Source: Macrostomum lignano
Taxonomy: Eukaryota
Length of the DNA: 64,000 bases
Assembly: GCA_002269645.1 (NCBI GenBank)
Contig: NIVC01001238.1
Coordinates: 248,001 to 312,000, forward strand
Direction of reading: 5' to 3'
Shown here: piece after piece, positions 1-64,000 of the stretch
How positions within the stretch are numbered: position 1 is the stretch's first letter
How the letters are laid out: each line of letters starts with the position of its first letter
Program-made: the position numbers and the translations under genes
Notes under the pieces: generated by a model
Database searches by the model: none
What the model was told of the DNA's origin: nothing
The model's input: only the letters and a program-made list of their open reading frames with translations

Positions 1-359
1 CCAAGCAATGAGCAACTTGGTCATTATTGCATTAACCAAGTATTTCTATGCAATGACTGGGTATGATGCATTATAAAATTATACACTTGCACTTGAGTAT
101 TTTTGCATTTTTATTTAGTGTATTTTAACTTGTTTTTGATTCACCATTTTATTGCTTCTGTGACTTTTAAACTGTGCCTTTTATAAAATGAAAATATAAA
201 TCATAAATTACATTGAACCATGTTTAGAAGCCTACTAAATAGCTTCTCTTTCATATCAATATTGCCTGAAACGAAACAAAAGAGTGCTGTAATATTTTTA
301 GTCATTTTTCTTTTAAACAACTGTGATTGCAATGGCAACAGCATTTCTTAAATGATCTT

Positions 360-560
360 GGGCAAGATGTCTTCTGCAAGTCATCTGGAAGATGTCTTTA
401 AGTAGATTTTAAGATGTCTTGAAGATGTCTGAAGACGTCTTCAAGTTATCTCTAAGTTGTCTACAAGTGTTGCAAGGAGCCAATTTTTAGACCGAATTAA
501 GTCAATTGTAAGATGTCTTGAAGACATCTTTCTGTCTTATGCAAGACATCTTTAAGACAT
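360..560. repeat. Cluster of AAGATGTCTT/AAGACATCTT direct and inverted repeats (MITE/foldback-like subterminal region)
   Basis: Several copies of AAGATGTCTT, including the perfect inverted repeat AAGATGTCTT-G-AAGACATCTT at 510-530. Confidence 0.5.
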
Positions 561-581
561 AATTAAGCCAACTTTTTTTGA

Positions 582-951
582 TCGGCCGTTTACGTCGGCG
601 CTAGGGCCTCGGACGCCGAGAAGATGAACGCGCTGCAGTATGGTCATGTGAGTGACTGCTCGAGTTTGAGATAGCTGTTGTGAAGTTAGATTGTGCGGTT
701 GGCGGGGGGCTGTGGGCGCTCATTTCCCTGACCCCTGAGCTCTGTGCCTTTGGAGTTCAAAGTCAGAGTTAGATGCATTACCCGCTGAGCTAATCTACAC
801 CCCAGAGTTTAAGATGATCTGGGCTCTCTACTAACACTTGGTCCATTTCGAATCGCAGGACTACCTGAAGACCACGCAGCACCCCCTGATTCCGATGACG
901 GCCTGCCGCGGCAACAAGAAGAACCCGCAGATGGAGAAGGTCCTGGACTGA
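582..951 (+). CDS. Gelsolin/severin-like actin-binding protein, C-terminal two exons (partial)
   Basis: Exon 582-647 (SAVYVGARASDAEKMNALQYGH), GTGAGT donor at 648, CAG acceptor ending 858, exon 859-951 (DYLKTTQHPLIPMTACRGNKKNPQMEKVLD*). VYVG..AS..EK..ALQY.H.YL..T.HPLIP resembles the last domain of 3-domain invertebrate gelsolin-like proteins (recalled family pattern, not a search). AATAAA at 1309-1314. Confidence 0.7.
690..805 (-). mobile_element. Degenerate tRNA-derived SINE head in gelsolin intron
   Basis: Minus strand TAGCTCAGCGGGTAATGCATCTAACT is A-box-like and resembles the SINE head at 56640-56759. No clear B box. Confidence 0.35.
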
Positions 952-2352
952 TCGCTAACGAATCCTACTAATAGTAGTAATAACAAGAACAAGACTGCTC
1001 GCTTCCTATGCGAACCCATGCAGCGCTAATCCGTACCCGTAGTTGAACAGCTGCCTGCATTTAAACCTTAAATGCACCGTCTGTTTAGTACTTATGACAT
1101 TTAATCCGCTGAATATCTTCTGATTATAGTTAAAAATTCAGATTTAGTAATATAGATTTAACCCTACGTGTGCTTTGCCTTAATTATAATGATCAGCTGA
1201 CAGCAGGTCTCACTAAACTTTTTAGTCGGTTTTCAATGCTCTGCAATCAGCAATTTCAAACAATTTTAATCTTGTTTATCAGCTCTTATTAAATAATCTG
1301 GAAACATTAATAAACACGTGGTGCGAGTTAATTACCGCATAAAATACCACTGCTGAAGGATTTTATATTTGTCACCTGCTGCGTTTGGTTAGAAATTGAT
1401 TTTCAATTTCAAGGACCAAGGACAGTGGTCATTGGGACACCATTTCTGCAAAATGCATTGGCTCACATTCTCGAGTTCTCCTTCTCTTTCGAGATCCGAG
1501 GCTCGCATCTCCTTGGCGCATTTTCTACCTGACTTGGGCCTTCAAATAAATATGATTATTTCGAGGTGTTGTCAACTGTGCTCCTTGCTGCTGAATTGTA
1601 GTGTAATTTTAACTACTAACTCCTCAAGGATCTATCAGGACTCGAGCTGACGTTCTCACATACATCTGGAAGTCTGAAAAAGATGCCTGTCACAGTCCCA
1701 AAATTCAATGATGATGAGACACTTCCAAGCCACATCATGATTCCAGCCTCCAGTCTGCTTCTAGCCTTTTTCCCGGAACCGCTTGAAGTCACGAACTGTT
1801 TCATTCGAGACTGCACTCACTTTATTGGAGTTCCTCAAACACGAATCACCTGGTCAGTGTGACCCGATCTCCAGCGGTGCGCGTGTGCCCAGCTAGAAGC
1901 CCCTGGATATCTGTTCATGCCATCATGCGTCAGTCTTCCCCGAACTGATCGGGAAGGTGTAATTTTTTTTGGATTATAAGCGCCAAATTTCGTTAAGTCA
2001 CGCCAAACGGAATGCCGATCGCGCCGATGTCTCTGATCGAAGGGCTCCGTCTAGTAAAGAAATCTCTCCTACTGCTGGGACTCGTTTTTCATCTTCAAAA
2101 TTTCATTTCTGTCAAAGCCTCTAAGATTTGTGCTCGCTAAAAAACAGCTTCTTTTGCGCCAGCTAGCATTGAAAATTACGCAATATACATGAAGTTAAAT
2201 GACGAAAACTGTTTGCACTCGATAGCATTGACTATTTTTGGCTGACACCAGAGTCAAAAATCTTTCATTGCCACGCTACTTGTTACTGCGTCAATTATTA
2301 TGACGTCATTAAACAGCAGGTGATACAATATTTCTCTTTAGAGTTTAAATAC

Positions 2353-2359
2353 TATAAAA
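2353..2359 (+). promoter_or_regulatory. TATA box of the repeat-precursor gene
   Basis: TATAAAA about 75 nt upstream of the ATG at 2434. Confidence 0.6.
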
Positions 2360-2433
2360 GCAACCAGCTCTTGGGCTACAAATCGCCACTTTACACTCTC
2401 AGCAAATCTCCAACCGCATTCTCCAACTCTGCA

Positions 2434-4200
2434 ATGGTACTCAGACAGCCCGCCATACTAAGCTGTTTACTGGCCGTCATCGCTTGCTACATCATTACTA
2501 CTACAGCCGACTGCGAGGAAGTCAGCAATGCGAATAGGGTAATAATCAGGTATCCACCATCTAGATGGATCCGGTACGGAGGCAACGCCAAGAGCATGTC
2601 GAGACGGATCAGGATCGGAGGCAACGCCAAGAGCATGTCGAGACGGATCAGGATCGGAGGCAACGCCAAGAGCATGTCTAGAAGGATCAGGATCGGAGGC
2701 AACGCCAAGAGCATGTCGAGACGGATCAGGATCGGAGGCAACGCCAAGAGCATGTCGAGAAGGATCAGGATCGGAGGCAACGCCAAGAGCATGTCGAGAC
2801 GGATCAGGATCGGAGGCAACGCTAAGAGCATGTCGAGAAGGATCAGGATCGGAGGCAACGCCAAGAGCATGTCGAGAAGGATCAGGATCGGAGGCAACGC
2901 CAAGAGCATGTCGAGACGGATCAGGATCGGAGGCAACGCTAAGAGCATGTCGAGACGGATCAGGATCGGAGGCAACGCCAAGAGCATGTCGAGACGGATC
3001 AGGATCGGAGGCAACGCCAAGAGCATGTCTAGAAGGATCAGGATCGGAGGCAACGCCAAGAGCATGTCTAGAAGGATCAGGATCGGAGGCAAAGCCAAGA
3101 GCATGTCGAGACGGATCAGGATCGGAGGCAACGCCAAGAGCATGTCGAGACGGATCAGGATCGGAGGCAACGCCAAGAGCATGTCGAGACGGATCAGGAT
3201 CGGAGGCAACGCCAAGAGCATGTCGAGACGGATCAGGATCGGAGGCAACGCCAAGAGCATGTCGAGAAGGATCAGGATCGGAGGCAACGCTAAGAGCATG
3301 TCGAGACGGATCAGGATCGGAGGCAACGCCAAGAGCATGTCTAGAAGGATCAGGATCGGAGGCAACGCTAAGAGCATGTCGAGACGGATCAGGATCGGAG
3401 GCAACGCCAAGAGCATGTCGAGAAGGATCAGGATCGGAGGCAACGCTAAGAGCATGTCGAGACGGATCAGGATCGGAGGCAACGCCAAGAGCATGTCGAG
3501 AAGGATCAGGATCGGAGGCAATGCCAAGAGCATGTCGAGAAGGATCAGGATCGGAGGCAACGCCAAGAGCATGTCGAGAAGGATCAGGATCGGAGGCAAC
3601 GCTAAGAGCATGTCGAGACGGATCAGGATCGGAGGCAACGCCAAGAGCATGTCGAGACGGATCAGGATCGGAGGCAACGCCAAGAGCATGTCGAGAAGGA
3701 TCAGGATCGGAGGCAACGCCAAGAGCATGTCGAGAAGGATCAGGATCGGAGGCAACGCCAAGAGCATGTCGAGACGGATCAGGATCGGAGGCAACGCCAA
3801 GAGCATGTCGAGAAGGATCAGGATCGGAGGCAACGCCAAGAGCATGTCGAGACGGATCAGGATCGGAGGCAACGCCAAGAGCATGTCGAGAAGGATCAGG
3901 ATCGGAGGCAACGCCAAGAGCATGTCGAGACGGATCAGGATCGGAGGCAACGCCAAGAGCATGTCGAGACGGATCAGGATCGGAGGCAACGCCAAGAGCA
4001 TGTCGAGACGGATCAGGATCGGAGGCAACGCCAAGAGCATGTCGAGACGGATCAGGATCGGAGGCAACGCCAAGAGCATGTCGAGACGGATCAGGATCGG
4101 AGGCAACGCCAAGAGCATGTCGAGACGGATCAGGATCGGAGGCAACGCCAAAAGCATGTCGAGACGGATCAGGATCGGAGGCAACGCCAAGGGTATCTAA
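2434..4200 (+). CDS. Secreted precursor protein with 41 tandem GGNAKSMSRRIRI repeats (588 aa)
   Basis: ATG at 2434 (gcaATGg) gives a hydrophobic signal peptide (MVLRQPAILSCLLAVIACYIITTTADC), a short pro-region, 41 x 13 aa, then GGNAKGI*. Unit variation is almost all synonymous (CGG/AGG, GCC/GCT, TCG/TCT, AAC/AAT, AAG/AAA), with one N>K at 3091-3093. Confidence 0.85.
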   Translation: MVLRQPAILSCLLAVIACYIITTTADCEEVSNANRVIIRYPPSRWIRYGGNAKSMSRRIRIGGNAKSMSRRIRIGGNAKSMSRRIRIGGNAKSMSRRIRIGGNAKSMSRRIRIGGNAKSMSRRIRIGGNAKSMSRRIRIGGNAKSMSRRIRIGGNAKSMSRRIRIGGNAKSMSRRIRIGGNAKSMSRRIRIGGNAKSMSRRIRIGGNAKSMSRRIRIGGKAKSMSRRIRIGGNAKSMSRRIRIGGNAKSMSRRIRIGGNAKSMSRRIRIGGNAKSMSRRIRIGGNAKSMSRRIRIGGNAKSMSRRIRIGGNAKSMSRRIRIGGNAKSMSRRIRIGGNAKSMSRRIRIGGNAKSMSRRIRIGGNAKSMSRRIRIGGNAKSMSRRIRIGGNAKSMSRRIRIGGNAKSMSRRIRIGGNAKSMSRRIRIGGNAKSMSRRIRIGGNAKSMSRRIRIGGNAKSMSRRIRIGGNAKSMSRRIRIGGNAKSMSRRIRIGGNAKSMSRRIRIGGNAKSMSRRIRIGGNAKSMSRRIRIGGNAKSMSRRIRIGGNAKSMSRRIRIGGNAKSMSRRIRIGGNAKSMSRRIRIGGNAKGI

Positions 4201-4737
4201 GCTTGTAGCAGTTTGTGAAGTTCTGCAATCCATGAATCCTATATACTAAAAATGAGTTGTTTGTTTGTACGCAATCGATTAGAGAAAAAATGGCTGGACC
4301 GATTTTCTTCGAACTTGCACTGTTCGATCAGAAATTTTCCTGGGACGGTACATGCATCTTGGCTAAGAAATTGCTCCATGTTAAAGCGATTAAATATTCG
4401 AAAAACATGCTTTTTTGCAAAGGTCAAGCAAACTTTTCGACTTGAAATGCATTGTAAGAATGCTAGAGAAAAAACTGACTGGTTGAATTCTGATTCTGAA
4501 ATAGATTACATCATAACTGAATTGTAACTCCGACTTGAATTGCGTCACAGTATTGAAAATGCAGTGTGGAAGCGTAGCACCAGACTTTATTTAGATTGCG
4601 CAACAATATTGTTAACTGATACTGACTGACTGAGAAATTGATTATGTAATAACTGCCTCGTGTGATTTACTCTATGCTTGGAGTTTTGAAACTTATAATT
4701 ATAAGTGCTGAATTCATGTTATCAAAACGATGAGAGC

Positions 4738-4791
4738 TAGCCTAGAGGTAAACAGACTGAACTGCTAAATGCAGAAACGATGGTTCGAATT
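4738..4791 (+). promoter_or_regulatory. tRNA-like Pol III A/B-box module inside H1
   Basis: A box TAGCCTAGAGG 4738-4748, B box GGTTCGAAT 4782-4790, T-run immediately after. Confidence 0.5.
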
Positions 4792-4847
4792 TTTAGAGAG
4801 TAGAGTTTTTTTAATTAAAGCTTTTTAACGCCAGGAAAACTAAAAAA

Positions 4848-7800
4848 ATCATAAAAGCGTCATGTAAAAAATCATAGAAGCGTCATGTAAAAAGCATAGA
4901 AGTGTCATGTAAAAAATCGTGGAAGCATCATGTAAAAAGCATAGAAGCGTCATGTAAAAAATCATAGAAGCGTCATGTAAACAATCATAGAAGCGTCATG
5001 TAAACAATCATAGAAGCGTCATGTAAACAATCATAGAAGCGTCATGTAAAAAATCGTAGAAGCGTCATGAAAAAATCATTAAAGCGTCATGTAAAAATCA
5101 TAGAAGAGTCATGTAAAAATCATAGAAGCATCGTGTAAACAATCATAGAAGCGTCATGTAAAAAATCGTAAGAGCGTAATATAAAAATCATAGAAGCGTC
5201 ATTTAAAAAATCATAGAGGCGTCATATAAAAATCAAAAAAACGTCATTTAAAAAATCATAGAAGCGTCATGTAAACAATCATAGAAGCGTCATGTAAACA
5301 ATCATAGAAGCGTCATGTAAAAAATCATAGAAGCGTCATGTAAACAATCATGGAAGCGTCATGTAAACAATCATAGAAGCGTAATGTAAAAATCATAGTA
5401 GCGTCATGTAAAAAATCATAGAAGCGTCATGTAAAAAGCATAGAAGCGTCATGTAAAAAATCATAGAAGCGTCATGTAAACAATCATAGAAGCGTCATGT
5501 AAAAATCATAGAGGTGTCATGTAAAAATCATTGAAGCGTCCTGCAGAAATCGTAGAAGCGTCATGAAATAATCATAGAAGCGTCATGTAAAAAATCAAAG
5601 AAGCGTCATGTAAAAAATCATAGAAGCGTCATGTAAAAAATCATAGAAGCATCGTGTAAACAATCATAGAAGCGTCATGTAAAAAATCATAGAAGCGTCA
5701 TGTAAAAAATCATAGAAGCGTCATCTAAAACATCATAAAAGCGTCATGTAAAAAATCGTAGAAGCGTCATTTAAAAAATCATAGAAGCGTCATATAAACA
5801 ATCATAGAAGCGTCATGTAAACAATCATAGAAGCGCCATGTAAACAATCATAGAAGCGCCATGTAAACAATCATAGAAGCTTCATGTAAACAATCATAGA
5901 AGCGTCATGTAAACAATCATAGAAGAGTCATGTAAAAAATCATAGAAGCGTCATGTAAAAAATAATAGAAGCGTCGTGTAAACAATCATAGAAGCGTCAT
6001 GTAAACAATCAGAGAAGCGTCATGTAAAAAATCATAAAAGAGTCATGTAAAAAATCGTAGAAGCGTCATATAAAAATCATAGAAGCGTCATGTAAAAAAT
6101 CATAGAAGCGTCATGTAAACAATCATAGAAGCGTCATGTAAACAATCATAGAAGCGTCATGTAAGAAATCATAGAAGCGTCATGTAAAAAATCGTAGAAG
6201 TGTCATGTAAAAAATCGTGGAAGCATCATGTAAAAAGCATAGAAGTGTCATGTAAAAAATAATAGAAGCGTCGTGTAAACAATCATAGAAGCGTCATGCA
6301 AACAATCAGAGAAGCGTCATGTAAAAAATCATAAAAGAGTCATGTAAAAAATCGTAGAAGCGTCATATAAAAATCATAGAAGCGTCATTTAAAAAATCAT
6401 AGAAGCGTCATGTAAACAATCATAGAAGCGTCATGTAAACAATCATAGAAGCGTCATGTAAACAATCATGGAAGCGTCATGTAAGAAATCATAGAAGCGT
6501 CATGTAAAAAATCGTCATGAAGTGTCATGTAAAAAATCGTGAAGCATCATGTAAAAAGCATAGAAGTGTCATGTAAAAAATCATAGAAGCGTCATGTAAA
6601 CAATCATAGAAGCGTCATGTAAACAATCATAGAAGCGTCATGTAAACAATCATAGAAGCTTCATGTAAAAAATCGTAGAAGCGTCATGAAAAAATCATTA
6701 AAGCGTCATGTAAAAATCATAGAAGCGTCATGTAAAAAATCATAGAAGCATCGTGTAAACAATCATAGAAGCGTCATGTAAAAAATCGTAAGAGCGTAAT
6801 ATAAAAATCATAGAAGCGTCATTTAAAAAATCATAGAGGCGTCATATAAAAATCAAAAAACGTCATTTAAAAAATCATAGAAGCGTCATGTAAACAATCA
6901 TAGAAGCGTCATGTAAACAATCATAGAAGCGTCATGTAAAAAATCATAGAAGCGTCATGTAAACAATCATGGAAGCGTCATGTAAACAATCATAGAAGAG
7001 TCATGTAAAAAATCATAGAAGCGTCATGTAAAAAATCATAGAAGCGTCATGTAAACAATCATAGAAGCGTCATATAAAAAATCATAGAAGCGTCATGTAA
7101 AAAATCATAGAAGCGTCATATAAACAATCATAGAAGCGTCATGTAAACAATTATAGAAGCGTCATGTAAAAATCATAGAAGCGTCATGTAAAAAATCATA
7201 GAAGCGTCGTGTAAACAATCATAGAAGCGTCATGTAAAAAATCATAGAAGCGTCATGTAAAAAATCATAGAAGCGTCATCTAAAACATCATAAAGCGTCA
7301 TGTAAAAAATCGTAGAAGCGTCATTTAAAAAATCATAGAAGCGTCATATAAACAATCATAGAAGCGTCATGTAAACAATCATAGAAGCGCCATGTAAACA
7401 ATCATAGAAGCGTCATGTAAACAATCATAGAAGCGTCATATAAAAATCATAGAAGCGTCATTTAAAAAATCATAGAAGCGTCATGTAAACAATCATAGAA
7501 GCGTCATGTAAACAATCATAGAAGCGTCATGTAAAAAATCATAGAAGCGTCATGTAAACAATCATGAAGCGTCATGTAAAAAATTATAGAAGCGTCATGC
7601 AAACAATCATAGAAGCGTCATGTAAACAATCATAGAAGCTTCATGTAAAAAATCATAGAAGCGTCATGTAAAAAATCATAGAAGCGTCATCTAAAACATC
7701 ATAAAGCGTCATGTAAAAAATCGTAGAAGCGTCATTTAAAAAATCATAGAAGCGTCATATAAACAATCATAGAAGCGTCATGTAAACAATCATAGAAGCG

Positions 7801-10800
7801 CCATGTAAACAATCATAGAAGCGTCATGTAAAAAGCATAGAAGCGTCATGTAAACAATCATAGAAGCGTCATGTAAACAATCATAGAAGCGTCATGTAAA
7901 AATCATAGAGGTGTCATGTAAAAATCATTGAAGCGTCCTGCAGAAATCGTAGAAGCGTCATGAAATAATCATAGAAGCGTCATGTAAACAATCATGAAGC
8001 GTCATGTAAAAATCATAGAAGCGTCATGTAAAAAATCATAGAAGCATCGTGTAAACAATCATAGAAGCGTCATGTAAAAATCGTAAGAGCGTAATATAAA
8101 AATCATAGAAGCGTCATTAAAAAATCATAGAGGCGTCATATAAAAATCAAAAACGTCATTTAAAAAATCATAGAAGCGTCATGTAAACAATCATAGAAGC
8201 GTCATGTAAACAATCATAGAAGCGTCATGTAAACAATCATAGAAGCGTCATGTAAACAATCATAGAAGCGTCATGTAAAAATCATAGAAGCGTCATGTAA
8301 AAATCATAGAAGCGTCATGTAAAAATCATAGAAGCGTCATGTAAAAAATCATAGAAGCGTCATGTAAAAAATCATAGAAGCATCGTGTAAACAATCATAG
8401 AAGCGTCATGTAAAAAATCGTAGAAGCGTCATTTAAAAAATCATAGAAGCGTCATATAAACAATCATAGAAGCGTCATGTAAACAATCATAGAAGCGTCA
8501 TGTAAAAATCATAGAAGCGTCGTGTAAACAATCATAGAAGCGTCATGTAAAAATCGTAAGAGCGTATATAAAAATCATAGAAGCGTCATTAAAAAATCAT
8601 AGAAGCGTCATGTAAACAATCATAGAAGCGTCATGTAAACAATCATAGAAGCGTCATGTTAAAAATCATAGAAGCGTCATGTAAAAATCATAGAAGCGTC
8701 ATGTAAACAATCATAGAAGCGTCATTTTAAAAATCATAGAAGCGTCATGTAAAAATCATATAAGCGTCATGTAAACAATCATAGAAGCGTCATGTAAACA
8801 ATCATAGAAGCGTCATGTAAAAAATCGTAGAAGCGTCATGAAAAAATCATTAAAGCGTCATGTAAAAATCATAGAAGCGTCATGTAAAAAATCATAGAAG
8901 CATCGTGTAAACAATCATAGAAGCGTCATGTAAACAATCATAGAAGCGTCATTAAAAAATCATAGAAGCGTCATATAAAAATCAAAAGCGTCATTTAAAA
9001 ATCATAGAAGCGTCATGTAAACAATCATAGAAGCGTCATGTAAACAATCATAGAAGCGTCATGTAAAAAATCATAGAAGCGTCATGTAAACAATCATGAA
9101 GCGTCATGTAAACAATCATAGAAGAGTCATGTAAAAAATCATAGAAGCGTCATGTAAAAAGCATAGAAGCGTCATATAAACAATCATAGAAGCGTCATAT
9201 AAAAATCATAGAAGCGTCATGTAAAAATCATAGAAGCGTCATGTAAAAATCATAGAAGCGTCATGTAAAAATCATAGAAGCGTCATGTAAAAATCATAAA
9301 GCATCGTGTAAACAATCATAGAAGCGTCATGTAAAAAATCATAGAAGCGTCATGTAAAAAATCATAGAAGCGTCATATAAACAATCATAGAAGCGTCATG
9401 TAAACAATCATAGAAGCGTCATGTAAAAATCATAGAAGCGTCATGTAAAAAATCATAGAAGCGTCATGTAAACAATCATAGAAGCGTCATGTAAAAATCA
9501 TAGAAGCGTCATGTAAAAATCATAGAAGCGTCATCTAAAAATCATAAAGCGTCATGTAAAAAATCATAGAAGCGTCATTAAAAATCATAGAAGCGTCATA
9601 TAAACAATCATAGAAGCGTCATGTAAACAATCATAGAAGCGCATGTAAACAATCATAGAAGCGTCATGTAAACAATCATAGAAGCGTCATATAAAAATCA
9701 TAGAAGCGTCATTAAAAAATCATAGAAGCGTCATGTAAACAATCATAGAAGCGTCATGTAAACAATCATAGAAGCGTCATGTAAAAAATCATAGAAGCGT
9801 CATGTAAACAATCATAGAAGCGTCATGTAAAAATTATAGAAGCGTCATGCAAACAATCATAGAAGCGTCATGTAAACAATCATAGAAGCGTCATGTAAAA
9901 AATCATAGAAGCGTCATGTAAAAAATCATAGAAGCGTCATCTAAAACATCATAAAGCGTCATGTAAAAAATCGTAGAAGCGTCATTTAAAAAATCATAGA
10001 AGCGTCATATAAACAATCATAGAAGCGTCATGTAAACAATCATAGAAGCGCATGTAAACAATCATAGAAGCGTCATGTAAAAATCATAGAAGCGTCATGT
10101 AAACAATCATAGAAGCGTCATGTAAACAATCATAGAAGCGTCATGTAAAAATCATAGAAGCGTGTCATGTAAAAATCATAGAAGCGTCCTGCAAAATCGT
10201 AGAAGCGTCATGAAAAATCATAGAAGCGTCATGTAAACAATCATGAAGCGTCATGTAAAAATCATAGAAGAGTCATGTAAAAAATCATAGAAGCATCGTG
10301 TAAACAATCATAGAAGCGTCATGTAAAAATCGTAAGAGCGTAATATAAAAATCATAGAAGCGTCATTTAAAAAATCATAGAGCGTCATATAAAAATCAAA
10401 ACGTCATTTAAAAAATCATAGAAGCGTCATGTAAACAATCATAGAAGCGTCATGTAAACAATCATAGAAGCGTCATGTAAACAATCATAGAAGCGTCATG
10501 TAAACAATCATAGAAGCGTCATGTAAAAAATCATAGAAGCGTCATGTAAAAATCATAGAAGCGTCATGTAAAAATCATAGAAGCGTCATGTAAAAAATCA
10601 TAGAAGCGTCATGTAAAAAATCATAGAAGCATCGTGTAAACAATCATAGAAGCGTCATGTAAAAATCATAGAAGCGTCATGTAAAAAATCATAGAAGCGT
10701 CATCTAAAACATCATAAAAGCGTCATGTAAAAATCATAGAAGCGTCATTAAAAAATCATAGAAGCGTCATATAAACAATCATAGAAGCGCCATGTAAACA

Positions 10801-11190
10801 ATCATAGAAGCGCCATGTAAAAATCATAGAAGCATCGTGTAAACAATCATAGAAGCGTCATGTAAAAAATCGTAAGAGCGTAATATAAAAATCATAGAAG
10901 CGTCATTTAAAAAATCATAGAAGCGTCATGTAAACAATCATAGAAGCGTCATGTAAACAATCATAGAAGCGTCATGTTAAAAATCATAGAAGCGTCATGT
11001 AAAAAATCATAGAAGCGTCATGTAAACAATCATAGAAGCGTCATTTTAAAAATCATAGAAGCGTCATGTTAAAAATCATATAAGCGTCATGTAAACAATC
11101 ATCGAAGCGTCATCTAAAAATCATAGAAGCGTCATGTAAAAAATCATAGAATCGTCATGAAAAAATCATAGAAGCGTCATTTAAAAACTA
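4848..11190. repeat. 23-bp satellite array in H1 (consensus AAACAATCATAGAAGCGTCATGT), roughly 275 units
   Basis: Direct reading of tandem units; variant blocks recur as higher-order duplications. Confidence 0.97.
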
Positions 11191-11279
11191 ATGAAAGTGT
11201 CATTTAAAAAATTAAGAAGCATCATAGTAGAATAAAAGAAGCGTCATGTCAGACATGAAAGGTGTCATGGAAAAATTAA

Positions 11280-12240
11280 ATGCAGCTATAATGCTGTGCT
11301 GGGGAGAAAAACTGAGACGTCAAGGCTCTCAGAGAATAACTGAGATTACGGGGGGGGGGTTTCTGAGATGTCAAAGCAAAAGTCAGAAGCTAATTCAAAG
11401 TTCATGTACTTTACTCAATTTTTTTATTGCATTCTTTGTTGGCTCGCCACGGGAGGCGCTGATAGAAGAAGAGTCATGTAAAAAATAAAAGTAGCACTAT
11501 GTATACATAAAAGAAAAGTCATGTCGAAGTTAAAAGATTCATTTGGGAATTGCTACGATGTCAAAGCTTGGTGGAAATCGTTATAGTGCTGTGATTCTTA
11601 AAGAAGGAATCACTAAAATGTCAAGGCTTAGGGGAGAAGAATTGCTGAGATTTCAAGGCTTTATGTTGGGTTAAAGTTAGGTTTAGGTCAGGTGTGGGTT
11701 GAGGGTTATATTTTATCGAGTTTCAAGGTTAGCAGGGGATTTTTCAGATTTCAAGGTTTATGGGCGCCATCGCTGACATGTTAAGGCTTACGGGGGAATA
11801 GCTGAGATGTCAAGGCTCACGGGGGTATAAATGAGATTTCAAGGCTAAAGTCAGAAGCTACATGTAGTTTATTGAAAACTTTTTATTACATTATTTGATG
11901 CCTCCTCAGGGGAGGGATCGCTGATTAAAAAAGCGTAATGTAAAAAATAAAAGAAGCTTCATGTCGAAGTTAAGATATTCATTTGGGAATCCCTACGATG
12001 TCGAGGCTTGCAGGGAATCGCTATAATGCTGTAGTAGTGCTATAATGACTCTTAAAGAGAATTACTGAAATTTCAATGCTTTAGGGTTAGGTTAGGGTTA
12101 GGGTTAGAAGGTTGACAGATATTTTTATATTTCCAAGGCTTATTGGGGGCATGGCTGAGATGTCAAGGGGGGAAGTTGATATGTTAAAGCTTGTGGGGGG
12201 GAATTACTGACATGTCAAGGCTTACAAGGTTTGATAGGAG
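11280..12240. repeat. Degenerate GAGATGTCAAGGCT-motif repeats, internal ~450-bp duplication and short TTAGGG run in H1
   Basis: Motif recurs throughout; 11380-11640 resembles 11845-12070; TTAGGG-like run at 12081-12107. Confidence 0.7.
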
Positions 12241-12809
12241 ATTTTTTAAGATTTCAAGGATACATGTAGCTTATTAAAAAAACGTGTATTGCATTTCTTT
12301 GGCTCCCCAACGGGGGGCGTAGATTGCTAGTCCTATATACTAAAAATGAGTTGTCTGTATGTGGGTAGGTATGCGATAGATTTCGGAAAAAATGGCTCAA
12401 CCGATTTTCTTCAAACTTGCACCATTCGATCAGAAAATTTCCTGGGACGGTACATGCATCTTGGCTAAGAAATTGCTCAATTTTAAAGGGATTAAATATT
12501 CGAAAAACATGCTTTTTTGCAAAGGTCAAGCAAAATTTTCGACTTGAAATGCATTGTAAGAATGCTAGAGAAAAAACTGACTGGATGAATTTCAATTGTG
12601 ATAAAGATTGCATCACAACAAGGTGAAAACAGTGCCACAGAAACGCACACAAGACTTGATTAAAATTGCGTAACAATATTGCTAACTTAAATTAAGACTG
12701 ATACTGGCTGACTGAGAAATTCATTATGTCATAAAATTTTACTCTAACCGACTTGCTGTAAGAATTGAATTATAAGGGCCACAATTCATGTGCTCCAATT
12801 GAAAAAAGA

Positions 12810-12862
12810 TAGCCTAGATGCGAACAGACTGGACTGCTAATGTAGCGACCTGGGTTCGAATC
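12810..12862 (+). promoter_or_regulatory. tRNA-like Pol III A/B-box module inside H2
   Basis: TAGCCTAGATG 12810-12820, GGACTGCTAAT anticodon-loop-like segment, GGTTCGAATC 12853-12862, T7 run near 12880. Confidence 0.55.
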
Positions 12863-12914
12863 TTGGTAGCGCAAAATGATTTTTTTATTAAAACACCTTA
12901 AAAACAAAAAACTG

Positions 12915-15830
12915 CTAAACATAAAAGAAGCGCAATGTCAAACATACAAGAGCCACCATGTCAAACATAAAACAGACACCATGTCGAACATTAAAGAGCC
13001 ACCATGTCAAACATAAAAGAACCACCATATCAAACATTAAAGAGCCACAATTTCAAAAATTAAAGAGCCACCATGTCGAAGATTAAAGTGCTACCATGTC
13101 AAACATAGAAAGCCACCATGTCAAACATTAAAGAGCCACAATGTCAAACACAAAAGAGCCACCATTTCAAACCTTAAAAAGCCACCATGTCGAACATTAA
13201 AGAGCCACCATGTCGAACATAAAAGAGCCACCATGTCGAACATAAAAGAGCCACCATATCAAACATAAAAGAACTACCATGTCAAACATTAAAGAGCCAC
13301 CATGTCGAACATTAAAGAGCCAACATGTCAAACATAAAACAGACACAAATAAAAACATTAAAGAGCCACCATGTCGAACATTAAAGAGCCACCATGTCAA
13401 ACATTAAAGAGCCACCATGTCAAACATAAAACAGAGCCACCATTTCGAAAAGTAAAGAGCCACCATGTCAAACATTAAAGAGCCACCATGTCGAACATAA
13501 AAGGGCCACCATGTCAAATATTAAAGAGCCACCATGTCAAACATTAAAGAGCCACCATGCCAAACATTAAAGAGCCACCATGCCAAACAAAAAAGAGCCA
13601 CCATGTCGAACATAAAAGAGCCACCATGTCAACCATAAAAGAACCACCACGTCAAGCATATACATTACTCCATGTCAAACATAAAAGAGCCACCATGTCA
13701 AACATTAAAGAGCCACCATGCCAAACATTAAAGAGCCACCATGTCAAACATTAAAGAGCCAGCATGTCAAACATAAAAGAGCCACCATGTCGAACATTAT
13801 TGAGCCACCATGTCAGACATTAAAGAGCCACCATGCCAAACATAAAAGAGCCACCATATCAAACATAAAAAAGCCACCATGTCAACCATAAAAGAACCAC
13901 CACGTCAAGCATATACATTACTCCATGTCAAACATTAAAGAGCCACCATGTCAAATATTAAAGAGCCACCATGTTAAACATAAAAGAGCCACCATGTCAA
14001 ACATTAGAGCCACCATGTTGAACATTAAAGAGCCACCATGTCAAACATAAAAGAGCCACCATGTCGAACATTAAAGAGCCACCATATCAAACATAGAAGA
14101 GCCACCATGTCAAGCATATATGACTCCATGTCCAACATTAAAGAGCCACCATGTGGAACATTAAGGAGCCACCATGTCAAAAATTAAAGAGCCCCCCATA
14201 TCGAACATAGAAGAGCCACCATGTGGAACATTAAAGAGCCACCATGTCAAACATTAAAGAGCCTACATATCAAACATTAAAAAGTTACCATGTCAAACAT
14301 TAAAGAGCCACCATGTTGAACATTATTGAGCCACCATGTCAGACATTAAAGAGCCACCATGCCAAACATAAAAGAGCCACCATATCAAACATAAAAGAAC
14401 TACCATGTCAAACATTAAAGAGCCACCATGTCGAACATTATTGAGCCACCATGTCGAACATCAAAGAGCCACCATGCCAAACATAAAAGAGCCGCCATGT
14501 CAAACATAAAAAAGCCACCATGTCAACCATAAAAGAACCACCACGTCAAGCATATACATTACTCCATGTCAAACATTAAAGATCCACCATGCCAAACATA
14601 AAAGAACCGCCATGTCAAACATAAAAAAGCCACCATGTCAACCATAAAAGAACCACCACGTCAAGCATATACATTACTCCATGTCAAACATTAAAGATCC
14701 ACCATGCCAAACATTAAAGAGCCACCATGTCAAACATAAAAGAGCCACCATGTTAAACATAAAAGAGCCACCATGTCAAACATTAGAGCCACCATGTTGA
14801 ACATAAAAGAGCCACCATGCCAAACATTAAAGAGCCACCATGTCAAACATTAAAGAGCCACCATGTCAAACATAAAAGAGCCACCATGTCAAACATTAAA
14901 GAGCCACCATGTCAAATATTAGAGCCACCATGTTGAACATTAAAGAGCCACCATGTCAAACATAAAAGAGCCACCATGTCGAACATTAAAGAGCCACCAT
15001 ATCAAACATAGAAGAGCCACCATGTCAAGCATATATGACTCCATGTGCAACATTAAAGAGCCACCATGTGGAACATTAAGGAGCCACCATGTCAAAAATT
15101 AAAGAGCCCCCCATATCAAACATAGAAGAGCCACCATGTGGAACATTAAAGAGCCACCATGTCAAACATTAAAGAGCCTACATATCAAACATTAAAAAGT
15201 TACCATGTCAAACATAAAAGAGCCACCATGTCAAACATTAAAGAGCCACCATGCCAAACATTAAAGAGCCACCATGTCAAATATTAAAGAGCCACCATGT
15301 CAAACATAAAAGAACCACCATGTAAAGCATATATGTGACTCCATGTCTAACATTAAAGAGCCACCATGTAGAACATTAAAGAGCCACCATGTCAAACATA
15401 TAAGAGACTTTATTTCAAACATAAAAGAGCCACCATGTTGAACATTAAAGAGCTACCATGTCAAACATTAAAGAGCCACCATATCAAACATTAAAGTTCC
15501 ATCGTGTCGAACATTAAAGAGCCACCATGTCGAACATATAAGAGACTTTATTTCAAACATAAAAGAGCCAACCATTTCGAACATGAAAGAACCACCATGT
15601 CGAACATAAAAGAGCCACCATTTCTAATATAAAAGAGCCACCATGTCGAACATAAAGGAGCCACTATGTCGAACATAAAAGAGCCACCATGTTGAAACTT
15701 AAAGAGCCAACCTGTAAAACATTTAAAAGATTCACCATGTCAAACATATAAGTGACTTCATTTCAAACATAAAAGAGCCACCATGTCAAACATAAAAGAT
15801 ACACAATTTCAAACGTAAAAGTGAGCGAAT
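12915..15830. repeat. 23-bp satellite array in H2 (consensus CAAACATTAAAGAGCCACCATGT), roughly 125 units
   Basis: Direct reading of tandem units. Confidence 0.97.
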
Positions 15831-15884
15831 TTTAAAGGAGCCACTATAATGCTAAGGAAATTGTCGCACTAGCTACTTATTGTC

Positions 15885-16047
15885 TGGTGGATGCTTGCTA
15901 TTTGGGGATGCTATCTATCTGGGGGATGCTTGCTAGCTTGTATCTTGGGGATGCTTGCTATCTGGGGGATGCTTGCTATCTGGGGGATGCTTGCTATCTG
16001 GGGATGCTTGCTATTTGGGTGATGCTTGCTATCTGGGGGATGCTTGC
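15885..16047. repeat. 18-bp minisatellite GGGGGATGCTTGCTATCT, left part
   Basis: Tandem units interrupted by the LINE; the array resumes at 21820. Confidence 0.92.
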
Positions 16048-16345
16048 GCACGCGAAGGTGTATTCAGCACGCCAGTGAAGTATGAGACAGACCAGGCCTA
16101 AGGGCTACGGACTACGGTCTGCGATGCTTCACGCCTGCCCCTATATTCAGCAGGTCAAGGCTGGAGAGGGAGGTCTGCACCCGCTATTTGCCACTGGCAG
16201 CCGCAGACCCCCCCCCCCTCACGCTGTTTCACAAGTCGACCCAGGGTACTCGTCCCCGCGTGTGTTCAAGGCAGACCCTAGGGCTGCTGGACAGACTGGG
16301 CTCCGACGCTGGCGACCCATCCAGTGGCTTCGGCCGAATTTGGGT
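16048..16345 (+). ncRNA. HDV-like self-cleaving ribozyme (nested double pseudoknot) at the retrotransposon 5' end
   Basis: P1 GCACGCG 16048-54 / CGCGTGT 16257-63 with G1-U wobble; P2 ACCCA 16239-43 / TGGGT 16341-45; P3 GGG 16244-46 / CCC 16254-56; L3 UACUCGU; P1.1 A16248-U16265 and C16249-G16264; J4/2 CGAA from C16335. Confidence 0.82.
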
Positions 16346-16526
16346 ATGCGGGTCTGGCTTGCCAGCCTGCAGGCCGTGGTACTGCTTAACGTACCCCTAA
16401 TGCCTAAGGTGTTTGACCGTGCCGATGGGCTGGAAGGCCGGGGGTTGTCCGGTCGCTAGCGGTCCTTTTCTTTTTCTTCTTTCCTCTTTCTTTTGTGACT
16501 CAGCTCACTCCTTCCCGCTTTCAGCT

Positions 16527-17993
16527 ATGGCGTCATCCGCCTCTTTAACCCCCGCTGAAGCCGGGGCCCCGGCAACTCCGGCCGGTGACTCTGGCACCAG
16601 CGCCGCCCCACCGGGGGCAGATGGGCTTGCCGCCGGCTCGGCTGGTGACATGCCCGCACGCGCAACCGGGCCCTCCGCTGAAGCCCGACGCACCCGCAAC
16701 CAACGCCGCAACGAGCGGCGACGGCGACTACGGGGTACTGCGGGCCGGCCACCGGCGGAAGGGGAACCTAGGGAGGGCGAGGCTGCTGTTGGGCCGAAAG
16801 GAACCACAGCAACCCCTGCCCCCCAGGATACAACCCCCGCTGGTGAGCCACCCAGTATACCTGCTACAAGCGCGGCCGGGCCTTCGGGAACCGCCGCCAC
16901 CAACTACGCCTCAAAGGTCAAGCTCCAACCGGCGGTCATCGTCTTCGGGGAAGAGCAGGACCTCACGGCCGACGAGCTCGACAGTGCCTGGCGCACCATC
17001 GATGCTGCGCTCATCGACCAGCTCCTGGCGGGCCGCCCTGTGAGCGTGGTCAAGTCTGCCAAGACCGACGGCTGCATCTTCATCTGGTGCAGCTCGGAGG
17101 AGAGCAGCCGCAATCTACGCGAGCTTCTGCCAAAGCTGAACTGGCCCAAGAAGCTCGGCAAGCTCGTCTTCGCCAGCGAGGGCGAACGACAGAAGACCCA
17201 GCGCTTTCGCGTCTGGATCCCGGCCGGCAGTGCCATTAAGTCCGGAGATCAGCTTAGGCAAATATTGCTAAAGCTGCACCCCGACCTTAAGGTCAACGGG
17301 CTCCTACACCACGCCACTTCCCGCAAGGAGAAGGGGGCTACGGTGATCCTAGGGCTCTCTGATGACTGGGCTAAGCGCTTGCCGCCTAAGTCCACAATTC
17401 ATATTGGTCTGACTCAGCTGACCATCCTCCGTTGCGAGGAGCGGAAAGCTGATGAAGCCAAGAATGCCAAAGCTTCCGAAACCGGAACTGGGGCCCAGGC
17501 TCCTCCGGCAAAGAAGCCGAGGCAAACGGCCGATCCTATGCCCGGTAAGGCAGTTCGCGCTGCTGAAACCGGAAATCGCAATCGCAGACCCGCCAGGAGC
17601 ACCCGGAGGTCCGGCCTGATCCAGCGCGCGCTGGACCAGGCCAAGAACCTTCGTGCGCATCGTGAGCGGGCCCGCGCTTCTCGCGCTCCACCCCAACAGC
17701 CAGAAGGCCAGACTCTAAGCGGGGAGGCTCCGACCGACTGGTTCGAGTCTGTGACTCACCAGGAGGCTGGCGCCACCCGCATCGACCTGACCGACGAGGC
17801 AGAGGGGACGGGCAGTGACAGCACCGAAGCACGCAGGAGAGGCGACGGTAACGTCCACGCTGGGCTCACGTCCGCGGAGGACTCCACAGCCACCCTAACT
17901 GCTGAGGACGCTGAAACTCCCATGGAGGTCTGCGGGTCACCCACCACTGAAAAGGAGGAGGATGACCTGCTCAACGATTCCCCAACTGCGTGA
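16527..17993 (+). CDS. Retrotransposon ORF1 (gag-like nucleic-acid chaperone)
   Basis: Open frame with ATG at 16527 (alternative ATG 16425). Ala/Pro/Arg-rich N-terminus, central globular region (FRVWIP...LHPDL), acidic C-terminus. No CCHC knuckle seen. Lies directly upstream of the pol ORF. Confidence 0.85.
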   Translation: MASSASLTPAEAGAPATPAGDSGTSAAPPGADGLAAGSAGDMPARATGPSAEARRTRNQRRNERRRRLRGTAGRPPAEGEPREGEAAVGPKGTTATPAPQDTTPAGEPPSIPATSAAGPSGTAATNYASKVKLQPAVIVFGEEQDLTADELDSAWRTIDAALIDQLLAGRPVSVVKSAKTDGCIFIWCSSEESSRNLRELLPKLNWPKKLGKLVFASEGERQKTQRFRVWIPAGSAIKSGDQLRQILLKLHPDLKVNGLLHHATSRKEKGATVILGLSDDWAKRLPPKSTIHIGLTQLTILRCEERKADEAKNAKASETGTGAQAPPAKKPRQTADPMPGKAVRAAETGNRNRRPARSTRRSGLIQRALDQAKNLRAHRERARASRAPPQQPEGQTLSGEAPTDWFESVTHQEAGATRIDLTDEAEGTGSDSTEARRRGDGNVHAGLTSAEDSTATLTAEDAETPMEVCGSPTTEKEEDDLLNDSPTA

Positions 17994-17995
17994 TA

Positions 17996-20900
17996 ATGAT
18001 CAGCAACCAGGGAATCCATTGCCTGCAGATTAATCTGCAGCACTGCGTCGCAGCCTCGGTCAACCTTATGCGTTACGCCGAGCTCGACAAGCCGGGGCTC
18101 ATCCTCGTCCAGGAACCCTGGACTCTCAGAGGTAAGCCTCAAAACGCCCCTGCTGGCTACAATTGTTTTTATACTTACCCTCGCGAGGCCAACCAGCCTC
18201 CCAGAGCTTGCATCTTTGCGAGCAAAACGCTCAGTGCGTGGCTCAGATCGGACCTGTCCAACAGGGACATCTGCGTCATCCAATCCGAGGACCTTCTTCC
18301 TGGGAAGACCACCCTCATTGCCTCGGTTTACCTACCAGGCGATGCTGCGGTCGTCCCCAGAGCCCTCGCTACGCTGGTAGAGCTCTGCTCTGCCAAAAAC
18401 TACGAGCTCATGGTTGCCGGCGACATCAACGCCCACCACACTCACTGGGGCAGCACTGGCATTAATCAGAGAGGCGAAGACCTCCTAGCCTACGTTGCCT
18501 CTACGACCCTCGAGTTCTGCAACTCTGGGTCCACCCCTACCTTTGACAACGGACGGTGGTCGGAGGTGATCGACGCTACGCTCGCAACGCCCAGACTCTA
18601 CCAGAGTATTGGGGCGTGGCGGGTGCTTCCAGTGTCCTCACTATCGGATCACAAGTTCATCTCCTTCAACCTAATGGCCGCGCGTAGCGCAACTCGTGTT
18701 ATGTGGAGACGGAACGCCAGAAATACTGATTGGGAAACCTTCGGGCTCGCCCTGAAGGAATTCCATCGGTCTCCTGGCCAACCATTCACGATCACGTCGT
18801 GCCGAGAGGCGGATGAGTGCGCGACTGTTTTGACAGAGACGCTAACCGCCGCCTTTGAGGCGTCCTGCCCTTTAAAAGCCTATAAAGGGAAAAAATCGGC
18901 GCCGTGGTGGAATCCCGAGCTCGGCAACCTCCGTCGCAGGGCTAAGAGACTCCACCGCAGAGCAACTAAAACTAAGAGCCCTGCAGACCAAACCGCCTAT
19001 CATGAAGCAATTCATGAGTTTAAAAGGCAGGTTAGGAATGCAAAGGCTCAAAAATGGCGACAATACTGTGAGGAGCTAGAGGGCTCACGCCCCACCTCCA
19101 GAGTTGTGAAAGCGCTCACGCTGGACAAAATGTCTAAGCTCTCCTCGGTCAAACGCACCGACGGTACGTCCACGGACAACCCAGGGGAAACGCTTGATGT
19201 AATGCTCACTGCGTTTTTCCCTAACGAGCCAGCTAACCAGACCACTCCGGATCACTCGGAGGGAGGTCACGCGCTGGCTGCATCTATCATCACGGAGGAC
19301 CGCATTGTGAGAGCGGCAAATTCCTTCAAGCCTTTCAAAGCCCCAGGACCCGACGGCATTGTACCGGCCCTTCTAAGAGAGGCGGTTAAATGCCCAGGCT
19401 TCCTGCGCAAACTTTGCAGCCTTCTTCGGGCATGCATCACGCTTGGTTATGTCCCGCAGGCATGGACCGAGGCAAAGGTGATCTTTATCCCTAAGCCAGG
19501 CCGCCCGGACTACCATTCTATCAAATCCTTCAGACCGATCAGCTTGACCTCCTCCCTGGTCAAGCTGATGGAGAGACTGGTGCTTTGGCGCCTTCTCTCT
19601 GTTGAGCTGAAGAACAAACCTCTCAGCGAGAACCAGCACGCTTTTCGGGCGGGTCGCTCCACTGAAAGCGCGCTGCACGTCCTGGTCGATAAACTCGAGA
19701 AGGCCGTGCTTGGTAGTGGCTTTGCTCTGGGGATCTTCCTGGACATCATTGGCGCCTTCGATAACGTCCTCTTTGAGGCGTTCCGAAGAGCTCTTTGTGA
19801 GAGGCTAACGCACTCACATCTCACCAGATGGATCATGTACATGATCAGCCATCGCACGGCCACCGCCAGTCTGCTGGGCTACCAGAGGACGGTCCCCGTC
19901 TGCAAAGGTAGCCCGCAAGGTGGGGTGCTGTCTCCAGTTCTCTGGAATATGGTCATCGATGAGCTCCTCCGGGATGTTCGGCCTGACCCCATTCTGAAAG
20001 TTGGATATGCGGACGATGTCACCGCGGTGGCATCTGGTCCGTCCCCTGATACCCTCAGGGACCTTCTTCAGAACTTCATCTACGCTGCTGAGCAATGGGC
20101 GGACCGCTGTGGTTTAAGGCTCTCTGAGACTAAGACCGCAGCGATCATGTTCACCAGCAGGACCAAGTGGCAGATTCGGCCGCTCACGCTTTACGGAAGG
20201 GAAATCCCCTTCTGCAAGCAGACTAAATGTCTGGGTATTACCCTGGACCACAGGCTGAACTGGTCTCCCCACGTTCAAACAAAAGCCAAAAAGGCCTTCG
20301 CAGTCCTCGCGCAATTGCGCAGGGCCGTCGGCACCACCTGGGGGCTCACCCCCAAGCGCCTCTGGTGGATCTACACTGCAATGGTTAGGCCCGCTATCTC
20401 GTATGGCGGCCTGATCTGGGCTAGCGCCCTGCAGATAAAGACCTGTCTAGAGGCTCTCAGGAGAGCGCAAGGGCGCGCTTGTCGCACGATCATGAGCGCC
20501 CCTCCGTCTGCTCCTTACGATGGCCTCAACGCCTTCCTCAACATTCCTCCGCTGGACATCTTTGTCCGCAGGGAAGCGGCTAAGACTGCCCGCCGTCTAG
20601 CTGACGCTGGCATTCGAATCCAGCCCCATAGGGCCATGGCTAAGCGCAAGCTTCTGCCCCACGCTGACCTCTGCCTCAAGGACTTGAGAGACAGCGGCGG
20701 GCTCCACGTCCTATCTGACGGCGAACCCCGCACTCTCAACCTCTTTCAGCGCTACAAGGTCACCATCCCCTCTAGGGATGCTGCCAATGACCACTGGAAT
20801 TTCCAGGAGGTCCATTGCTACACGGACGGATCCATCAAAGACGGTCGCGCCGGCTTTGGGGTCTGCATCATCATCAACGGCCGCGTAATTGCCACGCATG

Positions 20901-21700
20901 CCCAGCACACTGGTAGACTCTCCACAGTCTTCCAGAACGAAGTCCTTGCCATCAGCTCTTGCGCTGCAGAGCTAAACGCCAAGGTTACGAGAGGAAAGAC
21001 TATTGTCATCCACTCCGACAGCCAAGCGGCCTTACAGGCCCTTTGCCACACCACAACGAACTCCCGGACAGTCGCCGACTGCGCCCGGCAGCTCAACCTC
21101 CTGGCCAGAAGCAATACTGTCAGGCTGAAGTGGATCCCAGGGCACGCAGGGTTTCCGGGGAACGAGCTGGCAGACACCCTCGCCAAGAGGGGCGGCTCTG
21201 GCTCTTTTTTCGGCCCTGCCCCCCTGGTCCCTATGCCCTTGACAGTCATCAATCGTCAGATCGACGACTGGGCTGACTCCCTCCACAGGGACAGATGGGC
21301 GGGCACCCAAAACTGCCGGCAATCTCGTGCCGCGGTTCCTTGCCCGTCTCACAGGCTCAGAAACATCCTTCTGAACCAGAATCGGAAGGATATTCGAGCC
21401 CTTGTCATGACCCTTACCGGCCATGGCTACCTCGCCAGGCACTGCTTCCTCCGAGGCGACCTCGAGAGCGAAATTTGCCCCTTTTGCGAGTGCGACAATG
21501 AAGATGCTCAGCACTTTGTCTGTCACTGCCCTTTCTTTAACAGAGACCGGCTACGCTACCTCGGGCCGAACCCGTCCATTGACGAGGTTTGCCAGCCCGA
21601 CAGCATCCCACGGCTCATCCAGTTCCTTCGGGCGACTAGACGAGCCAGTTTCTTCCCAACGGAAGATCACGCTGCAGGACGGACCGGCGGACCACCCTGA
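17996..21700 (+). CDS. Retrotransposon ORF2: AP endonuclease, reverse transcriptase, RNase H, C-terminal CCHC
   Basis: APE motifs QINL, VQEPW, GDINAHH, SDH; RT motifs KAPGPDG, FRPISL, QHAFR, PQGGVLSP, YADD; RNase H YTDGS, E, SDSQ, WIPGH.GN..AD; CPFC-x7-H-x4-C. No stops or frameshifts. Confidence 0.97.
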   Translation: MISNQGIHCLQINLQHCVAASVNLMRYAELDKPGLILVQEPWTLRGKPQNAPAGYNCFYTYPREANQPPRACIFASKTLSAWLRSDLSNRDICVIQSEDLLPGKTTLIASVYLPGDAAVVPRALATLVELCSAKNYELMVAGDINAHHTHWGSTGINQRGEDLLAYVASTTLEFCNSGSTPTFDNGRWSEVIDATLATPRLYQSIGAWRVLPVSSLSDHKFISFNLMAARSATRVMWRRNARNTDWETFGLALKEFHRSPGQPFTITSCREADECATVLTETLTAAFEASCPLKAYKGKKSAPWWNPELGNLRRRAKRLHRRATKTKSPADQTAYHEAIHEFKRQVRNAKAQKWRQYCEELEGSRPTSRVVKALTLDKMSKLSSVKRTDGTSTDNPGETLDVMLTAFFPNEPANQTTPDHSEGGHALAASIITEDRIVRAANSFKPFKAPGPDGIVPALLREAVKCPGFLRKLCSLLRACITLGYVPQAWTEAKVIFIPKPGRPDYHSIKSFRPISLTSSLVKLMERLVLWRLLSVELKNKPLSENQHAFRAGRSTESALHVLVDKLEKAVLGSGFALGIFLDIIGAFDNVLFEAFRRALCERLTHSHLTRWIMYMISHRTATASLLGYQRTVPVCKGSPQGGVLSPVLWNMVIDELLRDVRPDPILKVGYADDVTAVASGPSPDTLRDLLQNFIYAAEQWADRCGLRLSETKTAAIMFTSRTKWQIRPLTLYGREIPFCKQTKCLGITLDHRLNWSPHVQTKAKKAFAVLAQLRRAVGTTWGLTPKRLWWIYTAMVRPAISYGGLIWASALQIKTCLEALRRAQGRACRTIMSAPPSAPYDGLNAFLNIPPLDIFVRREAAKTARRLADAGIRIQPHRAMAKRKLLPHADLCLKDLRDSGGLHVLSDGEPRTLNLFQRYKVTIPSRDAANDHWNFQEVHCYTDGSIKDGRAGFGVCIIINGRVIATHAQHTGRLSTVFQNEVLAISSCAAELNAKVTRGKTIVIHSDSQAALQALCHTTTNSRTVADCARQLNLLARSNTVRLKWIPGHAGFPGNELADTLAKRGGSGSFFGPAPLVPMPLTVINRQIDDWADSLHRDRWAGTQNCRQSRAAVPCPSHRLRNILLNQNRKDIRALVMTLTGHGYLARHCFLRGDLESEICPFCECDNEDAQHFVCHCPFFNRDRLRYLGPNPSIDEVCQPDSIPRLIQFLRATRRASFFPTEDHAAGRTGGPP

Positions 21701-21741
21701 CCGGCCCCACGCCTCTGCCTGTCTGCGGGCCTTCAGGGGCT

Positions 21742-21771
21742 AGCGGAATGGGCGACCCTCGCCTCCCCGCT
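21742..21771 (+). other. 3' UTR stem-loop of the retrotransposon (candidate ORF2 recognition signal)
   Basis: AGCGG 21742-46 / CCGCT 21767-71 enclosing GGCGA-CCC-TCGCC, upstream of the simple-repeat tail. Confidence 0.5.
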
Positions 21772-21819
21772 GTGTCTACGGACCACCCTGCAGCTAAGTC
21801 AAGTAAGTAAGTAAGTCAA

Positions 21820-22020
21820 GGGGGATGCTTGCTATCTGGGGATGCTTGCTATTTGGGTGATGCTTGCTATCTGGGGATGCTTGCTATCTGGGGATGCTTG
21901 CTATCCGGGGGATGCTTGCAATCTGGGGGATGCTTGCTATCTGGGGGATGCTTGCTATCTGGGTGATGCTTGCTATCTGGGGGATGCTTTCTCTCTGGGT
22001 GATGCTTGCTGTCTTGGGAT
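21820..22020. repeat. 18-bp minisatellite GGGGGATGCTTGCTATCT, right part
   Basis: Same unit as 15885-16047. Confidence 0.92.
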
Positions 22021-22232
22021 GATTTCTTTTTGCATTGCACTTCATTTGAGTAGTTTGTCTGTTTTCTTTGTAAAAGCTTTTTTTGGCTATTTTCTTATTA
22101 CATGTAGAGAACAGAGATTCTATACAGATGTCCCCCAACGGGGGGCGAAGATTGCTAGTATTTTCTAATCGCAACCTGTTTTAACTCTAACTTGTTTTTG
22201 AGGCACTAATTTGGTTTTGGTTTTATTCTTTT

Positions 22233-22238
22233 AATAAA
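22233..22238 (+). terminator. Candidate polyadenylation signal of the repeat-precursor gene, displaced by the Helitrons
   Basis: AATAAA 75 nt after the Helitron 3' junction in T-rich UTR-like sequence. Confidence 0.4.
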
Positions 22239-23784
22239 ACACGTAATATTCTATCTGTAGGAGACGCTACAGTTAATGTTACTGTTTTTTAAGTCTCTTT
22301 TTTATTTTTTCTAGGACACTAATTCTTCCATTATATACGAGGCGTGCTGATAGCGTCCTGATTGGATGGAAAAAGTTTAGATTAATGATTTATGATGCTC
22401 GTGAACAATCGCTTTAGAAAATCAGAAAGTTTTTCAGGATTAAGGTAAATCTTTGTTGTCCAACTCTCATCCAGTTTTGTGTAAGCCAACTCAATACTGA
22501 ATTTTTAACCCATAAACCCACAAGGTGATTAATTTAAGCCAGGACTAAGGGTGATGGGCTAGATTAAAAACCAATGTCGGCTATGATCTTCTACATGCCT
22601 CTCGCAACTCGCGATAGCCAAGAACCGGCTCTTTGAGTTTGTTTGACTTCTTCAGCCAGCGTTAACAACTGAGTATAGGATTTCACCCTAGTAGCAACTC
22701 AGTTGATGGAGAGATTTAAAGCAGTGCGAATACGTGAACCTCTCACACAGACTGAAATAGATTCCTGTTGTAATTATTTTATTACATGTTGGTTCGAACT
22801 TTCTCAATTAGCGACTGCAGCTGTTAGCTACACACATTGGGCCTCGACCTTCGAAAAATGACTGATAGGATACTGAAAACAATTATTGATCGCCCAGGCA
22901 TTGCGGCTACTTCTGTCAAACGCAAGCAGACAGACACGGTAATGAAGTGATGTATTTTCGGCCCTAAAGCTTCTATCCAGCTTTGAATGTATTAGCAACT
23001 GATGGATATGCTCCAATAAAAGCTAAGGATTGCGTTTGCGAAAGACTGAGAAAAGGACGTATAAACATACCCTTATCAAACCAAGCAAGAAGCTGCGCCT
23101 AATTTCTTCTCTCCTCCCCTTGCTCGCTCGCCCTTGCTCACTCTTGTACTTGCATCAAATAATCTCCGACCTGTGTAGACAATCTTCAACGACAATGACA
23201 ACCGACAACAGAACCTTAGTGTATAAAAGTGTGTTTTCATTTTTTAATGTAAGGGAAATGTTCTGCTCAACAGAACAAGTAAATTTGTGAACGACATCAG
23301 TGGATGGGGCGCGTGGATTGATTTGAGTCTGCAAATGTATTCGCCAGTTTTGGGAGCGCAAAAAACGATTTTAATATTAATGTTTTACCACTTGTGGAAG
23401 GCTTGTTTTCCATAAAATGATTTCTTCTAAATGTTAAAACAAGAATCATAAAACGCCAATACCATACGGTACATGTATTTTAAAGGGATCATTTTGGATT
23501 GCGTTGATTTTTGTTACTTTGTTGGTGGCTTTGTCATTGAAAACTTTTGTGTGCGACGAATCTGTTTGCATTTTTTGCTGATAATTATCCTGGAGTATTC
23601 GTTCATTTGCAGGAAATTAATGAGCGTTATGAGGGCCGCAGCTTCATCAGGCACTCAATTTGGCACCACAAGGGCATCCATTTTGGCGCCCAAGGCACTA
23701 AATACGAGCGCATGTATATTATTGGCGTTCTGAAGCAAAATTATAGATTTTCATAACGGGTTACGGGTCCATAGCTTTGATTTG

Positions 23785-23829
23785 GGGGGGGGGGACATGT
23801 CTCCACTTGTCCGGTTTCCACGCCCCTGG
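23785..23829 (-). mobile_element. Solitary DNA-transposon-like terminus (hAT/MITE-like)
   Basis: Minus strand CAGGGGCGTGGAAACCGG...GACATGTCCCCCCC. The partner TIR was not found. Confidence 0.3.
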
Positions 23830-25474
23830 GACGAGACCAAGCTGTCCGCATGCATCATGCTAAATCTCCAGACTCCAGTGTTCCATGGCCTGACTGACTG
23901 ATGCCATGTAAGCGCGGACCATAGGCTGAGAATGACCAAATTTAGAGCCGCTTTCAGTATATTTTCTCCCTAGCCAAATTCTTGAAACAAACAGTAGCTT
24001 TCGATCAATAAAATAACTATAACTCATCTTGATCGTGCTTTATAGCTTGCGTGCATGGTCTTTTTGTTGTGAAGTTTCGAGCCTGTGAAGTTGCGAGCTT
24101 GTGAAGTTTCGAACTTGTGAAGTTGCGAGCTTGTGAAGTTTGCCTAAGCAAAATTTGTTTTGTACTGGAAGATTTTCGTTCGTCTGTTTCAAATGTATCG
24201 TACTACATGAGTTCCATTTTTAGCGCGAACGGCTAATGCTGCATCCTGAAGTAATGGTACATGGATTGCTCTAGATTTGCTTCAAATTTAACAAACATTT
24301 CATTCTAAAACTATTGTTATTTGAAGTCATTATCACGAGTGAAATATGGCTCTTATTCATGAGCTGCTTTCTGAGTTGCAGTTGATAGAATGCGGTGCAA
24401 AAATAATTAGGCTCAAGAATGATTACAGCGACTGCAGAAATACAGCGTAATTGCCTGCAATTTAAGGGAGTTGAGAATCGCACCACAGTCGAACCACTGT
24501 AACACTGAGCTCAGAGACTGTTGAGACAGCTTCTCTCTCAAGTTTCATTTGCAATTAAATATGTACCTTTCAAGTGTCATTCGTGCTCAAACTGTCATAA
24601 CAGGCAAACAGTCATTGTGCGACTACCGCTGTGACCTTCGGGCTCCAAATGCTTTCTACACTGCGCGCCTCTCATCGTTTGTAAAGCCACGCGAAATGCA
24701 ATTTTCAGCTCATGGGCCTCGTCTGAGGACTTGGCGGTGTGGCAATCAACGAAGCCTGCAGTTGCAGCGCGTGCTCAAAGCTACGCAAAACTCAGTTTGA
24801 GCACTCAGTATACTATAAGCTACTCTTTGCAACAAAAATAGACAAAAATCGTTGTATAAATTTGTAACTCAGAGTCCATACACCGATGTATATATATATA
24901 TGCTATAAATATGCTGTTCTCAACTTCAAATAGATCTGGCGTATCTGTAGTACATGGTCTGAAGTTTTTTTCAAGTTACAGGAAATGTCGGGCAATAGCC
25001 ATTTTGACGAGACTCGTAAGTTCAGGCCGAAATTTGTTTGACTTCGTATCTTATTGTGTGTCTAAAAAATTCCATATGTGCATATGGTAAGTGTAGTACG
25101 AGCTACTTCATCAAGGAACCGGATTATTCTATGAGCACCGGTCAGGTGCACTTTTGAAGACTAGTTCCTATGAAGAACCATTTGGTGTTCCTGTGAAGAA
25201 CCATTTGGTGTTCCTGTGAAGTACAATAAGGGCTTGGACTGAAAAGTCCGTTGGTTGCTACTACATGTCATGGTTATTTAGAAGCTTATGTTTCTGTATC
25301 AAGGTACAACCAAGAAGCGACATTGGATAAGCTTAATTATGAATTCATAAACCGCACGTACTCAACAGCTAAGCGTGTGCATTCAATAAAATTCTTGAAA
25401 TAACTTTTCAATCATTTTTCAATGCCAATTCCGTCATTCATTTCATTAAAACAATTATCCTCAATAACCTGACA

Positions 25475-26965
25475 ATGCGGCCAGAGGTGCGAAAAGTGTT
25501 CCGCGCCATCGACAAGACCGGCAGAGGCGGCATCACCGTGCAGGAGCTCTGCCAGGTGATGAAGAGAATCGGCGAGGACGTCACGGAGGCTGATGCTAGG
25601 AATATTGTTGGCCAGGCAGATACCAAAGGTAACTGGATCTGTTTCTGTCTGTCTCTTATTAATTAAATAAGCCATCTCGGACCCAGCACATGCTACGTAG
25701 CTTTATGAGAAAGTAACGGATTGCTTGCTAACACGACATGCTCAAAATATAGGTTAGCCATCTCGCTAATGTGTTCGCATCGCAAGCGAAATTGAGCCTT
25801 CAGATAAAATGTCCAAAAAACGCGAGTCCTACGTCCTGGTAGAAAGGGAACTTCTAGTGGTCCTTGTAGATGAAAATGGCACCTCCAACCGCGTACATAC
25901 TGGCGTCGCGTAATCATCTGAAGTTTCAGAAGATGGTTAATCTAATTATTGCTATCTGCATATCTGCGCATTTCAGGATCCGGTATGATAACGGAGGATG
26001 ACTTCATCAGCTACATGCAGTCGAGATCAGCTGACTTCAATCAGCTGTTGCGAGACGCATTTCAAGCCATGGACATCAAAAAGACCGGCTTCCTAACGCA
26101 TGTAGGGATGCCCAATTTAAACTGCTTTGCTTCCACAGAGATTGCAGCCACCCAGCTCATCATTTTTACCTTGCTTTCAGTCCCAACTGCGCGCCGGATT
26201 CGCCAAAGCAGGGATGAAGCTATCGACGGAAGAGCTCAAACAGATGCTGTCGGTTGTGGATGCGGACAATACGGGAAAGATCAGTTGGGAGGGTGAGAAA
26301 CAAAACTTCTAGTATTGCAGCTCTTTAAAAATCAAGTTTAAGGGGACTAAGAAAGGTGAAACTTGTCCGGGTGAAGTTTGATGCAATTGTGTCTATTTGA
26401 GTTGGTCAATGTCGGTTTAGCCCGTGACGTATATAGTGAGTGTCGGTTGGAGTAGAAATGGAGGGACGAGATAGGGTATGGCGTGGGGTGGATGTTGATT
26501 GGGGTAGGAATGGAGGGAAGGGGTATGGCGTGAGGTGGGTGTCGATTGGGGTAGAAATGGAGGGATAGGGTATGGCGTGAGGTGGGTGTCGATTGGGGTA
26601 GAAATGGAGGGATAGGGTATGGCGTGAGGTGGGTGTCGATTGGGGTAGAAATGGAGGGACGGGGTATGGCGTGAGGTGGGTGTCGATTGGGGTAGAAATG
26701 GAGGGATAGGGTATGGCGTGAGGTGGGTGTCGATTGGGGTAGAAATGGAGGGATAGGGTATGACGTGAGGTGGGTGTCGATTGGGGTAGGAACGGAGGGA
26801 CGCGGTATGGCGTGAGGTGGGTGCCGATTGGGATGGGGTTTGGTGCAGATAAGGTGGTGGGCGTTAACTGGGGTAGAAATCTGAGAAAGCAAAGAAAAAA
26901 ATTGTAGGTGAACATCTGTGTGAACTCAATTTCAAATTACAGAGTTTCTCAAGGTCACCCAGTGA
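25475..26965 (+). CDS. Calmodulin-like 4-EF-hand protein (137 aa, 4 exons)
   Basis: Exons 25475-25628, 25977-26101, 26181-26292, 26943-26965 with GT-AG introns in consistent phase. Loops DKTGRGGITVQE, DTKGSGMITEDD, DIKKTGFLTHSQ, DADNTGKISWEE; ends EFLKVTQ*. An extra upstream exon is possible. Confidence 0.88.
26420..26860. repeat. 47-bp minisatellite in calmodulin-like intron 3
   Basis: GGGTATGGCGTGAGGTGGGTGTCGATTGGGGTAGAAATGGAGGGATA units. Confidence 0.92.
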
Positions 26966-27497
26966 ACGGACTGCATGGCCGCTTTGGTACAGACAGAAAG
27001 ACAAAAGCTTGGAACCGCTGCAAATGACAGGCTGAAGTACAATGCACTCCGTTGAATGCATGCTGCATGCATGCATTAAATGTACACGTATACGACTCTA
27101 ATGTACACGGCTCCACTGTTTCTTAATAATTTCAAAAAAAGTACAAAAGCCACCACGAAGTCTCCACTTGATATTTGGCGATGAGCAGAAAGTAAAAAAT
27201 GCTAAACCAGCAGCAGCAGCAGCACTAACAGGTGCGTGCCTGTGCATCCAAAGTCTATTGAGACTAATAGGTGCGAGGTCCTGAGCATGTAAAATTTATC
27301 CAGCAGTCAAGTCAGTGTGACACTGCTGTGACAATGTGGCATTACTAGACTGTGCAGTGAATACAAACTAATGAAATCTATGTGCATTCACAATAGACTA
27401 CTTAAAGTAGAGAAGCTATGAAAATGATAGGCCTATGTAGGGCTGGTGTGGTTGCCATGGTTACAATATGGTGTAGTTCTAATTAAGAACCGTGGCG

Positions 27498-27893
27498 TCA
27501 TTTGCTAATGGTGAAATCGGCAAAGGGGCAGTCGGTGCTGGGGCCCTCCTCCGTGAACACGGCCTTGTCGATGCGGCTCCTCTTGCTGCCCTTGGTTCTC
27601 AGCCAGCGCTTGAACTCCTCCAGCTGCGGCGCGGGCCCGCAGGCCTCGCCGAGCACCGTTCCGTGCTCCGTGTTGAGCACGTAGCCGACCAGGCCGAGCC
27701 GGCATGCCTCCTCCTTGGTGTGCTTGCGAAAGAAGACGCCCTGCACTTTTCCGTGGATTTCGAATTTCACATGGTGCAGCGGGCTGTCCAATTTTGCAGC
27801 TGGCGCGGCGGCTGCGGCTGGGAAATGCGAGGCGCGGGCAGCACGCGGCACCGGGACAGATCTGGCGGCGCCTGACCTGCCTACAGCGGACAT
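27498..27893 (-). CDS. ACYP: Acylphosphatase, intronless, with N-terminal extension (131 aa)
   Basis: FEIHGKVQGVFFRK and GYVLNTEHGTV motifs (catalytic Arg and Asn), GSKRSRI; ATG at 27893. Confidence 0.93.
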   Translation of the reverse strand: MSAVGRSGAARSVPVPRAARASHFPAAAAAPAAKLDSPLHHVKFEIHGKVQGVFFRKHTKEEACRLGLVGYVLNTEHGTVLGEACGPAPQLEEFKRWLRTKGSKRSRIDKAVFTEEGPSTDCPFADFTISK

Positions 27894-30800
27894 CTTGGAA
27901 GACAGGAACGTGGGATGAAGAGTCAAGAAATTTACAGATTGTTTATTAATAAATTTTAAAACAATATTAAATTCACAAACTCATGAACTACTATTAGTAG
28001 CGCGAATGAATTTTAAGAGCTTCAAAACAAAATTATCAAACAAAAAATATCTATTTGATTTAGTACTGAAAAGGTGGGATTGAAAAATTAACACTAACCT
28101 TACAAATAGCAAACACAAATGTACTAAAATTTTGTAAGGGGCATCAATATATTTGCCTACTGCTAAATGACTTTGAAGACTATTTTTTATTGTAATTAAA
28201 TTTGTAAGAACTTATATTAATTTGTGAATGGATAGTATACAAAATCCAAAGTATAAAGTATATAAAGTGTTATGTATTATTAATTGTAATAGCCCAATAA
28301 TATATATAGTTGGCAAAAACAACTAATCATATCAATCTCTGTGTAGGCCTAGTAAACAGTAACAATAGTTACTGACAAGAGAATAATAAAGAATTAATGG
28401 TAGCAAAAAGTAAAAAGGTAAAATTAAAAAAGTAAAAAAAAATTAATTATATAGAAGTTGCTGTACTTTTTTAATGAAAATAAACTGTATTTTGTATAGA
28501 AATAAAAAAGCTTGTTTAGATTTTGCTAATGATTATTGCAAGTTTTAATTAGTTTGTAATTGTTACTTAATTGTGATTGATTTTGATAAATTGATTTATA
28601 GAATAAAAAAAATAACTAAAAATTATTTTTAAGAGTAGTATACAAAATGAGTTATTGACAAAAGAGAAAACAAAAGTGGCCATTGGCATAAAAAGGGGGG
28701 CTAAGAGGATAGGTTTCCATTTTGAAAGGGAGGGACAATCCAAAGTATAAAGTACTTGGCCCCACAATTTTTTAGCAACTTTTGATGTCTTTTTCTTAAA
28801 AAAGACTAAAATTGTTATATTTTTAGTCCATTCAAGTATTTGCTACCTTTATATTTTACAAGGGAGCTTGTAATTAAAATAAGGATTCAATTAGGTTAGA
28901 TCCAGGATCTGAGATCTGTTGGATCAGCAATTAATTGATAATAACAAATGAGTAATGATCATGGTGTCAGAATGATGGGACCAAGGGGGGGGGGATGGCC
29001 CTTCTCTTTAAAAGTGGGGGGGGTATATTAATGGTACCTGACCCCCATTTTTATAAACACTCCAGCACCTATGATAGTAGTTAACTAACAGATTGAGCAC
29101 AGATTGAGTACCAATCCTAACCAGCATTTATGTAACCAACAAAAAGTATACCAGGTATCTATTATGATCGTTTAATACTTTTTCGAGAGTGCAAAACTAC
29201 AGAATTTAAGAGTATAGCAGAACAAGAGAAATTTAAAAAATTAGCCTATTAAGATAATTTTATAATATTTTTTTTATAAAATTTTAACTATTAAGATAAA
29301 TAGTTTTCTGGTCGGCCCTTTTTAATTCGCTTTCCGCTAACTAAAACCAAGGTTTTGGAAAAGTCATATTTTTGTGTACAGTCCCAGTATAAATTTTTTG
29401 CTCTTAAGCTAATAAAAATAATGTGCTTAAAAAGGAAACTAGAGCACCTTCTTTCGGTAAGCTTTTAACACTATATTTTATTTGAAAGCACGTTAGAGTA
29501 AAATCTATTTGTTTTACTGCATAAATAATCTTCCGGGTGGTTAAAGATGATGGAAAGTGCGCTGATTTATTTATCTTCATAATTATTCCTACTATTAAAT
29601 ACAATTAATTTAGTTGTTATCGCATAAAAGTATTGTGCTCTAGAACTCCAGTCGCGACGTAAAGTACTCCAAAATTACTATATTAATTTCGACCTATATT
29701 AATTTTCACTGTATTGTTATTGAAAATACTAAGCTACTTAAAGTTTACCCAGGTTAGTCATCTAAGTCATCCTTAAATCGACTTTGGAGATCCATTAACA
29801 ACAAGCCGGGGTCAAAGAATGTTTGAAATGCCCTACATGTACGTATTCCACAAGAGTTCTTACACATGTACACTCGTTCTCGTTATTTTTTCAAGGACCA
29901 CTGTATATAGCTATATAAGTGGTCCTTGATTTTTTTACTATGCACATGGCCTTTACTACAAAAATTAAGTTTAGTGGCCACTACAACCAAAACATACATG
30001 TGTATAGAGTGTGACCAAACGATTGTTTAAAAAGAGAATATACGATACTTATGTCGTCCTTGAGAGTGGCAACAAGCCCTTGCTAAGGAAGAATAAATGG
30101 TTAGTTATTTTATTTTACGGCGTGGACAACATTTACGACTTTTGGAGTAGCAATACATATTACGTGTACAACATACGTATATGCGTGAAATAAAAGTACA
30201 CTCTGTACATGTGTATATGAAGTACCACCTTATTGAACTACTTCATGATCTCAAGTTTAAATACTTCCATAAACGTACATGAAAGTATACTCATTGTACA
30301 CGTAAAATACAGAAAGAATCACCCTGCAATGTCACCTACCCTTGAGAAGAATTAGGACCGGCTTAACCTCGTAATTATAAAGTACAAAAATGCAGATTTT
30401 TCGTTGTAAATTACTTTTAAACGTCATCCCAATAAAAGTTCTCGCCAACCATTCGATAGAATTGTTGGTTGTACGGCTTAAAGTAGGTTCGAATATCGCG
30501 CAGACGCTCAGGAGACACAGGGGGATGCCTCCGACCTTTGTTCCTGGCTAGGCAACGCTGTCTTCTTCTTTTTCGTCTACCACGACGTGGCAACCTTCGC
30601 AAGCAGTGGAAGCCCTTTCTCTTGTCCCAGTAGAAATGATGCTCGGTCACCAGCTGAGGCAGCCCGAGGAATTTTTGCAACTGAGTCATCACGGCGCCGG
30701 GATCTCAGACCAGGCGCTCGGCTGACAGCACGAGAATTTGATTGCGCGGAAACTGGTCCAGCCACCGGGACAGGTGCTCTGCATACCGGCCAATGCGCAC

Positions 30801-30989
30801 CGGTGACCAGGCTGTGTTCACCGTCAGGTTGCCGTCTGGACGTCGGACAAAGGCGAGTTGCTCGAACGGCGGCGGTGGTGGTCGACCACGCCGGGCGGCG
30901 TTGTCAACTGCCTGCGAAAGTTGAATGTGACAATGGGAACTTTTTTGTGAATCCAGAGTGCCTGAGTCAGTGCTGAGTTAGGAAGATCG

Positions 30990-31297
<308 letters not shown>

Positions 31298-31299
31298 TT

Positions 31300-31643
<344 letters not shown>

Positions 31644-32244
31644 GCAGAGGTGGGCCAGGTTGTCCATTTCGACCACGAGCCCGCAAAGCCCCGTGAGCAG
31701 GCAGTGAGTCAGCCCGCAGAGGATTAACTCAGACAATCTGATCAGCTGGTCAGAAGACTGCAGGCCCCTAACGAGTCGGGATGGGAAGCTGTGTTTGACC
31801 GAATCCGAATTCGAAGCCACCGAGTCCCCATGGAGAAGCTGCGTTCGAGGGGGTGGGGCAGTAATCTCCTTCCGAATCCGCTCTCAGCTCGCTAATCTCT
31901 CCTCCCCTCACATCCTGGAGGCAGCCGAGAAATCTTGCCACTTTCCACCTTGCCCAGTCGAGCGAGAATCAGTTTGTAGGGCTTGACTGCCCTCCCCTCC
32001 CTTCAGTCTTCCCAATTCGCCCTAATAAAATGCGTGAGTCACGGCCTGGGGGACGCTGCACGGCTGCATTGGCTTCATCGTTTTAATCCTCGGCCCGATG
32101 ACAGCTCTAAGCTCTTCTTCCTCTCTCGTCCGTTCATTTGGGGAAATCTAGCATCGAGTCTATTGGACTGGGGAGAAGACGTGGCTGGCCCTGTAATTGC
32201 AAATTTTATTATCATGCTCTGTGAATGATGCGACACGACTCACG

Positions 32245-32247
<3 letters not shown>

Positions 32248-32310
<63 letters not shown>
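32248..32310. repeat. (GA)n microsatellite
   Basis: Direct reading. Confidence 0.97.
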
Positions 32311-32314
<4 letters not shown>

Positions 32315-32427
32315 GGTCATTTGTGAGTCACGGAGCGAGAAGGGGAGAAGATTGGATTGCAATGCTGGTAGTAATTAAAGGACACTCAGAGATACAGCAG
32401 AATCAGATGTGAGCACAGCCCTCTGAG

Positions 32428-32732
32428 GCCTCACCTGTACCACGACATTCTCCCTGAGGCCTCACCTATACCAGCGCCATTCCTCCTGAAGTCTAACCTG
32501 TACCAGCGACATTCAACCCGAGGCCTCACCTGTACCAACGCCATTCCCCCTGAAGCCCCACCTGTACCAGCGCCATTCCCCCTGAAGCCTCTCCTGTACC
32601 AACGCCATTCCCCCTGAAGCCCCACCTGTACCAACGCCATCCCCCTGAAGCCTCTCCTGTACCAACGCCATTCCCCCTGAAGCCCCACCTGTACCAACGC
32701 CATCCCCCTGAAGCCTCACCTGTACCAGCGCA
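32428..32732 (-). repeat. 32-bp minisatellite spanning the HS3ST exon 1/intron 1 junction
   Basis: Minus-strand unit GCGCTGGTACAG|GTGAGGCTTCAGGGGGATG, about 9 copies. Confidence 0.9.
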
Positions 32733-33399
32733 GCCCGCGGCGGAAGTGCCTATCAAAGAAGTGCGCCTCGGGCCCGGCAGCTCTCACTGCCGGATGCAGG
32801 GCGCTGAAGGCCAGCAGGGCTCTTGTGCCCGACTTCTTGGCGCCGATGATCAGAGCCTGCGGAAGTCGTCGCCTCAAGCCGCCGGAAGCAGCAATTCCGG
32901 TAGCGGAAGTGACGATCAGTAGGATAGTTAATAAGTGCTTCATATTAAAATGAATTCGATTCTTGGCCCATCTGCAGTCCCTTTGCGTGTCTATAAAATA
33001 TGATCCCCCGAAACTGGAATGGACAGCGACGCTTTCTCATTGGCTGCAAGTTGATTTGCTGAGGACCAATCAGATTCAATGACATTCGATAAAAATTCAT
33101 CTATAGGAATAACAGGCCTTTTGTTGCGCGCGCGCGCTAGCAAATTGGGAAGAATGGCTGATAGACATAATTGGCAGTCTTTATCCAATGTTTTCATCTC
33201 TAGCAGTGGGGCTCGGGCTGTACGGGCTGACAGGCAGTTCAAGATTTTGCCTTTGGGTGGTCTTTGTTTCTATGCGTGCCCAGCGCGGCTGAGAGATCCT
33301 TATCGAGTATGCAGAGCCGCTGAATTCATCCAGTACTCTGGGATGATGAAGCGCTGGTCCAGTAAGCTCGATGTCAATAGTGGATGAGAGAGCAGAAAT

Positions 33400-33438
33400 C
33401 GGAGAGAGCGGAGAGAGAGAGGGAGAGAAAGATAGAGA

Positions 33439-33470
<32 letters not shown>

Positions 33471-33845
33471 AGATCAGGTAGAGAGCGGAGATCAGGGAGA
33501 GAGCAGAGATCGGGGAGAGAGCGGAGATCGGGGAGAGAGCGGAGATCGGGGAGAGAGCGGAGATCGGGGAGAGAGCGGAGATCGGGGAGAGAGCGGAGAT
33601 CGGGGAGAGAGCGGAGATCGGGGAGAGAGCGGAGATCGGGGAGAGAGCGGAGATCGGGGAGAGAGCGGAGATCGGGGAGAGAGTGGAGATCGGGGAGAGA
33701 GCGGAGATCGGGGAGAGAGCGGAGATCGGGGAGAGAGCGGAGATCGGGGAGAGAGCGGAGATAGGGGAGAGAGCGGAGATCGGGGAGAGAGTGGAGATCG
33801 GGGAGAGAGCGGAGATCGGGGAGAGAGCGGAGATCGGGGGGCGGA
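33400..33845. repeat. (GA)n leading into an 18-bp minisatellite CGGGGAGAGAGCGGAGAT
   Basis: Direct reading. Confidence 0.95.
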
Positions 33846-34529
33846 GGGGGAATTTCAATCAGAAGCAGATTTATCAGCTTAAAAAAAGAGAAAATATTTG
33901 AAGCCGGTTGCAAACAGCTGACTCGGCAGCAGTCACCGCAGCCAGTAGCAAAGTTCCCCCAGATTTAATAATAAACCCCCCCCCCCTAGCAACAGCTGTT
34001 GCCGGTCTTGAAGTTGGCGATAATTTCGGTTTGTAAATTTGCCCGGTGATTCACCACGGCGCACAATTCCTCAGCTACAAAAAAATTCCGCAATCCTGCT
34101 TGCATTTCTTCTTTAACAACGCCGCTCTGAACTTTTGAAATTTGGTGTGTCTTTATGCTTTATATTTGGGTATTATTGCCCCAGCCCCCCAGCTAAGCCT
34201 GTCAACACTGTCACCAATTTTGTAATTTACATTTACAAGCGTGATCCTTCAGCTCTCCTAGCAGAGGCTCGAATTTCCTTTTAAAGAAATCTCAAAGCCG
34301 AGCGGGTTGGAGTTGACAAGCAGCTACGAGTTTGCATTGCAAATTTGGTGTTGAATTCGGCCACCGGACTGCTTTAGACAGGTGCCAGTGGGGCCTGAGC
34401 TCATTTTGCAGTGTGATTCGATTCGCAAAAACAGCCTGTGTGTGACAGTCTTCAGACTTTATTGGAAAACTTCCTTTCAGACTATTCCAATCCTTCACTA
34501 CTTAGCATTCTCAAAACCTCTCAAACTTC

Positions 34530-34910
34530 AGTTCACACCCTGGAAACACATTAAAGCTCCGTTCACATCCTCCCAATATCCATCAAACCTCCGTTCACAT
34601 CCTCACGACCCACCAAACCTCTATTCACACCCTAAAAACCTATCAAACCTGCGTTCACATCCTCACGACCCATTAAACCTCCCGTTCACACCCTCACGAC
34701 CCATTAAACCTCCCGTTCACACCCTTAAAACCCATTAAACCTCCCGTTCACATCCTCACAACCCATCAAACCCCCCGTTCACACCCTCGAAACCCATCAA
34801 ACCTGTGACACCCTAAAAACGCAGCAAACCTCCGTTCACACCCTCACGACCCACCAAACCTCCGTTCACACCCTCACAACCCACCAAACCTCCGTTCACA
34901 CTCCCAACTG
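34530..34910. repeat. Degenerate ~33-bp minisatellite (AAACCTCCGTTCACACCCTCACGACCC...)
   Basis: Direct reading. Confidence 0.85.
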
Positions 34911-35519
34911 ACTCTCAGAAATCCGGACTGCCAAGAGGATGCAGTTCGTCCCACCGCACCGAGCAGTATATATTGAATTCCCTTTGAAACTCTCGATCCG
35001 GAAGCAGACCTCGTCTCCATAGCAACCACTAGAAGAATTCTGTTCTGTTTTACACCACAGCAGCGGCTCCATGTTGGGATAAAAGTTACCAACCCCCCCA
35101 CCCTCCCCCCTCGCGCAGACCAACCGGACACAGAGACTGCTTTGGGAAACATTTCCCGCTGTTTTTGTCGCCGGAACCGCAAGGGGGTATCCGCCATGCA
35201 GATAAGGGAAGAGGGGGATTTTGCAAGACAAATTCGGCTGTCTAAGAGAGGCCGACAGGGAAGGGGCCGCCATTGCGTAACAGGCAGGTATCGAACTTGG
35301 CTGAAACAACAGCGCTATCGGCTTTCAGCAAACAGAGTCCGACAGTTTTGGTAGGGGGGGGGGGCTTCCCGGGCGCACTCGCTTCTCTTGGCACGCGAGC
35401 ATGGACTGCCGACTGAGAATGTAAACACCAGGTGTCGATGGTTTTCGTGCAAAGAAGAAATTGTAAAATTCTCGACGGAAAAATTAAAGTAAAAGTGGGA
35501 ATGGAAGGAGACAGTTCAG

Positions 35520-36110
35520 GATGAGAGTGACACAATGAGAGTGACCAAAAAGAGTGACAATAAGAGTGACTAAAAAGAGGGACAATGAGAATAGCAAAAA
35601 GAGTGACACAGTAAGAGTGACACGATAAGAGTGACACAATGAGAGTGACCAAAAAGAGTGACACAATGAGAGTGACACAATGAGAGTGACACAATGAGAG
35701 TGACACAATGAGGGTGACACAATGAGGGTGACACAATGAGAGTGATACAATGAGAGTGACACAATGAGAGTGACACAATGAGAGTGACACAATGAGAGTG
35801 GCACAATGAGAGTGACACAATGAAAGTGACACAAACAGAGTGACACAATGAGAGTGACACAATGAGAGCGACACAATGAGAGTGACACAATGAGAGTGAC
35901 ACAATGAGATGATACGATGAGTGACACAAACAGAGTGACACAATGAGAGTGACAGAATGAGAGTGGCACAATGAGAGTGACACAATGAGAGTGACACAAT
36001 GAGAGTGACACAAACAGAGTGACACAATGAGAGTGACACAATGAGAGTGACACAAACAGAGTGACACAATAAGAGTGACACAATGAGAGTGATACGATGA
36101 GTGACACAAC
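35520..36110. repeat. 14-bp minisatellite GTGACACAATGAGA
   Basis: Direct reading. Confidence 0.95.
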
Positions 36111-36536
36111 TAAAGTGTCCGAAAGATGGTAGAAGAATATTATAAATGGCAGTCTGGGAACTTTATTTCTAGAGCATGTTCAATTCTATATTCGAACTTC
36201 TAAATGAGTCTTAAAACAATTCCTGCAAAAAAGCATATTAGCAAGCCGATCGCAAATAGCAACAATTGTCGCATATTTTATCGATTTAGCCGAGTTGCGC
36301 CAAAAAATCGATACTGACACCCCTAGCGTGGGATTTATAGTGCATGCCACCCTGCACAGAGAAGTTCGAGTCTGCGCTGGGCTCAGATAAGGACAGCCTC
36401 GAGCGCTATTTAGGCCCGAGTTTGGCGCTCGGCAACCGCCCACGCACAGTGGGAAGCAAAGTGTAGCAGCGAGTTAGTAAAATAATATTCTGCTCTGCAG
36501 CGGCGGTCGGGTGCGGCAACTGAAAGCTACGAAACG

Positions 36537-39500
36537 ATGGACTTTTGGACCATAGACTATGGGCCCAGCGCCTCCGCAACTGCGGCATACGAGGGACTCC
36601 GTAACAACACTGGTGAGTGCGGGGCAGCACTTCAATGCGGCGATGTTGATAGTCAAATAATCCTAAATAGTAATGAAATGTGGGACTGTTTATCCTACTT
36701 ATAGTATAGCTGGGCGGTGTTAGAGTGACATTCTAGCACGATTAAAAAACTAATATAAATAGACTAATTGTGTTTACCTTTAACATACAGTTCCCTACCG
36801 TTCACACACTACCGTTCACACACTATCGTTCACACACTTATCGTTTACGCTCTACCGCTTACACAGTATCTTTCACACACTATCGTTTACACACCATCGT
36901 TCACACACTATCGTTCACACATTACCGTTCACGCTCTACCATTCACGCTCTACCATTCACGCTCTACCATTCACGCTCTACCATTCACGCTCTACCATTC
37001 ACGCTCTACCATTCACGCTCTACCATTCACGCTCTACCATTCACGCTCTACCATTCACGCTCTACCATTCACGCTCTACCATTCACGCTCTACCATTCAC
37101 GCTCTACCGGTCACACACTACCGTTCACACATGGCAGCCGAGGCCGCTCTAATGTCAGCAGCAGCAGACTCCGCCTCATCACCAGGAGCCCATGGCAACA
37201 GCGCCCAGCTGCTGGTGCTCACTGGCCTCCTCTGCGTCGCAGTCCTCATCGCAGTCGTCACTGCGGTGGCCGTCACCTCGTCGGCTTGGGTGAAGAAGGA
37301 CCATCAGCACATCGGTCAGCCAATCAGCGACGAGCTGGCGCCGGCATCCGCGCCTGCCACCCGGCGCTGCAGCCTCGACAGAAGCAGCGCCAGGAAGAGC
37401 GCCAGCTCGGACCGGCTGGACCGGGTGGATCTCGTCAGCGACTGCGTCGACGATGTCCGTCGAGATCAGGTCAAAGGTCAAGGCGAAGACGCGGTCGAGA
37501 AGGTTTCGGTTGAAGGTCCGGTGGAGCTGCGGTTTTGTACGAAACTCGACCTGGCGGAGGGCATCGTGTACTTGCGCGGCTTCCGGCTGGGGTTCGCCAC
37601 CCTGCCCGGCTGTGAGTGCGGACTGGGGATTGTGATGGCGTGAATGGAGAATTGGGAGGGCGTGAACTGAGGATTGGGAGGGTGTGAACTGAGGATTGGG
37701 AGGGTGTGAACTAAGGATTGGGAGGGTGTGAACTGAGGATTAGGAGGGTGTGAATGGAGGATTGGGAGGGTGTGAACTGAGGATTGGGAGGGTGTGAACT
37801 AAGGATTGGGAGGGTGTGAACTGAGGATTGGGAGGGTGTGAACTAAGGATTGGGAGGGTGTGAACTGAGGATTGGGAGGGTGTGAACTGAGGATTGGGAG
37901 GGTGTGAATGGAGGATTGGGAGGGTGTGAATGGAGGATTGGGAGGGTGTGAATGGAGGATTGGGAGGGTGTGAATGGAGGATTGGGAGGGTGTGAACTGA
38001 GGATTGGGAGGGCGTGAACTGAGGATTGGGATGGCGTTAACAGAGGATTGGGAGGGCGTGAACAGAGGATTGGGATGGCGTGAACAGAGGATTGGGATGG
38101 TGTGAACTGATCTTTGGAAAAGTGTGAACTGAAAAGACTTGAGGGTGTGAACTGATCTTTGGAAAAGTGTGAACTGAAAAGACTTGAGGGTGTGAACTGA
38201 TCTTTGGAAAAGTGTGAACTGAAAAGACTTGAGGGTGTGAACTGATCTTTGGAAAAGTGTGAACTGAAAAGACTTGAGGGTGTGAACTGATCTTTGGAAA
38301 AGTGTGAACTGAAAAGACTTGAGGGTGTGAACTGATCTTTGGAAAAGTGTGAACTGAAAAGACCTGAACTGAAAAGAAAGTTCTGTTAGCATTGCAGAGG
38401 AATTTTATTCTACTCTCTACTACAAGTAGTCTATAAAATGCGCACCGCTCTCAATATCATTGCAGCAAGCCGTTTGGACTCCGGCCGCTGGCGGGCGAAC
38501 ATCGACATTGACGACAGCTGCTCCGGCGGCTGCCACCGATGGAGCATAGAGGCTGGCCTGAGGAGTCGGCGGCGCGGCCGCAGGGAGGCAGCGGCTGTGG
38601 CGGGGGCGGCCTGGCAGACGGAGGCCATCGACTACGTGGTCAGCCTGCGGCTGGGTGGCGGCCGCCTCTCGGCCGAGCTGCCGCACAAGCGGCGCCTGCG
38701 GCTGTCGGCCTGGGCCGCCGAGCTCAGCGGGGGAAGTCGCCTGCGTCTGGGGGAGTTCCAGCTGCCGCTGCATCTGGTCAACGAGCCGGGGATGGAGTTC
38801 GGCGCCGAGTTCACGCCGACGACGGGCGATGTTAGACAGGTGAGATTTCAGGTGAGATGAATGAGGATTCAGGTGAGATGAATGAGGATTCAGGTGAGAT
38901 GAATGAGGATTCAGGTGAGATGAATGAGGATTCAGGTGAGATGAATGAGGATTCGGGTGAGATGAATGAGGATTCAGGTGAGATGAATGAGGATTCGGGT
39001 GAGATGAATGAGGATTCAGGTGAGATGAATGAGGATTCAGGTGAGATGAATGGAGATTCAGGTGAGATGAATGAGGATTCAGGTGAGATGAATGAGGATT
39101 CAGGTGAGATGAGTGGGGATTCAGGTGAGATGAATGAGGATTCAGGTGAGATGAATGGGGATTTAGGTGAGCTGAATGGGGAATGAGGATCGAAGGCAGC
39201 TGAGGCAAGCCCACTCCATATCTTTACTTTTCCACCCGCCCTCCCCAGTGCCAGCAGCTCCGCCCGCCGCAGTTCCCGTCGTCCCAGTCGACTTCCCTCC
39301 CGTCGCGGACTCCCCGGCTGCACCTGGGCTTGCTGTACAGCCCCGGCGCCCACATGTCCAGCATCAGCGTCCGCCTGGTTGAGGTATTCGACCTGGACCA
39401 CTCCGGCCCATCGCCTGGTCACGTGACCGCATCGGTGGCCCTCAGTCCGGGCGACCAATCGCAATCGCCCGGCGCCTGTCTGACCGCCTGCCCGACTGGC

Positions 39501-39752
39501 AGCCAATCAGCTTTCATCTTCGACTGGTCGCAGCCGGCCACGGTTCTGGCCATAGACAATGTCCGGATGCAGGCCGCGTCGGTTGGTGTAGCTATCTGTG
39601 TTGCCATTGGCAACGGATATTGCCTGCGGCCGGCCGGCCGGATTCTGCTCAGTGACTTTGCCTTGGCCAGCAGCAGCTCCGCGATGCGCCATTGGACAGC
39701 GGCGGTGGCGCGGCCGAACTCCTGGGTCTGGCTCGCCCACGCCTGCCGATGA
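36537..39752 (+). CDS. Highly divergent synaptotagmin-like protein (luminal N-terminus, one TM helix, tandem C2-like domains; ~488 aa)
   Basis: Phase-consistent exons 36537-36612, 37138-37611, 38427-38839, 39249-39752. NNT sequon; TM LLVLTGLLCVAVLIAVVTAVAV; C2A-like end LRLSAW...RLGEFQLPL; C2B-like start RLHLGLLYSP and end GRILL...RHWTAAVARP...LAH. AATAAA near 40242. Confidence 0.62.
36780..37130. repeat. 14-bp minisatellite CACGCTCTACCATT and related units (intron 1)
   Basis: Direct reading. Confidence 0.9.
37640..38365. repeat. 22-bp minisatellite switching to a 45-bp dimeric unit (intron 2)
   Basis: GAGGGTGTGAACTGAGGATTGG units, then GTGTGAACTGATCTTTGGAAAAGTGTGAACTGAAAAGACTTGAGG units. 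Confidence 0.93.
38840..39180 (+). repeat. 21-bp minisatellite starting at the splice donor (GTGAGATGAATGAGGATTCAG)
   Basis: About 15 units, each recreating CAG|GTGAGA. Confidence 0.93.
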
Positions 39753-39879
39753 GACCTGGGCTGGGGTTGAGTTTGTTGGAGTACGCGCCGATTCAGACTT
39801 AGCTGCAGCTTCTCTGTCCCTTTCTTAGCCAATCAGAGGCAAGCTTTGCCTACCTGTCCATCTTGCGCCCCCTCACTCC

Positions 39880-40150
39880 TGCGCCCACCTCACTTCCTCA
39901 TCCACCTCACTTCCTCACCCACCTCACTTCCTCACCCACCTCACTTCCTCACCCACCTCACTTCCTCACCCACCTCACTTCCTCACCCACCTCACTTCCT
40001 CACCCACCTCACTTCCTCACCCACCTCACTTCCTCACCCACCTCACTTCCTCACCCACCTCACTTCCTCACCCACCTCACTCTCCCACCCACCTTACTTC
40101 CTCACCCACCTCACTCTCCCACCCACCTCACTTCCTCACCCACCTCACTC
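39880..40150. repeat. 17-bp minisatellite CCCACCTCACTTCCTCA
   Basis: Direct reading. Confidence 0.95.
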
Positions 40151-41239
40151 CCTCCTCCCTATTCAGCTTCAGCTGCTGAAGTACTAAGCGAGTTGCCCGC
40201 GTCAGGTTCTGAGTTCAACCGAGCGATCTTCTGACCGTAATAATAAATATACTTCGAACTTTCGGATGCAGTCATTCTACTAATAAGTAGCATCGATAGT
40301 TATTTTAGTAGTTTAGTTTTCTCATGTGGGCCTCTATATCAATGCATTCTGCACAGTCTGTAGAGCAAGTTTATCCGAATGTCGAATCCAGCCCGTGACA
40401 GCTGAGCACGGTTTGAGCATTCCAGGCCTGAGCAATACTAGAAAGCAAGGTAATCATTTTCCAATTTGAAGCCGGGGGCAAAAGCAGTCAGTCACAGGTG
40501 GCCCAGGTCGGATGTCACGGCTCGGGCCCCGCCTATAGTTGGCCCCGGCCGCCCCACCCCCTGCCATTTCAAATGGCAACACAAAATAATTGCTGCTTTC
40601 GCCAGCCCTCCGTTGCTGGCCAAAGCAAAAAAAGGGAGCACAGGGGGTCCCCGTCGATCTCAGCGCCACACCCAGAGCCCCCCTCGATTCTTCTGTCATC
40701 TCCGCGGCCTGCCAGCCCCCGTGTCCTCAAAAAGCACTTTGCTTTCAGTGAAGGATTTTCCCCGCTTTTCCTTCTGTTTTTGCTTTTTGCCGCGATTTCC
40801 GCTATTTGCTTCTCTGTCTTCTTTATTTGAGTGAAAACGAATTATTTCCTACCTTAATCATCTTACTGGGGATTGGGGCGGCCTTGAACACCTGTTGTCG
40901 ATTTGCTGTAAATATTCGCTTTGAACCGGGTGGGCTTGGGAAACGAATAGGAAGGAAGGAGCCGCAGCTGGGGATTAAACTTCAAAGACTTTTGGGACAG
41001 GATGGAGAATTGCAGGTTGCAGCTTGGCAATGGTTTGAAATTTGAAAATTAATTGGAGACTCAGTGGAGGGCTGATCTGCTGTTCTGCTGAGATGCAAGG
41101 AAGTCAGTTGATTTTGAAGGGAAGAGGCAGGGGCGTGCAGATGAGGCGGCTAAGAGATTCAACAAGGCATTAGAGATTGCAGGTGGAGATTAGAAACCGC
41201 AGGTGAGATTTGTGACTTTAGATAGAGATTAGAGATTTT

Positions 41240-41600
41240 AGGTATTGAAATCAGATCACAAGTAGAAATTAGAGATCACAAGTAGAAATTAGAGATCACA
41301 AGTAGAGATTAGAGATCACAAGTAGAGATTAGAGGTTACAAGTGCAGATTAGAGATCACACGTAGAGATTAGAGATCCCAAGTTGAGATTAGGGACTACA
41401 GGTAGATATTAGATATTACAAGTAGGGATTAGAGATAAAAAAATCGAGAGATCTGGGATCACAAGTAGAGATTAGAGATCACAAGTAGAGATTAGAGATT
41501 ACAAGTAGAGATTAGAGATTACAATTAGAGATTAGAGATCACAAGTAGAGCTTAGAGACTACAGGTAGAGATTAGATATCACAAGTAGAGATGAGAGACT
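41240..41600. repeat. 20-bp minisatellite AGAGATTAGAGATCACAAGT
   Basis: Direct reading. Confidence 0.9.
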
Positions 41601-42277
41601 TCAACTAGAGATTTTGTGGTGGAGAGTAAAGATTAACGTTGGCAGGTGAGATTAGAAGTCATACATAGTGGTGGATCAGATCAAATCAATCAATGGAACC
41701 TGCAGGATGAGATAAAAGAGATAAGCAAGAGAATGAGTAGAGAGAGCTAATCGAAGATTGCTGAGACCAGCTCAGTGACTCAGCCGCAGACTGCAAGGCA
41801 GACTCGGACACGTTGCTATTCGGGAATCTGGGAGGGAGGCGGGGGATTGAGTCCTGGCTGGCAGATGTTGGCTCTCATCGTGATGGGATAAAAGAGGAGC
41901 AAAAGACGCCGGGGATCGTGAGTGACATCAAAGACTCGAAAAATCTTTTGTTGAATTTTCAATTCTGCACTCGAATTGGCCTGCCGCCCCCCCCCCCCCT
42001 GCAGAAAAACATCTGCAGACATCTTTGTCTACTAGAGAGTTTCGCTCAGTTGCTTGTCGGCTCGGAACTGCGTCGTGCCTCTCGATTTCATGGATTCTGG
42101 GCACGACGGAGCTCCAGTCTTTTTCTAAGAAAAACTATTTTATTTTCGTTCCAGAGGCTTAAAAATTGCTGTCTCGGTACGCAGACACTCTTTATAAACT
42201 GGTAATTCGCATCGATTCTTAGAAATTCTGTTTACTTAGAAGTTTTTTGTGATTTTTTAAACAAAATTTTCTTATAA

Positions 42278-42520
42278 ATCAGACTATTTTCTTGGAAAAT
42301 CCGTTAAGATTGATATTCTAAAATAAAAAAGCAGAAATTAGAGTTGGCCTGGAATCCGTTTTACGGGAAATATTTTCTTAGAAAGGTACATAAAAATTTC
42401 TTAGAAATAAGGCTATTTTCTTAGAAAATCCGTTAAGATTGATATTTTAGAATAAAAAAACTGAAATTAGAGAGTTCGCCCGGAATCCGTTTTACGGGTA
42501 ATGTTTTCTTAGAAAGGTAC
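42278..42520. repeat. AT-rich ~130-bp tandem duplication
   Basis: CTATTTTCTT...ATCCGTTAAGATTGATATT...GGAATCCGTTTTACGGG...AGAAAGGTACA present twice. Confidence 0.8.
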
Positions 42521-43237
42521 AATAAGTTTCTTGGAAATATAATCCAGAGTTATACGCGTTTCTCGTAAAAATGAAATGAATTACGTCTTCATTCTTTGAA
42601 TTAGTCTCTGAGGATATAAAGAATTAGTTTCTGTAACATGACCCCCTGCTCCGTATAATTTAGGCATTTTCATTGCCCCGTGACCCCTAGATGGGGGGTC
42701 AAGCCCACGGGGGTCGCGAAGCGAAATCAATCGATAGGTCTGTCCCAGTCGGATCCCATATCCCCAGCAATATAAATCCCATCATCCATCTCAGTACCTT
42801 TTCGCATAGATTAATCCACAGGTCTCAAAGCGCCATTCTCACGCCCTGGCCCGGTACTGGCGAATCAATGATGATGCGTCTTCTCAAATCCAGCTTCCTC
42901 AGCCAACTAAGTCAACTGTGTAATCAATCTCTGCGACCACACTGACTCGACAGGTATCGCAGCCCTCCTCCCCCCAGATCTGCTCTCCCAGAGGATTATT
43001 ATATCATCGATAACACACACTTGATCGCTGAGGAGAGGAGCTGTGGGCGGCGAGCAAACAGGCTAGCAGAGCCTCTGCTCAACTGAGAATCTGCTGGCAC
43101 AGCCAAGGCTGTTTGGATTGGATGATAATCATTGTCTGGGGAGGTTCGATAATGCAAATAGAATCGCATTATTTAGCTTAATAAACATATGATTACCTAA
43201 TTGTGGGGTCGGGATGGCAGTCATGTCTTACTCAGCG

Positions 43238-44072
43238 AAGGGAGGGGAAGGACAGGTGAAGGGAGGGGAAGGACAGGTGAAGGGAGGGGAAGGACAGGTG
43301 AGAGGAGGGGAAGGATAGGTGAGAGGAGGGGAAGGACAGGTGAGAGGAGGGGAAGGACAGGTGAGAGGAGGGGAAGGACAGGTGAGAGGAGTGGAAGGAT
43401 AGGTAAAGGAGGGGAAGGACAGGTGAGAGGAGGGGAAGGACAGGTGAGAGGAGGGGAAGGACAGGTGAGAGGAGGGGAAGGACAGGTGAGAGGAGGGGAA
43501 GGACAGGTGAGAGGAGGGGAAGGACAGGTGAGAGGAGGGGAAGGACAGGTGAGAGGAGTGGAAGGATAGGTGAAGGGAGGGGAAGGACAGGTGAAGGGAG
43601 GGGAAGGACAGGTGAAGGGAGGGGAAGGACAGGTGAGAGGAGGGGAAGGACAGGTGAAGGGAGGGGAAGGACAGGTGAAGGGAGGGGAAGGACAGGTGAG
43701 AGGAGGGGAAGGACAGGTGAGAGGAGGGGAAGGACAGGTGAAGGGAGGGGAAGGACAGGTGAAGGGAGGGGAAGGACAGGTGAAGGGAGGGGAAGGACAG
43801 GTGAGAGGAGGGGAAGGACAGGTGAGAGGAGGGGAAGGACAGGTGAGAGGAGGGGAAGGACAGGTAAAAGGAGTGGAAGGACAGGTGAGAGGAGGGGAAG
43901 GACAGGTGAGAGAAGGGGAAGGACAGGTGAGAGAAGGGGAAGGACAGGTGAGAGGAGGGGAAGGACAGGTGAGAGAAGGGGAAGGACAGGTGAGAGGAGG
44001 GAAGGACAGGTGAGAGAAGGGGAAGGACAGGTGAGAGGAGGGGAAGGACAGGTGAGAGGAGGGGAAGGACAG
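43238..44072. repeat. 21-bp minisatellite GGAGGGGAAGGACAGGTGAGA
   Basis: About 39 units. Confidence 0.96.
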
Positions 44073-45644
44073 GGGAAAGAAGAAGAAATACAGGTGAAGG
44101 GAGACGGGTGCACATGAGAAAAGACAGGTGATGGGAGACGGGTGCAGATGATAAAAGAGCAGTTTTTGTGTTTAATCTTACCATGCTTCAACGTTACACC
44201 CGTCTTCAACATGCAGAAATTAGTCTCAGTTTCACTGACACACGACGCATTGCCTCATCAGCCTCGCTGAGCCATGGGGTGTCCAGCCAGTGCAGCCGCG
44301 CTCCTATTGGCTGGGCCTCCCAGCCAATGGGAATCGTCCTCAGCAGATCCAGTCTAGCATGGCAAGAGAGCAGACAATTTAAGGCGGGAACATCGGCAAT
44401 TCGGGCCGCGAACTCCGCACGAGGGTCATCAAAAGACTGAAACGGGTTTCGAAGGCCCACAGCAATCTGGCGAACACGGCTGCAACAATCGAGTTAGCTG
44501 CTTCAAAACAGTGAGTTGCTTCTGCTTTTGCTCCGGGCAGGTGGTGGGGAAACGAGGTCAGAATTTTGCTCATCCTCAGAGCGGCAAATCCTCGGGCCTG
44601 CAGTTCAGGAGAGAAGGGGAAATCTTATCAGCTTTGCCTCCCGACCCGGCCCGCGAATCCCTTTGGCTTTTTGGCCTTTTTGCTACAACTCAACTCGCCT
44701 GGCTTGAGCAATGCAGGCTGAGCTCAAAGCAGCTCCAGTGGCTTAATTATCCCCTTGTAGGCTTTCGAACTTTCGATTAAAACCTCTCTGTGTGTGTATC
44801 GAAATTAGCCAGGTAACTAACTCGCTTGAGTCAAACACGGGAACAGAGCAGGCAGTTTTTTGGCTAATCAGATCTTGATAGAGTCGGTCCTGTGTGCGTC
44901 ACCGGCAGCTCCTCTGCTTCTGGAGAGCCCCAATGTTTGCCCCCGGCGGCCATAGCGGGTCTTGGAACTGCCGCTGTTTGGCCTGAGCAAATTCTTTCAC
45001 TGCATCCTCATTTCTAAATCGGGGAATAGAAATTGCCAAATTTACCGCCCAGATTCCTTCCTGCACTCCCCCAAGACTGGATGGAGAGTTCCGTTGAAAA
45101 ATCTCGGCCGGTTTCTTAATTTAGTGGAGTCTGCTGCTCACCTGGCTGAGAGGGGTGGGGGTTGGCCCATAGAGGGCGGGGGTCGCCGGGGTCTCCTCTT
45201 CAGCGCCCTCTTCGCCCTCGAGAGCCTCAAGTCCCGGTGCCTCTCCTATTTATACTCCCGCAGCGGGCTGGGGAATCAAGTGGAAGCCTCGCCGTCCTCC
45301 ACAGCCCCACACGATTGCATCATCGGGGAAGCGCTTGAGCAATATTGTTCGGGATCAAAATCCCATTTTTCAGTTTGAGAAAGATTTTTGAGAAAATAGA
45401 GGCGTGGCGAGAATTGAGCTTTAGGAAATTGGTGGGGGATTTTACCCTCTGACACAGCTGCACACAGAACCTGCTCCGCTCCGCTGCTCTTCTGGGACTG
45501 GCTCTGGTCAGATCCCGATTGGGGTTCGGTGGATTGATGGCTGAGGGATGCTAAGAGAGAATAGAAGAGAAGGATGCTGAGAGGCTGAAGATGGAGATGA
45601 CAAGATAGCAATTGAAATAGAGGGGAACAAAGAAGAGTTGAAGA

Positions 45645-46285
45645 TGAGGAGGGTGAGACAGAGAGGGTGAGACAGAGAGGGTAAGACAGAGAGGGTAAGA
45701 CAGTGAGGGTAAGACAGAGAGGGTAAGACAGAGAGGGTAAGACAGTGAGGGTAAGACAGGGGGTAAGACAGAGAGTATGAGACAGGGAGGGTAAGACAGG
45801 GGGGGTGAGACAGGGAGGGTGAGACAGGGAGGGTGAGACAGGGAGGGTGAGACAGGGAGGGTGAGACAGGGAGGGTGAGACAGAGTGTGAGACAGAGAGA
45901 GTGAGAAAGCGAGGATAAGACAGAGAGGGCGAGACAGAGAGGGTAAGACAGAGAGGGTAAGACAGAGAGGGTAAGACAGAGAGGGTAAGACAGAGAGGGT
46001 AAGACAGTGAGGGTAAGACAGGGGGTAAGACAGAGAGTATGAGACAGGGAGGGTAAGACAGGGAGGGTGAGACAGGGAGGGTGAGACAGGGAGGGTGAGA
46101 CAGGGAGGGTGAGACAGGGAGGGTGAGACAGGGAGGGTGAGACAGGGAGGGTGAGACAGGGAGGGTGAGACAGGGAGGGTGAGACAGGGAGGGTGAGACA
46201 GGGAGGGTGAGACAGGGAGGGTGAGACAGGGAGGGTGAGACAGGGAGAATGAGACAGGGAGGGTGAGACAGAGGGTGAGATAAAG
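45645..46285. repeat. 15-bp minisatellite GAGGGTGAGACAGGG / GAGGGTAAGACAGA
   Basis: Direct reading. Confidence 0.95.
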
Positions 46286-46909
46286 AAGGTGAGACAGATG
46301 AAACGACAAGCTAAAAGCTGAAACGCAGAGGCTAGAAATCAAAGTACAGAGGATTCTGCAGAGGTGCATGGCAACCGTGCAGCACGCAGGCTCCACAGTG
46401 GCACTCCAGCTGTCGTACTTGAACAGCTGTTGAAGACCTCAACTCAACTGCTCATATTTCTGATATTTGTTTTCATTAATCCCACTGGAACCTGCCACCC
46501 ACTGGGATCTCAGTGGCACCCGGCCTGTCAGCCAAGCAGAAATCAATATTGAAAACGGCCGGGAGCTCCCAGTTGTAATCACGGTAAAGTATTTTCATAT
46601 ATAAGCCCCCCCCCCTGATCTGTTTTGCATTTCTCTGCCAGCAGATTCTTCTTTTGTGTGTTTCACTGGGGCTTGTTTGCTTTCTCTTTCTGGCTGTCTG
46701 GCTTGCTCTAGTTCGTTTGCTTTCGCAGTGTTCTTCTCTCTGCTTTCACATGTAACTGCCTCACATGGGTGCCTCTGAATGCCTCTGTATAGTGTCGCTT
46801 GTGCGTTCCTGTCTCTGCGCCTCCTTGAATGTAATTGAGTAGCTCTGTGGGCTTTTGTGTGCCTTCAGTGACTGCGTGTCTATGGGCTTCTGCGCGTGTC
46901 TATAGGTGT

Positions 46910-47310
46910 GGAGGTATTTATGAGTGTCTATGGGTGTCTATGGGTGTCTATGTGTGTCTGGAGGTATATATGAGTGTCTATGGGTGTCTATAGATGCCTA
47001 TGGATGTCTATGAATGTCTATGGGTGTCTATGGGTGTCTATGCTAGTATATGTGTGTCTATGGGTGTCAATAGGTGTCTTGGATGTCTGTGGGTGTCTAT
47101 GGTGTCTATGGGTGTCTATGGATGTCTATGGGTGTCTATGGATGTCTATGGGTGTCTATGTGTGTCTGGAGGTATATATGAGTGTCTATGTGTGTCTGGA
47201 GGTATATATGAGTGTCTATGGGTGTCTATAGATGCCTATGGATGTCTATGAATGTCTATGGGTGTCTCATAGGTGTCTTTGGGTGTCTGTAGGGTGTCTA
47301 TAGGGTGTCT
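46910..47310. repeat. 10-bp minisatellite GTCTATGGGT
   Basis: Direct reading; a second shorter array lies at 48380-48525. Confidence 0.92.
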
Positions 47311-49767
47311 TTTTGGCATTACTAACGCTGCAGAGACTTGAGGTTACGTACAGGGCCTTTCAATGCTTCAGACAGTCTCTGGCTGTCTCATATTCCCGAG
47401 GAGCCACTGCTCAGGGCTGTCTCAGTTACAGAGGCAGACAGACCCGTTCAACTGTGAATTTCCCCAAACCAGCAGCAGGGAGCTCCTGTGCAAGGCAGAC
47501 GAATTCAAAGATGCATCGCCCCGCCGCAAGCACCTGGCGAGGCCTATTCAATCCGAGTCCCCCACATGGGTGACGCAACAGGGAACAGGGACCCCGGCCG
47601 CACACAATAATCCCTTAACAGGGTCGTCCAGTCCCCCCGTTGGTCTAAATAATATCCCATTAATACTCTCCCCTCCCAGTCCTGCAGCTTGCTACAGTCG
47701 CAGCCCCCTACCAAAAATATTTTGTTGACGGACAGTCGTGAAGTGGCGCCCGATACACCTCTGCGCTTCCTTCACTGTCTTCTGCTCCCAGAAAGAGGAT
47801 TTCTCACCGCTCCCCGACCCCACAGAATATCCGATTCCAACTTCTCCACTAAAATTGACCAAAAGCAATTAAAACACGGGAGCCTCAGCTTAATTTCTCC
47901 CTGCCACTCTCTCACCCTCCCTCTCACTCACTTTCGCACGCTACTTTCTTTCTGAGTTCGCTTCTCCTAATGGCTTTTTAACTGTAATTCACATTCACAG
48001 CGCGGAGTGGAAACCCAATTTCGCTTTTCGTACGCAGCATTTGTAAGTTTTCTCAGTATTTCTGCTCCAGCCACTGTGAGCGCTCCCGTGATTGCAGCAA
48101 GTGGACAAGCAGGTGCCAGTTTACATCCCGCTGCCTGTTTTTTTGTCCTTTTGTCAGCACTAAGAGGACCCTCCTGCTCCACTGGAATCATATCAGCTAC
48201 CCAGCTTCATGGCACTTCCGTATGAGCCTGATCGATAGGGCCGTCTTTCTCTCCCAGTTATGTCAATCTATCATTTGCGGCTCATCGGCCTGCGTGCCCT
48301 TTGCTACTTGAATTTGGAGGGGCCAATACCATAGATATAAATAGAGCTTTGACTGGAAGGCGGTGCATGACTCATACGCAATGTCTGTGGGTGTCTTTCA
48401 GGGCCGCTGGATGTCTGTGGGTATCTTTCAGTGTCTATGGGTGTCTATGGGTGTCTATGGGTGTCTGTGGGTGTCTATGGGTGTCTATGGGTGTCTGTGG
48501 GTGTCTATAAGTGTCTATGGATGTTCATGAGTATCCTGTATTGGTTTCTTTTAAGCGTTTCTGTGTTTTGCCTTCTGGCACGCTGGTTCGCCTTGAGCCT
48601 GAAGGTACGTAAGGATCATTCGATGCTTCGGACAGTCTCTGGCTGTCTCATATGCCTGAGTAGCCACTGCTCAGCGCTGTCTCAGTTGTAGAAGCAGACA
48701 ATCCAGAGATGCAACCCCCGCAAACACCTGGTGAGGCCATTTCAACCCTAGCTCCTGGCTACATGGGTGACGCAATGGGAACAGTGAATATGCGGAATTT
48801 CAATTTCTAAAATAATTAGCTGATAATTGTTTTGACTGGTGTGGCTAAAATTCCCATTTTTTATATTTTCGCGAAAATTCTAAATTTTTCTAAGAATTCG
48901 ACATTGGCCCCGGGAGTGCGCGGGTTGCGCAACCTGAATTTATTTTGAATGAAAACACCACCCGGCGTGGATTAAACACCCGCAATTAGCGGGGATCCTG
49001 GGCCGGGGCGCCCGTAGTTAAAGAATTCGATCCCAGAGAGGAATTTTCACCTGTAAATCCCATCACTGCTTTGCAGTCCGGTTGCTGAGCGGGATAGAGC
49101 GCACATCATTAAGAGGAGCCGGGCCAGAAATCCCTGGCGATAAAAGAAAGCAAAAAGAAATCTGTGATAAGAAAAATCCAGGCAGTTGCAGATCCCCAGA
49201 AACTTCCTGAACAAATTCGTGACTAATTAATAATCATTACCTGCTGCATCAATTTCTACACTATTCCATAAATTCACCTCAAGCTGACTGACGTGCAAAT
49301 CAGGTGCACTTTTACCGGGCTGTGTGACAGGTAAACCGGGTACAGTCATTAGTCTGTGTGACAGGTAAACCGGGTACCGCTAGTATCAGTCTTGAGTCAC
49401 AATTATAGGCACGAAGGCACAATTGATCGCACAAAGTCTGCTCACTGGGTAATTAGCGATAATTCTCAAAACTCTCGATGGCAGAAACAGGTAGCCTTCA
49501 TTTCTCAAGGCCGCCACTCAGCTTCCAGCTTCTCCTCCTCCATCGCTCTCAGATTTCCCATTCTATTTCCCTCTCAGCTTCCTGCGCCAACCCCGGGCAT
49601 CAATGCCAGCCTTCTTCTGCTTTTGCATCCCTCCGGCTTTCCTTTCCAATCTCCGAATTGGCTCCGATTGCTGCTAGCTGGTGGGTTTTCCCGATAACTT
49701 CTTTTCCTGCGCTATCACCCACTGACTTGAGGACCCACAGCCATTGAACTGCTGGAGGTGACCGAGA

Positions 49768-51075
<1,308 letters not shown>

Positions 51076-52184
51076 CCCACTGTCATTCATCGGATAGCCC
51101 GCACCGGCTGACCACGGCAAGCCTCGGCTGCCCACCTGCCAGCCTGCCAGCTGTTTGCCCAACCGAGCAACTGGGCAAACAGTGGCCTCAAGCTTTCCCT
51201 CTCCCACCTCCCCCCTGATGTCTGCAGCCAGCAGGTGACTTCCTGACGCCGTGGTATTTTTTAACTCCCAAATCCCACAGCTCAAGACTGACCGACGGGA
51301 CGCCTTACCCTGGAGCAGGCGGCGCTTAAACTGACTAATTTCAGTCATTATTCCAGCTAACAGGTGAGCATTGCTGTGGCTTATTGTAAGAGAGCTGAAA
51401 TCATATTTGCTAATGATTGCTATTTGAGTAGGGACCAATTCTGTAAAGGTGTGTGTTTTCATAGCTCACAGTTTGCCATTTGGCAGCCCAGCAGTCACTT
51501 CCTGTTAGCAGAATTTCCTAGACATTCCTAAGTGGGAATTAAAAGCGACCCCGAGTTCTCATGGGATCAGCGCGAGTAGCCCAGGTGAAAAAGTGCAATA
51601 ACTTTTCTCCTGTTCTCCTCCTCTCCGGACATCCCCAACGCGGTGAAGCGTCAAGGAAGCTGCACACATCTCCTCTAGAAGACGCTCCCAGGAGTCTAGC
51701 TTTCGTCTTCTCCTCATAGCCAGATCCGAGTCCCCAGCTTCATCGGAGTCAGGAGGGAGCGGGGCCTCCGCCGCTGTCAAGTGCAGACCGGCACTCGGCT
51801 CTCTCCCGGTGTGTCCGAGCGGAATGCAAATGACTCCCGCAGCCCCTGCTCAGCTCTTTGAATCCTCAATAAGTCGTCAGAGTTCCCGAAACTCCTTCGC
51901 TCCCCCCTCGGGCCATGCGGATGAATGCCCGGGTACCCCATGGCAATGGGAGGCCCTCACTTTGGAATAAAACTCTCTATTCACTATAATCCCCATATCT
52001 CAGTGGCGATATGCCTGAAAAACTACTGGAGGCTTTGCCCCCCGGGAGGCGAAGCTCTCAATTCAGATGAAGGTATTTGATGGATTAAATATTCACACAG
52101 GAGTGGCTTAGAGACAAAAATGGGTGGCGCAGCCTCTTAGTCATGCTTTTATGCGGTGGCATTAGCGCTGGAGATCGATCCGTT

Positions 52185-53740
52185 CCATCTATCTGCCGAT
52201 CTATTGCATCCATCTGCCGATCTATTGCATCTATCTGCCAATCTATTGCATCTATCTGCCGATCCATTGCATCTATCTGCCGATCTATTGCATCCATCTG
52301 CCGATCTATTGCATCTATCTGCCAATCTATTGCATCTATCTGCCTATCCATTGCATCTATCTGCCGATCTATTGCATCTATCTTCTGATCCATTGCATCC
52401 AACTTCCGATCTATTGCATCTATCTGCCGATATATTGCATCTATCTGCCGATCCATTGCATCTATCTGCCGATCTATTGCATCTATCTGCCGATCTATTG
52501 CATCTATCTGTCGATCTATTGCATCTATCTGTCGATCTATTGCATCTATCTGCCGATCCATTGCATCTATCTGCCGATCTATTGCATCTATCTGCCGATC
52601 TATTGCATCTATCTGCCGATCTATTGCATCTATCTGCCGATCTATTGCATCTATCTTCTGATCCATTGCATCCAACTTCCGATCTATTGCATCTATCTGC
52701 CGATCCATTGCATCTATCTGCCGATCTATTGCATCTATCTGCCGATCTATTGCATCTATCTGCTGATCTATTGCATCTATCTTCTGATCCATTGCATCCA
52801 ACTTCCGATCTATTGCATCTATCTGCCGATATATTGCATCTATCTGCCGATCCATTGCATCTATCTGCCGATCTATTGCATCTATCTGCCAATCTATTGC
52901 ATCTATCTGCCGATCTATTGCATCTATCTTCTGATCCATTGCATCCAACTTCCGATCTATTGCATCTATCTGCCGATCCATTGCATCTATCTGCCGATCT
53001 ATTGCATCTATCTGCCGATCTATTGCATCTATCTGCCGATCTATTGCATCTATCTGTCGATCTATTGCATCTATCTGTCGATCTATTGCATCTATCTGCC
53101 GATCCATTGCATCTATCTGCCGATCTATTGCATCCATCTGCCGATCTATTGCATCTATCTGCCGATCTATTGCATCTATCTGCCGATCTATTGCATCTAT
53201 CTTCTGATCCATTGCATCCAACTTCCGATCTATTGCATCTATCTGCCGATCCATTGCATCTATCTGCCGATCTATTGCATCTATCTGCCGATCTATTGCA
53301 TCTATCTGCTGATCTATTGCATCTATCTTCTGATCCATTGCATCCAACTTCCGATCTATTGCATCTATCTGCCGATATATTGCATCTATCTGCCGATCCA
53401 TTGCATCTATCTGCCGATCTATTGCATCTATCTGCCAATCTATTGCATCTATCTGCCGATCTATTGCATCTATCTTCTGATCCATTGCATCCAACTTCCG
53501 ATCTATTGCATCTATCTGCCGATATATTGCATCTATCTGCCGATCTATTGCATCTATCTGCCAATCTATTGCATCTATCTGCCGATCTATTGCATCTATC
53601 TTCTGATCCATTGCATCCAACTTCCGATCTATTGCATCTATCTGCCGATATATTGCATCTATCTGCCGATCTATTGCATCTATCTGCCGATCTATTGCAT
53701 CTATCTGCTGATCTATTGCATCTATCTGCCAATCGATTGC
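52185..53740. repeat. 21-bp tandem array CTATCTGCCGATCTATTGCAT (minus strand reads as the heptad DAIDRQI)
   Basis: About 74 units with recurring variant blocks. Confidence 0.97.
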
Positions 53741-54214
53741 ACCAATCTAATCATGTTTTTCACATGATTCGAGCTCTGCAGCAAACTAATTTTAATTACA
53801 GAATGCAGAGGGCAGTCGTAGGTATGACTTTTAATTACAGAGCCAGGTGGGGCCTGCAGATCCAGAGCCACGCAGGCCAAATGCTAAACTCAGGGGGTCC
53901 TCATCTTTGGTGTCTACGCTGCCGTGCAAAAAGTCCACAAAATTTTGTCTGTAATTACAGTGATTTGCGGCACAAAGCTAATAAAGAGACTTCGCCACCA
54001 ACTTTGAAAATATATATTTAGCCTATTGTTACACACCAAATGGCCGGCAGTTCTGCCATCAATGTCACGAGAAGAGGCCTTGGAGCAGCTGGGTCTCTAA
54101 TTAGGTGATAATTGGCCGGCTTAACCAGACAGGTGAAAATCTCCCGGGATGGGGTTGCTATCAAACAGACTAATAGGGATCTGAGGGGCTGAGCAAACAG
54201 CTGGAGAAGCCAGA

Positions 54215-54428
<214 letters not shown>

Positions 54429-55484
54429 GAGACAGTCAATAACAGACATACAAAACACAAAAGACACGGAAGGGAGTTGCGCGAGCAGTCATCAAAGAGC
54501 CCCATAAGGATCCCTCTCTATTCGCAGAATAAGTCGCTGAACAAACAGCCGTAAGAAGCCGGGCACAATGGCAGTCTTGGCCTCAGCCAGAACTAATCCC
54601 GGGAGCAAACCACACTCCCTAGATGAAGTTTCACTCGATCGCCAGTTTTCAATGCGGCGCGTATCCAAACGCGAGCGCGGATCCCTATTGCCTAATCTGC
54701 GGAGCAAATACCCAGCAGTCTAAATACCCCCCCCCAACCAGTCCCGCTGTTTGCTATCGCTGAGCCGGGGCCAGACCGCTCACATCTTGTCTTGCGCCTT
54801 TCCCTGCAGCTCGCTTCACTTCACACCCTCCGCGCGCGCGGGCACGCAGTTGACCCACACCGACTGCCGCCAAGGATCTGAGGCGTTGCCCCGGCTGCTG
54901 GGATCGATTAACAGGCAAGTTGCCGCCGCAGTCAGAATTCACTGGCCACCGCTGCTGCATCTGACTCACACTGGAGGAGCAGAGGCCCCGCCTCTTAATA
55001 GCATTGCTCAGACTCTTTCAGACGCTCACAAAGGGGAAACAGAAAGAAACAGGAAGGCTGAAATGAGATAGAGAGAGAGGGAGAGAGAGAGAGAGAGCGA
55101 GACGTGTCATCTGGCGGTGGCAAACCTTTGCTTCCATTGAGCCTCTGTGTGCCAGCAAAGAGGCTGGGGCTCCGGCGTGATGAAGCTGATGAGGAGCGAG
55201 AGAAGGTAGCGCTTGCGGGAAGGGAAGTTTTTGGTGGCCACCCAATCTCCCAGCACGCACTGGCGATCGATGTCCGCCTAATCAGGTCGGCTTGTCCTAT
55301 CGAATTAGGGGGGCCACCCACAGCTGCGCCCAGCCTCTCCGGCTCCTCATCTCTTCTTCATCTATGCTGCTCTTCATCGCTTTCTGGCAGTTTCTCTCTC
55401 GCACTATCGGTTCGACTCCACTGCCCACTGTGAGACCGCCGCGTGCCCGATGGAATGCACAACAGGCGGACCAAAACACTGGAA

Positions 55485-56225
55485 CAGGCTCTGAGACAGG
55501 CTCTGAGACAGGCTCTGAGACAGGCTCTGAGACAGGCTCTGAGACAGGCTCTGAGACAGGCTCTGAGACAGGCTCTGAGACAGGCTCTGAGACAGGCTCT
55601 GAGACAGGCTCTGAGACAGGCTCTGAGACAGGCTCTGAGACAGGCTCTGAGACAGGCTCTGAGACAGGCTCTGAGACAGGCTCTGAGACAGGCTCTGAGA
55701 CAGGCTCTGAGACAGGCTCTGAGACAGGCTCTGAGACAGGCTCTGAGACAGGCTCTGAGACAGGCTCTGAGACAGACTTTGAGACAAACACCAGGACAGA
55801 CACCAGGACAGACACTAGGACAGACACCAGGACAGACACTAGGACAGACACTAGGACAGACACTAGGACAGACACTAGGACAGACACTAGGACAGACACT
55901 AGGACAGACACTAGGACAGACACCAGGACAGGCACCAGGACAGACACTAGGACAGGCACTAGGACAGACACTAGGACAGACACTAGGACAGACACTAGGA
56001 CAGACACTAGGACAGACACTAGGACAGACACTAGGACAGACACCAGGACAGGCACCAGGACAGACACTAGGACAGGCACTAGGACAGACACTAGGACAGA
56101 CACTAGGACAAACACCAGGACAGACACCAGGACAGACACCAGGACAGACACCAGGACAGACACCAGGACAGACACCAGGACAGACACCAGGACAGACACC
56201 AGGACAGACACCAGGACAGACACAG
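55485..56225. repeat. 12-bp GGCTCTGAGACA array joined to a 12-bp GGACAGACAC(T/C)A array
   Basis: Direct reading. Confidence 0.97.
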
Positions 56226-56639
56226 AGTCAGCCGGAAGCAATCCAGTCAGTCAGAGCAGTACAGCTTCGCCCTGAGCACTCAAGAAGATTCGCTCTCCCA
56301 GAGCGAAGAAATCCCAGAGGAGGGAGAAACCAACCCGTGCGATCCCCGTCCCACTTTTCCACTCCATTTGCATGCCGGGGGTGGCTGCTGCATCGTAGAT
56401 TAAAAAAACTTTCCCAAATCCCGGATCCCAGATTTGCCTAGAATTGTGGGCCCAGTCGGCTCATCGACCCGAGACAGGCCGACTCGGACTCCGCTCTGCT
56501 GCCCCTCTGCTCACACAGAATTTCTCCTTTGTTTCGGACTGAATACTTTTATATAAAATCCAATTGATTCAATTGAATTGGATCAAACTGCCGAATTCAT
56601 GAATCTGGCCAGAGGCCATTCCGGTGATCCCTGAGCACG

Positions 56640-56759
56640 CACCCGGACACGCACGCAGGCACAAGCTCACACAGGCCTCACCTCGTCACGGAATCGAACG
56701 CAGGACGCTTGTAATTAGGCGCTAAAGTTAGACGCGTCAGCCACTGAGCTGCTCAGACC
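56640..56759 (-). mobile_element. tRNA-derived SINE head
   Basis: Minus strand A box AGCTCAGTGG (56750-56741) and B box GTTCGATTCC (56699-56690); no intact cloverleaf. Confidence 0.6.
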
Positions 56760-56799
56760 TCAAATTCATTCAAGCCTACATACTCAAAATCTTTAAGTA

Positions 56800-57385
56800 A
56801 GCAACCGCCACCTCCTCCCAGGTCCCTCAGTAAGCGTCGCCACCTCCCCCAGGTCCTTCAGTAAGCGCCCCCACATCCCCCAGGTTCCTCAGTAAGCGCC
56901 GCCACCTTCTCCCCAGGTCCCTCAGTAAGCGCCGCCACCTCCTCCCAGGTCCCTCAGTAAGCGTCGCCACCTCCCCCAGGTCCTTCAGCAAGCGCCGCCA
57001 CCTCTCCCCAGGTCCCTCAGTAAGCGCCGCCACCTCCTCCCAGGTCCCTCAGTAAGCGCCGCCACCTCCCCCCAGGTCCCTCAGTAAGCGCCGCCACCTC
57101 CCCCCAGGTCCCTCAGTAAGCGCCGCCACCTCCCCCTCAGGTCCCTCAGTAAGCGCCGCCACCTCCCCCTCAGGTCCCTCAGTAAGCGCCGCCACCTCCT
57201 CCCAGGTCTCTCAGTAAGCGCCGCCACCTCCCCCAGGTCCCTCAGTAAGCGCCGCCACCTCCCCCTCAGGTCCCTCAGTAAGCGCCGCCACCTCCCCCAG
57301 GTCCCTCAGTAAGCGCCGCCACCTCCTCCCAGGTACTTCAGTAAGCGCCGCCACCTCCCCCAGGTCCCTCAGTAAGCGCCGCAGA
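56800..57385. repeat. 32-33-bp minisatellite CCAGGTCCCTCAGTAAGCGCCGCCACCTCC
   Basis: Direct reading. Confidence 0.95.
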
Positions 57386-57879
57386 ATGGAAACAGCTGGT
57401 ATCTGAAGAGATTCCTCAGCCACCGCAGCAAACAGCATCAAATTCAAAGCAGCAGATTCTCAGACGCAGGTTTTTCACGCCTTTCACTGCCGTCAGAAAA
57501 TCGATGGCCCCAGGCAGGGGCTGGCAGGCAAAAGCGCTGCTGCAGTGCCAGCTTCAAGCAACAAGAGGTTAAACTGGGACACAATTAAACTGCTGCACAG
57601 GCATCTGAAAGAGCCGGAGGGGCTGCAGTGAAGGAGTTGGAAAAGAAGATGAGAACAAGAATTGGGCAAGAAAAGAGGAGTGCGCGGTGTTTGGGAGAGC
57701 CGGCTTGCTTTGTCTTTGCCTGAGTCTTCTTTGTTGAGCTCCTGCCGGTTCTGCAGATGCTCAGACTGGGATCTGGCGGGCTGCACCATCCCAGTCAGCT
57801 GCAAGTGAGGCAGGGCAAAGGCAAATTGCGTGAAAGGGATAAAGGGGGAATAGTGCAGGGAAAAACTGGCGTGGTAGGA

Positions 57880-58472
57880 TGAGGGAGGGAGGCAGAGAAG
57901 TTAAAAAAGTAGAGAGAAGAGAGGAAAAGAGAAGGAGGGTGAGGAAAGAGAGTAGAGAGAGGGAGAGAAGGGAGAGAGATAGGATTGAAGAGGGGAAGGA
58001 GAGAAAAAAGAGAGGGAGAGAGGGAGAAGGAGAGGAGAAGGAGGAGAGACAAGGAGTGAGAAGGAGTGCGAAGGAGAGATAGGGATGAGAAGGAAGATAG
58101 GAGTGAGAAGGAGAGATAGGGGTGAAAAGGGGACAGAATTGAGAGAAGGAGAAAGGAAGAGAGGGGTAGAAAAGGGATAGAGAGAGGGAAGGGAGAGGCC
58201 ACAGAGAGGGAAGGGAGAGGCCACAGAGAGGGAAGGGAGAGGCCACAGAGAGGGAAGGGAGAGGCCACAGAGAGGGAAGGGAGAGGCCAGAGAGAGGGAA
58301 GGGAGAGGCCAGAGAGAGGGAAGGGAGAGGCCACAGAGAGGGAAGGGAGAGGCCACAGAGAGGGAAGGGAGAGGCCACAGAGAGGGAAGGGAGAGGCCAC
58401 AGAGAGGGAAGGGAGAGGCCACAGAGAGGGAAGGGAGAGGCCACAGAGAGGGAAGGGAGAGGCCACAGAGAG
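57880..58472. repeat. GA-rich low-complexity tract and 22-bp minisatellite AGAGAGGGAAGGGAGAGGCCAC
   Basis: Direct reading. Confidence 0.93.
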
Positions 58473-59019
58473 GGCCTCTAATTATATTGGAAATTAGAAA
58501 ATTAGAAAGCAGAGAAGAAAACTGATGAGGGAATGCAGACAAAATCAGCCCACTGAGGCACTCCAGCCTCTAGAAGGGCTCCGGGCATCATCAGAGAGAT
58601 TTGTTGTGAGTCCCCTGTTGTCAGCTCTGCCTGTCCCGGCTGTGCTAGATGAAGCCTGCAGCTAGCCAGAGGCTGAGCGGAAGTGCCCCGGGACCAGTAA
58701 GAGTCACTCACGGCTGCAGTCCAGTCCCATTGTTCTCCAGACTGCAATGCAGTTCTCAACTAGAAAAAAGAGAGATGAAGTGCCGCTCCTCATCGGCCGC
58801 TGCGAATCGGGAGCGAGAAATTTGCTTTCGCATTGCCTGGCTGGACAAAGCAGCAGAGAGTGCTCCTCTCTGATAGTGGCTGACGGTTCACAGAGTCGAG
58901 TCACACTTGCCGGACTTGCAGTGGAGTCTGGGCGCCCCTCATCTCAGTTTATTGTCTCTAACGGGTAGAAATCTCTGAACAGAAACCCGGCAGTTTTTAC
59001 CGCACCGGAGCGGGGGACA

Positions 59020-62877
<3,858 letters not shown>

Positions 62878-63259
62878 AGCAAAAATAAATGAGCTGAAGA
62901 AGCAGCAGAAGTAGAGAGAAAAACAGGCCAATCAAACTGCATAATTTATGCCGTGTCAGGTAAAGTTAGTGAGGCTCTAGGGGGAGACCTGTGCCTGTGT
63001 TTGTCTTCGTCCTCCTCACAGACACAACTGTAGCTAGTGGCCCCCCCCAGCCATCCATATTTCATAACAGTCGGTCGTGTTCGATGCGGAGACATGAATA
63101 CCGCTGCCGTGCAAACACAACTTTATGGGGAGAATATCGCGGGAAAAATTTCAGGCGCCCATAGCAAAGTTGCTTTTTGACATCCAGATAGATTCCCGTC
63201 TTGATTTCTCACACTCATTTATACTGCCACCTGACAGGAGGCATTGCGGCTGTGGAGTG

Positions 63260-63475
63260 CTCACTACTCGCTACTCATTACTCAATTCTCATTACTCAAT
63301 TCTCACTACTCAATTCTCACTACTCAATTCTCACTACTCAATTCTCACTACTCGCTTCTCATTGCTCATTACTCATTTCTTATTACTCATTACTCATTTA
63401 CTCATTACTCATTACTCATTACTCATTACTCAATTCTCACTACTCATTACTCATTACTCAATGCTCACTACTCGA
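63260..63475. repeat. TTACTCA / TACTCAATTCTCAC 7- and 15-bp repeats
   Basis: Direct reading. Confidence 0.9.
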
Positions 63476-63797
63476 ACTCGAAGGCGGCCAGTGAGTAATT
63501 AATAGATGAGGAAGCTCGGAGTCTGCCTCTCCCTCCCCTCTTGGCCTCTCATCTCTCAGTCCGTAAGCGCCCCCTGCGCCCCCGACCCCAGCCGAGGTAC
63601 CCAGCCGAGGTCACTGCCCTCGGTAGCCTGCAGATCGCGTGACAGCAGCAGCAGGGGGGGGGGCAGTGGCAGCGGGGCCCGCCGCACTCAGAACTTCGGC
63701 CCCTTGATAAATTATAGTTTTTGTAATCCACTTCTCATTTCGAGTCGGAGAGCACGCTAGCGATTCTCTGGGCTGAGCTGAGAGCACTTCTTCCCAG

Positions 63798-64000
63798 CAG
63801 TGATCCCACAGATTGTCAGTGATCCCACAGATTGTCAGTGATCCCACAGCTAGTCAGTGATCCCACAGATTGTCAGTGATCCCACAGATTGTCAGTGATT
63901 CCACAGAATGTCAGTGATCCCACAGCTAGTCAGTGATCCCACAGCTAGTCAGTGATCCCACAGATTGTCAGTGATCCCACAGCTAGTCAGTGATCCCACA
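63798..64000. repeat. 19-bp minisatellite GTCAGTGATCCCACAGATT (runs off the window)
   Basis: Direct reading. Confidence 0.95.

What the first reader, a model, noticed from the sequence alone, without database searches (positions are those of the whole stretch)
2434..4200. Secreted precursor of 41 near-identical cationic 13-mers under purifying selection
Seen: a TATA box, a signal peptide and 41 copies of GGNAKSMSRRIRI (+4 charge each, no acidic residues). Unit differences are nearly all synonymous, which a neutral minisatellite would not be expected to show. Each unit has a dibasic RR and an RxxR site, and the lead-in RWIRY-G and the repeat RRIRI-G loosely echo flatworm YIRFamide-type peptides. 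However, the G-K/R-R amidation signature of a classical neuropeptide precursor is absent. Inference: a multi-copy peptide precursor (IRIGGNAKSMS or similar; antimicrobial, toxin or signalling) or an unprocessed polycationic mucus/adhesive polymer. I recognise no family for it.
Basis: partly seen in the sequence, partly recalled or inferred. Interest (0 to 1): 0.8.

Follow-up and report, generated by a model that had tools for sequence, protein, structure and literature searches.

The report
Secreted polycationic 13-residue repeat protein, flatworm
This is very probably a real, intronless gene of the flatworm Macrostomum lignano that encodes a secreted protein of 41 near-identical, strongly positive 13-residue units with no known family; its expression and function are untested.

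Summary
An ORF runs from ATG 2434 to TAA 4200 on the + strand (588 aa). It has a signal-peptide-like N-terminus, a 23-residue lead-in and 41 in-register 39-nt units encoding GGNAKSMSRRIRI, one of them GGKAK…. The net charge is about +167, and the repeat has no acidic residue.

The window is from Macrostomum lignano or a very close relative, where tandem repeats are abundant. Five of six frames are open across this array, so the ORF alone proves little.

Frame-specific evidence favours the + frame:
- a TATAAAA 81 nt upstream and a first ATG in good context;
- a signal-like N-terminus, found in only 2 of 378 ATG-ORFs in the window;
- GC3 of 0.85;
- 5 of 6 distinct unit variants synonymous (p≈0.003). 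An antisense frame scores the same by count, so "purifying selection" is suggestive only.

The only relative found is a chimeric automated gene model from a syntenic M. lignano locus with the identical unit. I found no family, paper or solved structure.

I favour an intact polycationic, β-rich secreted material that binds polyanions, functionally like the KR-rich regions of Mlig-ap1. A 41-copy peptide precursor is the main rival. Expression could not be checked. Interest is moderate.

The parts
2353..2359 (+). TATA box (TATAAAA), 81 nt upstream of the start codon; putative core promoter
   Evidence: Read directly and found by pattern scan. No ATG lies between it and 2434.
2434..2508 (+). Start codon (context GCAATGG) and signal-peptide-like N-terminus MVLRQPAILSCLLAVIACYIITTTA. 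Cleavage after about residue 25 is inferred.
   Evidence: Hydropathy and the (-3,-1) rule. Only 2 of 378 ATG-ORFs in the window pass the heuristic. The syntenic model P0063 keeps it with R4G, delA7 (in frame) and I16L.
2509..2577 (+). Short mature N-terminal lead-in DCEEVSNANRVIIRYPPSRWIRY. It holds the only acidic residues and the only Cys of the mature protein. Its last residues (about 2554-2577) are a degenerate partial repeat unit.
   Evidence: Identical in P0063 except Y47I.
2578..4176 (+). 41 in-register 39-nt units encoding GGNAKSMSRRIRI (one GGKAKSMSRRIRI at 3085-3123)
   Evidence: Units are 98.2% identical to their consensus with no indels. Five of 6 distinct variants are synonymous in this frame. 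GC3 is 0.85, against 0.64-0.79 in real exons of the window. AlphaFold2 best model has pLDDT 84, with 10-residue strands and 3-residue turns.
4177..4200 (+). Truncated, degenerate last unit GGNAKGI followed by the TAA stop (4198-4200)
4389..4394 (+). ATTAAA, the nearest candidate polyadenylation signal, 190 nt after the stop (inferred, untested)
   Evidence: Pattern scan. There is no AATAAA between 4200 and 4843.
4237..4819 (.). Context only. The 3' flank is a repeated element, with a 74% identical copy at 12331-12892. Each copy is followed by a 23-nt satellite (4843-11249 and 12917-15821).
   Evidence: blastn of the flank against the window; Tandem Repeats Finder.

Best explanation
The window comes from Macrostomum lignano or a very close relative.

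Positions 2434-4200 (+) are a lineage-restricted, intronless protein-coding gene with its own TATA promoter. The product enters the secretory pathway through an N-terminal signal peptide.

The mature protein is about 62 kDa. It has a 23-residue head, with one Cys and the only acidic patch (DCEE), followed by 41 copies of GGNAKSMSRRIRI. Net charge is about +167.

My preferred mechanism is inferred, not shown. The chain is used largely intact as a polycationic secretory material.
- Each unit forms one β-strand (AKSMSRRIRI) plus a Gly-Gly-Asn turn.
- The units stack into a regular β-rich rod or sheet. One face carries K, M, R, I, I and the other carries A, S, S, R, R.
- The arginine/lysine ladder binds polyanions electrostatically. 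Candidates are sulfated or carboxylated glycans of mucus, glycocalyx, egg or adhesive secretions, or microbial surfaces.
- The role would be cohesive, condensing or possibly antimicrobial, functionally like the Lys/Arg-rich regions of the M. lignano adhesive protein Mlig-ap1.

The array is kept homogeneous by unequal exchange. Its length, and so its valency, would be the selected property.

I put the gene being real and + strand at about 0.8, and the whole statement including the intact-polymer mechanism at about 0.45.
For: Organism:
- The LINE ORF2 at 17990-21700 is 98% identical to an M. lignano UniRef protein.
- The syntenic model P0063 matches the EF-hand exons of the window at 96-100%.

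Gene on the + strand:
- TATA box, first ATG in the GCAATGG context, and an ORF that ends exactly at the array edge.
- A signal-like N-terminus, rare in the window at 2 of 378. The other hit is a genuine secretory-pathway gene.
- GC3 of 0.85 in this frame, against 0.31 and 0.62 in the other + frames and 0.64-0.79 in real exons.
- Five of 6 variants, and 28 of 29 occurrences, are synonymous (p = 0.0032). This is the most extreme value among the window's arrays.
- A second, syntenic locus keeps the ORF and the identical unit. Its only indel in the N-terminus is in frame.

Intact polymer rather than precursor:
- It is 588 aa with no spacers. Planarian prohormones were defined as <200 aa with flanking basic sites (PMC2953531).
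- There is no Gly-basic amidation site and no acidic pro-region.
- Both candidate convertase sites (RR|I and RRIR|I) have Ile at P1'. This is disfavoured according to established convertase specificity (my own knowledge).
- AlphaFold2 gives a regular 10-residue-strand / 3-residue-turn architecture with pLDDT 84 in the best model. The same DNA read in frame +1 gives pLDDT 49 and pTM 0.19.
- The same species secretes Mlig-ap1, whose extremely cationic Lys/Arg-rich regions (more than 3,600 aa together) are modelled as binding negatively charged carbohydrates (PMC6410801).
Against: - I could reach no transcript, proteomic or in situ evidence.
- The only database relative is an obviously chimeric automated model, so it is not evidence of expression.
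- The synonymous-variant test rests on six events and is matched by an antisense frame.
- Tandem repeats make up about 15% of this genome (PMC5730564), and the window is full of them.
- The gene's 3' flank is itself a repeated element.
- The AlphaFold2 model is single-sequence. Its five models range from pLDDT 38 to 84, it has no significant structural neighbour, and it ignores the electrostatic cost of about +4 per 13 residues.
- Every unit does carry RR and RxxR, so processing into peptides cannot be excluded.
- The tissue, and hence the actual role, is unknown.
Confidence: 0.45

Rival explanations
1. Polyprotein precursor. After signal-peptide removal, a furin- or PC-type convertase cuts every unit at RR| or RRIR|, and a carboxypeptidase trims the basic residues. 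This would release about 41 copies of one short non-amidated peptide, such as IRIGGNAKSMS or IGGNAKSMSRRI. The peptide would act as an antimicrobial, defensive or signalling molecule.
For: - Signal peptide plus many identical short units, each carrying a dibasic RR and a minimal furin motif RxxR.
- Two of the three planarian prohormone criteria are formally met: a signal sequence and basic sites (PMC2953531).
- Multi-copy precursors for neuropeptides and antimicrobial peptides are a well-known design (my own knowledge).
Against: - 588 aa against the <200 aa criterion.
- No amidation Gly-basic site, no spacers, and no acidic pro-segment to neutralise +167.
- Ile at P1' of both candidate sites is disfavoured (my own knowledge).
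- No similarity to any known flatworm npp/spp/FaRP precursor or any other protein.
- The predicted peptide has no protecting modification or amphipathic design.
- AlphaFold2 predicts a folded repeat.
Confidence: 0.27
2. Not a functional protein gene. It would be a 39-nt minisatellite, in a genome and window dense with them, that happens to be open in five frames and to abut an ATG with a hydrophobic stretch. At most it would be a very young, unconstrained de novo ORF.
For: - Five of six frames are open.
- The window holds dozens of arrays, and tandem repeats make up about 15% of the genome.
- The 3' flank is a repeated element tied to a 23-nt satellite.
- No protein or transcript record exists beyond a chimeric ab initio style model.
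- Six-event statistics are fragile, and three of the five variable sites lie in CpGs.
Against: - Independent features coincide in one frame: TATA box, first ATG in good context, a rare signal-like N-terminus (2 of 378), high GC3, and a stop at the array edge.
- Synonymous-biased variation is the most extreme among the window's arrays.
- The ORF and the unit are retained at a second, diverged syntenic locus.
- Only this frame gives a confident fold prediction.
Confidence: 0.2
3. The coding strand is the minus strand. The product would be either the hydrophobic (LALPPILIRLDML)n frame or the acidic (DPDPSRHALGVAS)n frame starting at ATG 4233.
For: - The -1 frame also has 5 of 6 variants synonymous (p = 0.006).
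- The -0 frame has an ATG at 4233 and a 588-aa ORF.
Against: - In the -1 frame the commonest variant (16 units) is R/L non-synonymous, so only 13 of 29 occurrences are synonymous. That frame has no distinct start outside the repeat.
- In the -0 frame 4 of 6 variants are non-synonymous.
- Neither frame has a signal peptide or a well-placed promoter.
- Pfam hits are sub-threshold repeat noise.
Confidence: 0.03

Closest known systems
Mlig-ap1, adhesive (cohesive) protein of Macrostomum lignano: its Lys/Arg-rich regions (Wunderer et al. 2019, PMC6410801)
   Same: It comes from the same species. It is secreted and repetitive, with extremely cationic Lys/Arg-rich regions. These are modelled as binding negatively charged carbohydrates. 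It has no homologues outside the lineage. Its high K/R content makes it hard to see by tryptic mass spectrometry.
   Different: The KR regions of Mlig-ap1 alone comprise more than 3,600 aa. [quoted passage not shown] The present protein is 588 aa, has no Pfam domain and has a different 13-mer unit. It showed no detectable similarity to anything but its own paralogue or allele. Its expression site is unknown.
Flatworm neuropeptide / peptide-hormone prohormones (npp, spp and FaRP/YIRFamide precursors; Collins et al. 2010, PMC2953531)
   Same: Signal sequence, basic residues in every unit, repeated peptide units.
   Different: It is 588 aa rather than <200 aa. It has no Gly-basic amidation site, no RFamide motif and no spacers. 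Ile sits at P1'. There is no sequence similarity.
Tandem-repeat cationic structural and adhesive proteins of other invertebrates, e.g. mussel foot protein-1 with its decapeptide repeats (my own knowledge)
   Same: A signal peptide followed by tens of near-identical short basic repeats that are homogenised at the DNA level. Such proteins are used intact as an extracellular material.
   Different: There is no Tyr/DOPA or Pro/Hyp chemistry. The charge comes mainly from Arg. There is no homology. A material role is not demonstrated here.
Multi-copy polyprotein precursors of antimicrobial or antifreeze peptides, e.g. honeybee apidaecin, Drosophila Baramicin, notothenioid AFGP polyproteins (my own knowledge)
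   Same: One ORF encodes dozens of identical short peptides, so there is a potential for stoichiometric release of many copies.
   Different: Those precursors have recognisable spacer and processing modules between the units. Here the units abut directly, and the only candidate sites lie inside the unit in an unfavourable P1' context.

Membership tests
Flatworm peptide prohormone (criteria of Collins et al. 2010) | N-terminal signal sequence | tested here: met
   Met by heuristic only, since no SignalP was available. The n-region has R4, the h-region is AILSCLLAVIACYII, and TTA|D fits the (-3,-1) rule. Only 2 of 378 ATG-ORFs in the window pass.
Flatworm peptide prohormone (criteria of Collins et al. 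2010) | Basic cleavage sites flanking the predicted peptides | tested here: inconclusive
   RR and RRIR occur in every unit. Both have Ile at P1', which is disfavoured for convertases (my own knowledge). No cleavage data exist.
Flatworm peptide prohormone (criteria of Collins et al. 2010) | Precursor shorter than 200 aa | tested here: not met
   588 aa. The criterion is quoted from PMC2953531.
Flatworm peptide prohormone (criteria of Collins et al. 2010) | Peptides detected by mass spectrometry, or neuronal/endocrine expression | not testable with these tools
   No transcriptome, peptidome or in situ data were reachable.
FaRP / YIRFamide-type neuropeptide precursor | Units ending in aromatic-x-R-F followed by Gly and a basic site (amidation signal) | tested here: not met
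   Units end in RRIRI followed by GGNAK. There is no Phe, and no Gly-Lys/Arg.
Mlig-ap1-type flatworm adhesive protein | [quoted passage not shown] | tested here: not met
   No Pfam hit reaches its cut-off. The mature protein has one Cys. Family features are taken from PMC6410801.
Mlig-ap1-type flatworm adhesive protein | Extremely cationic Lys/Arg-rich repetitive region | tested here: met
   Four basic residues per 13, no acidic residue in the repeat, and pI about 12. This is a resemblance in composition, not homology.
Mlig-ap1-type flatworm adhesive protein | Expression in adhesive gland cells and a non-adhesion phenotype on RNAi | not testable with these tools
   This needs in situ hybridisation and RNAi.
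Polyprotein antimicrobial-peptide precursor (apidaecin / Baramicin type) | Units separated by dedicated processing or spacer modules (furin RxK/RR, dipeptidyl spacers, acidic pro-pieces) | tested here: not met
   Units abut without a spacer, and there is no acidic residue in the repeat. Only the minimal RxxR motif is present, inside the unit.
Neutral non-coding minisatellite | No frame-specific signal: variants spread over codon positions, no start, signal or stop architecture | tested here: not met
   Five of 6 variants are synonymous in frame +0 (p = 0.0032), against a best value of 0.017 in control arrays. The TATA/ATG/signal/stop architecture is present. The statistics rest on few events.

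The most novel reading that the evidence does not exclude
An animal-encoded, secreted polycationic β-solenoid or cross-β rod. It would consist of 41 stacked strand-turn units presenting a continuous arginine ladder. It would work as a protamine-like condenser or cross-linker of polyanionic glycans in a flatworm gland secretion, such as rhabdite, mucus, cement or adhesive granules. This would be a new protein family and a new structural solution for bioadhesion or granule packing.
Probability: 0.15. Interest if true: 0.7.

Novelty: new variant of a known kind. Interest (0 to 1): 0.4.

Why it matters
If expressed, this is a compact gene of 1.8 kb with no introns. It lies in a genetically tractable flatworm where transgenesis and RNAi are established. 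It encodes one of the most highly charged regular polypeptides one could design: +4 per 13 residues, repeated 41 times.

It could serve as a simple model for how secretory cells make, pack and deploy extreme polycations. It could also be a new building block for understanding or copying charge-based temporary adhesion, mucus organisation or surface defence in flatworms.

If it is instead processed, it would define a new non-amidated flatworm peptide made at 41 copies per transcript through atypical cleavage sites.

It also shows that coding minisatellites can hide among the abundant non-coding arrays of this genome and get lost in chimeric gene models.

Tried and rejected
Searches that found nothing:
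- Word-indexed homology search with the full protein gave no hit at E ≤ 0.01 among 8,000 candidates. The same search with the N-terminus plus 2 units found no candidate sharing words. Both missed P0063, so these negatives are weak.
- Exact look-ups of the target, the acylphosphatase and P0063 in the contig collection found nothing on record.
- A full-text search for four 8-mers of the unit found 0 papers.
- The supplements of the prostate/seminal-fluid screen (PMC5977470) held no peptide or DNA strings from the gene.
- A metagenome scan gave 46 pattern matches but no relative.
- The PDB sequence search gave no hit. The Foldseek PDB search had no match better than E = 0.58.
- Rfam and tRNA scans of the window found nothing.

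Hits examined and rejected:
- Pfam hits (PCF11 RFEG repeat on the + frame; PROL5-SMR, Peptidase_M15_4 and Lysostaphin_N on the antisense frame) are sub-threshold or single-repeat noise.
- The 44 weaker hits of the exhaustive search (for example RLGGDALRLGLEL-type repeats) are unrelated low-complexity repeat ORFs, not homologues.

Readings considered and rejected:
- An RIRI-amide product would need cleavage between the two Gly residues, with no basic residue there.
- Monobasic cleavage after Lys has no basic residue at P4, P6 or P8.
- P0063 is not evidence of expression. It chains several genes and even antisense sequence, and contains frameshifted repeat stretches.
Full report
**1. What is in the sequence**

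The + strand carries an ORF from ATG 2434 to TAA 4198-4200, 588 codons long. Tandem Repeats Finder reports one array at 2563-4191 with period 39, 41.8 copies, 96% matches and no indels.

Read in the frame of the ATG, there are 41 complete units from 2578 to 4176.
- Forty encode GGNAKSMSRRIRI and one (3085-3123) encodes GGKAKSMSRRIRI.
- A truncated unit, GGNAKGI plus the stop codon, closes the ORF.
- The residues just before the array (…PPSRWIRY, about 2554-2577) are a degenerate partial unit.
- Each unit has K plus 3 R and no acidic residue.
- The whole protein has a net charge of about +167 and a pI of about 12. D26, E28 and E29 are its only acidic residues, and C27 is the only Cys after the hydrophobic N-terminus.

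**2. Is it more than a minisatellite?**

The window is extraordinarily rich in tandem arrays. One search lists 71 rows, including a 6.4-kb 23-nt satellite that starts 640 nt downstream of the gene. Five of the six frames are open across the 39-nt unit. An ORF of this length therefore means nothing by itself. What counts are features specific to one frame.

(a) *Promoter and start.* TATAAAA lies at 2353-2359. The first ATG after it is 2434, in the context GCAATGG. This is also the first in-frame ATG after the stop at 2200.

(b) *Signal peptide.* The N-terminus MVLRQPAILSCLLAVIACYIITTTA|DCEE has a basic n-region, an uncharged hydrophobic core and a small-residue (-3,-1) site.
- SignalP was not available, so I wrote a crude heuristic.
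- It passes only 2 of the 378 ATG-initiated open stretches of at least 40 codons in the window.
- The other hit is the N-terminus of a sulfotransferase gene (MKHLL…[13 protein letters not shown] at 32943, minus strand), a genuine secretory-pathway protein.

(c) *Codon bias.* GC3 of the unit is 0.85 in this frame, against 0.31 and 0.62 in the other + frames. Real exons in the window (EF-hand gene, acylphosphatase, LINE ORFs) have GC3 of 0.64-0.79.

(d) *Variation among units.*
- The 41 units differ at 5 sites by 6 distinct changes.
- Five of these are synonymous in the + frame: AAC>AAT, GCC>GCT, AAG>AAA, TCG>TCT and CGG>AGG.
- One singleton is not synonymous (AAC>AAA, N>K).
- So 28 of 29 variant occurrences are silent. 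The binomial p is 0.0032 against 23% expected.

Two cautions apply to point (d).
- The antisense frame that shares wobble positions, (ILIRLDMLLALPP)n, also scores 5 of 6 (p = 0.006). There, however, the commonest variant (16 units) is an R/L replacement, so only 13 of 29 occurrences are silent.
- The test rests on six events, and three of the five variable sites (four of the six variants) lie in CpG dinucleotides.
- As a control I ran the same test on ten other period-multiple-of-3 arrays in the window. The best array-frame combination reached p = 0.017 and all others were above 0.06.
- The signal is real but modest, at about 0.02 after correcting for six frames. "Purifying selection" is suggested, not demonstrated. 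The near-identity of the units themselves reflects recent homogenisation.

**3. Where it comes from, and its only relative**

The intact LINE at 16413-21700 has an ORF2 with endonuclease, reverse transcriptase and RNase H domains. That ORF2 is 98% identical to a Macrostomum lignano UniRef protein, and many further hits come from that species. The window is therefore M. lignano or a very close relative.

This genome is a recently duplicated "hidden polyploid". More than half of it is repetitive, tandem repeats make up about 15%, and it contains extensive duplicated blocks (PMC5730564; PMC12869490).

An exhaustive phmmer search of 1.84 billion representative proteins gave one true hit, P0063 (E = 1e-216), and 44 weak hits. 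The weak hits are unrelated repeat ORFs.

P0063 (UniParc UPI0007A11E81) is a 1137-aa automated model with these properties.
- It strings together an upstream gene, this ORF, the EF-hand gene of the window (exons 25484-26291, 96-100% identical), sequence antisense to the acylphosphatase gene (81% identical) and further + strand ORFs out to about 32.9 kb.
- It is thus a chimera from a syntenic but diverged copy of this locus: a homeologue, a paralogue or a haplotype.
- It is not evidence of expression.
- It does show that a second copy keeps the ORF and the same unit GGNAKSMSRRIRI over more than 20 units. Its frame-shifted stretches look like assembly errors.
- It also keeps the N-terminus at 44 of 48 positions. 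The differences are R4G, an in-frame deletion of A7, I16L and Y47I, and three of the four lie in the signal peptide.

Nothing else turned up.
- No Pfam family reaches its cut-off.
- There is no PDB sequence match and no metagenomic relative.
- No paper contains the peptide strings.
- The ISH-screen supplement I could search held nothing.
- The two word-indexed searches found nothing. They also missed P0063, so they carry little weight.

**4. How it most likely works**

*Shown.* The architecture is TATA box, ATG, signal-like peptide, a 23-residue head, 41 cationic units and a stop.

*Inferred.* Secretion, and what happens afterwards. Two mechanisms compete.

Precursor model.
- Every unit contains RR and RRIR, a minimal furin RxxR motif.
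- Cleavage plus carboxypeptidase trimming would give IRIGGNAKSMS, IGGNAKSMSRRI or IGGNAKSMS (masses).

Intact-polymer model. The evidence leans this way for five reasons.
- The protein is three times longer than the <200 aa limit used to define planarian prohormones (PMC2953531).
- It has no spacers, no acidic pro-pieces and no Gly-basic amidation site.
- Both candidate sites have Ile at P1'. This is poorly tolerated by proprotein convertases (my own knowledge of convertase specificity, not tested here).
- AlphaFold2, run on the mature head plus 14 units, predicts a strictly periodic architecture: 10-residue strands (AKSMSRRIRI) joined by 3-residue GGN turns.
  - The best model has pLDDT 84 and pTM 0.69.
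  - As a control, the same DNA read in frame +1 (EATPRACRDGSGS) gives pLDDT 49 and pTM 0.19. The confident prediction is therefore not just a by-product of perfect repetition.
  - The five models vary from pLDDT 38 to 84. Foldseek finds no significant neighbour (best E = 0.58), and most of its weak matches are β-helix or solenoid proteins.
  - I treat this as a hint of β propensity only.
- M. lignano is known to secrete an extreme polycation. The Lys/Arg-rich regions of the adhesive protein Mlig-ap1 comprise more than 3,600 aa together. They are modelled as binding negatively charged carbohydrates and giving cohesion (PMC6410801).

I therefore favour a polycationic, β-rich secreted material that binds polyanions. 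Candidate partners are mucus or adhesive glycans, egg or cement material, glycocalyx and microbial surfaces. Array length, and so valency, would be the selected trait. The single N-terminal Cys is possibly available for dimerisation, which is speculation.

My confidences are about 0.8 that it is a real + strand gene, 0.45 for the whole statement with the polymer mechanism, 0.27 for the precursor model, 0.2 for a non-functional array or ORF, and 0.03 for antisense coding.

**5. Comparison with what is known**

- It works most like the KR-rich regions of Mlig-ap1, or like cationic tandem-repeat adhesive proteins such as mussel foot protein-1. It is not a member of those families, because it has no shared domains and no homology.
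- It fails the length and amidation criteria for flatworm prohormones.
- It lacks the spacer and processing modules of the apidaecin, Baramicin and AFGP polyproteins.

It is best described as a new, lineage-restricted family within the known kind [quoted passage not shown].

**6. What would settle it**

- Strand-specific RNA-seq, RAMPAGE, spliced-leader and poly(A)-site tracks for M. lignano.
- Positional and regeneration expression sets.
- The genomes and transcriptomes of other Macrostomum species.

After that, the needed experiments are in situ hybridisation or a promoter-GFP line, non-tryptic or top-down mass spectrometry, convertase RNAi, and biophysics of synthetic repeats (details under decisive next steps).

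**7. Verdict**

This is a credible orphan gene with a striking product. It has no expression evidence and no determined function, in a genome where coding and non-coding minisatellites are hard to tell apart. Interest is 0.4.

Noticed in passing
window 4843-11249 and 12917-15821; flanks 4237-4819 and 12331-12892: There are two large arrays of a related 23-nt A-rich satellite, with 283 and 126 copies. Each is preceded by a copy of the same roughly 580-nt element (74% identical). The first copy starts only 37 nt after the stop codon of the repeat gene. This looks like a composite satellite-bearing repeat unit, possibly a mobile element.
   Followed up: partly
window 16413-21700 (+): A full-length non-LTR retrotransposon with two intact ORFs. 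ORF1 is 526 aa. ORF2 is 1236 aa and has endonuclease, reverse transcriptase and RNase H domains. GC content is about 60%. ORF2 is 98% identical to an M. lignano protein, so the element is possibly recently active. It is flanked on both sides by an 18-nt GGGGGATGCTTGCTATCT array (15883-16047 and 21820-22018).
   Followed up: partly
window 25484-25633, 25976-26101, 26184-26291 (+): Exons of an EF-hand (calmodulin-like) gene. They are 96-100% identical to the corresponding part of the chimeric model P0063. In Pfam they give only weak EF-hand hits on single exons.
   Followed up: partly
window 27498-27926 (-): A single-exon acylphosphatase gene (Pfam PF00708, E = 5e-22) with an Ala/Arg-rich N-terminal extension. 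The chimeric model P0063 reads this region on the wrong strand.
   Followed up: partly
window 32716-32943 (-) and 30417-30692 (-): The likely first and last exons of a carbohydrate sulfotransferase. The first has a signal/anchor followed by the [13 protein letters not shown] motif. The last ends …FYWDDV. The two exons are separated by microsatellite-filled introns. Neither exon was confirmed by Pfam: the last exon gave no hit, and the scan of the first exon failed on coordinates.
   Followed up: no
window about 12085-12110: A short interstitial run of TTAGGG-like telomeric repeats (ttagggttaggttagggttagggtta). It lies inside the degenerate repeats between the two satellite blocks.
   Followed up: no
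window 31000-64000: About 33 kb that is almost continuously tiled by dozens of different micro- and minisatellites with periods of 4-47 nt, several reaching hundreds of copies. Many are open in several frames and yield spurious repeat "proteins". None has a signal-like start.
   Followed up: partly
protein hits P0064-P0107: Unrelated database "proteins" built from 13-residue repeats with an hRhGG[DN]A-like motif (for example LRLGGDASRLGLE) score up to E = 1e-16 against the query. This shows how repeat ORFs cross-match without any homology.
   Followed up: yes

Follow-up and report, generated by a model that had tools for sequence, protein, structure and literature searches.

HDV-like ribozymes, which cleave themselves, are an established way of defining the 5′ end of several non-LTR retrotransposons that are transcribed from foreign promoters, and 5′-terminal examples are known in R2, R4, Dong, baggins, and L1Tc. 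Their scission is site-specific, depends on divalent ions, and leaves a 2′,3′-cyclic phosphate and a 5′-OH. In R2, which has been studied in Drosophila, silkmoths, planaria, and other hosts, a double pseudoknot at the element's 5′ end processes the RNA from a co-transcript; it has a P1 of 6–7 bp, a P1′ strand right after P3/L3, a P4 that varies, a long P2 with tolerance for mismatches, and few conserved bases beyond the catalytic C and residues of L3 (PMC3774820). R2 ribozymes with a J1/2 of 216–498 nt, as in silkmoths, are active in vitro and need part of this region for activity, and the distance from P1 to P1′ can reach more than 700 nt (PMC3774820). R2 itself has one ORF and a restriction-like endonuclease, is specific to 28S rDNA and co-transcribed by Pol I, and many of its ribozymes cut upstream of the element, within the 28S sequence. 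The ribozymes of baggins (Drosophila) and Pr77 of L1Tc/ingi (trypanosomatids) belong to dispersed LINEs with APE and RNase H, cut at the first nucleotide of the element, and are kept at the RNA's 5′ end (PMC3185411, PMC3383444, PMC4035085). These are compact, with a short J1/2 (L1TcRz lies within 77 nt), and in L1Tc one 5′ segment can serve both as ribozyme and as internal promoter (PMC3383444). In the drz-Agam-2 family of Anopheles, a simple helix, P1.2, closes J1/2 right beside P1 and P2, and a helix in this position pinches P1 and P2 together and thereby accelerates large HDV-like ribozymes as much as about 1000-fold (PMC4908430). Among flatworms, the LINE Perere-3 of Schistosoma mansoni carries a 5′ self-cleaving ribozyme abutting the target site duplication (TSD), which is a twister variant in a single-ORF element of the RTE clade and takes part of its P1 from the TSD (PMC8501958).

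The locus described here comes from Macrostomum lignano and was analyzed within a stretch of 64,000 nucleotides of contig NIVC01001238.1, hereafter the window. Judging from the sequence and its relatives, we consider it likely that positions 16048–16307, which form the 5′ terminus of an intact LINE with APE, RT, and RNase H, encode an HDV-like double-pseudoknot self-cleaving ribozyme, probably a further case of the established 5′-processing mechanism. The locus resembles R2 in that a non-LTR element carries such a fold at its 5′ end, with predicted processing from a co-transcript, and in the dimensions of P1, P2, and P4, the place of P1′, the scarcity of conserved bases outside L3 and the C, and a J1/2 on the scale of hundreds of nucleotides. 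Unlike R2, the element has two ORFs and encodes APE and RNase H; it lies in a satellite, and its P1 consists wholly of element sequence. Its J1/2 is strongly conserved in sequence, whereas the silkmoth R2 elements share little of theirs. With baggins and L1Tc it has in common the type of element, the predicted cut at the first nucleotide and, in our proposal, the retention of the ribozyme at the RNA 5′ end, but its J1/2 is 180 nt long, there is no detectable sequence similarity (the Rfam models gave no match), and the host belongs to another phylum and the element apparently to another lineage. The helix that closes J1/2 right beside P1 and P2 recalls drz-Agam-2, although the insert is here a multi-hairpin domain of 158–180 nt with a conserved apical motif. 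Like Perere-3, the element is a flatworm LINE whose predicted ribozyme abuts the putative TSD; the two ribozymes are of different classes.

Coordinates of the features discussed are collected in the table.

Table. Features of the predicted ribozyme, its 5′UTR, and the host element (positions in the window).
Feature	Positions	Strand	Details
5′ copy of putative 13-bp TSD, GGGGGATGCTTGC	16035–16047	+	Last satellite bases; same 13 bases at 21820–21832
P1 5′ strand, GCACGCG	16048–16054	+	Pairs with 16257–16263; predicted cleavage site 16047/16048
J1/2 peripheral domain, 180 nt	16055–16234	+	Closing helix 16058–16068/16223–16232; H1 16075–16132; H2 16133–16155; H3 16163–16218
Near-invariant 28-nt block at H1 apex, GTATGAGAnnGACCAGGCCyAAGGGCTA	16080–16107	+	Window/L001 alignment; L002 truncated short of the block
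P2 5′ strand (revised), GUCG-A-CCCA	16235–16243	+	RNAalifold, pair table; 10 pairs, 3 compensatory among the window, L001, and L002
P3 5′ strand, GGG	16244–16246	+	Invariant in 3/3 sequences
L3, UACUCGU, 7 nt	16247–16253	+	Conserved U (position 1) and G (position 6); A16248 and C16249 in P1.1
P3 3′ strand, CCC	16254–16256	+	Invariant in 3/3 sequences
P1 3′ strand (P1′), CGCGUGU	16257–16263	+	Directly after P3; equivalents CGCGAGC in L002, GCAGGC in L001
J1/4, GU	16264–16265	+	Pairs with L3 to form P1.1: C16249–G16264, A16248–U16265
P4 hairpin	16266–16291	+	Pair table; U16266–A16291, C16267–G16290, then 16270–16277/16281–16288
J4/2, CAGAC	16292–16296	+	C16292 is the candidate catalytic cytosine; C after P4 in 3/3 sequences
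P2 3′ strand (revised), UGGG-CUC-CGAC	16297–16307	+	RNAalifold, pair table; predicted ribozyme 3′ end at ~16307
Separate conserved 5′UTR hairpin, ACCCA...GGCUUCGGCC...UGGGU	16316–16345	+	RNAalifold columns 98–102 with 124–128, 3/3 sequences
ORF1, 488 aa, intact	16527–17993	+	Open reading frame; 62% identical to P0080
ORF2, 1236 aa, intact: endonuclease (APE), reverse transcriptase, RNase H, and a Cys/His motif at the C terminus	17990–21700	+	
3′UTR and short (TAAG/TCAAG)n tail	21701–21819	+	Motif CCCTGCAGCTAAGTCAA common to the element and L001
3′ copy of putative TSD, GGGGGATGCTTGC	21820–21832	+	Satellite phase; repeat of 16035–16047; satellite restarts

The original prediction placed the first base of an intact retrotransposon at G16048, directly after a TSD, and the boundaries of the insertion agree with it. 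The target is an 18-bp satellite that ends at 16047 and picks up again at 21820, leaving an intact non-LTR retrotransposon at 16048–21819 on the plus strand. Across the junctions the satellite phase fits either the 13-bp TSD or a 5-bp target deletion; under both readings the first element base is G16048, and the 5′ boundary is exact. ORF1 lies upstream of an ORF2 with Pfam matches to Exo_endo_phos_2 (1.4e-19), RVT_1 (8e-31), and RNase_H (3.4e-14), both frames are open, and the simple-repeat tail and altered target site complete the picture of an RNase H-bearing, APE-type LINE. The ORF1 protein had no match in Pfam; a protein search with it returned P0080 as a single match, and a search with a profile of its core domain returned none. 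The closest named matches of ORF2 are only Macrostomum lignano protein models, unannotated or chimeric, with up to 98% identity, and the finding adds to the LINEs with a known or predicted 5′ ribozyme a family of this flatworm model organism that has been active recently; blastn and tblastn found no second copy of the element within the window.

We then compared the 5′ end of this element with those of two relatives from other samples, L001, from run ERR14788467, whose ORF2 is 61% identical, and L002, whose ORF1 is 62% identical and whose P1 5′ strand lies off the contig. The strand order P1–J1/2–P2–P3–L3–P3′–P1′–J1/4–P4–J4/2–P2′ was found in all three sequences. In the window P1 comprises 7 bp, including at G16048•U16263 the wobble expected as the first P1 pair of an HDV-like ribozyme, with a duplex ΔG of −10.4. 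In L001, taking the contig start as the element start, the first base of the contig is nucleotide 1 of P1, and GCCUGC at nucleotides 1–6 pairs with its own P1′ at 189–194 over 6 bp; two pairs are changed on both sides relative to the window, a compensatory pattern. The +1 base is G in the window and in L001, the two sequences that include it; the wobble is present in the window, L001 has G1–C194, and P1′ of L002 ends in C. In both relatives P3 is again made of GGG and CCC and is followed immediately by P1′, P4 forms a hairpin, and the 7-nt L3 keeps its U in first and its G in sixth place (UUCUCGU in L002, UCUCCGU in L001). P1.1 consists of A–U and C–G in the window and of C–G and U–A in L001, both pairs being compensatory, and of C–G with a U·U mismatch in L002. 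The 7-bp P1 opening on a G–U wobble, the P3 and L3 sequences, and the A–U plus C–G version of P1.1 had all been part of the original prediction, and each is present in the window.

P4 is an 8-bp hairpin in L002 and an 11-bp hairpin of unrelated sequence, in the same place, in L001. Directly after it comes a C in every case (C16292 in the window, C143 in L002, C228 in L001), and the bases that follow vary: J4/2 reads CAGAC, CGUG, and CUGC in the three sequences, with A absent in two of them. In HDV-like ribozymes the catalytic cytosine opens J4/2, and purines or adenines that dock on P3 come after it. P2 spans 4 + 4 bp in the window and 6 + 4 bp in L001 and L002, separated by a 1 × 3 internal loop, with 100% of the cells paired; its 5′ strand abuts P3 and it exceeds 5 bp overall, although in the window the part beside P3 is only 4 bp long before the internal loop. 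Over the core alignment 87.9% of the cells are paired, compared with 33–47% when the partners are slid.

The original prediction had called J1/2 unusually long and folded two hairpins within it (16075–83/16124–32 and 16166–78/16203–20). Both appear in the MFE fold, and the domain is indeed long and structured at 180 nt, but its length has a precedent in the R2 loops of 216–498 nt (PMC3774820). By MFE folding, J1/2 has one and the same architecture in the window and in L001, a closed domain with three hairpins, H1 showing three compensatory pairs between the two sequences, and the size of the insert ranges from 158 to 180 nt across elements. The closing helix begins 3 nt after P1 and ends 2 nt before P2, with a counterpart at 11–19/154–162 in L001. 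This arrangement would correspond to the pinch geometry that has been shown experimentally for large HDV-like ribozymes (PMC4908430). Tentatively, and with a probability that we put rather low, J1/2 and its 28-nt motif may be more than a linker and may control whether self-cleavage proceeds: the ORF1 or ORF2 protein or a host factor, for example, might bind there and stabilize the pinch. Alternatively, they may serve as a DNA-level internal promoter like that of L1Tc Pr77. If J1/2 does gate cleavage, the locus would represent an HDV-like ribozyme under protein or ligand control, in a flatworm LINE lineage that had not been surveyed before.

The 3′ half of the structure departs from the original prediction, which formed P2 from ACCCA 16239–43 and UGGGU 16341–45, read J4/2 as CGAA (16335–38) with C16335 as the catalytic base and two extra U before P2, and extended the ribozyme to 16345. 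A real ribozyme of that shape, with a J4/2 of CGAA(UU) and a P4 region of 69 nt, would account for the perfect 5-bp ACCCA/UGGGU match to the descriptor in the window, and both strands also occur in L002; the J4/2 of genomic HDV, moreover, resembles CGAA. Comparison with L001 and L002 and the RNAalifold consensus led us to reject this P2, the CGAA J4/2, and C16335, and we regard such a ribozyme as very improbable. In L001 nothing at that place is complementary to the 5′ strand of its P2, whereas UCUGAG, at the revised place, is a perfect complement; the pairing in L002 would leave AA separating P2 from P3, and RNAalifold pairs UGGGU locally with ACCCA 16316–20 in all three sequences. The letters are thus present but belong to the separate hairpin at 16316–16345, which includes both the earlier P2 3′ strand and CGAA; C16335 is the closing base of a GGC-UUCG-GCC hairpin, and the C conserved in 3/3 sequences is C16292 instead. 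Nor does the comparison support the deviation of two extra U or the 3′ limit of 16345. The corrected map tells experimenters which mutant to choose (C16292U rather than C16335U) and where to set the 3′ boundary (~16310). An extremely improbable variant would give P1′ another partner, either GCACGC at 16067–72 (6 bp) or, in a compact ribozyme, CACGC at 16220–24 (5 bp), and turn the 5′-most 19–172 nt into a leader. Such complements do exist in the window and have equivalents in L001 (CCUGC, 151–155) and L002 (GCUCGC, 76–81). The terminal P1, however, is longer and is the most stable partner of P1′ (−10.4 against −9.1 and −8.1 in the window, −13.6 against −9.2 in L001); the alternatives do not occupy homologous alignment positions and sit within the closing helix of J1/2, so that we rejected the compact form with CACGC. 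Furthermore, sequence 5′ of the cut would vanish on retrotransposition, yet 16055–16219 is conserved in L001 and the copy begins at 16048.

That a GC-rich 5′UTR meets a permissive descriptor by chance is hardly credible, even though the HDV-like descriptor is weak by itself: it found about 5 cores per 128 kb of window, and the motif with a P1 partner anywhere arose in 17.5% of dinucleotide shuffles of the 5′UTR (17–45% over shuffled UTRs). With the partner fixed at nucleotide 1 the motif arose in 6 of 3000 shuffles for the window (0.2%) and 22 of 3000 for L001 (0.7%), two independent elements, and full partners of P1′ occur at 8 of 5766 element positions (0.0014) and 16 of 6487 positions of L001 (0.0025). 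The core is also conserved with at least five compensatory pairs. We find it unlikely, if less so than the readings above, that the region is a structured 5′UTR serving a different function, for instance in translating ORF1 independently of a cap, in binding an element protein, or as a DNA-level internal promoter, that is never cleaved and whose 5′ end reflects initiation at G16048. Consistent with such a role, the entire 480-nt 5′UTR can be aligned between elements at about 61% protein identity and contains further conserved hairpins (16316–45 and beyond) as well as the 28-nt block of J1/2, neither adenines in J4/2 nor the G•U wobble are conserved, and some non-LTR elements have internal promoters, L1Tc combining promoter and ribozyme in one 77-nt segment (PMC3383444). 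Rfam likewise gave no ribozyme match, whether the whole window was scanned at the gathering score or 15800–16600 at E ≤ 10; the only matches were spurious, miRNA-like, and on the minus strand of the G/C-rich H3 hairpin. This null result counts little against a ribozyme, because a 180-nt J1/2 insert would probably defeat those models. Against a 5′UTR devoid of cleavage stands the combination that defines HDV-like ribozymes, namely P1′ directly after GGG-N7-CCC with U1 and G6, a P1.1 of 2 bp, nested P2 and P4, and the C right behind P4; this combination is kept through compensatory changes, and a promoter or IRES would need no pairing of the first 6–7 nt with P1′. The roles are not mutually exclusive.

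Under the ribozyme reading that we favor, the element would be transcribed within a longer RNA initiated upstream. P1 would position the 16047/16048 phosphodiester in the core formed by P3/L3, P1.1, P2, and P4, and C16292, the first base of J4/2, would act as general acid/base. Scission would free an RNA that starts with G16048, carries a 5′-OH, and retains the ribozyme at its 5′ end, which may also have some role in translation. Because the ribozyme would stay on the RNA, full-length reverse transcription would regenerate it in every new copy. As the original prediction proposed, the element may be free of a promoter of its own, excising itself from read-through transcripts. The lineage that would gain a ribozyme is RNase H-bearing and has two ORFs, and it offers a natural case in which J1/2 is large and conserved in sequence and the element is dispersed rather than tied to rDNA; pinch activation and regulated cleavage could be tested on it.

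The predicted ribozyme escapes the Rfam models now in use, so that annotation of others of its kind is probably incomplete. We found no paper on the ribozyme or the element lineage, and it is plausible, given also the absence of an Rfam match and with Repbase outside the comparison, that the lineage is undescribed. A search for the core DNA pattern gave three loci in metagenome contigs, which we discarded: L004 and L005 are bacterial-looking chance matches, and L006 is devoid of P2, P1.1, and ORF context. The pattern had no locus in viral contigs. The J1/2 block has one single match in viral contigs, L090.

Searching GTDB genome contigs and IMG/VR with an ORF2 profile returned only distant contaminant contigs (L007 and L008). 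No ribozyme core was detectable in the distant relatives L007 and L086–L093, with ORF2 identities of 30–37%, and a scan of L086–L089, L091–L093, and L094 with the covariance model R1, filters off, and with strict and relaxed descriptors found no core above the shuffle expectation, several of these contigs being without a 5′UTR. The ORF1 of the distant relatives carries DUF4780. Another relative, P0002, shows 57% identity.

A complete non-LTR retrotransposon, read on the + strand, makes up the GC-rich block at 16048-21819 (table). It is inserted in an 18-bp satellite (unit TCTGGGGGATGCTTGCTA) that reaches 16047 upstream (...GGGGGATGCTTGC) and restarts at 21820 (GGGGGATGCTTGCTATCT...). By its phase, the satellite is as compatible with a 13-bp target-site duplication as with a 5-bp target deletion, and under either G16048 is the first non-satellite base. 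The best ORF2 match was a Macrostomum lignano UniRef model (98% identity across 43% of ORF2 length), with many other UniRef models at 50-79%, identities from which we assign the window to this species or a close relative. The family looks recently active; a search of the 64-kb window found no further copy.

Features of the retrotransposon, its candidate ribozyme and the surrounding arrays
Feature	Window	Strand	Relatives	Details
5′UTR		+		479 nt
ORF1	16527-17993	+		488 aa; no Pfam match
ORF2	17990-21700	+		1236 aa; APE endonuclease, reverse transcriptase, RNase H
3′UTR		+		Terminates in short (TAAG/TCAAG)n tail
J1/2, revised map	16055-16234	+	L001: 158 nt	180 nt
J1/2 closing helix	16058-68/16223-32		L001 11-19/154-162	
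J1/2 H1	16075-16132		L001 27-78	
J1/2 H2	16133-55		L001 80-95	
J1/2 H3	16163-16218		L001 106-151	
Revised P2	16235-43/16297-16307			GUCG-A-CCCA/UGGG-CUC-CGAC
Revised P2			L002	GCCG-A-CCCAAA/UUUGGG-CAA-CGGC
Revised P2			L001	GCCG-C-CUCAGA/UCUGAG-CAA-CGGC
P4	16266-91	+		Given revised P2
J4/2	16292-96	+		CAGAC; given revised P2
Ribozyme 3′ end	~16307	+		Given revised P2
DUF4780 (PF16012) ORF1			L088 455-1444; L089 1619-3400; L091 930-2633	Contigs of distant relatives
Tandem array	2563-4191			39-bp unit
Tandem array	4843-11249			23-bp unit x283
Tandem array	12917-15821			23-bp unit
Tandem arrays	26 to 64 kb			More than 20 further arrays

The original prediction of an HDV-like ribozyme at the 5′ end of this element was right in its central idea: position and relatives make a ribozyme here probable. 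Present as drawn were P1 (GCACGCG 16048-54 with CGCGUGU 16257-63, G16048•U16263 included), P3 (GGG 16244-46/CCC 16254-56), L3 (UACUCGU) and P1.1 (C16249-G16264, A16248-U16265). The fold is not significant by itself, however. A descriptor with these constraints returns about 5 cores per 128 kb (both strands of the window), and Rfam, searched at the gathering score and at E≤10, gave no family matches. What carries the case is position, together with the comparison to relatives. Two elements whose 5′ regions could be used came out of the protein searches: L001, a 6492-bp Logan contig from run ERR14788467 (ORF2 61% identical), and L002, a JGI metagenome contig (ORF1 62% identical) truncated ~100 nt upstream of P3. 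With the P1 partner allowed anywhere, a relaxed descriptor matched 17.5% of dinucleotide shuffles of the window 5′UTR and 45% for L001; with the partner at nt 1, the relaxed motif appeared in 6/3000 and 22/3000 shuffles, respectively. A full partner for P1′ lies at 8 of 5766 window-element positions and at 16 of 6487 L001 positions.

The three 5′UTRs are alignable along their length, and all share GGG-N7-CCC with L3 as U-N-N-Y-C-G-U, a P1′ abutting the CCC (window CGCGUGU, L002 CGCGAGC, L001 GCAGGC), a hairpin at the P4 position, wholly different in sequence in L001, and a C immediately 3′ of it. The first bases of the L001 contig, GCCUGC, are a perfect 6-bp complement to its P1′; relative to the window, two pairs are changed on both sides with pairing kept, and P1 again begins at nucleotide 1, taking the contig start as the element start. 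On its 3′ side L001 extends ~530 nt into flanking sequence, while its 5′ end is the predicted cleavage-site nucleotide; if ERR14788467 is RNA-seq, that start would be a processed 5′ end. P1.1 also covaries (A-U, C-G in the window; C-G, U-A in L001), with one U·U mismatch in L002. In the alignment fitted to the model, 87.9% of cells are paired, against 33-47% with partners slid, and there are five compensatory pairs, leaving P1 and the re-invented P4 out of the count. With three sequences, one of them without P1, this conservation is suggestive, short of statistical proof. Neither the G•U wobble of the first P1 pair nor any J4/2 adenine is conserved. A covariance model of the core (R1) and descriptors detected no core in ORF2 relatives at 30-37% identity, several of whose contigs may lack the 5′ end.

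P2, J4/2 and the 3′ limit had to be redrawn. The letters of the originally proposed P2 (16239-43/16341-45) are present, yet the pairing lacks comparative support, with no complement in L001, and RNAalifold on the three sequences did not predict it. Instead, the strand immediately 5′ of P3 pairs with a segment ~50 nt downstream, with every cell paired in all three sequences and three compensatory pairs; only 4 bp adjoin P3 in the window. In 3/3 sequences UGGGU (16341-45) has a nearby partner in ACCCA (16316-20), the two enclosing a GGCUUCGGCC hairpin, which places CGAA 16335-38, the supposed J4/2 with catalytic C16335, in a separate downstream stem-loop. The proposed C16335U mutant would probably have yielded a false negative, and the 3′ limit moves inward. 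In register, a C is conserved only immediately 3′ of P4 (C16292; L002 C143; L001 C228).

Both J1/2 hairpins named earlier were recovered, and J1/2 is indeed long and folded, but its length has precedent: silkmoth R2 ribozymes with J1/2 loops of 216-498 nt cleave in vitro, and R2 P1-P1′ separation ranges from 23 to >700 nt (PMC3774820). In the window and L001 it folds to the same closed domain, whose closing helix is 3 nt off P1 and 2 nt off P2. H1 has three compensatory pairs and a near-invariant apex, GTATGAGAnnGACCAGGCCyAAGGGCTA (16080-16107). P1′ could also pair within this region, with GCACGC 16067-72 (6 bp, -9.1 kcal/mol) or CACGC 16220-24 (5 bp, -8.1), and L001 and L002 likewise hold local complements. 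These partners are less stable than terminal P1 (-10.4 in the window; -13.6 vs -9.2 in L001), occupy non-homologous alignment positions and lie within the closing helix, and cutting there would drop conserved sequence still present in the genomic copy. We speculate that they may be competing, inactive conformers. The P1 5′ strand repeats 19 nt downstream (GCACGCC, 16067-16073) and as CACGC right before P2 (16220-16224), and L001 J1/2 is flanked by analogous GCAGG (11-15) and CCUGC (151-155); these segments and P1/P1′ could form alternative, mutually exclusive pairings.

In the proposed mechanism, transcription would arrive from upstream, and the ribozyme would fold co-transcriptionally, cut between 16047 and 16048 and remain on the 5′-OH RNA serving as mRNA and as template for target-primed reverse transcription, so that full-length copies would share this G as first base and keep the ribozyme. 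By analogy with other elements, the cleaved, structured 5′UTR possibly has a role in translation. R2, R4, Dong, baggins and L1Tc carry 5′-terminal HDV-like ribozymes of matching architecture and role (PMC3774820, PMC3185411); planarian R2 already places the class in flatworms, and in Schistosoma Perere-3 a twister variant serves this purpose (PMC8501958). New here are the Macrostomum-type lineage of the element, with its two ORFs and RNase H, the conserved J1/2 domain of several hairpins within a dispersed element, and a probable HDV-like ribozyme overlooked by curated models. A literature search for Macrostomum and such a ribozyme found no paper.

The 5′UTR 3′ of the ribozyme is alignable too (window 16308-16526, L001 245-600, L002 160-520; ~61% protein identity). 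Its conserved hairpins include ACCCA..GGCUUCGGCC..UGGGU (16316-45) and a CCGGGGrGTwkTCCGG motif near 16440-60, and may be translation-related; a pyrimidine tract (~16465-16500) is unique to the window copy, with other sequence there in the relatives. A 125-aa ATG-initiated upstream ORF (16082-16459) overlapping the J1/2 domain, core and downstream UTR is probably fortuitous in such GC-rich sequence. ORF1 matched nothing in Pfam at E≤0.001, its core domain being alignable with those of L001, L002 and a further relative, L003; in distant relatives (ORF2 30-37% identity) ORF1 matches DUF4780. The copy sits in a satellite-dense region, and window 1-64000 has an extreme abundance of unrelated tandem arrays; beyond the retrotransposon, most long ORFs are repeat artefacts, with low-complexity or coiled-coil Pfam matches only. 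The family comprises several subfamilies in the M. lignano genome, where many UniRef gene models (P0003-P0013, P0020, P0050; kinase, LRR, peptidase S8, ankyrin, acyltransferase and others) hold long stretches 49-98% identical to ORF2, which appear to be element copies fused into host gene predictions, an annotation artefact.
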